NCBI GenBank assembly: GCA_947478525.1
Contig: CANJVU010000011.1
Span: 3,453 to 67,452 of the forward strand
Length of the DNA: 64,000 bases
Direction: 5' to 3'
Source of the DNA: Thiotrichales bacterium
GTDB lineage: Bacteria > Pseudomonadota > Gammaproteobacteria > Francisellales > CACEW01
Part shown: piece after piece, positions 1 through 64,000 of the stretch
Layout of the letters: each line of letters starts with the position of its first letter
Position numbering within the stretch: the first letter of the stretch is position 1
Position numbers and translations under genes: made by a program
The notes under the pieces: generated by a model
Databases searched by the model: none
What the model was told of the DNA's origin: nothing
The model's input: the letters and a program-made list of their open reading frames with translations, nothing else

Positions 1-29
1 TTGCTTATTTCGTTTGTTTCGATTATAAT
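1..29 (+). promoter_or_regulatory. candidate sigma70 promoter for the HTH gene
   Basis: TTGCTT at 1-6, a 17-nt spacer, then a perfect TATAAT at 24-29. A GAGAGGA Shine-Dalgarno sits at 56-62, 7 nt before the ATG at 70. Confidence 0.4.
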
Positions 30-69
30 GACAATACTAAATGATAATGCCAAGTGAGAGGATTTGAAT

Positions 70-522
70 ATGGCCCATGCAGATTATGTTTCTAATAGCA
101 CCCCTCCAACCCATCATGATGCGGTGCTTGCGCAGCATTCTTATGAGGCATTGAGTCAAAATCTCAAAAGTGGTACGCGCTTCAAAATATACCAGGGTAA
201 AAAAACGGATATTGAAATCCCAGAAGCTGCTGCACGTTTATTGGTAGATATTTTAGCTCAAATGGCAGGCGGTCATGCCGTTGCTGTAACTACTGTTGAA
301 AAAGAATTAACCACACAACAAGCAGCGGATTTATTAAATGTTTCACGCCCCTATTTAGTCAAACTACTGGAAACCAATCAAATTCCACACCGTAAGGTCG
401 GCAGCAAACGCCGCGTGCTTGCGCAAGATGTATTGGCGTTTAAAGAAAAACAAACCAAGCAACGCTTAAAAACACTGGCTGCCTTGTCCAAACAAGCTCA
501 AGAATTGGATATGGGTTATTGA
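70..522 (+). CDS. excisionase/MerR-type helix-turn-helix DNA-binding protein (antitoxin-like)
   Basis: The motif TTQQAADLLNVSRPYLVKLLETNQIPHRKVGSKRRV is typical of the HTH_17 excisionase family. I prefer the ATG at 70 over the TTG at 64 because of RBS spacing. Confidence 0.7.
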   Translation: MAHADYVSNSTPPTHHDAVLAQHSYEALSQNLKSGTRFKIYQGKKTDIEIPEAAARLLVDILAQMAGGHAVAVTTVEKELTTQQAADLLNVSRPYLVKLLETNQIPHRKVGSKRRVLAQDVLAFKEKQTKQRLKTLAALSKQAQELDMGY

Positions 523-545
523 GATGAACCCACAGGATTCCCACC

Positions 546-1625
546 ATGCAAATCTCCCATTTTGAAACCCATCTCTTAAAAATCCCGCTCAATAAACTCA
601 TGAAAACGCGTTATTTGACGTTGGAATATTCATATTGTTTGTTGCTGATTCTCAAAACTGCAGAGGGTGTTGAAGGCCAAGGATTAATTCGCTCCGCAGC
701 ATTGACAGACACTCAAATGGTGGAACGTTATATTCACACTACATCTGGCCCAATGCTGTTGAAACAACCAACCACTGAACCAGAAACAATTTGGAATACG
801 TTGTGGCTTGCCAAACGCACACATGTGCAAGCAGGTTTTGGGTTATACGCACTGTCGGCAATCGATATGGCCATCTGGGATATTTTCGCCAAACAACAGC
901 ATAAACCACTGCATCAATTGTTACACCAAAACCCTACCGCGCCTGCCGTTTATGGTAATGGCGCATGGTTGTCTGATACTTATAAGGAAATGGCCACAGC
1001 AGTGGAATGGTACTTCGAGCGAGGCTGCCATCATTTTAAAATGCGCATCGGCGGCGATGATGACTTCGGTCGCATTCGTTTCTTACGCCAAACTTTTGGC
1101 GACACGCTGATTTTATCTGCCGATGCCAATCAATATTATGATTTTGCTACGGCCTGCGAAGTTAGCAAGATGTTGGCGGATTTCAATATCGCCTGGTTTG
1201 AGGAACCGTTATTTAGCAGCAGCCTCACCGAACTGGCACAATTGGCCAAGCTCAGCCCCGTACCCATCGCCACCGGTGAAAACATGAATAGCCATTGGCA
1301 GATTCAAGATGCATGTGCGTTGGGCGTAGCCACCATTTTCCAACCGGACGTGATTTTCCAAGGCGGCATCACTGAATTCAAACGCTCTGCCACCTGCATT
1401 CAAGCCCATGAATGTGCAATGGGTACCCATCTGTTTCATGAGCTCTCCGTTAGCCTGGCTGGTTTATGCGATCAAAGTTACGTTGAACACCTCGACTTCT
1501 TCCCCAGCGATTTGTTTGAACATCCATTTGAAATTAAAACTGGGAAAATTGCACTAGTCGACGCACCGGGGCATGGCGCAACGGTAACTAAAATGGCGAT
1601 TCAAAAATATTACATACCGCGGTGA
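546..1625 (+). CDS. enolase-superfamily enzyme (mandelate racemase / muconate lactonizing enzyme family)
   Basis: 359 aa. Metal-ligand and barrel motifs are present: SADANQ, WFEEPL, ATGENM and FQPD. Confidence 0.85.
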   Translation: MQISHFETHLLKIPLNKLMKTRYLTLEYSYCLLLILKTAEGVEGQGLIRSAALTDTQMVERYIHTTSGPMLLKQPTTEPETIWNTLWLAKRTHVQAGFGLYALSAIDMAIWDIFAKQQHKPLHQLLHQNPTAPAVYGNGAWLSDTYKEMATAVEWYFERGCHHFKMRIGGDDDFGRIRFLRQTFGDTLILSADANQYYDFATACEVSKMLADFNIAWFEEPLFSSSLTELAQLAKLSPVPIATGENMNSHWQIQDACALGVATIFQPDVIFQGGITEFKRSATCIQAHECAMGTHLFHELSVSLAGLCDQSYVEHLDFFPSDLFEHPFEIKTGKIALVDAPGHGATVTKMAIQKYYIPR

Positions 1626-1969
1626 TTGATGACTGGCTAAGCTCTAAGACTGGACATTGGGGTGCGCGGTTACAAAAAATGTGTGAAATAGAAGACCTGA
1701 CGCTCTATGCGCAGACAGAAACGCAGTACCATCAAGCGCTTAAAAATACCGGATTTACCGATATCCAAACCCGTTCTGAAAATGCACATTATGCAGCATA
1801 TAATCAAGTCATTGTGGACCGTCTGCGTGAGCCGCACCTTGCGAATGATTTTCAAAAACGCTTTGGGCAAAAAGCGTGGCAAGACGCAGTAGAAGGCTAT
1901 CAGTTGATTGCCGATTCTATTCGAGACAATGAGTTATTGATTCGCTGGTTTAAAGCGCTTAAACCGTAG
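1622..1969 (+). pseudogene. 5'-truncated paralog of the adjacent SAM methyltransferase (C-terminal half only)
   Basis: The 115-aa ORF aligns with the C-terminal ~115 aa of the convergent 264-aa methyltransferase (DW..., QYxxALxxxGF, ...KP end). It lacks the Rossmann/SAM-binding half. It starts at a GTG that overlaps the stop of the upstream gene. Confidence 0.5.
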
Positions 1970-2753
1970 GCTTTTGGGCATGGATCAAATAGGTTTGCAT
2001 CTCTCCACTTTCAAAAATTTTTACCTGCAACTGCCAACTGTTCAGATAAGCCTGATAGGTTGCTACGCCTAACTTCTGAATCAAAGTGGCTTTTGCGGTT
2101 CCAGTTAAAAACGCCACATCATCTTGTGCATACTTCAGATGATACGAGCTGTTATCAACACAACGTTGGATTTTAAAACCCACCTGACCCAAGGCATTTT
2201 GATATTGCTGCAGCGTGCAAAAATGAAAGGTCAATCCATCCGCCTGCGCAAAAGACTGCATTTGCGGCGTATAGTCTATTGAGCGATGCATCCAATCCAG
2301 AGTAACTAAAAGACCGCCAGGCTTTAACACTCGAGCGCATTCTTTAAAAAAGCTGGATTTATCCGCCACATGTAGCCAACTTTCTTTGCCATAGACAATA
2401 TCAAACTGCTGGTCTTCAAACGGTAACTGGCCTTCTGGTTCACTCACCAACCATTCACTACGATCGGCAAACCCTTGCTCAAGGGCATGGCGCTTGGCAA
2501 TGGTAATTAAATCAGCATCTACATCCACACCAGTCACCTGCAAAGTAGGCTCCAATTTCGCCACAGCCAACGTCGGCGCACCCACGCCACAGCCAATGTC
2601 TAGCAAGCGTTTATGTTTCAAATCTAAGCCTGTTAACATACGCTGCGCCGCTTCCTCCCCGCCTTGGGATAAAAACCCAATGCCATAAACGGTTTCGATC
2701 ACCTCCACCACATCTGAAGTGTATTCTTTTTTGAATGGCGTTTTATCTGTCAT
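1959..2753 (-). CDS. class I SAM-dependent methyltransferase (phosphoethanolamine N-methyltransferase-like)
   Basis: SAM motif I LLDIGCGVGAPT, plus VLKPGG. Overall organisation resembles phospholipid/phosphoethanolamine N-methyltransferases. Confidence 0.8.
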   Translation of the reverse strand: MTDKTPFKKEYTSDVVEVIETVYGIGFLSQGGEEAAQRMLTGLDLKHKRLLDIGCGVGAPTLAVAKLEPTLQVTGVDVDADLITIAKRHALEQGFADRSEWLVSEPEGQLPFEDQQFDIVYGKESWLHVADKSSFFKECARVLKPGGLLVTLDWMHRSIDYTPQMQSFAQADGLTFHFCTLQQYQNALGQVGFKIQRCVDNSSYHLKYAQDDVAFLTGTAKATLIQKLGVATYQAYLNSWQLQVKIFESGEMQTYLIHAQKPTV

Positions 2754-2947
2754 GGGTGCTCCAGTGCATCAAACACTTCCTTGGCGGTATTCAACGCATT
2801 AATGGTGGCTGGAAAGCCCACATAAATAATCAAATGCTGAATCAGTGCCAGAATTTCTGCTTTGGCCATACCGGCTTTCAACGCCGCTTTAATATGTACT
2901 GCCAGCTGCGGCTTAGTGTCTTTTTGCGTGATCAAACTGCTCAACAC
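2750..2947 (-). pseudogene. carboxymuconolactone decarboxylase (AhpD-like) family fragment, C-terminal half
   Basis: The 65-aa ORF starts at GTG and carries AALKAGMAKAEILALIQHLIIYVGFPATINAL, which is typical of the CMD C-terminus. An in-frame stop lies only 12 codons upstream, so the N-terminal half is missing. The ORF overlaps the methyltransferase start by 4 nt. Confidence 0.5.
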
Positions 2948-3079
2948 GATGATTTCTTGAAAAATTGAATTGCCTTGTGTAGGTCAGATACTCCCAAAAC
3001 AATATGATCTAACAATAATGCCGACATAGAAACCAGATTCCTGCTTTAGAAAATAGCTCGATTGTTACTTATTGCAAAG

Positions 3080-3586
3080 CTATATCTTAAACTCAAACTT
3101 CGCTTCTGTTACCACCCCAATGATTTTATCTTGGTAGGTAAACGGCAACGGATCTGCGCGATCATCGTTGGTTTGCAGCTCAACGTCATCGTCTTCCACC
3201 ACATATTTGCGCAGCAGGATTTTTTTCAGTTCATGAACATACACCAGCACAAAGCCACGGTTTCTGGGTTTCATATTGGGTTCTACCACCAATAACGTCG
3301 TGAGAGGAAACCGAGGTGCCATGTCGGTGGTGACCACTTCGGTAACAAACGCTGCAGCGCTGGCGTTGGGGGCAATGTTGACGCGCTTGCCGGAGAAATT
3401 CGCCAACAACTCTTTGTGGCGATGGGCTTGCGCAAAAGGAATCAACGGCAATTCTTTTTGTGCCGGTTGCATCGGGATTTTGCACAGGTTATATAGTGCT
3501 TCGCGTTCATGAGTAGGAATCATGGCAGAAAGATCTCCGCATTGATGATCTGTATGCTTAGGTATACCATAAAATTCTGCTTTCAT
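3080..3586 (-). CDS. hypothetical protein, co-directional with and 3 nt downstream of the pentapeptide-repeat gene
   Basis: 168-aa ORF with no competing frame. I recognise no family motif. Confidence 0.55.
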   Translation of the reverse strand: MKAEFYGIPKHTDHQCGDLSAMIPTHEREALYNLCKIPMQPAQKELPLIPFAQAHRHKELLANFSGKRVNIAPNASAAAFVTEVVTTDMAPRFPLTTLLVVEPNMKPRNRGFVLVYVHELKKILLRKYVVEDDDVELQTNDDRADPLPFTYQDKIIGVVTEAKFEFKI

Positions 3587-3589
3587 AAA

Positions 3590-4729
3590 TTAAATTTTCC
3601 TTATTGTTGGGCCTATTGGACCTACCGGGCCTATTTTGACGTCACCGCGCATTTTTCTGCTGAATGCTTCCGCTTCGCCCAGCTCCGGGTCAATCCAGAT
3701 GGCTTCCTGCTGCTGACGAGCATTAAAGTCAACATTAGCTAACACCGCACCATGAAACAGGGTTTTAAATAAATTGGCCTGGTTAAATTGACTATCCGAT
3801 AAATCTGCTTTCATAAAATTAGCGTGCACCAAATTGCAATTATTAAAAATTGTACCATGGGCTTTGGCACCAACAAATATCGCGCCTGACAATACACTTT
3901 TACTAAAATCAGAACCGCTCACCTCTGCTTCCGAAAAGATACCGCTGGTCAAATCCGCACTGGTTAGCGAGGCTTTGGTTAATTGCGCGCGATGAAAAGA
4001 AACCGCTGAAGTTTTTACTCGATCAAAGTGAGCTCCTGTTAAATTGGCTTCTTTAAAAATACAGCCTTGCAAAATGGCGTCATCAAATACCGCATCGGTT
4101 AAATTGGCTGAGGTAAAATTCAAACGGTCCAATGTCAATCCACTAAAATCAACACCACTTAAATTGCATTGGATCAAATGCGTCTCGCTCAATACCTCAA
4201 ACGGCAGAGTGGCCTGACGTAAATCACAATTACCAAAAGCGCCCAGTTGCCAGGTAACCTCTTTAAATTCCAAGTTAGCAAACCCAACGTTCATGTACTG
4301 GCAATTAATAAAGTGAGTCTTGTCAAAAATAAGGTTGGTTCTCTTACTTCCGGTGCTTTGTTCACCTTTCAGGGCACCGCCCTGCCAAGTGACGTGATCC
4401 TGTTCAACATTATTCCAGACACTACCGATAAAAACAGAGTCGATAATCTGCATGTTTTTCCAGGCACCCCCAGTCCAGAAGAAGTTGGTATCCCACTGGC
4501 TGTTTTTGATGGTCACGGCTTCAAAACGGCAGTTGGTAAAATGACAGCGGTCCACCATGCAGTGATCAAAAGTAACGTTTTTAAAAGTACAGTGTTGATA
4601 GTCGCGCTTTTTGAAAGTGATGCCAGTAAATACCTGATTCTCAATTACTTGATTACAGACAGGACCGTATTGGTTTTTCAACTCTTCTAATTCCGCCATC
4701 GCTTTTTCAAAATCCTTGCCAAGATTCAT
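3590..4729 (-). CDS. pentapeptide-repeat protein
   Basis: Long runs of A(D/N)LxX-type pentapeptides, for example ANLTDAVFDDAILQGCIFKEANLTGAHF and ADLSDSQFNQANLFKTLF. There is an N-terminal coiled segment. Confidence 0.85.
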   Translation of the reverse strand: MNLGKDFEKAMAELEELKNQYGPVCNQVIENQVFTGITFKKRDYQHCTFKNVTFDHCMVDRCHFTNCRFEAVTIKNSQWDTNFFWTGGAWKNMQIIDSVFIGSVWNNVEQDHVTWQGGALKGEQSTGSKRTNLIFDKTHFINCQYMNVGFANLEFKEVTWQLGAFGNCDLRQATLPFEVLSETHLIQCNLSGVDFSGLTLDRLNFTSANLTDAVFDDAILQGCIFKEANLTGAHFDRVKTSAVSFHRAQLTKASLTSADLTSGIFSEAEVSGSDFSKSVLSGAIFVGAKAHGTIFNNCNLVHANFMKADLSDSQFNQANLFKTLFHGAVLANVDFNARQQQEAIWIDPELGEAEAFSRKMRGDVKIGPVGPIGPTIRKI

Positions 4730-4855
4730 TACGCGCCCCTTGATTTTGAGGTCTTATTATACTCATTAATTCTTAAAAAGCAAATATTTTAATTGAAATT
4801 TTCTCGAATTTGTTTTAATATGACAAAATAAAGTCAATTAAGTTACGAGAAACTT

Positions 4856-7654
4856 ATGTCCTCCACACCACTTGCTTACATTAACCAATTGGACATTGCT
4901 CAGGTACCAGAAACCAAACCACAGCATTATCAAACACAATTAAGCTGGATGTTTGAACCTGCATCGATAGTCATTGCATCCGGTGAGTTGAAATTCGATG
5001 ACGCCAGCATTCCCACGGTTGACCTGGTCGCAGGTGATCGCTCAGTGATTATCGGCAATTTGCAAAACAATATTGATTATGATGGCACGTTAACGCTCAA
5101 GCTCAATAATGGCCAAACACTGACACAGGAAGTATCATGGGTTAATTTCAAAGGCTTAAACCGCATCACCTGGAAATTCAACATCAACAGCACCGGCCAA
5201 CTGTCCGGTAAATTATTTTGGGGCATGCCAGAGGAGTTATCGGCGCAGGTATTGAGTTTTCAATTAAGCTCCATGCAGATCGATGATAATAATCCTTTTA
5301 GTGTAGCCGCTAATAAAAATGGCATTGCCCTATCCAGCCTGAAACCCTCAACCAAACACACCATTGACTGGATGGCCAAGCTGCGCTCTGGCAACAAGCT
5401 CGACTGCATGCTGATGGCCACCACGCCCGTTGTCGTTATTGCGCCGCCACAACCAGGCCCACGTTCGCTCGGACATCAACACACCATGCAAAACGGTCAG
5501 GTCAATCAGGTGTGGAATATCCCGCAAACCACCTATCACCTGCCGCTCGGGCAAGACCAGGTCACGCATCAAGACAACGCCATGACCTTTGCGCAGACGC
5601 CGCATATCGCCCCAAACAGCCTGGTGAGCGCTGCCGGTAATGATTATGTGCAAAGCTTTAGCCGCGATCAGGTCAATGATTTACCCAGCTACGATCAAGC
5701 CATTCAAAATGCTCCCAAACAAGCGTTGAGCACCACCACCCAAAAAACGCTGACGCATGTTGGTGATAGCCAAGTTACTCATGCCGGCACTACGGTAATC
5801 AACACGCATGTGCTGCACAAACAACATAAAATCGATAGCCCCTATATCAGCAACCAGCACCAGGGCAAACGAATCGAAGTGTTGAATGGCCAAACCTATA
5901 CGCGTAACCACATCAACTACAGCCGCAACAGTAACCAAGAAGTGGCACAACACGGCATGCTCACGCAGCAATATGGCTCCTCAATGACGGACGTGCAAGA
6001 AGTAACGCAAACCATTGGCACGCAACAACTACAAGCGGGGACACAAGTACTGTCTGCACAAACCAAAGTGGTCACACGCAACACCACCATCAATGCCAAC
6101 AGCGTAAATTTTGGTACCTCTCCCACTAAAAAATGGGATCGTATCGCCGGGTGTCCGCAGATTTTTCTAGCTTATCTCACGCCAGATTACTGGTATTTTG
6201 GTAAAAAACCCCAAAGCACCCAGGGGTTTGTGGATATCGGTTATCTCTTTTGTGACTACATCAGAAGCCCAAGCGTTGAAATGGTGGAATTAGGCAACCG
6301 AAAATTGCCGTACCCCACCAGCCAGGCTGATGCTAAAACCAGTGATTGCAGCGTTGTCGCAGAAGCCCAATATCCCACACGCGCAGGTGACAAACTGCTA
6401 ACCGTTAAAACCTTGTTTCCGCCGGTGATTGTGAATTTGCGTACCGATGCCTACAAACCAGATCCCAAAGACTCCAAAAAATTGATCCCGAAAGAACCCA
6501 ACGCGCGCCAAACGCTTTCTGATAAAGAAATCGCCTATTTCACCGCGATGGGTCAAAACGCCACCATCATGATCCACGGTTTTGGCGTCACCTATGGCGC
6601 GTTTGCGAATCAGATTGCTGATATCACCCCACAACAAACCGTTGTAAACATTAATACCCCTAATCCTAAAATGGCACTCACTGTCAGTGTCAGAAGAACC
6701 GATTATCCCAGCACCATCTGTACCACCTTCGATCAACTTAAAAAACGCTATCCTGTTCTCGATAAGGCCAACCTCGTACTACCTGCATCATTAGATCCGC
6801 AAGATGACAGCTGTCTCAATGGTACCGATGCCCACGCCTGGTTGGTGCATATAGAAGACAACCTCAATCGCGCCAGCAACCAATTTGACGGCAGCGATTA
6901 CAGCAAATACCAACGCGTTATCACCGTTACTTGGTCAGGGGATGTGTTTCTCCCCAATTATATTGACTCAGAAGAAGTTGCGGATGCTGCGGGTATACAA
7001 CTGGCGCCACTGCTCAAACAGCTCATCGATGCCGGTATCAAAATCAATATCATTGCCCACAGCATGGGTAATCGAGTGCTTTTAAAAGCGCTAGAAACCC
7101 TGGCAGCGCTGGGTGGAAATTATCGTCAAAACTCCATTGACCATATTTTCATGTGGGACGCTGCGGTGCCTGATACTGCGCTGTCAAACGATCCGACAAA
7201 AGATTTAAGCGCTAAACGCAATTGCTACTTCAAAGATGCAATCCTGCCGCCGAAGAAGATTACTGTACTCTATTCCCAAAATGATGAAGTGTTAAAACAT
7301 CTCTATACATGGGCGAATGATGAATATCAGGATACAGATCAAGTTGGAAGAGTTGTCTGGAATGACGTTGCTCCAGAGTTCGCACAACCCATTCCAGAAG
7401 ATAAAGTTGTACCTGCATTGGGGTGGAGTGGACCGGATGATTCTACGATTGCTGAATTAGGCAAAAAGCTGATTCAAGCAGATTTAACCAAATGGACCAA
7501 GGGTTATTCGTTTTTAGAAAGCCACTCTTACATGCAGATACCGAATGCTGTTATTATGGAGCATGCTTATAAAACTTGGATTATTAACCAAAACTACGGC
7601 ATGCAATCATTTGGAGTTTATAATAGAGCGTTATTTGACAAAGGTATGAGCTAA
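4856..7654 (+). CDS. large multidomain protein with a C-terminal DUF900-type alpha/beta hydrolase (putative lipase/esterase) domain
   Basis: 932 aa. HGFGV lies near nt 6570. VTWSGD...NIIAHSMGNRVLL carries a GxSxG nucleophile elbow, with the Ser codon at 7061-7063. The central ~200 aa are rich in Q/T/N/H/V and look beta-strand-like. Confidence 0.8.
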   Translation: MSSTPLAYINQLDIAQVPETKPQHYQTQLSWMFEPASIVIASGELKFDDASIPTVDLVAGDRSVIIGNLQNNIDYDGTLTLKLNNGQTLTQEVSWVNFKGLNRITWKFNINSTGQLSGKLFWGMPEELSAQVLSFQLSSMQIDDNNPFSVAANKNGIALSSLKPSTKHTIDWMAKLRSGNKLDCMLMATTPVVVIAPPQPGPRSLGHQHTMQNGQVNQVWNIPQTTYHLPLGQDQVTHQDNAMTFAQTPHIAPNSLVSAAGNDYVQSFSRDQVNDLPSYDQAIQNAPKQALSTTTQKTLTHVGDSQVTHAGTTVINTHVLHKQHKIDSPYISNQHQGKRIEVLNGQTYTRNHINYSRNSNQEVAQHGMLTQQYGSSMTDVQEVTQTIGTQQLQAGTQVLSAQTKVVTRNTTINANSVNFGTSPTKKWDRIAGCPQIFLAYLTPDYWYFGKKPQSTQGFVDIGYLFCDYIRSPSVEMVELGNRKLPYPTSQADAKTSDCSVVAEAQYPTRAGDKLLTVKTLFPPVIVNLRTDAYKPDPKDSKKLIPKEPNARQTLSDKEIAYFTAMGQNATIMIHGFGVTYGAFANQIADITPQQTVVNINTPNPKMALTVSVRRTDYPSTICTTFDQLKKRYPVLDKANLVLPASLDPQDDSCLNGTDAHAWLVHIEDNLNRASNQFDGSDYSKYQRVITVTWSGDVFLPNYIDSEEVADAAGIQLAPLLKQLIDAGIKINIIAHSMGNRVLLKALETLAALGGNYRQNSIDHIFMWDAAVPDTALSNDPTKDLSAKRNCYFKDAILPPKKITVLYSQNDEVLKHLYTWANDEYQDTDQVGRVVWNDVAPEFAQPIPEDKVVPALGWSGPDDSTIAELGKKLIQADLTKWTKGYSFLESHSYMQIPNAVIMEHAYKTWIINQNYGMQSFGVYNRALFDKGMS

Positions 7655-7656
7655 CC

Positions 7657-8772
7657 ATGCGTAAGCATTTTAAAAAAATCATAGCTGGCACTGTGCTATT
7701 AATTGTTATTTTTATCACCGCCGTGATCTCTTTGTATCAACACTTTTTTGATGCTGGTGTTGTGGATATGCTGAGCATTTCTAGTGATGGAAAATACGTC
7801 ATTAGCACCGATGAAAAAGAATGGGCAGTATTATGGAATTTGCAAACCCATACCAAAAAAGTTCTTGATAAGCATGCGCATATCTTTAGTGCTTATTTTA
7901 TCCCGAACACCGATGAATTTTTATGGCAGAGCCAAGACAAAACCATTCATATTGAAAATGTGGATGGCCAAATCATCAAAGAATTCAAGTTACCTTTTTA
8001 CATTTATGGCATCGCCATGCCAAAAAATTCGGAACATTTTATGGTGGGTGATATTGGTGATGGCCAATATTATTGTCATTTAACTCATTGTGTTATGATT
8101 TCAAAACCTGGCAGCTCCGACCCCAGTGTATTTTTAGCTGATCAACCTCATGTTTATTCAATTGATAACGCGAATAATCGGTATGTATTAGGTTCAAATC
8201 TGTGGGGAGTTTATTTATGGGATCTGAATACAGGCAAGATTGTTCATCATTATCAAGGAAATGTCGGCAAGACCTTTGCAACATTAAGTCCAAATGGTAA
8301 ATATGTAGTTTCTGCTGATGAAGATAGCTGGCAATTTGTTTGGGATACTGGAACTGGCCAACCCTTGGTACAAAATTTACTGGCTTGTCCTATTATTAAA
8401 GTCAATGAAGATAGTTCTGTTATTCTTGACAAAAACGTTGTACAACCTCCTGGAGATTATTCTGGCTCAGGAGATCACCCTAATTATGCTTTTCTAACTG
8501 TAAAGTTTGTTGATGATACACATTACCTACTCTTTCCAACTTATACGCCCTACGCCATCCTTTATGAAACCACTAATCCAAAACCATTAAAATACTTGCC
8601 ACTCGGCCGTCATCCAGTGCCATCCGTCAGTTATTATCAACGTGACGAAGCAATTGATACTTCTCCCAGTGCGCATATTTTGGTGACGGGTAAAGATAAT
8701 GAAGGTGGGATTCTGGTTTATCACTATGACCCGAAAAATCAGACGCTAACAAAAGTATGGGATGGTGTATAA
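7657..8772 (+). CDS. membrane-anchored WD40-like beta-propeller protein
   Basis: The ATG lies 2 nt after the stop of the hydrolase gene. The N-terminal TM segment is IIAGTVLLIVIFITAVISLY. Repeated blade motifs are SSDGKYVISTDEKEWAVLWNLQT, NRYVLGSNLWGVYLWDLNTG and SPNGKYVVSADEDSWQFVWDTGTG. Confidence 0.7.
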   Translation: MRKHFKKIIAGTVLLIVIFITAVISLYQHFFDAGVVDMLSISSDGKYVISTDEKEWAVLWNLQTHTKKVLDKHAHIFSAYFIPNTDEFLWQSQDKTIHIENVDGQIIKEFKLPFYIYGIAMPKNSEHFMVGDIGDGQYYCHLTHCVMISKPGSSDPSVFLADQPHVYSIDNANNRYVLGSNLWGVYLWDLNTGKIVHHYQGNVGKTFATLSPNGKYVVSADEDSWQFVWDTGTGQPLVQNLLACPIIKVNEDSSVILDKNVVQPPGDYSGSGDHPNYAFLTVKFVDDTHYLLFPTYTPYAILYETTNPKPLKYLPLGRHPVPSVSYYQRDEAIDTSPSAHILVTGKDNEGGILVYHYDPKNQTLTKVWDGV

Positions 8773-10153
8773 GCAATCTATGCCGAATAAATATATTTCC
8801 TTTTTTCTTTTAATCGCCTTATGTTTACCTGTGGCGATTGCCTGTGTAGACCTTATGGCTGTAAGTGTTGCGCTTAATATAATAATGCGTGAGTTTTCAG
8901 TTTCTGCCGCTGAATCCCAGTGGTTAATCAGCGCTTATACAATAGGCTCAGCCTCATTTCTAATTTTAGTTGGTAAATTGGCTGACCTATATGGCCGTCG
9001 AAAATGGTTGATAATTGGAGTCGCTCTTTTTGGTGCAGCCTCTCTCTTAGCTGGATTTGCTCCTTACATGATTGTTTTAATTATAGCGCGGTTTTTGCAA
9101 GGAGTGGCAAGCTCCATTATGATGACAACGGTAGTTTCAATTATTATTCATCACTTTATTGCAGAGCAACGTACACATGTGCTCGCAAAATGGGTGTTAT
9201 CTTTAGGGGTTGGCTTAGCCTTAGGTCCTCTAGTAGGAGCCTTAATATTACATTTCACGAGTTGGAGATTCATTTTTTTTATCAACGTTCCCATTTGTTT
9301 GTGTGCATATTACTTAATTACAAAATACGCTCCAGAATCCAGAGACACCACAAACAAAATTAAAATAAGCTGGGGAGAGAGCCTTCTTCTTAGCATTACA
9401 TTGATTTTATTGGTGTCTATTCTTTCTGCAAGTGAAGACTGGGGGTGGCGCTCTCTACTCATGTACGAACTCCTAGTTGGTTTTTTACTTTTAATGGTAA
9501 GTTATGCGGTTTTGTTACGATTGAAGGGAAGTACCCTTATCGACTTATCTTTATTTAAATTAAAAAATTACTTTAAAGGCAGTTTTTGTGGATTCCTCTC
9601 ATATTTCTGCATGTACGGATGGCTATTTATTTTTGCACTATACCTACAAAAATATTGCGGCATGAGCCCTATTGAAACCGGCATGATGTTCGTTTCATAT
9701 GCGATTACCTCAGCGGTGTGCGCTCAATATATGGCTAAAATTATTAAAAGCTGGGGGAAAAAGTTTCCCATTCTTATAGGCTTTTCAGTGGCGTTAATTG
9801 CTTTTGTATGGATGTCAAAAATTAATTCTTTCACTCCAATTTGGCAATTGATTTTAATGTCAGCACTTCCTGGCATTATGATAACTTTTGTTAATGTTGC
9901 TTCTATGAATCTAGCGATGAGTGAAGTTCCTTCAGAAAAAACAGGCATTGCTTCGGGTATTTTTTTCACCATACGGTGGCTTGGCGGTTCAATTGGCGTA
10001 GCCATTATTACTTTATTATTTGAGAATGCTAATTATTTTAAAGGATTAAGTAATATAAAAGCAGCGTGTTTAGGGCTGGCTGTTTTTGCCACGCTGGGCT
10101 TATTTTTAGGTGCAAGTATAAAAGCGCCAATAAAACTCATGCCCCGCGAGTAG
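8762..10153 (+). CDS. MFS transporter, DHA2 (EmrB/QacA-like, ~14 TMS) family
   Basis: MFS motif GKLADLYGRRKWLIIG and many hydrophobic segments. An alternative start is the ATG at 8780. Confidence 0.85.
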   Translation: MVYKQSMPNKYISFFLLIALCLPVAIACVDLMAVSVALNIIMREFSVSAAESQWLISAYTIGSASFLILVGKLADLYGRRKWLIIGVALFGAASLLAGFAPYMIVLIIARFLQGVASSIMMTTVVSIIIHHFIAEQRTHVLAKWVLSLGVGLALGPLVGALILHFTSWRFIFFINVPICLCAYYLITKYAPESRDTTNKIKISWGESLLLSITLILLVSILSASEDWGWRSLLMYELLVGFLLLMVSYAVLLRLKGSTLIDLSLFKLKNYFKGSFCGFLSYFCMYGWLFIFALYLQKYCGMSPIETGMMFVSYAITSAVCAQYMAKIIKSWGKKFPILIGFSVALIAFVWMSKINSFTPIWQLILMSALPGIMITFVNVASMNLAMSEVPSEKTGIASGIFFTIRWLGGSIGVAIITLLFENANYFKGLSNIKAACLGLAVFATLGLFLGASIKAPIKLMPRE

Positions 10154-10173
10154 ATATTGATTTATCGGGAACA

Positions 10174-10860
10174 TTATAACTTTAGCGGATTGATTAAAAC
10201 TCTATCATCATAAACATCCGCTTTTTCATATATTTTCAAAAACATGACCAATACACTCAGAAGTGGCGTAATTAGAGCTATCACAGCCAATTCAAATAAA
10301 AAATTATGTAATGAAAGTTCCAATATTACTGAGAATTTAACTACTCCAGCATATGAACCTATAAGCACTAATGTTGCGCTTGTTATTACGGCTATACTGG
10401 ACGAACCCATGCTTCTAAGCCAAAAGAATCTTCCGCGAATCAACGCCTTCCATTTTGCGATGAGATATCCATTGATAAGGCTCGCACAAAATACAGCAAT
10501 GGTACCAGAAATTAAGCCTCTCATATAAAACCATTGCAAATTTTGATAATCGATGGGAGTTGCTATGTTTGAGGCAACGGGGAAAGAAAGTGCAAAATAA
10601 AGAAAAAGTCCAAAAATGTAATCACATAAAAGTCTGAACCATATAATTCGTTTCAGCATTTTAAACCCATAAACCTCAGCAATGCTATCGCCAATAGGAT
10701 AGCATAAAACATATACTAATGGCGATGCGGGAAGAATGAACGAAAAAATATGCACATACCGATACCCTAGTAACGTTGAAGCAATATCAGCTGTGAGGTA
10801 AAGCATGCTAATAAAAGTAAGAAGTTTATATTGAGTTTTTTCAGAATGGTTTAATTCCAC
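10174..10860 (-). CDS. VUT/YhhQ-family (DUF165) queuosine-precursor transporter-like membrane protein
   Basis: Polytopic membrane protein with a YPIGDSIAEVYG motif characteristic of YhhQ-like proteins. Confidence 0.65.
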   Translation of the reverse strand: MELNHSEKTQYKLLTFISMLYLTADIASTLLGYRYVHIFSFILPASPLVYVLCYPIGDSIAEVYGFKMLKRIIWFRLLCDYIFGLFLYFALSFPVASNIATPIDYQNLQWFYMRGLISGTIAVFCASLINGYLIAKWKALIRGRFFWLRSMGSSSIAVITSATLVLIGSYAGVVKFSVILELSLHNFLFELAVIALITPLLSVLVMFLKIYEKADVYDDRVLINPLKL

Positions 10861-11020
10861 TTTAATTGACCTATATTTCTAAAATTTGAACCTTAGTAAA
10901 ACATATTTAAAGGGGTTGTGCAATCTGAATGGTGCAATCGGAAGCTAGCTACTCTGAGTTTAATTTGTTAACATAGAAATAGATGCTATGCATATGAAAG
11001 ACTCACTTTAAGGCATTTAA

Positions 11021-11950
11021 ATGAATAAACAAAAACATCAGCAAAATATTTTTACGTTATTTACCAAGATCTTTAGACAAGAATTGGGAAGGAATAATGA
11101 ACTTCAAGTGTCGTATCGGATTATTAACTTACCTACTGAAAAAGACACACATGTTCACTTCCAAATCATTGGCAAAGGAATTGTTCTTAAAATGACTCCC
11201 GCAAAAATCATGCGCGATGAAATGCTTATGGGATTTAGCAAGGCTGATATCGCATTGATTACGCATTATGGCACCAAAGCTGAGTATCAAGCAGAGTCAA
11301 ATAAAAAACGAGGCATCTTGTCTCGAATCGTTCAGCAACTTTTTGGTGATAAACAATCCGCTTTTTTAATTCATGACGCCGAGCAAGAAAAAGTAATTGA
11401 AAAAACTGCACAGGAACTATATTTTGATCCTTCTACTAAAGAACGTTTTAGCAGTGCTGATGCATTGGTAATTGGTTACAGTGCTGCTGAGGAACGCTAT
11501 CGACAATTAGTAGCTGAAACAAAATTTAAGCCAGAATATGAGATGCTCTCGATTGGAGACGGAGCTGTATTTTATCGTCATCACGAAACACAGCATGTGG
11601 TAAATCAATCTGCTGAAACATTATTCAACACTCCCAAAGTATTCAAAAAATTTAATGCTGATGACAGGAGTCTGATTAGTTATACTGCTGCCGAAGCAAG
11701 ATATCAGAGGATTATGAAGGAAACGAAGGCACAGATTAATTTTAAACTGTGTAATACTGCTCCGGATGATCATAATTGCTGGCAGTACCAATCTCTAAGC
11801 ACTGGCGATTTACTGATGACTTCAGTTGATGCACTATTTTATGATACTAATACCTTGAAGCAATTTAGTGCTGATGACCTTAGTCTTATTGCCTTTGCAG
11901 CGGGCGAGCTTTCTAAAAAGAGACAACTGGAACTTGCGACTACGCATTAG
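11021..11950 (+). CDS. hypothetical protein built from four tandem copies of a ~60-70 aa domain shared with the small ORFs at 12811 and 13938
   Basis: Four repeats each end in a similar stretch:
- MLMGFSKADIALITHYGTKAEYQ
- ERFSSADALVIGYSAAEERYRQL
- KKFNADDRSLISYTAAEARYQRI
- KQFSADDLSLIAFAAGELSKKRQL. Confidence 0.7.
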   Translation: MNKQKHQQNIFTLFTKIFRQELGRNNELQVSYRIINLPTEKDTHVHFQIIGKGIVLKMTPAKIMRDEMLMGFSKADIALITHYGTKAEYQAESNKKRGILSRIVQQLFGDKQSAFLIHDAEQEKVIEKTAQELYFDPSTKERFSSADALVIGYSAAEERYRQLVAETKFKPEYEMLSIGDGAVFYRHHETQHVVNQSAETLFNTPKVFKKFNADDRSLISYTAAEARYQRIMKETKAQINFKLCNTAPDDHNCWQYQSLSTGDLLMTSVDALFYDTNTLKQFSADDLSLIAFAAGELSKKRQLELATTH

Positions 11951-12637
11951 TTAATAATCGGTGCGATGCTGCATCATGCGCGCAATGATAGAATCCCCTA
12001 CCCCCATTTTATGAGTTTGATAACGGGGATCTTGCGCATATAAAAACTTACCGCTGTCGCTCAACACATATTGCCGGAAAATGGCATCTGGCAATTTATT
12101 GATTTTCGCCAATACATAATCACCATCACGCGGTGAAACGTCTGGGTCGAAAATTAAAACCGATCCTTCTGGAAAGCGCCCACTCATGGCTGTACCTTGA
12201 GCGTAGATCACAAAAGCGCGCGACCCTACATTAATATCTAACGCCAGAGTTTCACCCACAAAGTTTTCGACATGTTTATCGAAATCAACGGCTTCGTGAT
12301 AGCTCAAAATAGGTAATTTGCGCAGTCCACTGTTATTGGTTGCTGGCTTGCTGGCAAGCATTTCACCTTTGCTAAACTCCAGCCAATCATATTCAACACC
12401 AAGACGCTGTGCTAATTCACGGCGACGAGCTTTCGCTGGCAGAACTAAACCATTGACCCACTTACCTGCGCCAGCATGAGACAACAAAAACATTTCGGAA
12501 ACATATTGAATACGTCCGTGGTTTTTAGGAGGGATGCCGTTATGATCTAACGCTTGATTCAAACGCGCAGCAAAAGCCAGCAGATGATCGTTATCTGCCG
12601 GTACTTTTTCAACATCGCTTTCTTCATTATGCACCAT
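11951..12637 (-). CDS. phage CI/LexA-like repressor (N-terminal HTH + C-terminal S24 peptidase-like domain)
   Basis: The C-terminal half aligns with lambda CI (FPEGSVLIFDP..., GDYVLAKI, SDSGKFLYAQDPRYQ). The dyad positions read QGTAMS and AIFRQY instead of GxSM and K. The gene is transcribed divergently from the small-ORF module. Confidence 0.85.
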   Translation of the reverse strand: MVHNEESDVEKVPADNDHLLAFAARLNQALDHNGIPPKNHGRIQYVSEMFLLSHAGAGKWVNGLVLPAKARRRELAQRLGVEYDWLEFSKGEMLASKPATNNSGLRKLPILSYHEAVDFDKHVENFVGETLALDINVGSRAFVIYAQGTAMSGRFPEGSVLIFDPDVSPRDGDYVLAKINKLPDAIFRQYVLSDSGKFLYAQDPRYQTHKMGVGDSIIARMMQHRTDY

Positions 12638-12716
12638 CTACTGACAGGCTCCCATGTTAAATTCGGGATCATTATATATAATTTCTTGGTAAAAAGCACT
12701 AAATTTCTCCAAAAAT

Positions 12717-12763
12717 AAAACCAAAATGAAACTATTGACTTTTTAAATTATTTGGTTTTAAAT
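12717..12763 (+). promoter_or_regulatory. candidate promoter plus 9-bp inverted repeat (possible operator), module copy 1
   Basis: TTGACT at 12735-12740, a 17-nt spacer, then TTAAAT at 12758-12763. AAAACCAAA at 12717-12725 and TTTGGTTTT at 12751-12759 form a perfect 9-bp inverted repeat that brackets the -35 box. Confidence 0.35.
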
Positions 12764-12810
12764 GGCATTGTTGTACCGAAACTCACTTTAACTAACACAG
12801 GGGAATGACC

Positions 12811-13047
12811 ATGACTACTTATCAATACCAACTGATCGCTGTTAACCAATCTTTATACACTGATACCAAAATCATTTTTGAAATTCGCAGCGATGCAGGG
12901 TTCACCATCAAATTGCCAGCACTGGAAGTTGCGCATAATGCGGTATTGATGGAAAACATGTCTCCTGCAGATATCAAACGTGTGATGTATTTTGCGGGTG
13001 TATTGGAAGGCACTGCGCAAGCGAAAGAAGTAGAAGTTGCTGCCTAA
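12811..13047 (+). CDS. small protein A1 (78 aa), single-domain member of the repeat family found in the 309-aa protein
   Basis: I chose the start by homology with copy 2 (AGGGGA, 7 nt, ATG). The protein differs from the 13938 paralog at 10 of 78 residues, all conservative. Confidence 0.7.
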   Translation: MTTYQYQLIAVNQSLYTDTKIIFEIRSDAGFTIKLPALEVAHNAVLMENMSPADIKRVMYFAGVLEGTAQAKEVEVAA

Positions 13048-13069
13048 TATCGCGGAGGAGAAAGCGCGC

Positions 13070-13094
13070 GAGGTGAATTTTTTAAGTTCACCTC
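13070..13094 (+). promoter_or_regulatory. conserved hairpin after ORF A1 (no T-tract)
   Basis: GAGGTGAA and TTCACCTC form an 8-bp stem. The equivalent hairpin is retained in copy 2 even though the loop sequence differs. Confidence 0.4.
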
Positions 13095-13128
13095 CCCTAC
13101 CTCTACTAACTTTAACAAGGACTAAGCC

Positions 13129-13365
13129 ATGAAAGCATCTAAACTCAAAACCACCATGACCGAACATCAAGACTTGATCGCACAAACTTTTACCATCACC
13201 CTTACCTTTGCCGATGGCCGCACCAAAAAAGGCTCACCCTTGAAATTGATGGCCAACAAAAAATTGGTGGCATCGTTACCGGAATCCTATGCTATGCGCC
13301 TTGGCTTCTTGGCAGGCGTTGAGCATGTCATCAATCAACGCAAACAGCGCAAAGATTTTAAATAA
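13129..13365 (+). CDS. small protein B (78 aa), present only in module copy 1
   Basis: It lies within the 283-nt segment (13095-13377) that is missing from copy 2. Its C-terminal part (LMANKKLVASLPESYAMRLGFLAGVEH) loosely resembles the same domain family. Confidence 0.55.
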   Translation: MKASKLKTTMTEHQDLIAQTFTITLTFADGRTKKGSPLKLMANKKLVASLPESYAMRLGFLAGVEHVINQRKQRKDFK

Positions 13366-13388
13366 TCGGAGTTCAATGGGAGTACACC

Positions 13389-13514
13389 ATGATTACTCGC
13401 AAAGCCCTTATTATCGAAGAAAACCACGACCCAGAAAGCCAACGAATTTTAATCAGCCTCGCGTATGATGGCAAAATTTTTATTGATTCTCATCGACTGG
13501 TTCCTTGCACGTAA
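13389..13514 (+). CDS. short ORF C (41 aa), conserved in-frame in both module copies; possible CsrA-like remnant
   Basis: Sequence MITRKALIIEENHDPESQRILISLAYDGKIFIDSHRLVPCT. The first ~17 codons are conserved in copy 2 (14231 onward) with an in-frame 3-nt indel. It overlaps the 3' end of the convergent HTH gene by 66 nt. Confidence 0.25.
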   Translation: MITRKALIIEENHDPESQRILISLAYDGKIFIDSHRLVPCT

Positions 13515-13775
13515 AAAAATTGTCCCGCGTGAGATTGCGCAGTTTATCGGTATCTTCTGACAGGCGTTTGGCTCTAAGGTGCCAATATGTGGCGTGGTTG
13601 ATTTGCCGGTAGCGATGCGATGAATGGTCGGCTGCGGAATATTAAGCTCACGCGCCAGATCCATCGCGCGCATTTTCTTTTCGAAGAGCAAGCGACTCAG
13701 AATTTCGTCTAAGGTACCGTGCGTTTCTTTCATCATCTCGGTGGTGTTATTCATAATGGAGACCATTGTATACAA
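13449..13775 (-). CDS. XRE/Cro-CI family HTH regulator (no S24 domain)
   Basis: MRAMDLARELNIPQPTIHRIATGKSTTPH is a canonical HTH_3 motif. The start is ambiguous, with several Met codons between 13775 and 13740. Confidence 0.65.
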   Translation of the reverse strand: MYTMVSIMNNTTEMMKETHGTLDEILSRLLFEKKMRAMDLARELNIPQPTIHRIATGKSTTPHIGTLEPNACQKIPINCAISRGTIFLRARNQSMRINKNFAIIREAD

Positions 13776-13848
13776 TATTCAATATCATTGAAGCCCCCTT
13801 TCTATCAAAAGGTTTAAGGGGTATTTAAAAATATTTTCAAAAATACTG

Positions 13849-13877
13849 TTGACACGACAAAAACTAAAATGTATATT
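13849..13877 (+). promoter_or_regulatory. candidate sigma70 promoter, module copy 2
   Basis: TTGACA at 13849-13854, a 17-nt spacer, then TATATT at 13872-13877. Confidence 0.5.
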
Positions 13878-13937
13878 TAATGCAAGTTAAGCAGAAATGC
13901 ATAACTCAAACCGAAAACTAACAACAGGGGAACGAAC

Positions 13938-14174
13938 ATGAACTCATATCAATACCAACTGATCGCGGTTAACCAATCTTTGTACTCAGATACTAAAATC
14001 ATTTTCGAAATTCGCAGCGATGCAGGTTTCACCATTAAATTACCAGCACTGGAAGTGGCGCATAATGCAATATTGATGGACAACTTGTCTCCTGCAGACA
14101 TCAAGCGTGTAATGTATTTCGCCGGCGTATTGGAAGGCGCTGCGCAAGTGAAAGACGTAGAAATTGCTGCCTAA
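13938..14174 (+). CDS. small protein A2 (78 aa), paralog of A1
   Basis: AGGGGA RBS 7 nt upstream. About 87% amino-acid identity to A1. Confidence 0.7.
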   Translation: MNSYQYQLIAVNQSLYSDTKIIFEIRSDAGFTIKLPALEVAHNAILMDNLSPADIKRVMYFAGVLEGAAQVKDVEIAA

Positions 14175-14196
14175 TATCGCGGAGGAGAAAGCGCTG

Positions 14197-14221
14197 GAGG
14201 TGATTTTCTTAGATTCACCTC
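14197..14221 (+). promoter_or_regulatory. conserved hairpin after ORF A2
   Basis: GAGGTGA and TCACCTC form a 7-bp stem, positionally equivalent to 13070-13094. Confidence 0.4.
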
Positions 14222-14322
14222 ACCGGGAGTACGCCACAATTACTCGCAAAGCGGTTATCGAAGAAAACCACGATCCAGACAGTCAACACTTTATATATCT
14301 AGGAGATTCGAGTGATTCAGAA

Positions 14323-14399
14323 TGGTCGGAGTGACAGGAATCGAACCTGCGGCCTCTGCTTCCCGAAAGCAGCGCTCTACCAAGCTGAGCTACACTCCG
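14323..14399 (-). tRNA. tRNA-Pro (anticodon CGG)
   Basis: The reverse complement reads CGGAGTGTAGCTCAGCTTGGTAGAGCGCTGCTTTCGGGAAGCAGAGGCCGCAGGTTCGATTCCTGTCACTCCGACCA. It has a 7-bp acceptor stem, a D-loop (AGCTCAGCTTGGTAGAGC), the anticodon loop TTCGGGA, a T-arm (GGTTCGATTCC) and an encoded CCA. Confidence 0.92.
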
Positions 14400-14441
14400 A
14401 TGTACGCCGGCATTTTACCGATTACGAACAAAAAAAACAAT

Positions 14442-15410
14442 CTAGTTTTTACGCGCCGTGGCCTGATCACATAAGGCTATCAACGCTTTTTTGTAATCGG
14501 TTTCTGGTAAAAATTGAATGGCTGCTCTGGCGGCTTCTGCTTCTTTTTTGGCGCAGTCACGGGTGTACTCTAATGCACCGCAATCTTCTATAATTTGCTT
14601 GATACGCTCGAGTTGATCGACTTTACCATGCTTGATGGCATCACGAATGATATCAGCATCGGCTTTCGATGCTTGCTGTATCGCATAAATTAAGGGCAAC
14701 GTGGTTTTACCTTCACTTAAATCATCGCCGGCATTTTTACCCATTTCAGCGGCGGTTGATACGTAATCCATCATGTCATCAACCATCTGGAAAGCCAACC
14801 CCAACTTATTACCATAAATGGTCATCGCCTGGCGCTCTTGGACAGAAGCATTCGCTAAAATGGCAGGGATCACCGTCGAGGCCTCGAACAGTTTAGCCGT
14901 TTTATTTTCAATCACACACATATACTCTTCGTAAGTGGTATCAGGATTATGGCAATTAATCAGCTGTAACATTTCACCTTCAGCAATTTGGTTATAAATC
15001 TCTGCCAATACCGACAACGCTTCAATATTGCCAATATGCACCAACAATTGAAACGTGCGTGAATACAAGAAATCACCACCCAATACTGCGGCGGAGTTGC
15101 CCCAAATCACATTCGCCGTGGGTTTGCCGCGACGCAGATCCGACACATCTACCACGTCATCATGTAATAAAGTAGAAGTATGAATAAATTCAATACTGGC
15201 CGCTAAGTGAATCGCATCGTCCAGCGGACAAGCTAATGCCCTAGAAACCAGCAATACCAGCAACGGCCGAATGCGTTTGCCGCCACTGTTCACAATATGA
15301 TTACCAATTTCCGTGATCAATGACACGCGTGATGACAAAGAACGTTGAATCAACGCATTGGTTTCGTCCATATCCGGTTTAATCAATTGTTCAATCTGTT
15401 GAAAATTCAT
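14442..15410 (-). CDS. ispB: octaprenyl-diphosphate synthase
   Basis: Polyprenyl synthase motifs LLHDDVVD and FQMVDDMMD. I trimmed the start to MNFQQIEQL (322 aa). The position divergent from rplU is the conserved arrangement. Confidence 0.9.
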   Translation of the reverse strand: MNFQQIEQLIKPDMDETNALIQRSLSSRVSLITEIGNHIVNSGGKRIRPLLVLLVSRALACPLDDAIHLAASIEFIHTSTLLHDDVVDVSDLRRGKPTANVIWGNSAAVLGGDFLYSRTFQLLVHIGNIEALSVLAEIYNQIAEGEMLQLINCHNPDTTYEEYMCVIENKTAKLFEASTVIPAILANASVQERQAMTIYGNKLGLAFQMVDDMMDYVSTAAEMGKNAGDDLSEGKTTLPLIYAIQQASKADADIIRDAIKHGKVDQLERIKQIIEDCGALEYTRDCAKKEAEAARAAIQFLPETDYKKALIALCDQATARKN

Positions 15411-15490
15411 TTTTTGCTTCTGCTTAGACCATCGAACCTGTATGCTAGGAGATGGCTGAAACGAAGTCAAGCATACTTCAGAAAAATCCC

Positions 15491-15519
15491 TTGCTACTCG
15501 CGTTGTTTTTCTATAGAAT
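15491..15519 (+). promoter_or_regulatory. candidate rplU-rpmA promoter
   Basis: TTGCTA at 15491-15496, a 17-nt spacer, then TAGAAT at 15514-15519. Confidence 0.45.
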
Positions 15520-15569
15520 TGTCGAGCTTTGATGTAAAGTAACAGAAAATTTGAGTTTTGGAGCGCAAC

Positions 15570-15974
15570 ATGTACGCTGTGATTTTAAGTGGTGGTAAAC
15601 AACATCGCGTCACCTCAGGTGAAGTGGTAAAATTAGAAAAAATTGAACAAGGCATTGGCGAACAAGTTGAGTTCGATCAAGTCTTGATGACCTCAAAAGA
15701 AGGCACCGTGCAATTGGGCACACCTTATGTTGCTGGCCATAAAGTAATTGGTGAAATTGTTGAACAAGGTCGTGGCGACAAAATACGGATTATCAAATTC
15801 CGTCGTCGTAAACACCACATGAAACATCAAGGTCATCGTCAATACTTCACGGCGGTGAAAATCATCAGCCTTGGTTTGGGTGACACATTAGCACCTGCAA
15901 AAACCGAAAAAGTAGCAAAAGCTCCGGCGGCCAAAAAAGCCACCAAAGCGAAAGCAGAAAAAGCAGCAGAATAA
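15570..15974 (+). CDS. rplU: 50S ribosomal protein L21 with a Lys/Ala-rich C-terminal extension
   Basis: [14 protein letters not shown]...[15 protein letters not shown] is canonical L21. About 30 extra residues follow: [27 protein letters not shown]. Confidence 0.95.
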
Positions 15975-15986
15975 GGGGATTGAACC

Positions 15987-16250
15987 ATGGCACATAAGAA
16001 AGCGGGTGGTAGTACACGTAATGGTCGTGACTCCAACCCGAAAATGCTCGGTGTTAAACGTTTCGGCGGACAAGCAGTAACCGGCGGCAACATTATTATC
16101 CGTCAACGTGGCACACGCGTACACCCTGGTGTAAACGTGGGTTGTGGTCGTGATCACACCTTATTTGCAATGGCAGATGGAACGGTTGAGTTCCAACAAA
16201 AAGGTCCACACAACCGTACTTATGTGAACGTACGTCCAGTACAAGCGTAG
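15987..16250 (+). CDS. rpmA: 50S ribosomal protein L27
   Basis: [19 protein letters not shown]...RQRGT is canonical L27. Confidence 0.97.
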
Positions 16251-16273
16251 GGTTTAGGGAATAATTTAAAAAA

Positions 16274-16300
16274 GCCCCGCTTGCGGGGCTTTTTTATTTT
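16274..16300 (+). terminator. rho-independent terminator after rpmA
   Basis: GCCCCGC-TT-GCGGGGC stem-loop followed by TTTTTTATTTT. Confidence 0.85.
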
Positions 16301-16322
16301 TAGTGCATAAAGTTAGGAGTGA

Positions 16323-17339
<1,017 letters not shown>

Positions 17340-17404
17340 TTACTCGATTTACATCTCTACACCACAGATTATAATGGTATCAAATAATCAATCGATTGAG
17401 AACC

Positions 17405-19777
17405 ATGATGAAAGTAGCAGTACTGTGCGGCGGACCTTCGTTAGAACGAGGCATTTCGTTAAACTCTGCACGCTCGGTGTTGGATCATTTGTCCAGCGAC
17501 CAAATTGAGATTGTGCCAATTTATTTTGACGTCACCGGCAAGGCGTATCATATTTCCTGCTCGCAGTTGTACAGCAACACACCGTCAGATTTCGATTTCA
17601 AACTTAAGCAAACTGCAAAACCGCTGACACAAAAATCATTAATCACTCTGCTCAAAACGGTAGACATTGCTTTCCCGGCGATGCATGGCCCGTTTGGTGA
17701 AGATGGCGGCGTACAGACGTTGTTGGAACACAATGGCATTCCATTTATTGGTTCTGGCTCCGAAGCCTGCCAGCTAGCGTTTGATAAATATATTTCCAAC
17801 GAACATATCGCAGAGGCCGGGTTTTTCACCCTGCCGTCGTTGTTGATTGAACCACAAGACACCCAGATCAAGAAAAAACTCACCGCGTTTTTCAAGCAAC
17901 ATCAAATTGAACGCGCGATTGTTAAACCCGCCAGTGGCGGTTCGAGCATCGGCGTTTATTCAGTATCTACCGTCGCAGATGCAATGGAACGTATTGCCTT
18001 TTTATTCGAACAACGGATGGATGCCCGCCTAGTGGTAGAGCCCTTCGCACAAGGCGTTGAATTTACCGTGATTATCTTAGAAAATCGCTTTGGCTTACCC
18101 GTCGCCCTACCCCCAACAGAAATTGAAACTGATTATACCGAACACCAGATTCTCGATTTCCGTAAAAAGTATTTACCCACCCGCCAAGTGATCTGGCACT
18201 GTCCACCACGCTTTGAAGATAAAGTGATTGAAAAAATTCAGGCACAGGCCGAACAATTGTTTGCACTGTTTGGCATGCATGACTTTGCAAGGTTTGATGG
18301 CTGGGTGATGCCCGATGGCAACATCTGGTTCTGCGACTTTAACCCCATTAGCGGTATGGAACAGAACAGCTTTTTGTTCCAACAGTCCTCGCGCATTGGC
18401 TTTACGCACGCTGGCGTGTTGCGTCACGTCTTGCAAACCGCGTGTGCGGGTTATGATATTCCGTTCCCGGTACCAAAACCTAAAACCAAACAGCAACCGC
18501 GTAAACAGGTCAATGTATTATTTGGTGGCCAAACCTCTGAGCGCCAAGTATCACTGATGAGCGGCACCAATGTCTGGCTGAAATTACGCGGCTCAGAAGC
18601 CTATCAACCGCAACCCTATCTGCTGGATATGGAGGGCAACGTCTGGCACCTGCCGTATCATTTGGCGCTCAACCACACGGTCGAAGAAATTACCGAAAAC
18701 TGCAAAAACTATCCGCAGGCCAAACAACGCTTACAAAGCTTTGAGCAACGTACCCGCATTCGGTTAGGCTTACTCGATCAAAAAGACCCCATCGAATTTT
18801 TTGAACCAAAACGCATGACCTTGAATGAATTTATCAAACAATCGGAATTTGTGTTTATCGGCCTGCACGGTGGTTTTGGCGAAGATGGCACGCTGCAAGG
18901 CATGTTGAGCAAACAAAAAGTTTTATTCAACGGCTCCAACGAAAAAATCTCGGCGCTGTGTATGGACAAATTCGCCACCGCGACGGCGATTCGTAGACTC
19001 AAACTCAACGGTGTTGATGCCATTATCAACCGCGCCATGGATACCGCCGATTTATTAACGCTAAACGATACGGGTATTAAAAAATTATGGGCTGCGTTGC
19101 AAACCGAATTAGCCACCTCGACCATGATCGTGAAACCACGAGCAGATGGTTGTTCGACCGGTGTCATTCATATCTACTCGGCACAAGATTTACAAAGCTA
19201 TGTCAACCTGCTGCGCCTGAAAGCGACGTTTGTACCGAAAGATACCTTCCCGCATCAACCGTTGATCATCGAGATGCCACTACAAGCGCCAAAATCGGTG
19301 CTGTTTGAACGCTTTATCGAAACCGACGTGCTGCACGTCAAGAACAACCAATTGCATCACCAGGCGAAAACCGGCTGGGTGGAAATCACCATTGGCGTGA
19401 TCATGCAAAATGGCAAGCTGCATGCACTCAACCCCAGCATCACCATTGCTGAAGGCGAAGTGCTATCAGTGGAAGAAAAATTCCAGGGCGGTACCGGCGT
19501 TAACATTACCCCACCACCCGCTGAGTTGGTTGATGCCAAAACGCTGCAGAAAATCAAAACCAATATTGAAACCCTGGCCACCAACATCGGCATTGAAGGT
19601 TACTCACGCATCGATGCGTTTATTCACCTCAAAACCGGCGAACTACAGATTATTGAAATCAACACGTTACCAGGTTTAACACCTTCAACGGTTTTGTATC
19701 ATCAGGGGTTGGCGGAGAAATCGATCCTGTTTCCACAGCAATTACTGGAACAGTTGGTGAAAAACAAAGGGTATTAA
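17405..19777 (+). CDS. fused tandem D-alanine--D-alanine ligase-like (two Ddl_N + ATP-grasp modules) protein
   Basis: Module 1: KVAVLCGGPSLERGISLNSA, MHGPFGEDGGVQ, VKPASGGSSIGV. Module 2: VNVLFGGQTSERQVSLMSG, LHGGFGEDGTLQG, VKPRADGCSTGV, IIEINTLPGLTPSTV. Start is the ATG at 17405 or 17408. Confidence 0.8.
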   Translation: MMKVAVLCGGPSLERGISLNSARSVLDHLSSDQIEIVPIYFDVTGKAYHISCSQLYSNTPSDFDFKLKQTAKPLTQKSLITLLKTVDIAFPAMHGPFGEDGGVQTLLEHNGIPFIGSGSEACQLAFDKYISNEHIAEAGFFTLPSLLIEPQDTQIKKKLTAFFKQHQIERAIVKPASGGSSIGVYSVSTVADAMERIAFLFEQRMDARLVVEPFAQGVEFTVIILENRFGLPVALPPTEIETDYTEHQILDFRKKYLPTRQVIWHCPPRFEDKVIEKIQAQAEQLFALFGMHDFARFDGWVMPDGNIWFCDFNPISGMEQNSFLFQQSSRIGFTHAGVLRHVLQTACAGYDIPFPVPKPKTKQQPRKQVNVLFGGQTSERQVSLMSGTNVWLKLRGSEAYQPQPYLLDMEGNVWHLPYHLALNHTVEEITENCKNYPQAKQRLQSFEQRTRIRLGLLDQKDPIEFFEPKRMTLNEFIKQSEFVFIGLHGGFGEDGTLQGMLSKQKVLFNGSNEKISALCMDKFATATAIRRLKLNGVDAIINRAMDTADLLTLNDTGIKKLWAALQTELATSTMIVKPRADGCSTGVIHIYSAQDLQSYVNLLRLKATFVPKDTFPHQPLIIEMPLQAPKSVLFERFIETDVLHVKNNQLHHQAKTGWVEITIGVIMQNGKLHALNPSITIAEGEVLSVEEKFQGGTGVNITPPPAELVDAKTLQKIKTNIETLATNIGIEGYSRIDAFIHLKTGELQIIEINTLPGLTPSTVLYHQGLAEKSILFPQQLLEQLVKNKGY

Positions 19778-19805
19778 AACGAGTTCACCAATCTCTTTTT
19801 TGCCC

Positions 19806-19834
19806 TTGACGAACGCAATAACGTACGTTATACT
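19806..19834 (+). promoter_or_regulatory. promoter with a palindromic operator for the yefM-yoeB pair
   Basis: TTGACG at 19806-19811, a 17-nt spacer, then TATACT at 19829-19834. A perfect 12-bp palindrome TAACGTACGTTA at 19819-19830 overlaps the -10 box. Confidence 0.6.
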
Positions 19835-19858
19835 CTGTCAGAAATGTAGGAGATAACC

Positions 19859-20101
19859 ATGAGCGTTGTAACCGCAACACAGGCACGACAATCCATTTAT
19901 CAATTGGTCGATGAAGCTGAATTTCACCATCGCCCGGTGCATATTACTGGTAAACGCGGTAATGCCGTTTTGGTGGGCGAATCCGATTGGAATGATATCC
20001 AAGAAACACTTTATTTGCTTTCCATTCCCGGCATGCGCGAAAGCATTGTGGAAGGATTAAAAACCCCGGTCAGCAAATGCAGCAAAAAATTAGACTGGTA
20101 G
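19859..20101 (+). CDS. yefM: type II antitoxin, Phd/YefM family
   Basis: 80 aa. The N-terminal ATQARQSIYQLVDEA and LLSIPGMRESI are typical of YefM. It lies 4 nt upstream of the toxin gene. Confidence 0.85.
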   Translation: MSVVTATQARQSIYQLVDEAEFHHRPVHITGKRGNAVLVGESDWNDIQETLYLLSIPGMRESIVEGLKTPVSKCSKKLDW

Positions 20102-20105
20102 CCTC

Positions 20106-20369
20106 ATGAGTTACTCACTAGCCTATACCAAACAAGCAAGGCAAGACGCTAAAAAAGCCGCTTCTGGTGGATTAAAAACGAAAATTGAAACATTATTTGC
20201 GTTGATTGCTGAAGATCCCTATCAACAACCACCCCCTTACGAAAAATTGGTTGGAGACTTACAAGGCGCATTGTCACGACGTATTAATCTACAGCATCGA
20301 TTGGTTTATCAAGTGTTACCAAAAGAGAAAATCATTAAAGTGATTCGGATGTGGTCGCACTATGAATAA
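20106..20369 (+). CDS. yoeB: type II toxin, Txe/YoeB family mRNA interferase
   Basis: 87 aa. Contains LSRRINLQHRLVYQV...VIRMWSHYE, including the conserved C-terminal H-Y. Confidence 0.85.
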   Translation: MSYSLAYTKQARQDAKKAASGGLKTKIETLFALIAEDPYQQPPPYEKLVGDLQGALSRRINLQHRLVYQVLPKEKIIKVIRMWSHYE

Positions 20370-20390
20370 CGAGATCTCTAATCTCGTTTT
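20369..20390 (+). terminator. candidate terminator after yoeB
   Basis: ACGAGAT-CTCTA-ATCTCGT stem-loop followed by TTT. Confidence 0.5.
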
Positions 20391-20491
20391 GTAAAAAATG
20401 TACTATGCTATATGGTGGTACCGAGCGATATATTGACCGGGATATCATGGTAATTCCATTTGCTCAGGCGTTAGTTGAGCTTAAAACATTA

Positions 20492-21802
20492 CTAAGCTAA
20501 CACCGCAATCAAATCATGCTCAGTGGTATCAATCACCTTCACCGTCGCCCATTGACCAGGCTTAAGATTTTTAGGATTTTCGATAATCACCTGCCCATCA
20601 ATCTCCGGTGCATCGGCTTTGGAGCGCGCAACAGCATGATCAGCGTGAACTTCATCGACCAATACTTGCAGGGTCTGACCGATTTTTTGGGTGAGCTTAC
20701 GCGCACTGATCTCAGCTTGCACTTCCATAAACCGCGCCAGGCGCTGTTGCTTAACCTCTTCTGACACTGCATCAGGCAAAGCATTCGCTGTAGCACCTTC
20801 GACTGGCGAATAAGCAAAGCAACCCACGCGATCGAGTTCTGCGGCACGCAAGAAATCCAATAACTCTTCAAACTCGGCTTCGGTTTCGCCGGGGAAGCCG
20901 ACAATAAAAGTGCTGCGAATCACAATTTCAGGGCAAGTTTTACGCCAGGCTTGAATGCGCTCTAAGTTATTTTCGCTCGATGCCGGGCGTTTCATCAATT
21001 TTAAAATACGGCTGGATGCATGTTGGAAGGGAATATCCAAGTACGGCAAAATCTTGCCTTGCGCCATCAGCGGAATCACGTCATCGACATGTGGATACGG
21101 ATACACATAATGCATACGTACCCAGATACCCAGCTCACCCAGCGCTTCGGCCAAGTCTTTAAATTGCGTACGGTAGGTTCTATCGCGCCATTGATCCTCA
21201 CGATACTTGAGATCCAAACCATAAGCGCTGGTGTCTTGCGAGATGATCAACAATTCTTTAACGCCGGCTTTTTGCAATTTTTCGGCTTCACGCATCACCT
21301 CGCCAATCGGGCGTGAGGCTAACTTGCCACGCATCGAGGGAATAATGCAAAACGAACATTTGTGGTTACAGCCTTCCGAAATTTTCAGGTAGGCGTAATG
21401 ACGTGGCGTAAGTTTAATGCCTTGTGGTGGCACCAAATCGATAAACGGATCATGACTGGGAGGTAAATGTTGATGCACTGCCTGCATCACTGATTCATAG
21501 GCTTGTGGCCCAGTAATACTTAATACATTGGGAAACTTTTCCAGGATCATGTCTTTTTTGGCACCCAAACAACCGGTCACCAACACGCGCCCATTTTGTG
21601 CCATGGCTTCGCCGATAGCATCAAACGATTCTTCCACTGCAGAATCAATAAAACCACAGGTGTTCACGATGACCAAATTGGCATCTTGGTAACTGGGAGA
21701 AATTTCATAGCCTTCAGTGCGCAACTGCGTCAAAATACGCTCAGAATCAACAAGCGCTTTAGGGCAGCCTAGACTTACAAAACCAACTTTCGGCGCGGCC
21801 AT
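20492..21802 (-). CDS. rimO: ribosomal protein S12 methylthiotransferase
   Basis: MTTase N-terminal motif [16 protein letters not shown], radical-SAM CNHKCSFC, and a C-terminal TRAM domain. Confidence 0.9.
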
Positions 21803-22108
21803 CTAAATAAAATGCCCGATAACAATACCGATGATCAACCCAATAACAGTTGAAACAGCTATCAAACCAAACTTGCAGGAGGATTTTTCCGCACAGCTGG
21901 CCTTGACACCAGGTGCAGACGCTGCACCTGCAGGCACCACCATTCTGGCGACTTCACCGCGAGCAGTTTTGTGGGTCTCAAATTCCACGGGGTCATTATC
22001 CTGCGGCATTTTCATGCTGGCGGCGTTGAAATAATATTCGGCACCGGCTTCACCGGCGATGAATCCGAAATCTTTGCTGCGGTTGTAAAACTTAACTTTA
22101 CCTTTCAT
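21803..22108 (-). CDS. cold-shock-domain protein with a C-terminal transmembrane anchor
   Basis: N-terminal KGKVKFYNRSKDFGFI (an RNP1-like KDFGFI). C-terminal hydrophobic tail FGLIAVSTVIGLIIGIVIGHFI. The stop abuts the rimO start. Confidence 0.7.
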   Translation of the reverse strand: MKGKVKFYNRSKDFGFIAGEAGAEYYFNAASMKMPQDNDPVEFETHKTARGEVARMVVPAGAASAPGVKASCAEKSSCKFGLIAVSTVIGLIIGIVIGHFI

Positions 22109-22186
22109 TAGTCGTTCCTATTATAACAAAGCGGGTATCATACCGAAAAGCATACATGATAGCGATCAGTTTTTAGATCTGCATAT

Positions 22187-22804
22187 TTACCAGCCAAAAG
22201 TCTTCTGCTGCGCCGTTTTGCTGATTTGTTTTTCACCCTGCCAAACGATCAATCCAGACTGAATGTCGAGTAACTTCATCGTCACTTGCATATACAAGCT
22301 TTGCTGTGAGCTATTGCGCTGGTTAATACTGGAGATATCCCCATACAACATATAACGCGCACCGACTTGCTTACCCATCGAGACTTCTTGCTGTGGATCG
22401 ACCATACCGGATTTTTGCTGATACTGATACTGTGCTTTTACTGCATCTACTTGACTCATATCGACAAATTGGAACTTACCACTTTGAATCAAACGCGTTG
22501 AAATGGCATCGGTTAATGCTTTGGTATCGATCTGTTGATCGCTGTTGTTTTGCATACCGCCAATAAAGATGATCGGCATGTTGCCATTAGCCGTAATACG
22601 CGCCACCAGAGGTGAAGAAGTCATTTCATCAACCATTTTGGCAGAGATGGTCTGCAAATCGGTGGAACTGTAATTGATGGTGGTGTTACTCACCGCATTA
22701 GGGTCAACATAACTCACGGTAGGATTGCTGCTACATCCTGCCAATGCCAATGCGCTGGCAATCATCGCACTGAGACTTAACGTTTTCATCATAGACATCA
22801 TCAT
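22187..22804 (-). CDS. LpoB/YcfM-like lipoprotein
   Basis: Lipobox LALAGCSS. COG3417-like C-terminal region (FIGGMQNNSD..., RYMLYGDISS). Confidence 0.6.
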   Translation of the reverse strand: MMMSMMKTLSLSAMIASALALAGCSSNPTVSYVDPNAVSNTTINYSSTDLQTISAKMVDEMTSSPLVARITANGNMPIIFIGGMQNNSDQQIDTKALTDAISTRLIQSGKFQFVDMSQVDAVKAQYQYQQKSGMVDPQQEVSMGKQVGARYMLYGDISSINQRNSSQQSLYMQVTMKLLDIQSGLIVWQGEKQISKTAQQKTFGW

Positions 22805-22810
22805 ATTCTC

Positions 22811-23206
22811 CTATCGACAGATTTGAACTTGGAAATTGGTGGCTTGTGGATTGGGCGCCACACCTTGAACTACTTGGCTCATGTTAGGGCTGATGACCAA
22901 TGGTACCCAGGGCATATTTTCGCCTTGGGGCGAACCATCAGGCGAGCTCCAGTTGAAGTGGTAACGCACATTTTGAGTTTTATCGGTATTATTGGTTAAC
23001 ATGGCACGGCCATTGGTTAAACCATCCACCACCATCCCGCCAGTATTAGTAACCAACACTTTGGTGCTAAAGATTGACCCTAATTTTTGAGTTTGCGACG
23101 GTTGATAGGGCGCATAACTGCTCACCACACAATTGGTGCTACAACCTGCTAACGCCACTGCTGCTGCCAACAAACCAATACTGCCTAATACTTTGATATA
23201 TTTCAT
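22811..23206 (-). CDS. YcfL-like small lipoprotein
   Basis: Lipobox VALAGCST. 131 aa, with a beta-rich sequence. Its position between the TPR lipoprotein and the LpoB-like gene matches a conserved triad. Confidence 0.55.
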   Translation of the reverse strand: MKYIKVLGSIGLLAAAVALAGCSTNCVVSSYAPYQPSQTQKLGSIFSTKVLVTNTGGMVVDGLTNGRAMLTNNTDKTQNVRYHFNWSSPDGSPQGENMPWVPLVISPNMSQVVQGVAPNPQATNFQVQICR

Positions 23207-23221
23207 AAAATCTCCTACGGG

Positions 23222-24658
23222 TTAAAGGGAAATGCTTTTCACAACAAACGTCTGCCCCACTTGGATCACCCACAATAAAACGGTGTGGTTGGGCATAATA
23301 GTAACAGAAATGGCCTGCTGATGGCCAGCGTCACCAAGCGAAACCTGATAAGTGCCTGGCACCATATAGTGCTGCATCACTTGAATATTATCCGGCAAAG
23401 TCAGCCAACTGCGCTGATCCGGGTTATCGGTCACAAGACTGTAAATTTGCGACACCAATCCCAACAAATTAACACCCTGATTGCTGCTATTATAGGCCGC
23501 CTGGGTCACAATAGTTTTGGATAAAAAACGAATAGTCTCGCGCACAAAAATCATCAAATAACGATTGCTCAACGATTTTGCCGCCATGCCTTTGATGTTG
23601 GCAACTATCGCCGTTGGATAATCTCCTACCCCGTTAATATTGACCTGTAGTGGCCTGACGTCAAACGGCTTGGCTTTATAAATTGGGAAAGTATAGGTTT
23701 GAATTTGCGATAACCCTTGTGAGGTAATAATTGGTAAAGGAATTTTAATCGATTCGATCGGCGGCACTAAGCCTTGTTCATACACGACCACCAGTTGACC
23801 AGAATTGATCGGTAACGTCGGCGCTGGCAAGCCAAAATTGCGTTGATATTGTGGTAATAAAGAACTGCTGCTGCCATCGCGTTGCAACAGTACATCCATG
23901 ATTTGTTGTCGCACATAAGGATTATCCGGAGCCACGCTCAGCGCGTTCTGGAGGGACACATAAGCATTATTCAAATCCCCTGAAGATTGATAAGCCAGCG
24001 CAGAAAGGTAATATAAAAAGCCATTTTCAAAACTGTTCTTAACCGATGCCGCAGCAGACATGGTACTGGAAAATGCTTGCGCATGATCATCCGGATTAAA
24101 ATTCCAGCCTGATTGATCGGCTTTTTGTTGTGCTTGCAACAGTTCTTTGTGGTATTGCTCCTTCACCCAAAGCTGCTCTTCATTCGCTTGACGAACCATC
24201 ACCAGCGCATTTTGTAAATCGCCTTGTGCCAGATAGTTCATGATCTGTTCGGTGTAAAGCATCACCACTTCATAATCTTGCAAACGATAGGGAATCACGT
24301 TGTCATTCACTGCAATTGAAGCAGTATCACTGGCAATGCTGGTGACTTGTATTTTCGCCGCCAATTGTTGCGACTGGACTTCATTCAACGCTTTTTGGTA
24401 AGCATCCATACTCGGTTGATAGTGCTCAGCGATTTGTTCGACACGCCCCACCTCAGCTTGATCCAGCTGCACGCTTTGCGCGCCCGCTTGTTTATTAACA
24501 GCTTTGACCGCTTGCGGCAACTGATCCTTCCACAAGGCTTGACGCGTATCGTGCAAATGATCAGGATAAGGAATAAACACGCTACCCGCACAGCCACTCA
24601 GCAGCGCAGGCAACAGCACAATACCAATCCTATAAGTGATGAACCGCAATAATTTCAT
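23222..24658 (-). CDS. TPR-like lipoprotein (COG3014-like)
   Basis: Lipobox LLSGCAG. TPR-like segments [24 protein letters not shown] and [12 protein letters not shown]. The start overlaps the 3' end of greA by 29 nt. Confidence 0.65.
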
Positions 24659-25106
24659 AAATCACATCACCTTTTGGAGTTTTAATCACCACTTCATCGC
24701 CTTCAAATTTACCCACCAGTCCGCGTGAGATCGGCGAAGTCACCGACACTTTACTGAGTTTTACATCGGCCTCGTCTTCTGACACAATTTGATAACGCAC
24801 GGTTTCTTCGGTATCAACATTCAACAGCTCTACCGTCACCCCAAAAATCACTTTACCAGTATGTTCAATTTCAGTGATATCGATGATCTGTACGTTCGAC
24901 AATTTTGCTTCGATATCGCGCACCCGCGCCTCTACCAAACCTTGCTGTTCCCGCGCGGCGTGGTATTCGGCATTTTCTTTTAAATCGCCATGGGCACGCG
25001 CTTCGGCAATCGATGCACTTAACCTCGCACGCACCGTGGTTTTTAATTCTTGTAATTCTGCCCGCAAACTTTCTGCACCTTTTACCGTCATGGGAACTCG
25101 TAACAT
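24630..25106 (-). CDS. greA: transcription elongation factor GreA
   Basis: [18 protein letters not shown]...[15 protein letters not shown]...[10 protein letters not shown] is canonical GreA. 158 aa. Confidence 0.95.
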
Positions 25107-25118
25107 AATCGCTTCTCC

Positions 25119-25454
25119 TTATAACCCTGGCAACTTGGGTCCACCTAAAATATGATAATGCAAATGGGGCACTTCCTGACCACCTCCAGACCCTGTGTTA
25201 ATAACGACTCTAAAGCCATCTTCTAATTCACACTGCCTGGCAATCACGGGCAATAATTGTGTCAGCTTGCCCAATAATTGCAGATCTTCTGACCCTTGAT
25301 GCGCCAAACTTTCAATATGCTTTTTCGGCAACACCAACACATGCACTTTGGCTTTGGGGCGAATATCATTAAACGCAATAAAATCAGCATCTTCAAAAAT
25401 AAGTTTTGCCGGAATTTGTTTGTTAATGATTTTACAAAAAATACAGTCTGACAT
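25119..25454 (-). CDS. HIT-family (histidine triad) nucleotide hydrolase
   Basis: CIFCKII N-terminus and the HLHYHILGG triad. I trimmed the start to MSDCIF (111 aa). Confidence 0.9.
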   Translation of the reverse strand: MSDCIFCKIINKQIPAKLIFEDADFIAFNDIRPKAKVHVLVLPKKHIESLAHQGSEDLQLLGKLTQLLPVIARQCELEDGFRVVINTGSGGGQEVPHLHYHILGGPKLPGL

Positions 25455-25572
25455 AAGCACCTTTCTTATTGATCCTTGGTCTGTGATGAGTGTAACGTAT
25501 TTTACAAAGAACCGCAAAAAAGTTAAGGCTTTGGGGTGTGATTACAAAAATTTCCAACTGATGTGTTTCGAC

Positions 25573-34537: not shown

Positions 34538-36805
34538 TTAATTGACTGGGAACGGCACCGAGCCTACAGTGCTTGAAGCATTATAACTATTGGCACTGCT
34601 TGGACATTCTTTACCAACCGCCTGCTCATTGGCACAGGTCGATACGACAATCTGTCCTGCTGGCTGATTCACATCTGCCACCGGCAAAGTTAAGGTACCA
34701 CTACTACCACTGCCCAAAGATTGTCCTGACATGATATCGGGCATTGAAGCCTTGGTATTACCGATTGGGTTAATGTAATAAACTGCGCTCGAAGGCTGGC
34801 CTTTTGGAATCGTCCAGGTCGCCGTCAACGCACAACTGGTAGCACCACAGGTAAACCCAGTACCGTAACCCGTAATTGTCACTGCTTGTAACTGCAAATT
34901 AGGCGCAGGAGAAGATGCACCCTGCATTTGGTGTCCACCGATATACTTATTCAATGCATTAGGGCACTCGTATCGATTGACACTCGCTGTATCACTGGGA
35001 ATGCACGCATAAACCGAGGCTTGTACAAGCACCGGAGCAGGCACTTGCTTAGGACTCAGCGGGAAGGTAATGGTTTGCGAGGTAGCCGTGCTATCCGCAA
35101 GCTCAAACGATGGCGCAGTAAAGACCACACTCGTTGCGACCGGTGAAGGCGTTGGTAATGCAAAGTACTTAACCGAGCCATCTTGACCCTTAGGATTAGT
35201 CCAATTAACCGTCATGGTACAACTGCTGGTAGTACAACTAGCATTGGTCAAGGTAACCTTTTGCGCCGCAAATACGTTATTCGCATGCGGGTATTCATTA
35301 TAATTAGGCCCTGGCGCTGGCACATGCAGATCACCCACATCACCAAAGGTAATCAACACAGGCTCAACCGTCGCCCCCGGACTATTGTTATTTACCGAAA
35401 TCGTACCATCCTGTTTCAACACATCGTCAAACGCAAAGGCATAAACCGGATTGGCTGAGGTTTTATGAATAGCCTGCGCGTACAAATCAAACCAGGGACC
35501 CTCACCCGGCGCATAGGCCGATTTAACATAGGCTTTACCGGATAGAACGGTATTTGGCGTGTAGTAAGTACTCTTATTGTTTTCAAAGTAACTGGCATTC
35601 AAATCACCCGCCATCGGCAGGAAGCCAACTGAAAACGCCGAGGTTATGTATTTCACGATCACACTACGCACGGTGCCATCTGGCGTATCCAACGGCACCT
35701 GTCCTGGACCAAAAAAGTCGCCGGAAGTCGCTTGATTCAAATCAATCGTCACCGCCATGCTGTCTGCTGGCGTGGCAGGCGCATTGTTAAACACCCATTT
35801 ACCCGCTTGGTTCACAGAACCGGTAAATACGTACGCGTTAGGATCGGTGCCACTGCCTAATTGCACCCACTCTGGGTATTTCTTGGCATCCACTTCGCTG
35901 CAATCAATGGTAATCGCATTGGCCGGATTGCTGTAATAGCTGCTCAACGTATTCAGATAATTAAATCCAGTTGATGAGGTAAGATAGTTATTATTAAAAG
36001 TCGGCGAGGTATTGGGCGCATCAATCCGCAATATCGTCTTGTATTGATCAACACTGGTTACTATCAGACTCGACCAATCGCTATTGCCTGAATTATCTAA
36101 AATATTTTCAATGCTATGGATAATATGATGACGAGTTTGTCCGGTATATCCATTGTTCTGAGTAACATGGGTGGTAAGGTCAGTATAGGCCAACGCAATC
36201 GGCAAACCAAAATCATCAACTGAAGTGGTGTCAATCCAGAATGTATTCGTATTATCATAGGTATATTCAAATTTGTCATAGATCAAATTATAGTTACCAT
36301 CGGCGGTATTGGAAAGGCTCGGTGCCTGAATGCTCACAGTACCGTCTGCAGCTAGCGTCATAGGAATATCCAATGGATAATTTAATGACACAAATGCACG
36401 ACCACTGATCATATTGGGAACATAAATAATTACTGGCTCCCCTACATTGGGTTGCAGGCTTGCCATACTATAGGAAAAGTCCGCCGCCCTGGTGCTCATG
36501 CTGATATTATCACACGTCGCGACCCAGGCATTATAACCAGCGATACTGGAATCGGGTGTTTTAGGTAATTGCAATAAACATTGTGGATTAGGAGAATTCA
36601 TTTGCTTACCAGTGAACAACAGATAAACATTAGTTACCCCCTGCACCGTAGCACCACTGCCGATATTATTTTGAATCTGAATTGGAAAATACCCCGCCAT
36701 CGCCGGAACTGGATTTACGGTTGACGTAGCCGCATAAATATTGGCTGAAAGCGCAAGGCCAACAGCCAGGCCGATGAGATTAACATTTTTGATTGATATT
36801 GACAT
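34538..36805 (-). CDS. secreted GH64-like beta-1,3-glucanase-domain protein with two C-terminal beta-rich repeat modules
   Basis: Signal peptide ...LSANIYAA. GH64-like blocks: ISGRAFVSLNYPL, IYDKFEYTYDNTNTFWIDTTSVDDFGLPIAL and YAFAFDDV. Two Cys-containing repeats of about 90 aa follow (VTLTNASCTTSSCTMTVNWTNPKGQ and VTITGYGTGFTCGATSCALTATWTIPKGQ). Confidence 0.6.
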   Translation of the reverse strand: MSISIKNVNLIGLAVGLALSANIYAATSTVNPVPAMAGYFPIQIQNNIGSGATVQGVTNVYLLFTGKQMNSPNPQCLLQLPKTPDSSIAGYNAWVATCDNISMSTRAADFSYSMASLQPNVGEPVIIYVPNMISGRAFVSLNYPLDIPMTLAADGTVSIQAPSLSNTADGNYNLIYDKFEYTYDNTNTFWIDTTSVDDFGLPIALAYTDLTTHVTQNNGYTGQTRHHIIHSIENILDNSGNSDWSSLIVTSVDQYKTILRIDAPNTSPTFNNNYLTSSTGFNYLNTLSSYYSNPANAITIDCSEVDAKKYPEWVQLGSGTDPNAYVFTGSVNQAGKWVFNNAPATPADSMAVTIDLNQATSGDFFGPGQVPLDTPDGTVRSVIVKYITSAFSVGFLPMAGDLNASYFENNKSTYYTPNTVLSGKAYVKSAYAPGEGPWFDLYAQAIHKTSANPVYAFAFDDVLKQDGTISVNNNSPGATVEPVLITFGDVGDLHVPAPGPNYNEYPHANNVFAAQKVTLTNASCTTSSCTMTVNWTNPKGQDGSVKYFALPTPSPVATSVVFTAPSFELADSTATSQTITFPLSPKQVPAPVLVQASVYACIPSDTASVNRYECPNALNKYIGGHQMQGASSPAPNLQLQAVTITGYGTGFTCGATSCALTATWTIPKGQPSSAVYYINPIGNTKASMPDIMSGQSLGSGSSGTLTLPVADVNQPAGQIVVSTCANEQAVGKECPSSANSYNASSTVGSVPFPVN

Positions 36806-36889
36806 GTGGCATTCACTCCATCTGATTTAATTCTTAGGAATTGTATCATACTTTTTTCTCAGAAAAATTATTTAAAAAAATCATTTCTC

Positions 36890-36918
36890 TTGAAGTTTCC
36901 CCCGCGTCCTGCTAACAT
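36890..36918 (+). promoter_or_regulatory. candidate rne promoter
   Basis: TTGAAG at 36890-36895, a 17-nt spacer, then TAACAT at 36913-36918. An A/T-rich UP-like tract precedes it. Confidence 0.35.
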
Positions 36919-37266
36919 GCTCCTCAGAGTAGTGTAATTTTGCATGAGAGTGCATCCCTGCTCACAAGTTTTACGGCCCTGGATCACAGTGAGTGACATT
37001 TCAAAAAGCACTGCCACCGCCGATTTACTTGGCAATAATATTAACGAACGCGTCATTGCCATACAATATGTCGTTTAACCCGCAGCACCAGGAATTTTGA
37101 ATAACATCAGTTAACAACCATTATGAGACACAGTAAACACACCTCCTCTACACTGATCAATTCACCCCTTCGCCAGAATTTTTCTGACCGAAGTGATGGT
37201 TCCTGCACAACTGGTTAACCCACATCTCTTGCTATGCCAATACGCACAACCAATGGAAGTGCGAAC
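36919..37266 (+). promoter_or_regulatory. long rne 5' leader (probable autoregulatory UTR)
   Basis: About 460 nt of non-coding DNA precedes rne. This is comparable to the long structured rne leader known in E. coli. Confidence 0.4.
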
Positions 37267-39720
37267 ATGTCTAAAAGAAAAATGTTTATTAATGCCACGC
37301 AGGCTGAAGAAACCCGCGTAGCGCTGACTGAAGATAATCGTCTGATTGATCTTGATATCGAAATGCAAAGTCGGCTGCAGAAAAAAGCCAATATTTACAA
37401 AGCCAAAATTGCGCGCATTGAGCCCAGTTTAAACGCGGTATTTGTGGATTATGGCTCAGAACGCCACGGCTTCTTGCCCGTGAAAGAAATCGCCCCGGAA
37501 TACTTTACCGGTCGCGGCGGCCAGAACGATATCAAAAACTCCCTGCGCGAAGGCCAAGAGTTAATGATTCAAATTGAAAAAGAAGAACGCGGCAACAAAG
37601 GCGCTGCGGTTACTACTTATATTACCTTAGCCGGTTGTTACTTGGTGCTAATGCCCAACAACACCAATGCTGGCGGCATTTCCCGTCGCATTGAAGGCGA
37701 TGAACGTCAAATGCTCAAAAACGTACTCAACAGCTTGGAAATCCCCAAAGAAATGAGTGTGATTGTGCGCACCGCGGGTATGGGTCGCTCACCGGAAGAA
37801 TTAGAATGGGACTTACGCGCCCTGATGAAATTGTGGGATGCCATTATTAAAGGCGCCGAAAGCAAAGAGGCACCATTTCTGATCTATCAAGAATCTGATG
37901 TAATCTTACGTTCGATGCGCGATTATCTGCGCGAAGAAATTTCCGAAATTATCCTCGACAATGAAAAAGTCTATAACCGCGTGTTGCACCATGTGAAGCA
38001 ATTCCGCCCAGACTTTGTTACGCGCTTGCATTTCTACAACGATCCAATTCCCTTATTTACCAAATACCGCATTGAATCACAAATTGAAACGGCGTATCAA
38101 CGCGAAGTGACACTGCCATCAGGTGGCGCAGTCGTGATTGACCACACCGAAGCATTAACCTCCATCGACATCAACTCGGCACGCGCCACGAAAGCGGATG
38201 ACATCGAAGCCACTGCACTACAAACCAACCTGGAAGCGTCCGATGAAATTGCACGTCAGTTGCGGTTACGCGATTTGGGCGGTCTGGTGGTCATCGACTT
38301 TATTGACATGATGGAAAACGCCAACAAAACCAAAGTCGAAGAACGTTTGGCCGCCGCACTCAAACCCGATCGGGCGCGCGTGCAAGTGGGTCAAATATCC
38401 CGTTTTGGATTACTCGAAATGTCACGCCAACGCTTACGCCCCTCCTTGGCGGAAGGCGTAGAAAAAGTCTGCCCACGGTGTAATGGCCAAGGCGTGATTC
38501 GCGACGTGCAATCTTTAGTGGTATCGATGCTGCGCTTGATCAAAGAGCAAGCTTCAAAAGCGGGCACCACCGAATTGATTTTACAATTACCTTTAACCAT
38601 CGCAGCGTATTTGTCGAATGAAAAACGTGATGATATTCATCAATTGGAAAAACAACATGGCATACGCATTTTGTTGATTCCCAATCCGCATATGGAAACT
38701 CCCAACTATGACCTAAAACGCCGCACCAATAAAATGGTTAGCGAAGAAAGCCATAATCTACTAATCAGCGCTTCTACCGACACAATCGAAGCATTATTGA
38801 CACCACCAAAAGCCGCGGAAGAACCCTTGGTAAAAATGGTCAATGTTGAAGCAGCACCGATTCGTGGCGCCAATACCCAAGCCGTCAGCAAGAATAAAGA
38901 GGTCAAAAAACCACAAGGGTTGTTTAGCAAAATCAAAGCGTTGTTTGCCAGCAATGACACTGAAGTGAATAAAGCAGAACAAAAAACGGCAAAACCAGAA
39001 GCAAGTAAAAATAGAAACCCCAGCCCTAATCAAGGCAGCCAACGTCGCCCTCGATCAGCGGATGGTAAAAATCAACCACCCAGAGGTAACAAACCGGCAG
39101 GCGAAAAACCCGTTCAAGGTGGACAAACTCGTGATGGCGCGCCAAAACCACAAGGTCAAGGACAACAAAGTCAGGGGCAAAACCAAGGTCGCAACAATCG
39201 CAACAAACCGAATGAACAACGTCGCAAACCAGCAGACAATGCTCAACCAGGTAGCGTAGCTGCGGATCAACAACCACAGCAACAGCGCGAGCGGACCCCT
39301 AGACCACCACGTAACCGTGATACAGCACCGAGAACCACTGAGCAACAACAACTGCCACTGGCGCCAGCGCATGTCGATCATGTACCGACAACCACTGTAA
39401 ATGCAGCACCTGCTGCACCTAAAGTGCAAAAGATTTTAACCACCCCACCAGTTAAAACCACTGCACCAGCAGCATTTACGCCATCAGCTGCAGCGCCTGT
39501 TGCACCAAAAGCGCCACGCAGCACTGTGGGCAAAATGCAGATTCAGGAAGTGGTGCAAACCACTGATTTTTCACTGGAACAAGCCCGCGAAAAACTGGCA
39601 AAGCATAATGCCGCACCCATGCAGGTGGTGGAATCGCAACAACAAAGCCTACTGCCCAAGCAAAAAAGCGTGAAGCAGTTTGAAGTACAGGAAGTTAGCG
39701 TTTCAGATAAAAAAGAATAA
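37267..39720 (+). CDS. rne: ribonuclease E
   Basis: MFINATQAEETRVAL N-terminus, S1 domain, the catalytic region VIDFIDM, a CPRCNGQG zinc link, and a low-complexity Q/P/R/N-rich C-terminal scaffold. Start is the ATG at 37267. Confidence 0.95.
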   Translation: MSKRKMFINATQAEETRVALTEDNRLIDLDIEMQSRLQKKANIYKAKIARIEPSLNAVFVDYGSERHGFLPVKEIAPEYFTGRGGQNDIKNSLREGQELMIQIEKEERGNKGAAVTTYITLAGCYLVLMPNNTNAGGISRRIEGDERQMLKNVLNSLEIPKEMSVIVRTAGMGRSPEELEWDLRALMKLWDAIIKGAESKEAPFLIYQESDVILRSMRDYLREEISEIILDNEKVYNRVLHHVKQFRPDFVTRLHFYNDPIPLFTKYRIESQIETAYQREVTLPSGGAVVIDHTEALTSIDINSARATKADDIEATALQTNLEASDEIARQLRLRDLGGLVVIDFIDMMENANKTKVEERLAAALKPDRARVQVGQISRFGLLEMSRQRLRPSLAEGVEKVCPRCNGQGVIRDVQSLVVSMLRLIKEQASKAGTTELILQLPLTIAAYLSNEKRDDIHQLEKQHGIRILLIPNPHMETPNYDLKRRTNKMVSEESHNLLISASTDTIEALLTPPKAAEEPLVKMVNVEAAPIRGANTQAVSKNKEVKKPQGLFSKIKALFASNDTEVNKAEQKTAKPEASKNRNPSPNQGSQRRPRSADGKNQPPRGNKPAGEKPVQGGQTRDGAPKPQGQGQQSQGQNQGRNNRNKPNEQRRKPADNAQPGSVAADQQPQQQRERTPRPPRNRDTAPRTTEQQQLPLAPAHVDHVPTTTVNAAPAAPKVQKILTTPPVKTTAPAAFTPSAAAPVAPKAPRSTVGKMQIQEVVQTTDFSLEQAREKLAKHNAAPMQVVESQQQSLLPKQKSVKQFEVQEVSVSDKKE

Positions 39721-40461
39721 CTTTCTCACCCGCTCCAACCCTTCTTGCGTATCCACGCCAGGGGGGTTGTGAGTACCGGCAATATCGACATGAATCTTCA
39801 AGCCATGCCACAGCACGCGCAGTTGCTCTAATGCTTCAATCTGCTCCAACGGGCTACGCTCCAGATTAGCATAACGATGTAGAAATGCACCGCGATAGCA
39901 ATAAATACCAATATGCTGAAGGTTATCCATTTGTGCCGGCAATTCAGCGGGGAATTTTGCACGATCCCACGGAATCGGCCCACGGCTAAAGTACATGGCA
40001 TAACCATTTTTATCGCGCACCACTTTCACAATATTAGGATCCATAATATCCTTTAATTGTGTCATACGTTCACATAACGTCGCCATTGCCGCATCTGGAT
40101 GACGTTCGCAGTTTTTTGCTACTTGAACAATATTCTCGACTGGAATCAATGGTTCATCACCTTGCACCCCGACGATCACATCCTCCTTGGCATACCCCAT
40201 TTTTTCGAATGCTTCAGCCAAGCGATCCGTTCCGGTGGAGTGTTTAATATCAGTCATACACACGTTTGCACCCCAAGTCTGCGCAGCATTGGCAATACGC
40301 TGGTCATCCGTCGCAATTAACACACTGTCAAATTGACAAGAAACCGCTTTTTCCCACACATGCTGCAACATCGGTTTGCCCGCAATATCAAGCAACATTT
40401 TCTGCGGCAAACGCGTTGACGCATAACGCGCCGGAATGATGATGCGTCTAGCCATGATCAA
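39703..40461 (-). CDS. kdsB: 3-deoxy-manno-octulosonate cytidylyltransferase
   Basis: [19 protein letters not shown] and VQGDEP motifs. Confidence 0.93.
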
Positions 40462-40633
40462 GTTCTTCCAACCTTAATTTACGCGCCTCATCGACCAGCA
40501 TCACCGGAATATCATCAACAATGCGATACGCCAATTTCTCGGCACGACACCACAGCTCTTGTTGTGACTGATGGTATTGCAAAATACCTTTGCAAACCGG
40601 ACATACCAAAATTTCCAACAATTTCTTATCCAT
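40448..40633 (-). CDS. ycaR: Trm112/YcaR-family (UPF0434) small protein
   Basis: [12 protein letters not shown]...[11 protein letters not shown], within the conserved lpxK-ycaR-kdsB order. Confidence 0.9.
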
Positions 40634-41618
40634 GGCTTTTCCTTTGAACTAATTTTTCTAACAACGCTTTTAAAAAAGTTTCTTCCAATTTTGCTTCCAC
40701 TGGCAAATACCACCAATTGTCCTCTGCGAACGCCTTACATTTTACCGCATCTTTCTCGGTCATCACCACTGCTAATTGATCATCAAAGTCGAAGTCTTCT
40801 CTTTTATACGCATAATGATCGGGGAATGAATGTTCGAGGATCTCGCAACCCAATTCACGCAACTGATTAAAAAATCGATTATTATTACCAATTCCCGCGA
40901 CTGCATGAATAATTTGATCGCTCAATTTTTTCCAATTTAGCGAAACGAATGGTTTTTTTATATTAACAAAATCAATGGGTTGCAATGACATTCCCTGCTC
41001 CCCAGGGCATAATGTGCCACCATTGTTCACCACAAAGTCGACAGTCTTTAATCGCGACGCCGGTTCGCGCAAGGGCCCGGCCGGTAAACAAAAACCATTG
41101 CCTAAACGGCGCTGACCGTCAATCACCACGATTTCAATATCACGTGGCATTTTATAATGCTGCAAACCATCATCGCTCAGAATCACATTACAGGAAGTAT
41201 TCTTCAAAACATCGTCAATGGCACGGGTACGTTTAGGGTCAATAATAACTGGGCAGCCAGTCGCACGGGCAATGCATAAGGGCTCATCACCGCTTATTGC
41301 AGGATCCTGATCTGGCAACACCCGATGTGGAAATTGTGAGGGATGAGCGCCATAGCCACGACTGATCACCGCCGGTTCATATCCCTGCTGCTTTAAATAT
41401 TTTACCAAGGCAATAATCAACGGCGTTTTACCACTTCCCCCAACCACAATATTGCCAACAACAATGATGGGAACAGGATAGCAAATCTTAGAAGATTTTT
41501 TTTGATAATAGCAGCGACGTAAAGCAGAAATCGCACAAAATACCCAGGAAAATGGCACTAATGGCCAGAGCAATGTAGAGTGTTTATACCACACTCTATT
41601 CATCATCGACGTCGACAT
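40626..41618 (-). CDS. lpxK: tetraacyldisaccharide 4'-kinase
   Basis: P-loop [13 protein letters not shown] and ILSDDGLQH. Confidence 0.93.
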
Positions 41619-41937
41619 CTTCTATGGGTAGAATAATATCGGGAGTCACTACCACAACCGGGGGTATTGAACGATGGGTAGATTTAATTACCTCTGCTTT
41701 CAAAGTAAAAAAAGCGCGTTTAAATTCAGGATTTCCACCCTGTTGTTCAACAATCAATGCTAAAATATCAACCACATCTTCAGGCGTACTTGATTCTGCC
41801 TGCAGCACGTCATTGATCATACCGTCAAATTCTTCCACATCCCATTTCGCATGATGTTTATTAATAAACGCTTTGACCTTTTCCAAGGTGCTTCCGGTTA
41901 ATTTTGAATATAGAGCTTTATAATCCAGCTTCGCCAT
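41596..41937 (-). CDS. hypothetical small acidic protein
   Basis: I trimmed the start to MAKLDYKAL (113 aa). Acidic tail EDVDVDDE. It overlaps the lpxK start by 23 nt. Confidence 0.5.
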   Translation of the reverse strand: MAKLDYKALYSKLTGSTLEKVKAFINKHHAKWDVEEFDGMINDVLQAESSTPEDVVDILALIVEQQGGNPEFKRAFFTLKAEVIKSTHRSIPPVVVVTPDIILPIEDVDVDDE

Positions 41938-42012
41938 ATGAATTTCCTTTGTACCAAACAATGGCAAATGTATCAGGTTTTTTAAAATTCGCAACAGAAA
42001 AATGAGCAAATT

Positions 42013-43032
42013 TTAACTTCCGCTCAACACCAAGTCGGTCAAAGGCCAGCGAGGTTTCACCATGATCTCAAGATTAATATTTTTTGATTGTAACAGCCGC
42101 ATCGCACCCGCATAGGCGATCATCGCACCATTATCCGTGCAAAAGGGTAGGCTGGGATAATACACTTGCCACCCCTTTTGCTGCGCCAATTGATCCAGTG
42201 TTTGACGCAACGCATAATTAGCACTGACGCCACCGGCAATGACCAACCGTTTCAAGCCAGTTTGCTGCAAGGCTCGGGTACATTTGATGATGAGCGTATC
42301 CACCACTGCCTGCTGAAACGCACAGGCGATATCGGCTTTGGTTTGCTCAGCTTTATCCGATTGTTGATAGGCATTGAGTGCCGCGGTTTTTAACCCGCTG
42401 AAACTAAAATCTAAACCAGGACGATCGGTCATTGGTCGTGGAAATACAAATCTACCGGGCTTACCCTGATCTGCCAATTTCGCTAACGCAGGACCACCAG
42501 GATACGGCAAGCTCATCATTTTCGCGGTTTTATCAAATGCTTCACCTGCCGCATCATCAATCGATTGCCCCAACAATTCATAGCGACCCAACTCTTGCAC
42601 GGCCACCAATTGCGTATGCCCACCAGACACCAGCAACGCCACAAACGGAAATTCGGGTTTATTCGCTTCCAACATCGGCGCCAGCAAATGCCCTTCCATG
42701 TGATGCACCCCAACCGCTGGAATATTTAATGCCATGGCTAAACTTTGGCCAATCGCTGCGCCAACCATCAATGCCCCTTGCAACCCAGGACCCGAGGTAT
42801 AAGCAATGCCCTCGATATCGGTTTTTTTTAACCCTGCCCGCTCGAGCACCTGTTCGATTAAAGGAATGGTCTTACGCACATGATCCCGCGAGGCTAATTC
42901 TGGCACCACCCCCCCATATTCGGCATGCAATTCAATTTGGCTAAATAACACATGCGCCAGCAAGCCATGGTCAGTGTCGTAGACCGCTACACCGGTTTCA
43001 TCGCAGGAAGTTTCGATGCCTAATACCCGCAT
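42013..43032 (-). CDS. tsaD: tRNA N6-adenosine threonylcarbamoyltransferase
   Basis: [25 protein letters not shown] and SGGHT. It is divergent from rpsU, as in other gammaproteobacteria. Confidence 0.95.
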
Positions 43033-43057
43033 ACCCTATCCTATTTCCAAAGATTCA

Positions 43058-43086
43058 TTGTATCTCACCCATCCTTCAGGTACAAT
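43058..43086 (+). promoter_or_regulatory. candidate rpsU operon promoter
   Basis: TTGTAT at 43058-43063, a 17-nt spacer, then TACAAT at 43081-43086. Confidence 0.5.
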
Positions 43087-43143
43087 GTCACCTCGTTTCG
43101 AATTTTAACCTGGCAAAGAAAATAATAAGGTAGGTGAGAAAGC

Positions 43144-43362
43144 ATGCCATCAGTTCGCGTAAGAGACACCGAGCCGTTTGACGTCGCCCTGCGTCGTTTC
43201 AAGCGCTCATGCGAAAAAGCCGGTGTTATGGCCGAATTGCGCGCTCGTGAAAGCTATGAAAAGCCGACAACAGAGCGTAAACGCAAGAAAGCCGCAGCGG
43301 TCAAGCGCCATTTGAAAAAAATGTCGCGCGGTGACAGCTCGTATAGCAGCAGTAAAGCTTAA
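43144..43362 (+). CDS. rpsU: 30S ribosomal protein S21
   Basis: [27 protein letters not shown] is canonical S21. Confidence 0.95.
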
Positions 43363-43367
43363 TCGCC

Positions 43368-43392
43368 AGGCACTCTTCGGAGTGCCTTTTTG
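43368..43392 (+). terminator. intra-operon terminator/attenuator after rpsU
   Basis: AGGCACTC-TTCG-GAGTGCCT (8-bp stem, tetraloop) followed by TTTT. It is analogous to the known terminator between rpsU and dnaG in E. coli. Confidence 0.75.
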
Positions 43393-43440
43393 ATTACGAT
43401 CCAGAACATCCCCATTATCCATCCAGTCGAGGCCATCATC

Positions 43441-43890
43441 ATGAGCTCCCCATTGAAAACCACCCTCACCGAAGCGATGAAAACTGCGATGAAATCGCAA
43501 GATAAAGGACGTTTAGGCACCATTCGCCTGATTTTATCTGCGATGAAACAAAAAGAAGTCGATGAACGCGTTGAGCTCACTGATCAAGATATCTTAGTCA
43601 TTCTCGACAAAATGCTCAAACAACGCCGCGACTCCATTCAACAATTCCAAGCCGCCAAACGGGATGATTTAGTCGCGCAAGAAATGGCGGAAGTAAAGGT
43701 GATTCAAGACTTCCTGCCCCAAGCACTCACCGATGCTGAAATTAATAGCATCATCGAACAAGCTGTTGTGCAATCAGGAGCCACCACCCTGCAAGATATG
43801 GGTAAAGTAATGGCACTGGTCAAACCCCAAGCCCAAGGCCGTGCTGATATGGCGATAGTCAGTCAACTGATTAAGAAACGATTTGGTTAA
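43441..43890 (+). CDS. yqeY: GatB/YqeY-domain protein
   Basis: LTEAMKTAMKSQDKGRLGTIRLILSAMKQKEVDER is typical YqeY. Start trimmed to the ATG at 43441. Confidence 0.85.
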   Translation: MSSPLKTTLTEAMKTAMKSQDKGRLGTIRLILSAMKQKEVDERVELTDQDILVILDKMLKQRRDSIQQFQAAKRDDLVAQEMAEVKVIQDFLPQALTDAEINSIIEQAVVQSGATTLQDMGKVMALVKPQAQGRADMAIVSQLIKKRFG

Positions 43891-43952
43891 TTGCTTCAAC
43901 CCATTCACCTAAACATGGTATGATCCCCTCAACACAACTGACCTGAATACCC

Positions 43953-45698
43953 ATGTCCGGCAAAATCCCACAACATTTTATTGACACCCTACTCTCCCGC
44001 GTCGACATCATCGACTTGATTGGACAGTTTGTCATGTTGAAAAAGAAAGGCGCCAATCATATGGCGTGTTGCCCGTTTCATCAGGAAAAAACGCCTTCGT
44101 TTACGGTGAACCAGGCCAAGCAGTTTTATTATTGCTTTGGCTGCGGCGCGCATGGTAATGCCATTGGGTTTTTGATGGCACATGAACGGTTAGAATTTGT
44201 CGATGCCATCGAAGAACTGGCAAAACGCTTTGGTATTGAAGTACCGTATGAAAAACCCAACGCTCACTCACCCCAAGTATCGGCACCACAACAGAAAACT
44301 TTGTATGATCATTTAGCTACTGCCCAACGCTTGTTTCGCTGGCAACTCACCCATCATCCCGAAGGAAAAGCCGCGATTGAATACTTGAAAAAACGCGGAC
44401 TGACTGGCCAAACGGTGCAAGCCTTCGGCATCGGTCTGGCCCCGTCAGGCTGGGATAATTTGATGCAAGCCCTGGGCAAAACCAAAGCTGATCAAGACGC
44501 CCTGCTACAAGCCGGCCTGCTGATCAAAAACGAACAAAATCGTCTCTACGATCGTTTCCGTCAACGCATTATGTTTCCGATCCGCGATAGCCGTGGCCGC
44601 ACCATCGGCTTTGGCGGTCGGGTGATAAATCCGGAGGAACAACCGAAATATTTAAACTCGCCAGAAACCCCGGTATTTCAAAAAGGCCATGGTCTATATG
44701 GCATTTATGAAGCGAAACAAACCCTGACCAACCCTCAACAACTCTTGATTGTTGAAGGTTATATGGATGTCATTGCCCTGGCACAAGCGGGCATTCATTA
44801 TGCATTGGCAACATTGGGCACAGCAACTACGGCGTACCATCTGAAAATTTTATTGCGCTATTGTGATAATTTAATTTTTTGTTTTGATGGCGACAATGCG
44901 GGCCGTGAAGCCGCTTGGCGTGCGTTAAAAGCAGCTCTGCCGATTATGAATGGGAGCTGTCGCATTCGTTTTTTGTTTTTACCCGATGGTGAAGATCCCG
45001 ATTCGCTGGTGCAAAAGGAAGGTAAAGCTGCCTTTGAGGCGAGATATTCTGAAGCATTGTCTTTAACGGATTTTTTGTTGAATCATTTAAAACAACAAGT
45101 CGATATCATCACTTTGGAAGGAAAAGCCAAATTTTTATCCTTGATACAACCCTACTGGCAGAGCATTCCAGAAGGCGCTTATGCCACTTTACTTAAGGCG
45201 GAACTGAGTCGCATCACTCAATTATCCGACGCGCAGATCAGTAAAAATTTATTAAAAACCAGCGAACCTACAGAAAAGTCAATTCCCACTCCAGCACGGT
45301 TATCACTGGCCGAGCAAGCCATGGTACATCTATTACAAAAACCAGAAATTGGCTTTGAACTGGTGGTCCCAATGCTACCACCAACCAATGACACGGACGT
45401 GGCATTACTAAATAACCTTTTGAATATTATCAAAAAATATAAGCCAAACACCACCGGAAACCTGTTGCAACAATGGCCAGATCCCAACACCAGTCAACGC
45501 CTAGCACAACTCGCCGCGGTTAATCATCCTGCACAACAAGGCGATGTAATTTCCGAGCTGAATGATGTTTTGAAAAAATTGTCTGGCCAAACGGCCGCTT
45601 CTTCTCTTGATTATTTGATTGAACAATCCAAGTCTCGCGGGCTTTCTGAAGCAGAAAAACAAAATTTAGCAAAATTGTTACAACGAAATAAAAAATAA
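43953..45698 (+). CDS. dnaG: DNA primase
   Basis: Zinc ribbon CCPFHQEKTPSF...CFGCGAHG and a TOPRIM domain (VEGYMDVIAL, FDGDNAGREAA). Confidence 0.95.
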   Translation: MSGKIPQHFIDTLLSRVDIIDLIGQFVMLKKKGANHMACCPFHQEKTPSFTVNQAKQFYYCFGCGAHGNAIGFLMAHERLEFVDAIEELAKRFGIEVPYEKPNAHSPQVSAPQQKTLYDHLATAQRLFRWQLTHHPEGKAAIEYLKKRGLTGQTVQAFGIGLAPSGWDNLMQALGKTKADQDALLQAGLLIKNEQNRLYDRFRQRIMFPIRDSRGRTIGFGGRVINPEEQPKYLNSPETPVFQKGHGLYGIYEAKQTLTNPQQLLIVEGYMDVIALAQAGIHYALATLGTATTAYHLKILLRYCDNLIFCFDGDNAGREAAWRALKAALPIMNGSCRIRFLFLPDGEDPDSLVQKEGKAAFEARYSEALSLTDFLLNHLKQQVDIITLEGKAKFLSLIQPYWQSIPEGAYATLLKAELSRITQLSDAQISKNLLKTSEPTEKSIPTPARLSLAEQAMVHLLQKPEIGFELVVPMLPPTNDTDVALLNNLLNIIKKYKPNTTGNLLQQWPDPNTSQRLAQLAAVNHPAQQGDVISELNDVLKKLSGQTAASSLDYLIEQSKSRGLSEAEKQNLAKLLQRNKK

Positions 45699-45833
45699 CG
45701 TCTACACTTAATATCTACGTCTCTTTGGGTTTTGAACACAATCAAAACACGAAGAAGATAGACAAATCATACGGTTATCGATAGAATGTTCCACCTTCTT
45801 GTCGATAACCGACGTAATCATTTAGGTGACACC

Positions 45834-47722
<1,889 letters not shown>

Positions 47723-47723
<1 letters not shown>

Positions 47724-48364
47724 TGAGCGTTCGCCGCTATTCCCCACTCGACCTCGTGCTCAACGAGGTCGGACATTTCTTGCAAACCGTTGCTGCCACG
47801 CCCATTTCACAACGCCACAACCCTGCCATTAAAGTTCTCGAAGATGATCTCACTCAACCGGAGATGAAACATGCGGCAGGCTTAATACGCGTTGACCACA
47901 CGGGTGAAATCTGCGCTCAAGCCTTGTATCGCGGCCAAGCCGTTGCCGCCAGGACCAGTGCCATTCGCGACTCATTACATCAAGCGGCACAAGAAGAAAA
48001 TGACCACTTGGCGTGGTGTCAACATCGTTTAACTGAATTGCACAGCCACCCCAGTTACCTCAATATTTTTTGGTATCTGGCTTCTTTTAAATTGGGTGTA
48101 TTGGCAGGCTTAGCCGGTGATGGCTTCAGCATGGGCTTTGTCGAAGAAACCGAAAAACAAGTGGTCAAACATATTGACCAGCATCTCGCCACCCTCCCTT
48201 CCAACGATCACAAAAGCCGTGCCATCTTGCAACAAATGCGTATTGACGAACAAAAACACGCCACTACTGCCGTTAAAAAAGGCGCTAAGCCACTGCCTGG
48301 GTTGATTCAAAAACTGATGGCAATAAAATCCAAAATCATGACCAGTTCCGCTTATTACTTATGA
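47723..48364 (+). CDS. coq7: demethoxyubiquinone hydroxylase (Coq7 family di-iron monooxygenase)
   Basis: RVDHTGEICAQALYRGQ, EENDHLAW and DEQKH carboxylate-bridged di-iron motifs. The start overlaps the rpoD stop (TAATG). Confidence 0.88.
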
Positions 48365-49584
48365 AGATCTTTGACGTGGTTATTGTGGGTGCAGGCCCCG
48401 CTGGCGGACAATGTGCACGAAAGCTGGCACAAAAAGGCCATCGCGTACTATTGGTAGAACAACACATTAATTTCCAACAAAACAATTTCTCCAGCGCCGG
48501 CAGTGTGTTATCGATTTTAAAAGATTATGAATTGCCCGAATCGGTGGTCGGTAGCTATTGGAATCGCTTGGATGTCGTCACCACCAAAAATCATTATCGC
48601 TGGCACAGTGAAAATAATCAAGGTGTCGTATTAGATTTTGCCAAGCTACGCCAATGCCTGACTGATCAAGCCTCACAACATGGCGCCACCGTGTGGATGC
48701 ACCATAAATACGTCGGTCATGAGCAACAAGGTGATCTGGTCACTGTGAACTTGTTGAATCGCACAACCAAACAATCCATTGTAATACAAACCAAAATTCT
48801 GGTCGATGCCACAGGACCACAACACAGCATTATTAATCGTAACCAGCCACAACTGCCCCGCTATAACATTGCCTTTGGATTAGAATATTTAATTCGCGCG
48901 GACAACCAATGCCATCATCCTAATACGCTCACATTCTTGTTAGGCGATTATTGGATGCCCAAGGGCTACGCCTGGGTATTCCCAATGGAATCTGGTGTTT
49001 ACAAAGTGGGCGTAGGCGCCTATATTACTGATGCTGCGAAAGGCACACCATCATTAGCGCCTTACGTAAAACAGCTGATCCGCAATTATTTACAGATCGA
49101 ACATTACGAACTGATTGATAAACACGGCGGCGTGCTACGTTATTGTACACCCGAGCATGAACAAGCTTATGACGGCAATATTGTAGCCATTGGTGATGCA
49201 CTGTCTTGTGTCAACGCTTTAGGTGGCGAGGGAATCCGCCATGGCATGTATTGCGCCAACCTGGCCGCGCATTATATTGATCTGACGTTATACAGTGGAA
49301 AATCTCATTTTGCTGCGTATCGCAAAGCCGTACTACGCAAGTTTAATAAAACTTGGAAACGCTGTGATGCTTACGCTAAAGCAGGCTATCAATTAGGCAC
49401 CGAACGCAAACTGGATTTGGTCTTTGGGTATTTACAAAAACTGCCGCTGCCAGTGATAGTGGATGTGTTATTCCATTATCGTTTTGGTTGGTTGAAATGG
49501 CTACTGTTTAAAAGATTAATTAAGAAATTACTGCGCCCCTTGAAGAAAGTGATAGCAACCGTTCCAACAACACCCTCACCTTAG
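48361..49584 (+). CDS. FAD-dependent oxidoreductase, geranylgeranyl-reductase-like
   Basis: The dinucleotide-binding motif is DVVIVGAGPAGG, followed by the GDALSCVNALGGEGIRHG motif. An ATGA overlap joins it to coq7. Confidence 0.8.
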   Translation: MKIFDVVIVGAGPAGGQCARKLAQKGHRVLLVEQHINFQQNNFSSAGSVLSILKDYELPESVVGSYWNRLDVVTTKNHYRWHSENNQGVVLDFAKLRQCLTDQASQHGATVWMHHKYVGHEQQGDLVTVNLLNRTTKQSIVIQTKILVDATGPQHSIINRNQPQLPRYNIAFGLEYLIRADNQCHHPNTLTFLLGDYWMPKGYAWVFPMESGVYKVGVGAYITDAAKGTPSLAPYVKQLIRNYLQIEHYELIDKHGGVLRYCTPEHEQAYDGNIVAIGDALSCVNALGGEGIRHGMYCANLAAHYIDLTLYSGKSHFAAYRKAVLRKFNKTWKRCDAYAKAGYQLGTERKLDLVFGYLQKLPLPVIVDVLFHYRFGWLKWLLFKRLIKKLLRPLKKVIATVPTTPSP

Positions 49585-50413
49585 GCGGTAGAAACTCGCG
49601 CTGCGGGTAAATCGCATAAAGCGGACTGCCACCCAATGTGTAGTCGGTCAAACATGGCAACACGCTTCCTGCTTGCAACTCTTTTTGTATCATAAAGGTT
49701 GGCAATACGCCCATGCAAGAACCTTCCAGTATCAGCTGTTTCATAAAATCCATTTGGTTAGTCACCACCGCGCCATACAACGGGGTTTCAATCATTGCAA
49801 CGGTTCTATGGGAATTCCACTTAAATGTCGTCGTGGCTTGATACAGAGCAAAAACATGATTGGCCAATTGTTGCGGTGTGGTTGGAATGCCGTGTTTGGC
49901 CAGATACTCTGGTGCTGCACATAATTGATTCTCCATCAGCATCACTTGCTGCGCCACCAAACCAGAATCCGGCAATACGGCTGCCCGTAGTACCAAATCG
50001 CAACCTTCTTGAATCACGTCTACCAGGCGACTTTCCAATACAATTTCCAACGTAATATCTGGGTAGTCACGCATAAAGTCTTTCAGCAATGGCGCCAATA
50101 CATATTTACCAAAGGCTGGGGGTGCGGAGATTTTTAATTTCCCTGTGGGCCTGGCCTGTAGATCTTGAATTTTGGAATAACCTTGCTGTGCAGATTGTAC
50201 GACGCCTTGGCAATAGTGATAAAAATGCTGTCCAGCTTGAGTCAACGCCACTTTACGGGTATTGCGTATCAACAGCTTTGACTTCAATTCTTGCTCCAAA
50301 CGGGTAATGCGTTTACTGACATAGGATTTTGACACACCAAGCTGTTGTGCAGCTTTAGAAAAGCTGTGCAGTTCAACAACGTAATAGAAGATTTCCATTT
50401 CATTCAGTAACAT
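49520..50413 (-). CDS. LysR-family transcriptional regulator
   Basis: The wHTH is FSKAAQQLGVSKSYVSKRITRLEQEL. Start trimmed to MLLNEMEIF. It is divergent from an MFS gene. Confidence 0.9.
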   Translation of the reverse strand: MLLNEMEIFYYVVELHSFSKAAQQLGVSKSYVSKRITRLEQELKSKLLIRNTRKVALTQAGQHFYHYCQGVVQSAQQGYSKIQDLQARPTGKLKISAPPAFGKYVLAPLLKDFMRDYPDITLEIVLESRLVDVIQEGCDLVLRAAVLPDSGLVAQQVMLMENQLCAAPEYLAKHGIPTTPQQLANHVFALYQATTTFKWNSHRTVAMIETPLYGAVVTNQMDFMKQLILEGSCMGVLPTFMIQKELQAGSVLPCLTDYTLGGSPLYAIYPQREFLPPKVRVLLERLLSLSSRGAVIS

Positions 50414-50524
50414 ATTTTTCCTATTTGTTTCTATTTGGAAACAGTCATGTGAATTATAGGCCATTCCAATCCAAATAAAAACAATGTAACATTGTCCTCG
50501 TTAAAAAACACTAGGAATGATGAC

Positions 50525-51850
50525 ATGAAACGATCCACTACCTGGCTGGCACTGATTGGCCTGAGTCTCTCGAGCTTCATTGGCTGCATCGATCTGACCA
50601 TCGTCAATACTGCCCTACCCGCAATTCAACACAGCTTAAATGCCAGTGTGGATGCCTTACAATGGGTAATTAATATTTTACTCTTGACGTTAAGCGCAGT
50701 GATGGTGGTGCTGGGACGTTTAGCCGATTTGCATGGTCGGCGCAAAATGTTATACATGGGCATGGCACTGTTTGCGATATCATCGTTAGTCGCCGGACTT
50801 GCGCCTTCGATAACCTGGTTACTGGTCGGACGCTCATTACAAGGCATCGCCGTGGCGATTTTATATGCGATGCCGGTGGCGATGATTCCATCCTTGTTTC
50901 CCTTAAAACAGCAAGGCAAAGCCACCGGCATTTTGATTGGCGCCAATGGATTCGGTCTGGCATTTGGCCTGGTTGCTGGCGGTTTAATTTTAAGTGTACT
51001 CAGCTGGCGCTGGATTTTCTTGATCAACCCTCCCTTGATTTTGTTAAGCTTCTTGTTTTGTATGACCACCATCCCCGAATCCAAAACCAATGATCTTAAT
51101 CGTCAGATTGACTGGCTTGGTTTGATTTTATTGATCATTGCCCTGCCATTATTGGTGTTAGCGATTATTCAAGGCAGCGAATGGGGTTGGCTGTCATTCA
51201 AAACGTTAGGGACCGCTGGCATTGCCATCATTGGACTCATTGTGTTTTATCTACATGAACAACGCCACCCTTCCCCCATTATTCAATTTCATTTTTTCAG
51301 TCACCGCTTATTTGGTGTGGGCATGATCAGCAATGTAATGTTGGCTGCGTTTTATGCCGTGACTTTTTTCCTGGTACCCTTATACATGAGTAACGTACTG
51401 CACCAAAGTGAAGCGGTGATTGGCTTAACGATGTTGCCTGGCATGTTATTGGTCGCCATTTTATCGCCTGTCGTTGGCATGATCGTTGACAAAGTAGGCG
51501 CTCCAACCGTATTGCTGATCGGCTTGGCGTTATTGATTGTCTGCGCCGGATTACAGGTGACGTTCAGCAGCACCACGCCCCTTTGGTTTGTCGTTTTGGC
51601 CATGATCTTTTTAGGATTGGGTTGGGGGTTTTTGTTAGGTCCTGCGTTGGTTTTAGCATTAAGCACCGTCCCCAAAGAATCGAGTGGTGTAGGCATCGGC
51701 ACACTGGGCACCATGCATAACTTAGGTGGCTCGATTGGATTGGCCGTGGGCACGGTGGTATTTCACACCTACCACTATGCTGGTGCCATGGCGTTCTTGA
51801 TGGTACTGTCAGTAATTGCATTTATGGGCACGTGGGTGGGTCGAAAATAA
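50525..51850 (+). CDS. MFS transporter, DHA2 (EmrB-like) family
   Basis: GRLADLHGRRKMLYMG motif and about 14 hydrophobic segments. Start trimmed to the ATG at 50525. Confidence 0.88.
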   Translation: MKRSTTWLALIGLSLSSFIGCIDLTIVNTALPAIQHSLNASVDALQWVINILLLTLSAVMVVLGRLADLHGRRKMLYMGMALFAISSLVAGLAPSITWLLVGRSLQGIAVAILYAMPVAMIPSLFPLKQQGKATGILIGANGFGLAFGLVAGGLILSVLSWRWIFLINPPLILLSFLFCMTTIPESKTNDLNRQIDWLGLILLIIALPLLVLAIIQGSEWGWLSFKTLGTAGIAIIGLIVFYLHEQRHPSPIIQFHFFSHRLFGVGMISNVMLAAFYAVTFFLVPLYMSNVLHQSEAVIGLTMLPGMLLVAILSPVVGMIVDKVGAPTVLLIGLALLIVCAGLQVTFSSTTPLWFVVLAMIFLGLGWGFLLGPALVLALSTVPKESSGVGIGTLGTMHNLGGSIGLAVGTVVFHTYHYAGAMAFLMVLSVIAFMGTWVGRK

Positions 51851-51851
51851 A

Positions 51852-52517
51852 TTAACCCAACGCTTTACGCATCTGTTGAATCACCGCTGCGTAATCTTTT
51901 TGGCCAAAAATCGCCGAGCCGGCAACAAAGGCATCGACACCTGCCTGTGCAATTGCAGCAATGTTACCTGGGGTAACACCACCATCGATTTCCAGGCGCG
52001 TATTGGGATTATGTTGCTCAATCATGGCGCGAGCCATTTTGGCTTTTTTCAAGATCTCAGGAATAAACGCTTGCCCACCAAAACCAGGGTTCACCGACAT
52101 CAGCAAGATGCGGTCGATTTTATCCCAGACATGCGTTAAACAGGCTAAGGTCGTTGCAGGGTTAATGGCTAACCCGGCTTCGATACCGGCTTGTTTAATT
52201 TTTTGTAAGCTACGATCGACGTGTTTCGAAGCTTCGGGATGAAACACAATACAATTGGCACCGACATCGATAAATTGGCTGATCAGGTCATCGACTGGCT
52301 CTACCATCAAATGCACATCGAACGGCGCTTGGATGCCATACTTACGCAACGCTTTACAGACCAACGGGCCAAAAGTAAGGTTTGGAACGTAGTGATTGTC
52401 CATCACATCAATATGAATACGGTCGGCACCGGCAGCCAATACGCGATCGACTTCTTCGCCTAAGCGAGCGAAGTCGGCGGAAAGAATGGAGGGGCAAATC
52501 CAATAAGGCTTAGACAT
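51852..52517 (-). CDS. rpe: ribulose-phosphate 3-epimerase
   Basis: [27 protein letters not shown] and [10 protein letters not shown]. Confidence 0.95.
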
Positions 52518-53327
52518 TTAACTCTCCTTAATAAACTCATACGCCGCTTTAATTTTTTGTACCTTTTCCGTCGCTGCTTTCATCATATCTTCCGGCAACC
52601 CTTTCGCTGCGAGTTTATCGGGATGGTATTGATTCATCAAGCGACGATAGGCTTTTTTCACTTCTTCTTGCGTTGCAGTGGTTTGCAATCCTAACACCGC
52701 ATAGGCATTTTTGCGTTCATCAACGGTATTGAATCGCGGCGCAGAGGAATATTGTTGCCGCCCTGATTGTTGATAGCGAAACGCATTTTGTGCCTGATAC
52801 ATCATGTGCAGCTGATTAAACTCCAACGCGGAAAACCCAATTAACGTCGCCATTTGCGACAATACTTGCAGCTTACTCTGATGCAACCCACCATCGGCGT
52901 AGGCGGCTTGAAATTGCAGCTGCATAAACATATAGAGCAAATTGCGTCGATGTAAACACGCCTGCTTAAACTCAGCTAAGGTGCGCTCCATGGTAAACCC
53001 AGGTTCTTTGCCATCATTAAACAAGCGCATCGCCGTGAGTGTGTGATCAGGCGTCAAGTTCAGGCTTTGCATAATACGCCGCGCCGCTTCCAGCTCGTTT
53101 TGACTGACATGACCATCGGCTTTGGCGAGATAACCCATCGCTAGAAACAGCGCATTAAAAAAAGCGTGACGGGTTTTTTCAGTATTAGCAAACTGGCTGC
53201 GCACAAAGGCACGATCGAGCTGGTGCCCAATAAAAATTCCGATGACAGCGCCCAGCGACCCTCCCAAAATATAGCCGCAGATAGCGCCGATCAGCTTGCC
53301 CCACCAACTCGTTACCAGAGGTTTCAT
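52518..53327 (-). CDS. djlA: co-chaperone DjlA (membrane-anchored J-domain protein)
   Basis: N-terminal TM segment, a TerB-like middle region, and a C-terminal J domain AYAVLGL...YRRLMNQYHPDK. Confidence 0.9.
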   Translation of the reverse strand: MKPLVTSWWGKLIGAICGYILGGSLGAVIGIFIGHQLDRAFVRSQFANTEKTRHAFFNALFLAMGYLAKADGHVSQNELEAARRIMQSLNLTPDHTLTAMRLFNDGKEPGFTMERTLAEFKQACLHRRNLLYMFMQLQFQAAYADGGLHQSKLQVLSQMATLIGFSALEFNQLHMMYQAQNAFRYQQSGRQQYSSAPRFNTVDERKNAYAVLGLQTTATQEEVKKAYRRLMNQYHPDKLAAKGLPEDMMKAATEKVQKIKAAYEFIKES

Positions 53328-53344
53328 ATTGCCTCTACTAAAAA

Positions 53345-54178
53345 CTACCAGGCATTGCCAATGGTTTTAACGACTTGTGTCAATTGATCACCTTTCAAAT
53401 AGCCTGGATAAAACGAAGGCGTACCATCGCTTTGTTTGTACAATAATACAGGGGTACCTTCAAAGCCATATTTTTCAAAGAAATCAGTATTTTGCTGTAC
53501 TTTTGCATAAGCAGCAGCCACCGTCATGTCTTTAGCGTCTTGCGGCAAGGGCGTAACGCCGCCTTGTTCTTTTTGTTGGTTAAAACCATCTTGGTTTTGT
53601 TTAAACAGAGCATTCTCTTGTGCTGGCGTGCCTGCATGCAAAATCTGCGCCGACATACCCGCACTGGTTGGTCGCAAAAACCCTGCTGCGATCCAGCGCA
53701 CTTGCACTTGGCCACTTTGCACATAAGGCAGCAATTCTTTATACAACAAATGACAGAAAATACAGTTAGGGTCGATGATCACATACATTTTGTGCGGCGC
53801 TTTATCGCTACCATCGGTAAACCATGCGGTATTCGCTGCGGCAGCATAAGCGGCTTTAGCAACTTTTGCCTGGATATATTGCTGGGTGTATTGTTGCGTG
53901 TAGTTGGTACCATCCGCACCAATGAGATTACCCACAAAGAGATACTGACCATTTTTATCAGTATAGGCAATCATGCTTTGGCCTTGGCCTGACTTAGGAG
54001 ATAAAACAAATCCTTGCAAACCATCCACAGCGCTGAAAGATTGAGTAATGCTCACTTGACCCTTAGTCACCGTGTTCACTAATTTTTCAGGAGCGGAAAG
54101 CGCTGGTGTTGCAGCTGCAAATGCAGTGGCCGAAGAAAGTAAAATCACTGAAATGGCGGTAACAATACGGGTTAACAT
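53345..54178 (-). CDS. periplasmic thiol:disulfide interchange protein, DsbC/DsbG family
   Basis: Signal peptide, an N-terminal dimerisation-like region, and a thioredoxin-fold CxxC (DPNCIFCH). Confidence 0.8.
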   Translation of the reverse strand: MLTRIVTAISVILLSSATAFAAATPALSAPEKLVNTVTKGQVSITQSFSAVDGLQGFVLSPKSGQGQSMIAYTDKNGQYLFVGNLIGADGTNYTQQYTQQYIQAKVAKAAYAAAANTAWFTDGSDKAPHKMYVIIDPNCIFCHLLYKELLPYVQSGQVQVRWIAAGFLRPTSAGMSAQILHAGTPAQENALFKQNQDGFNQQKEQGGVTPLPQDAKDMTVAAAYAKVQQNTDFFEKYGFEGTPVLLYKQSDGTPSFYPGYLKGDQLTQVVKTIGNAW

Positions 54179-54327
54179 GCTTGCTCCTTAAATTTTATTT
54201 TGCAATACATATCCATGATACAAGCAATATCGCTAAAAAGCGAATTTTTATGCGTTTTGTCGGTGGCTAGAACGACGCTTGACTGATAGAATACCTCCCA
54301 ATTAAGTAGAGTTGGCACGCCCATTCC

Positions 54328-56958
54328 GTGAATTATAAACGCATCGCACATGGCATTCTTACCTTATCCTGTTGGGCAGCGCTCTGTCAGGTGGGATGTG
54401 CCGTTGCGCAGAGTATTGACACTAATCCCAACCAGCGGTGGCACTGCCATGCACACAAAGATCAATGGGTTTGCCAAGCCATTTACTCAGGCACAGAACT
54501 CTATGAGCCTGGATTAACAACACAACAGCACCAACAAGCCTTGGTCGATAATCTTGGCTGGGTAGAAGACACCAGCGACACCCCAAAAGAAAATTGCTCA
54601 ACCTGTGGAGGCCATTATGTTGAGCCGACTTTCGCCGACACCGGAAAATTACAGTCACTAAGCCAGGCACCTGCGCAAGGTACTTATGGCCATGCCACTT
54701 ATCTGGTAAATGGCACCGTACAATTACAAGGCCCCATCGATATTTCGCAACCTGACCGCACTTTATTTATACGCAATCACGCAACGCTGTATCCCAACCT
54801 AACAACCGGTCAACTAGAAAAAATTTCTGCGCAAGGAGATGTTCGCCTGCATCAACCCGGGCAATTATTTCTAGGCAAGGACGGACAAGCCGATTTGTTT
54901 AACCACCAGGCGGAATTAAATGATGTCACCTACTTGGTAAAAGTCAAATCTGACTGGAGACATTCACAAACCAGCGTTAATGATAACACTGATCAAAATT
55001 TTACTGGATACGCCCATGGACATGCGAGCAAAGTGGTCCAATTAGATCAAAATGTATTCCAACTTTATGATACCACCTACAGCACCTGCCCTCCCACCAG
55101 CAACACGTGGGACATGTATGCCAGTAAAATTACTTTAGATCGACTGTCCGGAGAAGGCGTAACACGCAACACATTATTGCGCATTCATGGCATGCCAGTT
55201 TTTTATTCTCCTTACTTTAGTTTCCCGCTGAACGACCAACGTAAAACCGGTTTTCTTTACGGCACCATGGGCACGTCAGGCAGCAGCGGTTTTTTTGTAA
55301 ACACCCCTTTCTACCTAAACCTTGCACCCAATTATGACGACACCATTACCCCCACTTTTTACACCAAGCGGGGTGTATTGTGGGATAACCAATTCCGTTA
55401 TTTAAACACCTGGTTTAACGGTGAATTAAACACTCAGTACCTGCCATATGACGAAATTCGTGACATGAGCAATCGTTATGAAATCAACACCGACGACACA
55501 GCTTATTTAAGCCAAAATTGGCAAGCGAATGTTGATTACAACAAGGTTGGCGATGACAATTTCATCAGCGACATTGAGGGTGACTCCAATGCCATTATCG
55601 CCAACCAGGTATTGCTCAACCAACAATTTACTCTAAGCTACAGTAACTTACATTGGCAATTTACTGGCTTGATGCAACAGTACCAAATTATTAACGATCA
55701 ATTGGACTTAGACAACCAACCTTACCGGCGTCTGCCGGAATTAGATTTATCCTCACAATATCCAGACCTACTCTCTCCTTTTGCACTCTCTTTCAGCAGT
55801 CAACTGGTCAATTTTCAGAAAGATGTATTCCAGGGTGAGACACCCATTGAGGGTGACCGCGCGAATATTGCACCGACCGTCAGTTTACCACTGGTGAAAC
55901 CTTACGGCTTTTTCACACCCAGCATCACTGCCAGCGCCACCAACTATAACTTAAACAACACATCAGTCAGCAGTGGCTTTCCGGAAAGCTCTATTCAACG
56001 CACCTTACCAATTATTGACGTTGACAGTGGGCTGTATTTCGATCGAAACTTCACTTTTGGCCAAGACAGCTACACCCAAACGCTTGAGCCACGGCTGTTT
56101 TATCTGTGGGTACCCTATCGCGACCAAAATAACATCCCCATTTTTGACACCACCATGCAAAATTTTACCTACCAATCCTTGTTCGATACCAATCGATTCA
56201 GCGGTATTGACCGAATTGGGGACGCCAACCAGGTTAGTTATTCGTTAAGCACTAGCATTAACAACGCACTTGGTCAGCCGCTCTTTAGCGCGGGTGCTGG
56301 TCAAATTATTTACCTGCAAAATCGACAAGTAACGTTATGCCAGCAAAACGCCAGTAACCCTAACTGTGTTGCCTGGGTCAACAATGACATTAACACTTCG
56401 CGCACGTCGGATTATGCTGGTTATGCAGTCTATAATATTAATGCAGATTGGAACGTTAACACCAATGTTGCGTTCAATCCTGATATTAGTGAATTTGATT
56501 CACAGTCCTATATGCTACAGTACCAACCTGATGCGCGCCACGTCTTCAATATTGGCTACCAAAACAATCAAAATGATTATGCCCTGATGAGTACTGAGGA
56601 TTTGATCGCAGGCGACACCCCCCCGCTGGTTTCGCAATTAACCACATCAATGGCATGGGGATTAACCAATAATTGGAGTCTGTTGGGTGAGTTTAACTAC
56701 GCCTTCAATGCTTCACGCGTGGTTGATGAATTCGGTGGCTTTCAATACAGCGCGTGTTGCTGGGCCGTGCAGTTTATTTATCGCCGCTTCGTCAATGACT
56801 CAGACCCTAACAATCCAGCATCATTGACGGGACCCTACACGACCGCTACTATGATTCAATTCCAATTAAAAGGACTGGCCGGCACCAGCAACGAGCAAAT
56901 TGAGACACTGGAACAAGCCATTCCAGGCTACAACCCCAACCAATCAGGATTTAATTAA
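54328..56958 (+). CDS. lptD: LPS-assembly outer-membrane protein LptD
   Basis: 876 aa with a signal peptide, an OstA N-terminal domain and a large beta-barrel. The conserved lptD-surA-rsmA order supports the call. GTG start. Confidence 0.9.
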   Translation: MNYKRIAHGILTLSCWAALCQVGCAVAQSIDTNPNQRWHCHAHKDQWVCQAIYSGTELYEPGLTTQQHQQALVDNLGWVEDTSDTPKENCSTCGGHYVEPTFADTGKLQSLSQAPAQGTYGHATYLVNGTVQLQGPIDISQPDRTLFIRNHATLYPNLTTGQLEKISAQGDVRLHQPGQLFLGKDGQADLFNHQAELNDVTYLVKVKSDWRHSQTSVNDNTDQNFTGYAHGHASKVVQLDQNVFQLYDTTYSTCPPTSNTWDMYASKITLDRLSGEGVTRNTLLRIHGMPVFYSPYFSFPLNDQRKTGFLYGTMGTSGSSGFFVNTPFYLNLAPNYDDTITPTFYTKRGVLWDNQFRYLNTWFNGELNTQYLPYDEIRDMSNRYEINTDDTAYLSQNWQANVDYNKVGDDNFISDIEGDSNAIIANQVLLNQQFTLSYSNLHWQFTGLMQQYQIINDQLDLDNQPYRRLPELDLSSQYPDLLSPFALSFSSQLVNFQKDVFQGETPIEGDRANIAPTVSLPLVKPYGFFTPSITASATNYNLNNTSVSSGFPESSIQRTLPIIDVDSGLYFDRNFTFGQDSYTQTLEPRLFYLWVPYRDQNNIPIFDTTMQNFTYQSLFDTNRFSGIDRIGDANQVSYSLSTSINNALGQPLFSAGAGQIIYLQNRQVTLCQQNASNPNCVAWVNNDINTSRTSDYAGYAVYNINADWNVNTNVAFNPDISEFDSQSYMLQYQPDARHVFNIGYQNNQNDYALMSTEDLIAGDTPPLVSQLTTSMAWGLTNNWSLLGEFNYAFNASRVVDEFGGFQYSACCWAVQFIYRRFVNDSDPNNPASLTGPYTTATMIQFQLKGLAGTSNEQIETLEQAIPGYNPNQSGFN

Positions 56959-56960
56959 CC

Positions 56961-64000: not shown

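Follow-up and report, generated by a model that had tools for sequence, protein, structure and literature searches.

Organisation of the locus

Near one end of the window, that is, the whole 64-kb stretch of DNA that was analysed, two forward-strand genes, encoding a 932-residue protein with an alpha/beta hydrolase domain and a 371-residue protein, face two reverse-strand genes, encoding a pentapeptide-repeat protein and a 168-residue protein, across a short, AT-rich intergenic region (Table 1). The four open reading frames, their motifs, the junction between the forward-strand genes, the membrane anchor of the second of them and the length of the divergent intergenic region had all been described in a first-pass annotation, and they proved to be as described. 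The stop codon of the hydrolase gene (TAA, 7652-7654) is followed by the dinucleotide CC and then by the ATG of the downstream gene, and the two genes are translationally coupled across this 2-nt gap. As an in-frame TAA lies 15 nt 5' of the hydrolase ATG (4856), the open reading frame has no possible further 5' extension. The presumed promoter region contains a sigma-70-like match, TTGAAA-17-TAATAT, at 4793-4821 on the forward strand; because such matches in 4730-4855 are not commoner than in shuffled sequence, it is weak evidence for a promoter. Contigs from a number of metagenome runs, SRR6787039, ERR3761215 and ERR3761219 among them, encode the identical 932-residue protein.

The 379-residue protein consists, as annotated, of pentapeptide repeats (Pfam Pentapeptide_4, E 5e-37), and the 168-residue protein, which had been left without a family, matches Peptidase_S24 (Pfam, 30.7 bits, cut-off 23.3) and has a paralogue in the S24-like gene at 11951-12637. 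Downstream, an MFS gene shares 11 nt with the WD40 gene. The MFS gene is not conserved with the hydrolase-WD40 pair at other loci, and the pentapeptide-repeat and 168-residue genes never occur beside the pair there. Judged from these comparisons, the conserved unit is the pair only, and the pentapeptide-repeat, S24-like and MFS genes appear to be bystanders; the four-gene divergent cluster proposed earlier is not a unit, since two of its members lie outside the module. The window also encodes a eukaryote-like, 1015-residue OTU-domain protein and pentapeptide-repeat proteins.

In keeping with the earlier remark that type VI secretion system (T6SS) genes are missing nearby, the 64-kb window contains neither VgrG, Hcp or PAAR genes nor any gene of the T6SS core, so delivery in the source organism is putative; type IV secretion system (T4SS) genes are likewise absent from it. 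VgrG cores searched against the window by tblastn gave no match except the extension of the VgrG protein P0062, discussed below, and no vgrG remnant was found in the window upstream of the 932-residue reading frame.

Table 1. Genes, domains and sites at the locus, with positions numbered from the first letter of the window.
Feature	Position	Strand	Basis or description
S24-like gene, 168 aa	3080-3586	-	ORF call
Pentapeptide-repeat gene, 379 aa	3590-4729	-	ORF call
Divergent intergenic region, presumed promoter of the hydrolase gene	4730-4855		126 nt, AT-rich
Candidate effector gene, 932 aa	4856-7654	+	N-module resembling a VgrG extension, linker and DUF900-clade hydrolase
N-module, aa 1-420	4856-6115	+	Homologous to the C-terminal extension of P0062 (aa ~559-981)
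Two predicted fn3-type beta-sandwich domains, aa ~57-230	5024-5545	+	P0075 matches, AlphaFold
Q/T/N/H/V-rich region, aa 231-420	5546-6115	+	Shared with the C-terminus of P0062
Candidate effector cassette, aa 468-932	6257-7651	+	Short beta-rich pre-domain and alpha/beta hydrolase
Ser736 codon (AGC), predicted nucleophile of the A-H-S-M-G motif	7061-7063	+	Invariant in 20/20 family members
Asp810 codon, predicted catalytic acid	7283-7285	+	Invariant, D291 of alignment A1
His890 codon, predicted catalytic base	7523-7525	+	H371 of A1, HS.M motif
WD40 gene, 371 aa	7657-8772	+	Membrane-anchored beta-propeller, predicted periplasmic immunity protein
N-terminal signal-anchor helix (WD40 protein, aa 8-26)	7678-7734	+	Mean Kyte-Doolittle hydropathy 2.9
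MFS gene	8762-10153		ORF call

Domains of the 932-residue protein

The N-terminal 420 residues are homologous to the C-terminal 420 residues of P0062, a 981-residue VgrG from a JGI metagenome (loci L085 and L087). Residues 20-412 match it with E 3.8e-43 (phmmer) and residues 1-389 with 29% identity and E 3e-48 (tblastn), and the alignment, which takes in the fn3 part, the Q/T-rich segment and the terminal motif "...TTI..VNF", reaches the very C-terminus of P0062. This extension is the only other locus at which homologues of the module were detected. The arrangement differs in that the module of P0062 comes after a VgrG core (Phage_GPD at aa 23-287) and ends the protein; the next gene there is Hcp-like, and neither a hydrolase nor a WD40 gene lies near it. 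The spike-core Pfam domains Phage_GPD and Phage_base_V are absent from the 932-residue protein, which, being devoid of a gp27/gp5 core, does not look like an evolved VgrG at the sequence level.

The first ~200 residues, previously described as unrecognised, hold the two fn3-type domains: the part at aa ~57-230 is similar to 21 segments of P0075, a protein in which Pfam recognises 26 consecutive fn3 domains, and residues ~37-193 are all-beta in the AlphaFold model (pLDDT 60-80). The region that follows, modelled with pLDDT < 30, had been annotated as rich in Q, T, N, H and V and made of short beta-strand-like repeats. The compositional bias stood, these five residues making up 48% of aa 231-420; no tandem or periodic repeat was detectable at the DNA level.

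Residues 468-932 are equivalent to stand-alone effectors of ~480 residues that are encoded after vgrG in other genomes, and residues 468-929 share 46-49% identity with the homologues P0021 and P0002. The DUF900 signature reported earlier is borne out (HGFG, aa 574; WSGD, aa 693; IIAHSMGN, aa 732), and Pfam assigns DUF900 (PF05990) to residues 573-814 (40.1 bits, cut-off 20.5, E 3.7e-10). DUF900 is the sole family matched by the hydrolase in a Pfam scan at E <= 1, and it is also carried by the homologues P0002-P0020. Within the DUF900 alpha/beta hydrolases, the domain falls into a separate clade.

The AlphaFold model of residues 520-932 (pLDDT 87.8, pTM 0.88) places Ser736, the serine whose codon had been singled out in the first-pass annotation, at a nucleophile elbow between strand 210-216 and helix 219-232, Asp810 in the loop after strand 280-287 and His890 in the loop after strand 353-357 (secondary structure in model numbering). 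Assigned by topological position, the three residues would form a triad in canonical order and topology, the result to which the earlier proposal of a structural check on the triad has led; histidine occupies the His890 position in at least 90% of the 20 family sequences of alignment A1. Motif and modelled triad together point to a serine esterase/lipase-type alpha/beta hydrolase. The top Foldseek matches of the model are Tle3 (8boz, probability 0.96), lipases and the Legionella protein PlaB; none of the matches has E <= 0.001, and Tle3 itself is matched weakly, with E 4.8e-3 and TM about 0.23. The best match of a profile search against the PDB is non-significant and lies at the nucleophile elbow of a protein from the pancreatic-lipase family, and no Tle chain was returned at E <= 10.

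The WD40 partner

The 371-residue protein had been annotated as WD40-like, membrane-anchored and facing the periplasm, and each part of this description is supported. It is predicted to be a WD40 beta-propeller from its PDB matches (2ymu, E 5e-23; Tako8, 1.6e-21; WDR5, about 3e-10) and from matches to many Pfam beta-propeller families, among them Beta-prop_NWD2_C (33.6 bits, cut-off 33). Four basic residues (R2, K3, K6 and K7) precede the hydrophobic segment, which implies a topology with the N-terminus inside and the propeller outside.

Full-length homologues (27-48% identity) lie directly 3' of the hydrolase gene in 13 of the 17 informative loci, which answers in the affirmative the earlier question of whether the two genes co-occur across genomes. 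The WD40 gene is absent from the other four, in two of which a small multi-TM protein takes its place. It is present as a tandem triplicate in L018 and with duplicated modules in L022. All of the homologues begin with a TM anchor, a lipobox (L009, L011, L012, L014) or a Sec signal (L016, L023), and the partner is therefore likely to be periplasmic. Beyond the close-clade loci no WD40 homologue was found, and the generic DUF900 loci L025-L084 are without one. Rather than the housekeeping propeller that the earlier annotation had allowed for, the protein is a partner dedicated to the hydrolase, and all of its homologues have signals for export. In sequence terms the gene has the features of the immunity gene of a Tle/Tli-type pair, being adjacent, co-oriented and probably periplasm-targeted.

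Distribution of the family and its link to VgrG

At least 62 of 156 representative hydrolase homologues are fused to VgrG or VgrG-PAAR, and many family members are VgrG fusions of 1100-1500 residues. In P0023, P0024, P0025, P0029, P0059 and P0061, the part ahead of DUF900 contains Phage_GPD, Phage_base_V, Gp5_trimer_C, DUF2345 or PAAR according to Pfam. In species-representative genomes, eight loci encode the domain as a VgrG fusion (L008, L013, L017, L018, L020, L021, L023, L024) and five encode it directly after vgrG (L006, L009, L011, L012, L016). In the nearest genomic relative, the vgrG, hydrolase and WD40 genes overlap or lie 3 nt apart. VgrG is missing from the distant, generic DUF900 loci (L025-L084). 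Linkage to vgrG, hcp or PAAR is hence seen for the domain family and not for the window copy (over 64 kb), which is the only member found without a fused or adjacent vgrG. The vgrG-effector-immunity islands of the family sit among housekeeping genes, away from T6SS core clusters, so the lack of T6SS core genes near the pair is to be expected.

The hydrolase-WD40 module occurs in Gammaproteobacteria, in Coxiellaceae (a MAG) and in Desulfuromonadales, where a module of 45% GC is embedded in a locus of 59% GC. The module thus spreads as a unit by horizontal transfer.

Comparison with known systems

Among the closest counterparts are evolved VgrG-DUF900 and VgrG-PAAR-DUF900 proteins and vgrG-DUF900-WD40 islands (P0023, P0061; L006, L011, L017), which exist as sequence records only, from uncultured Gammaproteobacteria and Desulfuromonadales. 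They share with the window pair the hydrolase clade (32-49% identity), the WD40 partner (27-48%), the gene order and the coupling, whereas the window protein has neither gp27, gp5 or PAAR parts nor an adjoining vgrG. Conversely, its fn3 and Q/T-rich N-module is present in none of the VgrG-DUF900 proteins.

The families Tle1 to Tle5 of T6SS lipases reportedly go back to work by Russell and colleagues in 2013. We take Tle1 to be DUF2235, Tle2 Lipase_3 (lipase class 3), Tle3 DUF3274, Tle4 PGAP1-like and Tle5 a PLD protein with the motif HxKxxxxD. The immunity proteins of Tle1-5 are of lipoprotein or Sel1 type. A sixth family, Tle6, has been proposed for the Slp / E. cloacae Tle group, which has ankyrin-repeat immunity proteins (PMC11470151). 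Membership of the hydrolase in any named family from Tle1 to Tle6 was considered and rejected: its only Pfam match is DUF900, no Tle chain is among its profile matches in the PDB at E <= 10, the Foldseek similarity is weak and the partner is a WD40 rather than an ankyrin protein. What it has in common with Tle/Tli pairs is a serine-nucleophile alpha/beta hydrolase without signal peptide, a family link to vgrG and PAAR, an adjacent, periplasm-targeted candidate immunity gene, tandem copies of that gene at some loci and Tle3 (8boz) as the top, albeit weak, structural match. It differs from them in having DUF900 as the only Pfam match, a WD40 propeller as the immunity candidate and, in the window copy, no vgrG.

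A comparable protein by family assignment is cinquedea of Haloferax larsenii, a secreted bactericidal phospholipase A demonstrated experimentally (bioRxiv 10.64898/2026.06.10.730825). This alpha/beta hydrolase, with homologues that mostly fall into Pfam DUF900, kills bacteria by attack on membrane phospholipid; in contrast to the present protein, it is archaeal, freely secreted and encoded in a single-gene transcription unit, with a context that gives no clue to partner genes (bioRxiv 10.64898/2026.06.10.730825). As for the partner, Zhang et al. (2012) had not yet found the beta-propeller fold among immunity proteins. According to a later preprint, the T6SS effector PefD of Proteus mirabilis is accompanied by an immunity gene, PefE, for a predicted beta-propeller (cited in bioRxiv 10.1101/2023.03.28.534661). 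The likeness lies in the description of the fold, and PefD is described there as a PAAR-domain effector, not a DUF900-type hydrolase.

Proposed function and alternative explanations

The reading that we favour, with a probability of about 0.7, is that the 932- and 371-residue genes form an antibacterial effector-immunity module of type VI secretion lineage and that their neighbours are bystanders. The pair would be Tle/Tli-like, with an uncharacterised lipase-like family, a beta-propeller immunity protein and an unusual, VgrG-less format; its delivery in this organism is putative. The earlier suggestion of a secreted lipase toxin with a periplasmic immunity protein of Tle/Tli type thus gains support from co-occurrence, the modelled triad and the VgrG links of relatives. 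In such a system, the hydrolase would be delivered to the periplasm of competing Gram-negative bacteria, where its substrate would be an envelope ester, most likely membrane phospholipid by analogy with Tle-type phospholipases, and the WD40 propeller, on the periplasmic side of the inner membrane of the producing cell, would bind and block toxin arriving from sister cells. The N-terminal 420 residues may dock on a spike encoded elsewhere, or may be what is left of an evolved VgrG minus its gp27/gp5 core; the docking role is purely conjectural.

The second of these options leads to the strongest alternative, namely that the gene is a relic, the 3' two-thirds of an evolved VgrG that lost its core by rearrangement, so that the toxin is no longer exported and the WD40 gene persists as orphan immunity against neighbours with the same toxin. 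Orphan immunity genes are commonly kept in T6SS biology. The window is without vgrG, many family members are 1100-1500-residue VgrG fusions, and the N-module aligns, from the first residues of the reading frame, with P0062 from residue ~559 on, just past the expected end of the spike core. The reading frame is nevertheless intact with all catalytic residues present, begins exactly at the module boundary, has its own AT-rich upstream region with no vgrG remnant, and encodes a protein identical across independent samples, whereas a useless, intact cytoplasmic toxin gene would be expected to decay. We regard this explanation as rather unlikely.

Much less probable is the alternative raised earlier of a host-targeted effector that acts on eukaryotic lipids after translocation by Dot/Icm or another T4SS of an amoeba-associated bacterium, with the WD40 protein as regulator or chaperone. 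Some T6SS lipases are active on host membranes too, the OTU-domain and pentapeptide-repeat proteins of the window are eukaryote-like and one relative comes from a Coxiellaceae MAG. All homologues of the partner are, however, exported or periplasm-anchored, some of them being lipoproteins, which does not fit a cytosolic chaperone; its tandem copies are a hallmark of immunity genes, all detectable secretion links of the hydrolase family lead to VgrG or PAAR, and the 64-kb window has no T4SS genes. That the pair is a common housekeeping esterase beside a beta-propeller that has nothing to do with it, brought together by chance, as the breadth of DUF900 with its many non-T6SS members (for example, L025-L084) might suggest, is least probable of all and is effectively refuted by the co-occurrence data, in which the specific synteny holds in distant taxa and is absent at generic DUF900 loci; the translational coupling also speaks against it.

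Implications

T6SS lipase effectors rank among the principal weapons against both bacteria and hosts, with six families named, and effector-immunity pairs are in general a well-known kind of system. A more ambitious and so far tentative extension of the favoured effector-immunity reading, which we consider possible rather than probable, is that the DUF900-WD40 clade is a new type VI lipase-like effector family outside Tle1-6 with beta-propeller immunity, and that the window copy represents a new delivery format, in which a transplanted VgrG extension (fn3-fn3 and Q/T-rich) joins a spike encoded at a distance. If true, a DUF900 family with WD40 immunity would be a new enzyme lineage with a new mode of toxin inhibition, and a lipase plugged by a propeller would offer a fresh case for structural study. 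The VgrG-less copy, with its VgrG-extension module, bears on how cargo effectors recognise the spike and on how effector cassettes shift between fused and free formats; were it a relic, the pair would mainly be a record of the decay of an effector-immunity cassette. For part of DUF900, a large Pfam family labelled as being of unknown function, the findings suggest a function as an envelope-directed phospholipase toxin, in agreement with the archaeal cinquedea.

Gene organization of the divergent cluster

The hydrolase and the WD40 protein encoded side by side in the divergent cluster are best read as an antibacterial effector–immunity pair of T6SS lineage, a reading that is given a probability of roughly 0.7. 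The first-pass annotation had proposed such a pair from the sequence, and it is supported by the VgrG-linked clade to which the hydrolase belongs and by its conserved, exported WD40 partner. The four open reading frames of the annotation, encoding proteins of 168, 379, 932, and 371 residues, are exact in their positions (Table), as is the 2-nt gap between the last two, in which the TAA stop codon of the hydrolase gene (7652–7654) is followed by CC and then by the ATG of the WD40 gene. An in-frame stop lies 15 nt upstream of the hydrolase ATG at 4856, and the 126-nt divergent intergenic region between the 379-aa and 932-aa genes is AT-rich.

Table. Positions in the window of the cluster genes and of further features
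Feature	Position	Strand	Assignment
HTH_17 gene	64–522	+	AlpA/excisionase-like
168-aa protein gene	3080–3586	-	Peptidase_S24-like (Pfam)
379-aa protein gene	3590–4729	-	pentapeptide-repeat protein (Pfam)
932-aa hydrolase gene	4856–7654	+	DUF900 at aa 573–814 (Pfam)
371-aa protein gene	7657–8772	+	WD40 propeller (PDB 2ymu)
309-aa protein gene	11021–11950	+	orphan, no Pfam match
228-aa protein gene	11951–12637	-	S24-peptidase-like
80-aa ORF	12805–13047	+	one unit similar to the 309-aa protein repeats
tRNA gene	14323–14399	-	tRNA-Pro(CGG)
793-aa protein gene	17396–19777	+	two D-Ala-D-Ala ligase units
1015-aa protein gene	25573–28620	-	C-terminal OTU-like cysteine protease domain
755-aa protein gene	34538–36805	-	GH64 beta-1,3-glucanase domain

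The assignment of the hydrolase to DUF900 holds in Pfam (40.1 bits, cut-off 20.5), and its motifs are found as described, with HGFG at aa 574, WSGD at aa 693, and IIAHSMGN at aa 732, where codon 7061–7063 encodes Ser736. Pfam likewise agrees on the pentapeptide repeats of the 379-aa protein, while the WD40-like nature of the 371-aa protein is confirmed by its PDB match (E 5e-23) and its transmembrane helix by a strongly hydrophobic stretch at aa 8–26 preceded by four basic residues. The 168-aa protein, thought to belong to no known family, instead scores as Peptidase_S24-like (30.7 bits, cut-off 23.3); neither its sequence against PDB sequences nor the full 932-aa sequence against PDB chains gave a match. 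NCBIfam returned only generic pentapeptide matches and noise. PADLOC defence models matched none of the four proteins, and a role of the region in anti-phage defence was therefore dropped.

A VgrG-linked clade of DUF900 hydrolases

In a word-indexed protein search, the full 932-aa sequence has itself as the sole match, and the protein occurs only on metagenome contigs, including those of runs SRR6787039 and ERR3761215. The organism is uncultured, and a paper concerning Sweden and an invasive cyanobacterium (PMC10244341) cites two of the runs in which it is present. A HMMER search against 1.84 billion representative proteins gave 287 hits, nearly all of them to aa ~468–932. Six long hits (P0023, P0024, P0025, P0029, P0059, and P0061) are evolved spike proteins in which Pfam places a C-terminal DUF900 domain behind Phage_GPD, Phage_base_V, Gp5_trimer_C, or DUF2345, with PAAR in two, and a conservative BLAST test counts no fewer than 62 of 156 homologues as VgrG fusions. 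Throughout the close clade (loci L006–L024, from species-representative genomes) the hydrolase is either VgrG-fused or encoded straight after vgrG, and P0002, at 46% identity the closest genomic relative, belongs to a vgrG–hydrolase–WD40 operon whose junctions overlap or measure 3 nt. Such islands are surrounded by housekeeping genes, with T6SS core clusters far away. The distant, generic DUF900 loci (L025–L084) contain neither VgrG nor WD40. Taken together, these observations make the clade a T6SS-specialised branch of DUF900. Literature searches that paired T6SS with DUF900, PF05990, or COG4782 turned up no link within a coverage that leaves out most subscription journals and the supplementary catalogues, so the effector family may already appear, unnamed, in some list.

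Predicted fold and activity of the hydrolase

When 20 family sequences are aligned, Ser736 and Asp810 do not vary, and at least 90% of the sequences retain His890. AlphaFold2 modelled aa 520–932 with the family alignment at a pLDDT of 87.8 and a pTM of 0.88, and the predicted fold places the putative catalytic triad canonically: in query numbering, the Ser sits between strand 210–216 and helix 219–232 as a nucleophile elbow, the Asp follows strand 280–287, and the His follows strand 353–357. Foldseek gave no PDB match to this model at E ≤ 0.001; its top match is the T6SS phospholipase Tle3 in the Tle3/Tli3 complex (8boz, E 4.8e-3, probability 0.96, TM 0.23), and lipases and Legionella PlaB come next. 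Nothing in a profile search of PDB sequences was significant, and the best match (E 0.15) falls on the nucleophile elbow of pancreatic-lipase-related protein 2. For cinquedea, a DUF900-type archaeal protein, bactericidal phospholipase A activity has recently been demonstrated (bioRxiv 10.64898/2026.06.10.730825). From these lines of evidence, lipid hydrolysis would be the most likely activity of the hydrolase.

The N-terminal module and the missing spike

The N-terminal 420 residues (the N-module) match only two proteins of the representative library by HMMER, and a word-indexed search with the N-terminal 467 aa gave no match. The first of the two, P0075, is an array of 26 fn3 domains, and the match to it identifies two predicted fn3 domains at aa ~57–230, in a terminus that had been described as unrecognised. 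The second, P0062, is a VgrG of 981 aa in which Phage_GPD covers aa 23–287; its C-terminal extension (aa ~559–981) can be aligned to residues 1–~420 of the 932-aa protein (29–31% identity, E 3e-48), right up to the P0062 stop codon. An Hcp-like gene comes after the P0062 gene, no hydrolase is encoded near P0062, and a scan of JGI metagenomes for the N-module returned the same locus and nothing else. Literature on fn3 domains in VgrG extensions was searched for, and nothing relevant was found.

Modelled by AlphaFold from a two-sequence alignment, the N-module reaches a mean pLDDT of 38.9, with 60–80 in the fn3 part and aa 194–467 left unmodelled. The downstream region had been noted for a Q/T/N/H/V bias and for short repeats; the bias is real (48% of aa 231–420), whereas the repeats do not appear as periodic repeats at the DNA level, where TRF found zero tandem repeats. 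A motif at aa 335–348 (nt 5858–5899), H-x-G-x-R-x-x-V-[LI]-x-[GA]-Q-x-Y, recurs in P0062 and in the 213-aa product of the gene just before the P0062 vgrG (L087, 3823–4464); this 14-aa motif is the only, weak similarity between the 213-aa protein and the N-module (BLAST E 0.03). The sequence has no methionine where stand-alone effectors such as P0002 begin, so that module and toxin form a single polypeptide. In the architecture that results, a VgrG-extension module is joined through a linker of ~47 aa to an effector cassette, and a spike core is lacking.

The absence of T6SS genes nearby, already remarked on in the annotation, holds for the annotated genes up to 14 kb and, past position 14,000, for the ORFs of 150 aa or more that were scanned: none encodes a VgrG, Hcp, or PAAR protein or a T6SS core component, and tblastn of six VgrG cores against the window found no VgrG. 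This lack of a vgrG speaks for the main rival reading, a decaying relic of which the immunity function alone is still in use. That reading is the less likely one: the hydrolase ORF is intact and begins at the module boundary, the triad is conserved, and the gene has its own upstream region.

The WD40 partner as a candidate immunity protein

The expectation that an effector–immunity pair should co-occur in other genomes is borne out: full-length homologues of the 371-aa protein (27–48% identity) lie immediately 3′ of the hydrolase gene in 13 of the 17 loci with enough downstream DNA, the remaining four being L007, L010, L013, and L015. At the WD40 position, L007 (1953–2282) and L010 (1443–1775) encode a ~110-aa multi-TM protein, possibly a second kind of immunity protein against toxins of this family. 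Every WD40 homologue carries an N-terminal export feature of varying type: a signal anchor (window, L006, L008, L017, L018, L021, and L022), a lipobox (L009, L011, L012, and L014), or a cleavable Sec signal (L016 and L023). In L018 (12127–15934), a VgrG-PAAR-DUF900 gene is followed by WD40 immunity-like genes in three tandem copies, and one MAG (L022) holds two hydrolase–WD40 modules ~7 kb apart (2537–5332 and 9593–12573), with one hydrolase fragmented.

Conserved periplasmic location, tandem amplification, and translational coupling are hallmarks of immunity against a periplasm-acting toxin. With its interchangeable signals leading to the periplasm, its tandem copies, and its translational coupling, the WD40 partner bears these hallmarks, a pattern that fits an immunity protein and not a cytosolic chaperone. 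The alternative of a host-targeted effector with a chaperone or regulator, also raised in the annotation, clashes with the periplasmic partner and is highly improbable, and a chance adjacency of the two genes is excluded by the conserved synteny. The proposed effector–immunity module comprises these two genes, not the whole cluster: the pentapeptide and 168-aa S24-like genes of the supposed four-gene unit, as well as the MFS gene, are missing from all related loci and hence are bystanders.

Genomic context and mobility

The window is chromosomal (rpoD, dnaG, rne, plsX, fabH, lpxK, kdsB, tsaD, lptD, surA, and obg). Relatives of the module are found in Gammaproteobacteria, Coxiellaceae, and Desulfuromonadales MAGs, and in a Desulfuromonadales locus a GC content of 45% in the module against 59% in its surroundings shows that it moves horizontally as a unit. 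In the window, GC falls to 35–38% between 7657 and 12000 (WD40, MFS, Vut_1, and 309-aa genes) against 45% overall. A separate acquisition of the WD40 gene was rejected as the cause of its low GC, which is a family trait, since in most loci the partners are 3–7 GC points lower than the hydrolases they accompany. The tRNA-Pro gene adjoins the accessory region and the HTH_17 gene lies at its far end, which hints at an integrated element; neither a tRNA-derived direct repeat nor an integrase was found within 16 kb.

Other genes of the window

The 168-aa and 228-aa proteins are S24-peptidase-like paralogues (26% identical), the former without an HTH domain. By eye, the nucleophile Ser of GDSMxP is apparently replaced in both (TTDMAP and GTAMSG, respectively), and they are probably non-catalytic LexA/UmuD-fold proteins. 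The 309-aa orphan contains about four ~70-aa internal repeats with the motif F-[SN]-A-D-D-x-S-L-I-x-[FY]-x-A-x-E. The two complete ligase units of the 793-aa protein, in which Pfam finds Dala_Dala_lig_N and Dala_Dala_lig_C in two stretches apiece, form an unusual tandem fusion. The OTU-like domain (Pfam E 1.4e-11) makes the 1015-aa protein, in which Pfam matches nothing over the first ~830 aa, a candidate deubiquitinase of eukaryote-like type, which suggests a host-associated (Legionellales-like) lifestyle. GH64 domains are uncommon in Gammaproteobacteria, and the 755-aa protein (E 3.6e-30) may target fungal or protist cell walls.

Proposed mechanism and comparison with known systems

In such an effector–immunity pair, the hydrolase would be active in the periplasm of the target, with phospholipid as its probable substrate, and would be neutralised by the anchored WD40 propeller; the N-module would either dock the toxin on a spike whose gene lies elsewhere or be a leftover of an evolved VgrG. 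The pair would work like the Tle/Tli pairs, yet it falls outside Tle1–6, as Pfam gives DUF900 alone and no Tle structure is recovered by sequence profile. In the Tle6 group, the immunity proteins have ankyrin repeats (PMC11470151) in place of a WD40 propeller. Zhang et al. (2012) reported the beta-propeller as not yet found among immunity proteins, and PefE of Proteus mirabilis, a predicted propeller immunity protein, has been mentioned since. Evolved VgrGs have a spike core, which the 932-aa protein lacks, and it is hence not one of them.

The evidence supports an uncharacterised family of DUF900 lipase-like T6SS effectors with a WD40 immunity protein, in which the VgrG-less architecture is unique to the window copy.

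Follow-up and report, generated by a model that had tools for sequence, protein, structure and literature searches.

A repeated domain of about 70 residues linked to Vut_1 transporters and S24-type repressors in Legionella-like bacteria

The 309-aa protein encoded at positions 11021-11950 of the window (the whole 64,000-nucleotide stretch of DNA analysed here) is confirmed as an intact member of a domain family, with an N-terminal helix followed by four repeats of about 70 aa. This family is previously undescribed, yet it is not rare. As the domain is found beside or fused to Vut_1 transporters and HTH-S24 repressors across Legionella-like bacteria, it probably links the two. From this linkage we tentatively infer that the domain may be a cytoplasmic adaptor of the Vut_1 transporter, which would act together with the repressor. 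The family had remained unannotated despite comprising about 500 sequence clusters and occurring in cultured Legionella species, and its partners are clear enough for testing. Numerous genes labelled as hypothetical, both on genomic islands of Legionella and in Coxiellaceae-like MAGs, can be assigned to this single family.

Domain organization of the 309-aa protein

The gene at 11021-11950 (+ strand, as are all the repeats) encodes an N-terminal helix (residues 4-24) and four consecutive repeats. Repeat 1 (R1; 11105-11311, residues 29-97) is of the D1 type, with a score of 71 bits for the D1 profile versus 18 for the D2 profile, and R2 (11312-11524, residues 98-168) is of the D2 type, with 53 bits for D2 versus 17 for D1. 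R3 (11525-11728, residues 169-236; D2 28 bits versus D1 10) and R4 (11729-11947, residues 237-309; D2 19 bits versus D1 11) are extra copies derived from D2, R4 exhibiting a long helix of the FAAGE type. As judged from these profile scores, the protein is the two-domain D1-D2 form to which two further copies of D2 have been added.

An earlier note on this DNA had described the protein as four tandem copies of one domain, and repeat statistics, domain searches and structural models all agree with that description. Smith-Waterman scores were compared with those of 500 shuffles, which gave z-scores of 13.2 for R2/R3, 11.8 for R3/R4, 8.0 for R2/R4 and 5.7 for R1/R4. The resemblance that the note had seen between R1 and the single-domain protein A1 corresponds to a z-score of 5.4, and that between A1 and the single-domain protein B to 5.1; for every one of these pairs, the observed score was reached by 0-1 of the 500 shuffles. 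The domain HMM recognises four full-length domains (residues 29-96, 98-168, 170-236, and 238-305), whose independent E-values all lie between 1e-21 and 1e-23. The AlphaFold2 model of the protein shows a pLDDT of 79 overall and of about 90 within the domains.

In these models, the order and spacing of the elements are alike in R1-R4 and in A1: three strands, a short helix, a second short helix, and a long helix. The strands of R1 are predicted at residues 32-36, 45-49, and 54-58 and its helices at 60-65, 67-71, and 74-96; in R2, the strands are at 101-108, 113-119, and 124-129 and the helices at 130-134, 139-142, and 145-166. The beta-like stretch followed by a helix-like stretch, which had been read from the sequence, is thereby given a concrete form. 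The long helix of this fold starts with S/P-x-x-D, and the models show the whole series of elements four times in the 309-aa protein and once in A1. The motif proposed earlier corresponds to the nearly invariant columns of the family, F-S-x-x-D and aromatic-x-A/G, and the conservation of S-x-x-D suggests a structural role as a helix cap. Non-significant repeats or unrelated folds, named beforehand as the result that would speak against the claim, were not what was obtained: the repeats are significant, and R1-R4 and A1 share a fold. Two homologues were compared with the 309-aa protein. The four repeats of P0002 (314 aa, 47% identity) are in 1:1 register with R1-R4; P0003 (241 aa) has three repeats.

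Extent and fold of the domain family

The family profile retrieved 511 representatives (50% identity clusters, E <= 1e-3) among 1.84 billion proteins. The commonest form is about 170 aa long and comprises two domains (D1-D2); other members exhibit 3, 4, 5 or 6, and it is the R4 type of repeat that has multiplied in the relatives P0011 (5x) and P0009 (6x). The source genome contains about 20 family genes at eight or more loci.

The earlier note had placed single-domain and four-fold proteins in one family, and this grouping holds. A non-circular HMM was built from 266 units of other multi-domain proteins, with the 309-aa protein and all single-domain proteins excluded, and was run on the complete set of 13,102 genomic ORFs. 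Even so, it found the 309-aa protein (E 7.7e-49), A1 and A2 (about E 4e-9), and B (2e-4), and the predicted fold is shared. That the domain is not a recognised one also holds: neither Pfam, NCBIfam, PHROGs nor PADLOC assigned a family to the 309-aa protein, to A1 and B, or to the relatives with two domains, and the best match of the domain in the PDB by sequence profile has an E-value of only 0.19.

Foldseek gave no match at E <= 1e-3 for the 4x and A1 models against the PDB, or for A1 against BFVD, the best E-values being 6.8e-3 (4x model) and 0.25 (A1 model), with a TM-score of at most 0.51. A three-stranded antiparallel sheet packed on helices is likewise present in the chromo shadow domain, the double-stranded-RNA-binding domain and the PqqD-like peptide-recognition element, all of which are modules that bind proteins or nucleic acids and are frequently found in tandem. 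None of these identities was adopted, because no Foldseek match reached the threshold; the double-stranded-RNA-binding domain, with its helix-strand-strand-strand-helix fold, obtained a Foldseek probability of at most 0.25 with the 4x model and was not among the listed best 50 matches of the single-domain model. We identified neither a conserved surface nor ligand-binding residues in the domain. Fusions to other partners, a CMD (AhpD-like) and an SBP_bac_3 domain, also occur, and for this reason the domain may be a general docking or oligomerisation module and not a transporter-specific one.

Among the genomes searched, the family is confined to small-genome, Legionella-like Gammaproteobacteria. 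This range, together with the DotI/IcmL encoded in the genome and a repeat number that varies from 1 to 6 in the family, could point to a tandem-repeat effector, as variation in repeat number is common among effectors; the 309-aa protein would then be a substrate of the Dot/Icm type IVB secretion system, delivered to a eukaryotic host. We consider this very improbable, as a tight coupling to a repressor and a fusion to an inner-membrane transporter are atypical of effectors, and the 309-aa protein exhibits no eukaryote-like domain.

Organization of the locus

The 309-aa gene lies in an AT-rich accessory region (GC 0.36-0.38 versus about 0.45) that is bounded by a tRNA-Pro(CGG) gene (14323-14399, - strand), detected with ARAGORN. 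Upstream, an intergenic region of 160 bp (10861-11020), which presumably holds both promoters, separates it from the divergent gene of a 228-aa Vut_1 (YhhQ/QPTR, COG1738) transporter paralog (10174-10860, - strand; Pfam PF02592). Neither operator-like repeats nor consensus promoters were convincing in 10861-11020, and a search of the intergenic regions for operator-like DNA repeats or promoters gave nothing exceeding chance. Downstream lies the convergent gene of a 228-aa HTH-S24 (LexA/CI-like) repressor (11951-12637, - strand). The stop codons of the two genes are directly adjacent, so that the zero intergenic bases reported earlier are correct. In the closest relative, the arrangement is likewise convergent, but the repressor and four-repeat genes overlap by 4 nt. 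The window holds the complete trio of Vut_1, domain-protein and repressor genes. The Vut_1 gene, which is fused to the domain in other genomes, belongs to one unit with the other two.

On the other side of the repressor gene, and divergent from it, is the gene of the 80-aa single-domain protein A1 (12805-13047, + strand), assigned by its HMM match and its AlphaFold2 model (pLDDT 88, pTM 0.74). It is followed by B (13129-13365, + strand; 78 aa), also matched by the HMM, which is basic according to its pI and closer to D2 according to the D1/D2 profiles, and by A2 (13938-14174, + strand; 78 aa), which is 87% identical to A1. The dN/dS of 0.12 between A1 and A2 indicates purifying selection. Domain copies do surround the repressor gene, with the 309-aa gene on one side and the single-domain genes on the other. 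Within 3.3 kb, seven intact domains are present (four plus A1, B and A2), in line with the minimum of 6 or 7 counted earlier, and two truncated copies of a third single-domain type come in addition.

The first truncated copy (13389-13514, + strand; 41 aa) retains only the strand part of the domain. Over 31 aa, its product is 48% identical to the N-terminal half of the domain encoded by an intact 107-aa gene (C9:46230-46553) at a paralogous locus on contig C9. A reading of this gene as a decayed CsrA was rejected, as the match is to this third single-domain gene of C9 and not to the CsrA-like protein. The second remnant (14164-14334, + strand) was recognised from the DNA repeats D2/D3 and from a weak match to the same 107-aa protein. 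A truncated copy of a C9-type repressor is also present (13449-13775, - strand; 108 aa, HTH only, Pfam HTH_26); it corresponds, with a near-identical sequence, to the N-terminus of a 221-aa repressor encoded at C9:44541-45206.

The flanking module is partly decayed: one repressor copy and the third-type genes are truncated, and transfer genes are absent. This decay and the AT-richness of the region could suggest that the 309-aa gene, too, is decaying and without function, as what is left of a former mobile element. Such a reading is hardly credible, however, since the 309-aa ORF is intact, since a relative with only 47% identity keeps four repeats and a convergent, abutting repressor, and since the intact trio of Vut_1, domain protein and repressor matches a conserved unit.

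Conservation of the gene neighbourhood

We sampled 48 loci from Legionellales, Coxiellaceae-like MAGs and other small-genome Gammaproteobacteria. An HTH-S24 repressor is encoded within 1-3 genes of the domain gene at 43 of them, and a divergent Vut_1 is encoded nearby at 30. The Coxiellaceae/Legionellales-like loci usually exhibit the repressor gene directly upstream, on the same strand and often overlapping (18/20, the repressor being missing at 2 of these first 20 loci), with Vut_1 nearby at 11/20. Gene order and orientation vary among the 28 further loci (Legionellales and a class-wide sample), where the repressor is found within 1-3 genes in 25 cases and Vut_1 is present in 19. Within the stretches examined, no Vut_1 was found at the P0003 locus, nor at some other loci. 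In named Legionella species, the genes for a methyltransferase, a two-domain protein, Vut_1, a convergent repressor, an HTH protein, an excisionase and an integrase follow one another.

The similarities among domain proteins and those among their repressors are correlated over 44 pairs (Spearman 0.85), a value reached by none of 500 label shuffles, which shows that the domain protein and the repressor are jointly inherited. The genomes behind the neighbourhood and correlation results are related and the modules mobile, so that both results could be due to joint inheritance alone.

The paired repressors

The window repressor is recognised by Pfam Peptidase_S24 (38 bits) and by PHROG 4 'transcriptional repressor' (5.8e-17). 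The positions of its catalytic dyad were set by alignment to a Legionella lvh-type repressor, in which Ser and Lys are kept, and we also took the dyad positions of the aligned repressors to be those of LexA and lambda CI. The window repressor exhibits GTAMS instead of G-x-S-M and FRQ instead of V-K-R/K, so that both residues of the dyad are replaced: Ala stands for the nucleophile Ser and Arg for the general-base Lys. At the general-base position, the 24 paired repressors, including that of the window, exhibit Arg in 23 cases and Asn in one. The window repressor lacks the Ser/Lys dyad of the self-cleaving LexA/CI proteins (Peptidase S24) and is predicted to be uncleavable.

Given that the catalytic Lys is lost in the paired repressors, relief of repression would have to come otherwise than by self-cleavage. 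The protein encoded beside the repressor is the obvious candidate for this role, which provides a lead on LexA/CI-like repressors without the catalytic lysine. Among PLSDB plasmids, the repressor retrieved generic S24 proteins only and no Legionella plasmid, and tblastn with A1 and B gave chance matches only.

The Vut_1 partner and its fusions

The QPTR/YhhQ proteins (COG1738, Pfam Vut_1) are queuosine-precursor transporters (Zallot 2017, PMC5372724; PMC11130926; PMC11570991). The literature that we found on this family mentions neither an accessory domain nor a protein regulator. The product of 10174-10860 and the fusion proteins described below carry PF02592 above the cut-off, the former with 77.1 bits versus a gathering cut-off of 27.2. 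The partners of the domain are nevertheless divergent paralogs that the genome has in addition to two canonical copies: the three low-scoring Vut_1 paralogs of the genome (70-86 bits) each adjoin a domain-family gene, whereas the two high-scoring ones (135-154 bits) do not. Three trios of Vut_1, domain-protein and repressor genes are present in the source genome. A tRNA-guanine transglycosylase (TGT) was found but no convincing QueC, and the genome therefore probably salvages queuosine precursors.

Fusions of the domain to one or the other end of Vut_1 are encoded in seven Legionellales genomes. Vut_1 is followed by two domain copies in proteins of 394-409 aa (four Legionellales genomes) and is preceded by one copy in proteins of 302-311 aa (three genomes). 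Database relatives of one of the fusions with two domain copies occur in L. rubrilucens and Legionella sp. MW5194, and a word-based search for further fusion proteins retrieved only four close relatives. Fusions at both ends fit a transporter with both termini on the same, cytoplasmic, side. As natural fusions, they offer a direct handle on a possible regulator or accessory domain of the YhhQ/QPTR family.

The same fusions could also be expected of a domain that is solely an accessory of the transporter, namely a cytoplasmic gate or a handling module for the imported compound, with no regulatory role, the repressor merely controlling the operon. The compound would perhaps be a 7-deazaguanine-type base, and its recipient might for instance be the SAM-dependent methyltransferase encoded nearby. 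Class I methyltransferase genes are found repeatedly beside the module, in Legionella, L093 and C9, and the fusions to CMD and to SBP-like ligand-binding domains point in the same direction. We find this fairly unlikely. The tight, often overlapping pair of repressor then domain protein is the commonest arrangement, with Vut_1 looser or absent, and single-domain members are found at the regulatory heads of conjugative elements, distant from transporter genes. Furthermore, a 70-aa unit without conserved polar pocket residues is an unlikely binder of small molecules.

Proposed adaptor mechanism

As an adaptor, the domain would dock on the cytoplasmic face of the Vut_1 transporter, and the free-standing domain proteins would relay the state of the transporter, i.e. 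the substrate supply, to the repressor. The domain protein could be either a co-repressor or an anti-repressor of the S24 repressor, and its signalling would take the place of the lost RecA-type self-cleavage. Additional domains, as in the 309-aa protein, might allow one protein to hold more partners simultaneously. The A-, B- and C-type genes, which encode single domains and lie at the heads of conjugative elements, would have branched off from this system and would provide input to repressors of the same type.

The proposed logic is that of GlnK-AmtB-TnrA in Bacillus subtilis and of Mlc-PtsG in E. coli, in which transport sets expression through the docking of a small cytoplasmic protein, or of a repressor, on the transporter. 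There is no kinship in sequence or fold with these systems, and the analogy is drawn from gene neighbourhood and fusions only. ImmR/ImmA of ICEBs1 and the phage antirepressors are repressor-plus-partner pairs of mobile elements, and the likeness we propose is that a gene co-transcribed with the repressor modulates it, in place of RecA-driven self-cleavage. In contrast to ImmA, which is a metalloprotease, the domain exhibits no catalytic motif, nor does it resemble known antirepressors.

A broader proposal, quite doubtful at present, concerns LexA-poor, host-associated Gammaproteobacteria (Legionella and relatives) in general. In these bacteria, the adaptor family might form the link between a micronutrient transporter of the YhhQ type and CI/LexA-like repressors that are uncleavable, such that queuosine-precursor-like uptake, and not DNA damage, would control the transporter operon and, via the single-domain offshoots, the activation of conjugative elements and genomic islands.

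Relation to the lvrRABC module

In Legionella, conjugative elements and type IV secretion islands carry the regulatory module lvrRABC (Wee et al. 2013, PMC3864950; Gomez-Valero et al. 2011, PMC3218107). Neither the multi-domain protein nor Vut_1 has a counterpart in the published module, and the repressors paired with the domain family differ from it in lacking the catalytic lysine. Homology of the domain to LvrA or LvrB was rejected: hhalign comparisons with the 303-aa and 154-aa genes of a Legionella lvh locus, taken as lvrA and lvrB by their position, gave probabilities of 0.7% and 0.1%. The window contains neither a csrA-like (lvrC) gene nor transfer genes or a type IV secretion cluster, both of which are present at the paralogous C9 locus.

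The position of the single-domain genes of contigs C9 and C21, which follow an S24 repressor as lvrA and lvrB do, raises the possibility that the domain proteins are nucleic-acid-binding regulators of mobile elements, counterparts of LvrA/LvrB that act on DNA or RNA together with the CsrA-like LvrC, the transporter being passenger cargo. Beyond the single-domain genes of C9, a CsrA-family gene and then GI-type conjugation genes are found (cf. Wee 2013, PMC3864950). Several units are strongly basic (pI 10.3 for B, median 8.8 for the two-domain proteins), and the best, although non-significant, fold matches of the 309-aa protein are tandem double-stranded-RNA-binding-domain proteins. We judge this possibility unlikely. 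Many units are acidic (pI 4.9 for A1, about 5 for R2 and R4), the fold matches are not recovered with the single-domain model, and the hhalign probabilities for the genes at the lvrA/lvrB positions remain below 1%. Moreover, the fusions to a membrane transporter are left unexplained, and many loci lie away from the heads of elements.

In its organization, the locus is nevertheless partly like lvrRABC. As in that module, a LexA/CI-like S24 repressor faces small genes in the window, which agrees with an lvrR-type gene except that its dyad is replaced. At C9, the small genes are followed by the CsrA-family gene and the GI-type conjugation genes. The region in the window also adjoins the tRNA-Pro gene, another likeness to lvrRABC.

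The 309-aa protein is built from four copies of one domain

The ORF at 11021-11950 (+) codes for 309 aa. This protein was split into four units of ~70 aa (R1 to R4), which were compared by Smith-Waterman alignment against 500 shuffles. The z-scores were 13.2 for R2/R3, 11.8 for R3/R4, 8.0 for R2/R4 and 5.7 for R1/R4; for the free-standing single-domain proteins A1 (80 aa) and B (78 aa), they were 5.4 (R1/A1) and 5.1 (A1/B). The domain HMM recognises four full domains (E ~1e-21 to 1e-23 each). Searched against the genome's full set of 13,102 ORFs, a non-circular profile, comprising 266 units exclusively from other multi-domain proteins, retrieved the 309-aa protein (7.7e-49), A1 and A2 (78 aa; ~4e-9) and B (2e-4).

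In the AlphaFold2 model, an N-terminal helix (residues 4-24) precedes the four domain copies, each of which exhibits three strands, two short helices and a long helix. The mean pLDDT is 79, and ~90 inside the domains. The pTM of 0.38 suggests that the inter-domain arrangement is not fixed. A1 modelled alone displays identical elements with identical spacing (pLDDT 88, pTM 0.74). As the repeat statistics are significant and the predicted folds of the repeats and of A1 agree, the earlier note's observation of four tandem copies of the A1/A2 domain stands.

Family architecture and origin of the repeats

A word-based search returned only two relatives of the 309-aa protein: one of 314 aa (47% identity), whose four repeats align in register, and one of 241 aa, which has three. 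When 1.84 billion cluster representatives were searched exhaustively with a profile, 511 family proteins emerged at E <= 1e-3. The prevailing architecture is two domains in ~170 aa. Other members have 3, 4, 5 or 6 domains (P0011, 364 aa; P0009, 430 aa), and single-domain proteins account for 17 of the best 150. Two profiles were built from 99 two-domain proteins, D1 from their first and D2 from their second domains. R1 scores best with D1 (71 bits, against 18 with D2), whereas R2, R3 and R4 score best with D2 (53, 28 and 19 bits, against 17, 10 and 11 with D1). The 309-aa protein is therefore D1-D2 with two additional copies of the second domain.

The family has no match in Pfam, NCBIfam, PHROGs or PADLOC, no sequence match in PDB, and no significant Foldseek match in PDB and BFVD. 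The literature searched describes neither the domain nor any protein partner for YhhQ/QPTR transporters. The domain thus defines a new family whose partners, Vut_1 and an S24 repressor, form a specific and testable set; it may belong to the repressor-partner or transporter-partner modules.

Association with a repressor and a Vut_1 transporter

Among 20 loci found via the two-domain protein, 18 have a co-directional HTH-S24 repressor gene directly upstream, in many cases with an overlap, and 11 have a nearby gene for Vut_1, a YhhQ/QPTR-type transporter. At 28 further loci (Legionellales and class sample), the repressor is 1-3 genes away in 25 and Vut_1 in 19, with gene order and orientation differing from locus to locus. 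In the window, Vut_1 (10174-10860, -) is separated by 160 bp from the 309-aa gene (+), which the repressor gene (11951-12637, -) abuts. The same genome has two further trios, on contigs C9 and C21. Only its three low-scoring Vut_1 paralogs (70-86 bits) are trio-associated; the two high-scoring ones (135-154 bits) lie outside trios. A possible internal duplication of a canonical YhhQ-type transporter is seen in a 381-aa open frame at C8:59585-60475, in which one Vut_1 match is strong and a second weak. The genome encodes tRNA-guanine transglycosylase and five or six Vut_1 paralogs but no convincing QueC (best match 22 bits), which suggests that it relies on salvaged queuosine precursors.

In seven Legionellales genomes, the domain and Vut_1 share one polypeptide: Vut_1 followed by two domains in four (394-409 aa), and one domain followed by Vut_1 in three (302-311 aa). 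Pfam confirmed PF02592 in the five fusion proteins tested, both types being represented. One fusion has database relatives in Legionella rubrilucens and Legionella sp. MW5194. These independent fusions at both Vut_1 termini argue for a direct functional, and probably physical, link of the domain to the cytoplasmic side of the transporter. As a less probable rival to the regulatory role proposed below, the domain could be purely a transporter accessory or substrate handler. Other fusions of the two-domain unit occur in metagenome proteins: with a CMD (AhpD-like) domain in P0044 and P0090, and with an SBP_bac_3 ligand-binding domain that lacks a signal peptide in P0085. A repressor gene adjoins most Vut_1 fusion genes and, at locus L093, methyltransferase, repressor and fusion genes form a single co-directional row.

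In 24 aligned family-adjoining repressors, including that of the window, the S24 general-base Lys is replaced by Arg in 23 cases and by Asn in one. In the window repressor, its two relatives and that of C21, the nucleophile Ser is also replaced, by Ala. A Legionella lvh-type repressor aligned with them retains both residues and served, together with LexA and lambda CI, as reference for the dyad positions. As catalytic dyad residues are replaced, self-cleavage is unlikely. Domain-protein and repressor similarities correlate (Spearman 0.85, 44 non-redundant pairs; reached in 0 of 500 shuffles), which shows inheritance as one unit, although such a correlation is by itself no proof of contact. We propose that the domain docks on Vut_1 and that free-standing domain proteins modulate the uncleavable repressor; additional domains would raise valency.

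Mobile-element context

In Legionella species, genes for a methyltransferase (407 aa), a two-domain protein (164 aa) and Vut_1 (251 aa) are followed by a convergent repressor gene (product of 213 aa) and then by those for an HTH protein of 90 aa, an excisionase and an integrase. This module is >90% identical among at least eight named species of Legionella and Fluoribacter, which indicates that it is mobile. In two loci it adjoins a relaxase-like gene and so looks like a mobilisable island that recently spread.

On C9 and C21, the A, B and third-type single-domain genes diverge from the repressor; on C9 they are succeeded by a CsrA-family gene (40 bits) and by genes for GI-type conjugation. 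This layout matches the Legionella lvrRABC module (PMC3864950; PMC3218107). The domain shows no homology to the two genes (303 aa and 154 aa) that occupy the lvrA/lvrB positions in a Legionella lvh locus; the likeness is one of position only. The stretch C9:37886-52947 (methyltransferase, Vut_1, two-domain protein, repressor, three single-domain genes, HTH gene, CsrA-like gene, and GI-type transfer genes, one of them for a TraD-like coupling protein) is apparently an intact conjugative-element head. Another less probable rival is that the domain proteins regulate the mobile element by binding nucleic acid. The pI of domain units ranges from 4.6 to 10.4. No operator-like repeats were found in intergenic regions.

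The right-hand part of the window locus (12638-14322), ahead of a tRNA-Pro gene (14323-14399), holds two partly decayed heads of the C9/C21 kind, with a truncated repressor gene at 13449-13775. The short ORFs at 13389-13514 and 14164-14334 are truncated copies of the third-type gene (intact at C9:46230-46553, 107 aa) and not CsrA remnants. Decay is a further, unlikely explanation for the 309-aa gene. The dN/dS of 0.12 between A1 and A2 indicates that both are, or recently were, under selection.

Distribution

Family matches occur in 9 of 68 genomes of the window's own order, in 73 of 206 of an order containing an 'uncultured Legionella' MAG (3-4 Mb genomes included), and in 30 of 400 of an even class sample (E <= 1e-4), all but one of these 30 being <= 3.3 Mb. 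Carriers include Legionella cherrii, L. parisiensis, L. pneumophila, L. drancourtii, L. anisa, L. bozemanae, L. sainthelensi, Fluoribacter dumoffii, 'Candidatus Paracoxiella cheracis', and Coxiellaceae and Legionellales MAGs. DotI/IcmL is encoded in the window's own genome (2.1 Mb). A role of the 309-aa protein as a Dot/Icm effector is another, unlikely alternative. This genome is unusually family-rich, with ~20 genes and ~26 domains at >= 8 loci. Upstream of the window, a further ORF of 76 aa (C11:43-273) matches the multi-domain-only profile (E 2e-6).

Follow-up and report, generated by a model that had tools for sequence, protein, structure and literature searches.

How did two repressor genes, each divergent from a gene for a small protein of 78 aa, come to lie head-to-tail beside the 3' end of a tRNA-Pro gene, and what is left for them to control? 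We addressed this question for a locus within a 64,000-nucleotide stretch of DNA, referred to here as the window. A sequence-only reading had described the locus as a tandem, diverged duplication of one regulatory module resembling the lvrRABC cassettes of Legionella integrative conjugative elements (ICEs). The features are listed in Table 1 by their positions in the window.

Table 1. Features of the locus and its flanks
Feature	Position	Strand	Basis or remark
Vut_1 transporter gene (YhhQ-type, queuosine-precursor/vitamin uptake)	10174..10860	-	Pfam PF02592, E 2.5e-21
309-aa protein, convergent with R1	11021..11950	+	BLASTP E 2e-8 to 177-aa protein of L001
R1, CI-like repressor, 228 aa, intact, S24-like C-terminal domain	11951..12637	-	Pfam Peptidase_S24 (PF00717), E 1.2e-9
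Perfect 10-nt inverted repeat TAAAACCAAA / TTTGGTTTTA	12716..12760	.	Brackets -35 and overlaps -10 of A1 promoter
Putative A1-B promoter, TTGACT-17 nt-TTAAAT	12735..12763	+	By reading the sequence; moderate consensus match
A1, small protein, 78 aa, intact	12811..13047	+	ORF; GGGG ribosome-binding site 7 nt upstream
Post-A leader, copy 1: GGA-rich tail and 11-bp hairpin	13050..13095	+	Kept in copy 2
B, basic small protein, 78 aa, pI 10.3, intact	13129..13365	+	Copy 1 only
C fragment, first ~31 codons of a 72-aa gene	13389..13481	+	48% over 31 aa to L001:10727-10945
Junction filler, truncated C to truncated R2	13482..13562	.	No match
R2', 5' remnant (HTH domain only) of LvrR-type repressor	13563..13775	-	Pfam HTH_26, E 1.8e-5
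A2 promoter, TTGACA-17 nt-TATATT, 11/12 consensus positions	13849..13877	+	Consensus scan
A2, small protein, 78 aa, intact, 87% identical to A1	13938..14174	+	ORF, alignment
GGA-rich tail and hairpin, copy 2	14177..14221	+	B deletion directly after, at about 14223
C' remnant, about first 20 codons of C, ATG to ACA	14224..14290	+	Ends ~33 nt from tRNA
tRNA-Pro(CGG), intact	14323..14399	-	ARAGORN; Rfam tRNA, 67.3 bits; 3' end faces locus

Extent of the repeat

Self-comparison of the locus, as the sequence-only reading had proposed, recovered a direct repeat of 300 nt (12797-13096 and 13924-14223) with 88% identity. A second repeat block of about 70 nt (13373-13443 and 14220-14287, 82-91% identical) corresponds to the start of ORF C, of which the first ~70 nt are about 85% identical between the copies. 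The segment running from A through the hairpin to C is the sole duplicated part, and both repressors and both promoter regions lie outside it. R1 and the 108-aa ORF that contains R2' showed no similarity on comparison, and the intergenic regions of the two copies did not align upstream of the A ribosome-binding site. The proposed duplication of a module therefore holds for the A-hairpin-C segment but not for the repressors and promoters, which are unrelated between the copies.

Within the repeat, A1 and A2 differ at 10 of 78 residues, as had been counted before. Their dN/dS is 0.12 at a dS of 0.47, and the A proteins of the window are 67-68% identical to the A protein of a related contig, L001, with dS of 1.1-1.5. 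The low ratio agrees with the earlier suggestion of purifying selection, but that selection may well predate the side-by-side placement of A1 and A2, so it is no proof that both copies are maintained at this locus. The GGAGGAG-containing tail and the hairpin with a kept stem and a differing loop were likewise present after both A genes (TCGCGGAGGAGAAAGCGC tail, hairpin GAGGTGA...TCACCTC). In copy 1 the tail reads CGCG-GAGGAGAAAG-CGCG and the hairpin GAGGTGAATTT...AAGTTCACCTC, which no U-run follows. Both copies and L001 share the GAGGTG/CACCTC base of the stem; the upper stem and loop differ yet still pair. The extra stretch in copy 1, earlier given as 283 nt, has a length of about 276-280 nt and contains exactly gene B. 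The junction at which B was lost from copy 2 reads TTCACCTC/ACCGGGAGTAC, compared with TTCACCTCCCC...gene B...TTCAATGGGAGTAC in copy 1.

Two module boundaries carry a repeat of 14 nt (ATCTACTGACAGGC at 12636 and ATCTTCTGACAGGC at 13552). We set it aside as evidence, since chance alone should produce roughly one match of this kind in a region of this size.

Repressors, promoters and gene C

The regulator of copy 1 was confirmed as an intact CI-like protein, matching PHROG_4 (transcriptional repressor, E 5.8e-17) in addition to Peptidase_S24. The N-terminal domain of R1 is unrelated to that of R2'. In a MAFFT alignment of low identity with E. coli LexA, R1 provisionally has Ala at the position of LexA Ser119 and Arg at that of Lys156. 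In the same provisional alignment, Arg also occupies the Lys156 position in the repressors of L001, L020, L013 and L014 and in ORF 3080-3586. The inverted repeat at the A1 promoter is a candidate operator for R1; a perfect arm of such length appeared in 11 of 500 dinucleotide shuffles of the intergenic region.

The regulator of copy 2, previously taken for an XRE-only protein of 108 aa, is the 3'-truncated remnant of a 221-aa repressor. Over 57 aa, R2' has 81% identity with the N-terminal part of the L001 repressor (221 aa, HTH_26+S24); beyond this point the homology stops, and the ORF extends to 13449 through unrelated sequence. R2' also matches a PHROG transcriptional-repressor family. Sigma70-like promoters had been placed before both A genes: that of copy 2 is near consensus, but that of copy 1 is a moderate match that fell below the threshold of the consensus scan. 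The A2 promoter and leader align with the promoter region of L001, not with copy 1.

ORF C had been described as conserved in both copies and possibly CsrA-like. The second repeat block covers its start in both, but in both it is truncated; the 41-aa ORF of copy 1 continues past the C fragment into unrelated sequence, ending at 13514. Loss of the start codon in copy 2 was borne out (ATG to ACA; CCATGATT compared with CCACAATT). ORF C has no CsrA domain (PF02599) and no Pfam match at E<=1. We rejected its assignment to the CsrA family, as it matches a 72-aa paralogue of B in L001 that itself has no Pfam match; when 1737 ORFs were searched with a B/C profile, the C fragment was matched at E 0.002. 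Neither the filler of 80 nt between C and R2' nor the 33 nt preceding the tRNA gene had a match in the window, L001 or the other loci by blastn-short or tblastx.

An intact relative and other repressor-A pairs

L001, from the same reservoir metagenome, encodes in order a repressor, A, B, C, a second HTH gene and CsrA (PF02599), followed by a GI-type T4SS cluster (DUF2859, TraG/TraD-like, DtrJ-like, RAQPRD, DUF3487, DUF2895 and DUF3438). Its CsrA gene is thus two genes after C. The L001 A protein is the closest relative of window A outside the window contig (67% identity), and B shares 84% identity with the second of the small L001 genes and is paralogous to the 72-aa third gene (tblastn, 30% over 60 aa, E 3e-5). 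Just downstream of the L001 repressor, a 177-aa protein is encoded that the A-family profile matches, with E 0.002 in the search of 1737 ORFs and E 1.8e-5 in a set of 14 sequences. The 309-aa protein of the window, which resembles it, appears by eye to consist of about four tandem A-like domains with the recurring motif F-S/N-x-x-D-x-x-x-I-x-Y/F-x-A-A/G-E, and matches no Pfam, NCBIfam or PHROG family. L001 and the window share assembly and runs, with compositions that are only roughly similar. As the L001 stretch examined contains neither a tRNA nor an integrase gene, the intact element does not fix the orientation of the head relative to an attachment site.

Repressor-A pairs were also found on a 5.1-kb contig (L019) beside truB-rbfA-infB and on a 3.3-kb contig (L020) beside Vut_1, and on L009 an LvrR-type HTH gene lies near a distant A; the stretches recovered from all three are without T4SS genes. 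Related cassettes were thus found both with ICE genes (L001) and without them in the recovered stretch (L019, L020), so a repressor-A unit need not come from an ICE.

The small proteins A, B and C

Homologues were sought by word-indexed searches with A, B and a 17-sequence A profile, and by one exhaustive HMMER search with a 9-sequence A profile. The A family comprises about 18 proteins among 5.8 billion and the B family 3, all metagenomic and named 'hypothetical protein' at most. A was absent from GTDB species-representative genomes and JGI metagenome contigs, and A and B were absent from 2.9 million IMG/VR viral contigs. A1, A2, B and C matched no credible family in Pfam, NCBIfam or PHROG (for A and B, no PHROG match below E 0.1), and the 17-member A profile retrieved no PDB sequence. 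At E<=0.001, Foldseek gave no match for the A model in PDB or BFVD, or for the B model in PDB. The database checks suggested by the sequence-only reading thus linked A, B and C to no family or solved structure.

The AlphaFold2 model of A1 (pLDDT 85.6) has three strands followed by three helices, and the model of B (pLDDT 87.4) has the same predicted topology. This identity and weak reciprocal matches between the A and B/C profiles suggest that A and B are related; profile-profile comparison of A with B by hhalign gave E 0.046 and a probability of 1%. None of 17 A members matched an HTH family. A1 and A2 have a pI of about 4.8, and most other members are acidic or near neutral, with a few basic. 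By these predictions A does not look like Cro.

Comparison with known control regions

To our knowledge, descriptions of the lvr-type control module (a CI-like repressor, small genes, a CsrA paralogue and a T4SS) have confined it to Legionella. The lvrRABC module heads the T4SS clusters of Legionella genomic islands/ICEs and plasmids (Wee et al. 2013, PMC3864950; Gomez-Valero et al. 2011, PMC3218107). In L. pneumophila plasmids, the genes at the lvrR position have a VUT gene as well as LvrA, LvrB, CsrA and tra genes beside them, and they are among the plasmid genes that the L001 repressor matches over its full length. One such match is the lvrR-position protein of plasmid L013 (25.6% over 215 aa; pairwise E 7e-18, and E 7e-11 in a search of the plasmid collection), and the L001 repressor and truncated R2' belong to the same family as the repressor at this position.

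The locus is therefore like lvrRABC in having an HTH + S24-like repressor of the same family divergent from a few small genes, with the caveats that R2' is truncated and that R1 has a different N-terminal domain, and in its adjoining tRNA gene. In L001, a CsrA paralogue and a T4SS cluster also follow the small genes. As on the L. pneumophila plasmids, genes for a VUT/YhhQ transporter and a SAM methyltransferase are nearby; Vut_1 lies beside or near an LvrR-type repressor in L001, L020 and the plasmids L013 and L014.

The locus differs from lvrRABC in its small genes: A, B and C are not related to LvrA (324 aa), LvrB (157 aa) or the 67-aa gene. In a 14-sequence set, the A and B/C profiles did not match L013 LvrA within E 10, and the best profile value for LvrB was E 2.6; BLASTP of the 309-aa protein against LvrA gave E 1.6, no match. 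In tblastn against plasmids, L001 CsrA had no match and the L001 protein closest to B had chance-level matches only. The intact form in L001 has three paralogous genes of about 75 aa and a second HTH gene before CsrA, whereas the window has two heads stacked and lacks the CsrA gene and the T4SS cluster: no ORF of the locus has a CsrA domain, and tRNA-Pro, ispB and rplU follow the module directly in place of a T4SS. The host, too, is different, an uncultured freshwater gammaproteobacterium. Of the resemblance to lvrRABC seen by the sequence-only reading, the architecture (through L001) and the repressor family stand; the small proteins are not homologous to LvrA or LvrB, and ORF C is not a CsrA.

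In SXT/R391 elements (SetR) and lambdoid phages (CI/Cro), an S24-domain CI-like repressor is divergent from the first operon of the element, and the repressor-plus-operator cassette is swapped between otherwise similar elements, giving different immunity types. The locus is like these regions in its repressor divergence and swapped repressor/operator cassette. Unlike SetR and CI, R1 provisionally lacks the Ser-Lys catalytic dyad of self-cleaving S24 repressors; with Ala/Arg in place of the catalytic Ser/Lys of LexA it is probably non-self-cleaving, and Arg at the Lys position throughout the LvrR-like set also makes RecA-stimulated self-cleavage doubtful. Unlike Cro, the first downstream gene product, A, lacks an HTH, and A1, A2 and most relatives are acidic or near neutral.

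The tRNA-Pro site

As described before, the locus abuts the 3' end of tRNA-Pro. The segment at 7000-14322 is foreign in composition (GC 0.393 compared with 0.461 in the core; tetranucleotide r of 0.79 with the core); for the 7 kb to its left, r is 0.955. Vut_1 is probably cargo of the same foreign segment as the locus. The LGIs of Legionella use tRNA genes as integration sites, in many cases more than once and with multiple att repeats; LlbGI and LdrGI-b use tRNA-Pro (PMC3864950). We presume that tRNA-Pro(CGG) was the former integration site here.

No integrase or T4SS gene was found among the Pfam-annotated genes at 2811-23047, the eight ORFs at 64-10153 or the ten largest ORFs at 23-58 kb, no second copy of at least 12 nt of the tRNA 3' end was present in the window, and L001 contained no att repeat of it. 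The statement that no integrase or conjugation genes follow was thus correct, and 'orphaned' is an apt description of a locus with no integrase, T4SS gene or att repeat left in the window. As in decayed or accreted tRNA islands, a lower-GC foreign segment ends at a tRNA 3' end and holds parts of more than one element with internal deletions; unlike in these islands, the integrase pseudogene and att repeat are both missing, and regulatory heads with some cargo remain. ispB also adjoins tRNA-Pro(CGG) in a distant metagenome-assembled genome (L017), with unrelated genes downstream. In a peptide-pattern scan of GTDB species-representative genomes, the window IspB was only about 50% identical to the best of three matches; among the nearest genomes by IspB, the tRNA gene was kept only in L017.

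Origin of the locus

We favor, with a probability of about 0.6, the interpretation that the locus represents the decayed regulatory heads of two related ICEs with different repressor/operator types, stacked at tRNA-Pro. The repeat is limited to A-hairpin-C, the repressors are unrelated, and the copy 2 promoter and leader are of L001 type. R2' and ORF C are truncated versions of genes that L001 carries in a complete series with CsrA and a T4SS. Also in its favor are the plasmid matches at the lvrR position, the foreign composition, the adjoining tRNA 3' end and an independent assembly of the locus. Against it, no att remnant or integrase fragment was found that would attest integration at tRNA-Pro. 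Also against it are the truncation of both copies within gene C, the repressor-A pairs in recovered stretches without T4SS genes, and the intact ORFs of R1, A1, B and A2.

We infer the following order of events. Two elements with related A-B-C segments and unrelated repressor/operator regions, hence different immunity types, would have come to be stacked at the 3' end of tRNA-Pro(CGG). Deletions would then have taken from both everything downstream of mid-gene C, and from the second also its B gene and the 3' two-thirds of its repressor gene; both integrases and the att repeats would have been deleted likewise. R1 would bind the inverted repeat around the A1 promoter and hold A1-B off, and R1-A1-B may still work as a repressor-controlled operon. 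A2, with its L001-type promoter and its own repressor cut to a bare HTH, would be constitutive unless a resident ICE supplied full-length L001-type repressor in trans. In an intact element, A, B and C would be the first products on derepression and would presumably signal to the CsrA paralogue and transfer genes. In the window, nothing would be left for them to switch on.

It is possible, although we give it rather low odds, that R1-A1-B, perhaps with A2, has been kept by selection as a domesticated switch, with the truncated pieces incidental. It would serve host regulation, or would confer immunity to, or interfere with, ICEs of its own family, whether incoming or resident. The ORFs of R1, A1, B and A2 are all intact, as would be expected under retention but equally after recent decay. 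The low dN/dS of A1/A2, the near-consensus A2 promoter and the recurrence of LvrR-type repressor-A pairs on L019 and L020, and near a distant A on L009, in recovered stretches without T4SS genes are all consistent with such a switch; the 81% identity of the R2' HTH to that of the L001 repressor and the shared promoter type would make cross-talk physically plausible. However, the low dN/dS may predate the meeting of the two copies, C, R2 and the B of copy 2 are visibly decaying, and the family is too rare to show conservation across strains.

In-situ tandem duplication is unlikely. One orphan module would have been copied locally and the copies would have diverged, with B and the C start codon lost from one copy and the repressor/operator of one copy later replaced. 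In its favor, the copies lie head-to-tail, and their A-to-C segments resemble each other (88% in nucleotides, 87% in A, dS 0.47) more than either resembles L001. Both copies also stop within gene C, at about codon 31 and codon 20, which is odd for independent deletions and could reflect one truncation followed by local duplication. The truncation points differ between the copies, however, and a dS of 0.47 is large for a local duplicate without a flanking repeat. Moreover, there is no similarity between the repressors and no possible alignment of the promoter regions; the L001-type repressor, promoter and leader of copy 2 would require an extra replacement exactly at the A ribosome-binding site.

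Quite improbable, in our view, is a broader proposal in which an LvrR-type repressor and A form an autonomous, conserved two-gene switch that occurs at ICE heads and also, beside truB and Vut_1, in recovered stretches without T4SS genes, A, B and C together with the 177- and 309-aa proteins form a new regulator superfamily, and orphan heads are kept to modulate a resident ICE. The predicted three-strand, three-helix regulators would then not bind DNA as Cro does; their target would be the repressor or RNA. Competition of the repressor HTH at shared operators or a constitutive supply of A would be possible routes in trans.

The immunity region of a prophage, with a CI-like repressor and a divergent Cro-like gene, is very improbable: R1 and R2' match PHROG transcriptional-repressor families and each is divergent from a small gene, but Pfam scans found no phage genes nearby, the viral contigs and PHROG lacked A and B, the A model had no significant BFVD fold match, A is unlike Cro in charge and in having no HTH, and the sole complete relative, L001, runs into conjugation genes. 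Joining of two strain variants of one module during metagenome assembly can be dismissed almost entirely, because, although several short contigs end immediately past A1, where a repeat would be likely to interrupt assembly, the copies differ in flanks, repressors and gene content, and a contig assembled separately from a different run (L006) is 100% identical to 12153-14180, spanning R1-A1-B-C-R2'-A2.

Implications for lvr-type elements

The decayed-heads interpretation makes the window copy itself ordinary, a case of textbook island decay at a tRNA hot spot. Its small proteins, by contrast, come from a very rare family. In practice the locus can serve to mark earlier movement of ICEs and may supply repressor fragments that act in trans. 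Through L001, the lvr-type layout extends to an uncultured freshwater gammaproteobacterium, with the same repressor family and wholly different small genes; the architecture is therefore conserved and its middle components are exchangeable. With confidently predicted folds that have no structural match, and with almost no relatives, A, B and C are candidate members of a new ICE regulator class.

Gene organisation of the locus

The repeated segment reported from the sequence alone was recovered in two modules, copy 1 (R1-A1-B-C) and copy 2 (R2'-A2 and a remnant of C). Positions 12797-13096 and 13924-14223 were 88% identical over 300 nt, and positions 13373-13443 and 14220-14287 were 82-91% identical. 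The surplus of copy 1, ~276-280 nt, held exactly gene B, the one additional small protein of the sequence-only reading, and the start codon of ORF C was lost from copy 2 as described (ATG to ACA). A1 and A2 differed at 10 of 78 residues, confirming the earlier count, with dS 0.47, dN 0.057 and dN/dS 0.12. L006, assembled independently from another sequencing run, was 100% identical across 12153-14180, and an assembly artefact was therefore ruled out as the source of the tandem.

Homology between the copies began at the ribosome-binding site, ~15-20 nt 5' of the start codon of A, with none further upstream. The repressors R1 and R2' showed no similarity, and the divergent promoter regions of the two copies could not be aligned. 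The sequence-only observation thus proved largely correct. The locus had been described as a tandem duplication of a whole repressor-plus-ORF module; as the repressors are unrelated and the promoters unalignable, it is better seen as a stacked pair of heads that differ in immunity type.

Features of the window and of related sequences (L001, contig of the same metagenome; L020, contig with an LvrR-type repressor and an A homologue; L013 and L014, L. pneumophila plasmids)
Sequence	Feature	Position	Strand
Window	152-aa HTH_17 (excisionase/AlpA-like) protein	64-522	plus
Window	SAM methyltransferase	1959-2753	
Window	168-aa protein with S24 domain	3080-3586	minus
Window	379-aa pentapeptide-repeat protein	3590-4729	minus
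Window	1015-aa protein, OTU cysteine-protease domain	among 25573-28620, 34538-36805, 4856-7654, 7657-8772	minus, minus, plus, plus
Window	Vut_1 transporter gene	10174-10860	minus
Window	309-aa ORF	11021-11950	plus
Window	R1, 228-aa repressor	11951-12637	minus
Window	A1	12811-13047	plus
Window	B	13129-13365	plus
Window	ORF C, 41 aa	13389-13514	plus
Window	R2', 108-aa HTH ORF	13449-13775	minus
Window	A2	13938-14174	plus
Window	C remnant without start codon	about 14224-14290	
Window	tRNA-Pro(CGG)	14323-14399	minus
Window	ispB, rplU, rpmA, obg	beyond tRNA-Pro(CGG)	
Window	793-aa ORF, Dala_Dala_lig_N/C twice	17396-19777	plus
Window	YefM/YoeB-type toxin-antitoxin pair	19859-20369	plus
L001	Vut_1 gene	3422-4135	
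L001	221-aa HTH_26 + Peptidase_S24 repressor (head, gene 1)	8933-9598	minus
L001	A (85 aa), B (85 aa; 84 aa as called), C72 (third small gene, 72 aa)	next	
L001	184-aa HTH_19 gene	after C72	minus
L001	CsrA-family gene, then four unannotated genes	after HTH_19 gene	
L001	DUF2859, TraG/TraD-like coupling protein, DtrJ-like, RAQPRD, DUF3487, DUF2895, DUF3438	end of series	
L020	Vut_1 gene	1110-1838	
L013	Vut_1 gene	5670-6419	
L014	Vut_1 gene	6470-7399	

Comparison with an intact relative

The closest relative of A outside its own contig (67% identity) was found on the 105-kb contig L001, from the same metagenome assembly. The L001 gene set from DUF2859 to DUF3438 is that of genomic-island-type T4SS clusters (ICEclc, PAPI-1, ICEHin1056, Legionella LGI). 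The samples (ERR3761214-19, ERZ27277814) came from the Rimov reservoir, Czech Republic (PMC10244341).

R2' was 81% identical to the N-terminal ~57 residues of the L001 repressor; the match ended after TLEPxA and gave way to unrelated sequence. Judged from this comparison, R2' is a 3'-truncated repressor gene and not the XRE-only regulator for which it had been taken. ORF C corresponded to the opening ~31 codons of C72, at 48% identity, and the B/C profile matched it with E 0.002 among 1737 ORFs; C72 is in turn paralogous to B (30% over 60 aa, E 3e-5). Neither ORF C nor C72 contained a CsrA domain, and the suggestion that ORF C might be CsrA-like was abandoned. B occurs in both L001 and copy 1, so its absence from copy 2 is a loss; the resulting junction lies directly after the hairpin that follows A. 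The 309-aa protein beside R1 was related (E 2e-8) to a 177-aa protein encoded just 3' of the L001 repressor; this 177-aa protein was matched by the A-family profile (E 0.002 among 1737 ORFs).

A 14-nt direct repeat (ATCTACTGACAGGC / ATCTTCTGACAGGC) was observed at 12636-12649, just 5' of the R1 start codon, and at 13552-13565, exactly where R2' stops matching the full-length repressor. Chance alone would give about one such match, but both copies lie at module boundaries.

Promoters and leaders

The sigma70-like promoters proposed before the A genes held up unequally: that of copy 2 was near-consensus (TTGACA-17-TATATT), whereas that of copy 1 was a weaker match (TTGACT-17-TTAAAT). A perfect 10-nt inverted repeat (arms TAAAACCAAA and TTTGGTTTTA) brackets the copy 1 promoter and is a candidate operator for R1; a perfect arm as long as this occurred in only 11 of 500 shuffles. 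The L001 promoter region aligned with the promoter and leader of copy 2, not with those of copy 1.

The leaders 3' of the A promoters in copy 2 (13872-13905), L001 (about 9925-9965) and L019 (about 715-745), another contig with an LvrR-type repressor and an A homologue, had common TTAATGCA / TGCATAA-like inverted or repeated motifs that could be operators of the LvrR-type HTH. The copy 1 leader has AATGGCATT instead.

A hairpin followed A in all three available modules (copies 1 and 2 and L001). Its stem base (GAGGTG/CACCTC) was kept, in agreement with the preserved stem and differing loop first reported, and its upper stem and loop varied yet paired, with no U-run after it. Coming from three sequences, this conservation is no more than suggestive.

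Repressors and comparison with lvrRABC

R1 contains an S24-like domain. Seven sequences were aligned with MAFFT: E. coli LexA; window 11951-12637 and 3080-3586; L001 8933-9598; L020 4-681; L013 4998-5648; and L014 4968-5717. R1 had Ala at the catalytic Ser119 of LexA and Arg at the catalytic Lys156, a provisional comparison as identity was 16-20%. In this one low-identity alignment, every LvrR-like protein examined had Arg at the Lys156 position, with Ala, Ser, Thr or Asp at the Ser119 position, which suggests that the whole LvrR-like clade may be without self-cleavage. If this holds, induction would not proceed via classical RecA-stimulated self-cleavage. In pairwise comparisons, one HTH type was common to R2', the repressors of L001, L020, L019 and L009 (a further contig of this kind) and two Legionella plasmid repressors.

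The 168-aa protein in the left part of the window is little beyond an R1-like S24 domain, without an HTH (BLASTP E 1.6e-15 to R1). Its gene lies directly 3' of the 379-aa pentapeptide-repeat gene, in DNA of core-like composition.

In Legionella, lvrRABC is the regulatory head of T4SS islands at tRNA genes, tRNA-Pro among them (PMC3864950; PMC3218107). When the L001 repressor was compared with plasmids, Piscirickettsia formed the largest group (27 of 49 records) and seven records were Legionella plasmids. On the L. pneumophila plasmid NZ_CP015948 a relative of this repressor occupies the lvrR position, divergent from genes for a 324-aa 'Vir protein' (LvrA), a 157-aa and a 67-aa product, csrA, traT and F-type tra genes, with a VUT-family gene directly behind it. 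Given the common HTH type and the match at the lvrR position, the repressor family and the overall layout agree with published lvrRABC. The small genes differ: in the comparison suggested by the sequence-only reading, the A and B/C profiles gave no match to LvrA, to LvrB or to the 67-aa protein, the best E-value being 0.7. The proposed resemblance to lvrRABC thus stood for architecture and repressor family, and failed for the small genes and the CsrA-like ORF C.

A Vut_1/YhhQ-type (queuosine-precursor) transporter gene lay beside or near the repressor in 5 of 5 contexts in which the repressor keeps its S24-like domain (window, L001, L020, L013 and L014). As the five proteins are mutually only ~28-30% identical, the association looks like recurrent linkage, not one common segment. 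L001, L013 and L014 each have a SAM methyltransferase as well, and the window encodes another.

Small proteins A, B and C

First searches among 5.8 billion proteins returned nine A and three B proteins. Searched exhaustively with HMMER, 1.84 billion cluster representatives gave nine clusters for A, and a 17-sequence profile search gave 16 proteins. All relatives of A and B were metagenomic, and the sole names they carried were 'hypothetical protein', none functional. AlphaFold2 models were confident (pLDDT 85.6 for A, 87.4 for B), and in both, three strands were followed by two short helices and a single long C-terminal helix, in the same order and at nearly superimposable positions. Foldseek gave no significant match for the A model in PDB or BFVD, or for the B model in PDB. 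Reciprocal profile matches connecting the A and B/C sets with each other and with the 309- and 177-aa proteins were weak but consistent in direction, and an hhalign run of A against B fell short of a clear match. With A1 and A2 acidic (pI ~4.8) and most members acidic or neutral, A does not resemble DNA binders of the Cro type. B, strongly basic at pI ~10, could bind nucleic acid.

Genomic surroundings

The source organism is an uncultured gammaproteobacterium. Ordinary chromosome lies to the right of tRNA-Pro (ispB, rplU, rpmA, obg, rne, dnaG, rpoD, lptD, surA). Positions 7000-14322 had a GC content of 0.393 and a tetranucleotide r of 0.79 against the remaining window, and the 7 kb to their left were core-like (r 0.955). 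No integrase or T4SS genes were found in gene calls for 2811-23047 or in Pfam scans of larger ORFs elsewhere, in keeping with the earlier remark that no integrase or conjugation genes follow. A peptide-pattern scan of GTDB species-representative genomes returned three relatives, with which the organism's IspB shared no more than 51% identity. The ispB-tRNA-Pro(CGG) adjacency was kept in one distant MAG (L017), where the genes downstream are unrelated.

The HTH_17 protein is encoded 13 kb from the tRNA, where the window begins on the left; in 0.8 kb of further sequence on contig L018, no integrase adjoined its gene. The 793-aa ORF joins two complete D-Ala-D-Ala ligase units in one polypeptide, and just 3' of this ddl fusion lies the toxin-antitoxin pair (PhdYeFM_antitox, then ParE/YoeB toxin). 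The four intervals that include the OTU protease gene also encode a GH64 beta-1,3-glucanase, a 932-aa DUF900 hydrolase and a WD40 protein, and together these eukaryote-like or effector-like genes are consistent with a protist-associated lifestyle. Pentapeptide-repeat proteins were found in the window, and a related contig encodes a U-box protein; with the OTU protease and WD40 genes, these eukaryote-like genes hint at host association.

Interpretation

The best reading of the locus is two stacked, eroded ICE heads of different immunity type. The regulatory heads of two related ICEs, with different repressor/operator cassettes, would have been stacked at a tRNA-Pro hot spot and then eroded; transfer and integration parts would have been lost, C cut in both copies, R2 cut and the copy 2 B deleted. 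Three cautions apply. The same small gene, C, is cut in both copies. No att scar survives; the tRNA-Pro 3' end has no second copy anywhere in the window.

The third caution is that repressor-A pairs also occurred in recovered stretches that contain no T4SS genes. L019 (5.1 kb) has repressor, A and then truB-rbfA-infB, and L020 (3.3 kb) has repressor, A and then Vut_1. On L009, a contig of this metagenome whose composition is close to the window core (tetranucleotide r 0.94), a remote A homologue (10001-10228; 42-45% identity) lies between two PAS histidine-kinase genes; 3 kb 5' of it is an LvrR-type HTH gene without an S24 domain, whose product shares 63% identity with the repressor that accompanies the remote A on L019. 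Given such pairs, R1-A1-B could still be a working unit, and a putative trans relationship of the locus with a resident L001-type ICE is plausible.

Taken by itself, the locus is an ordinary case of island decay. What is new is the small-protein family A/B/C, together with an lvr-type layout beyond cultured Legionella.
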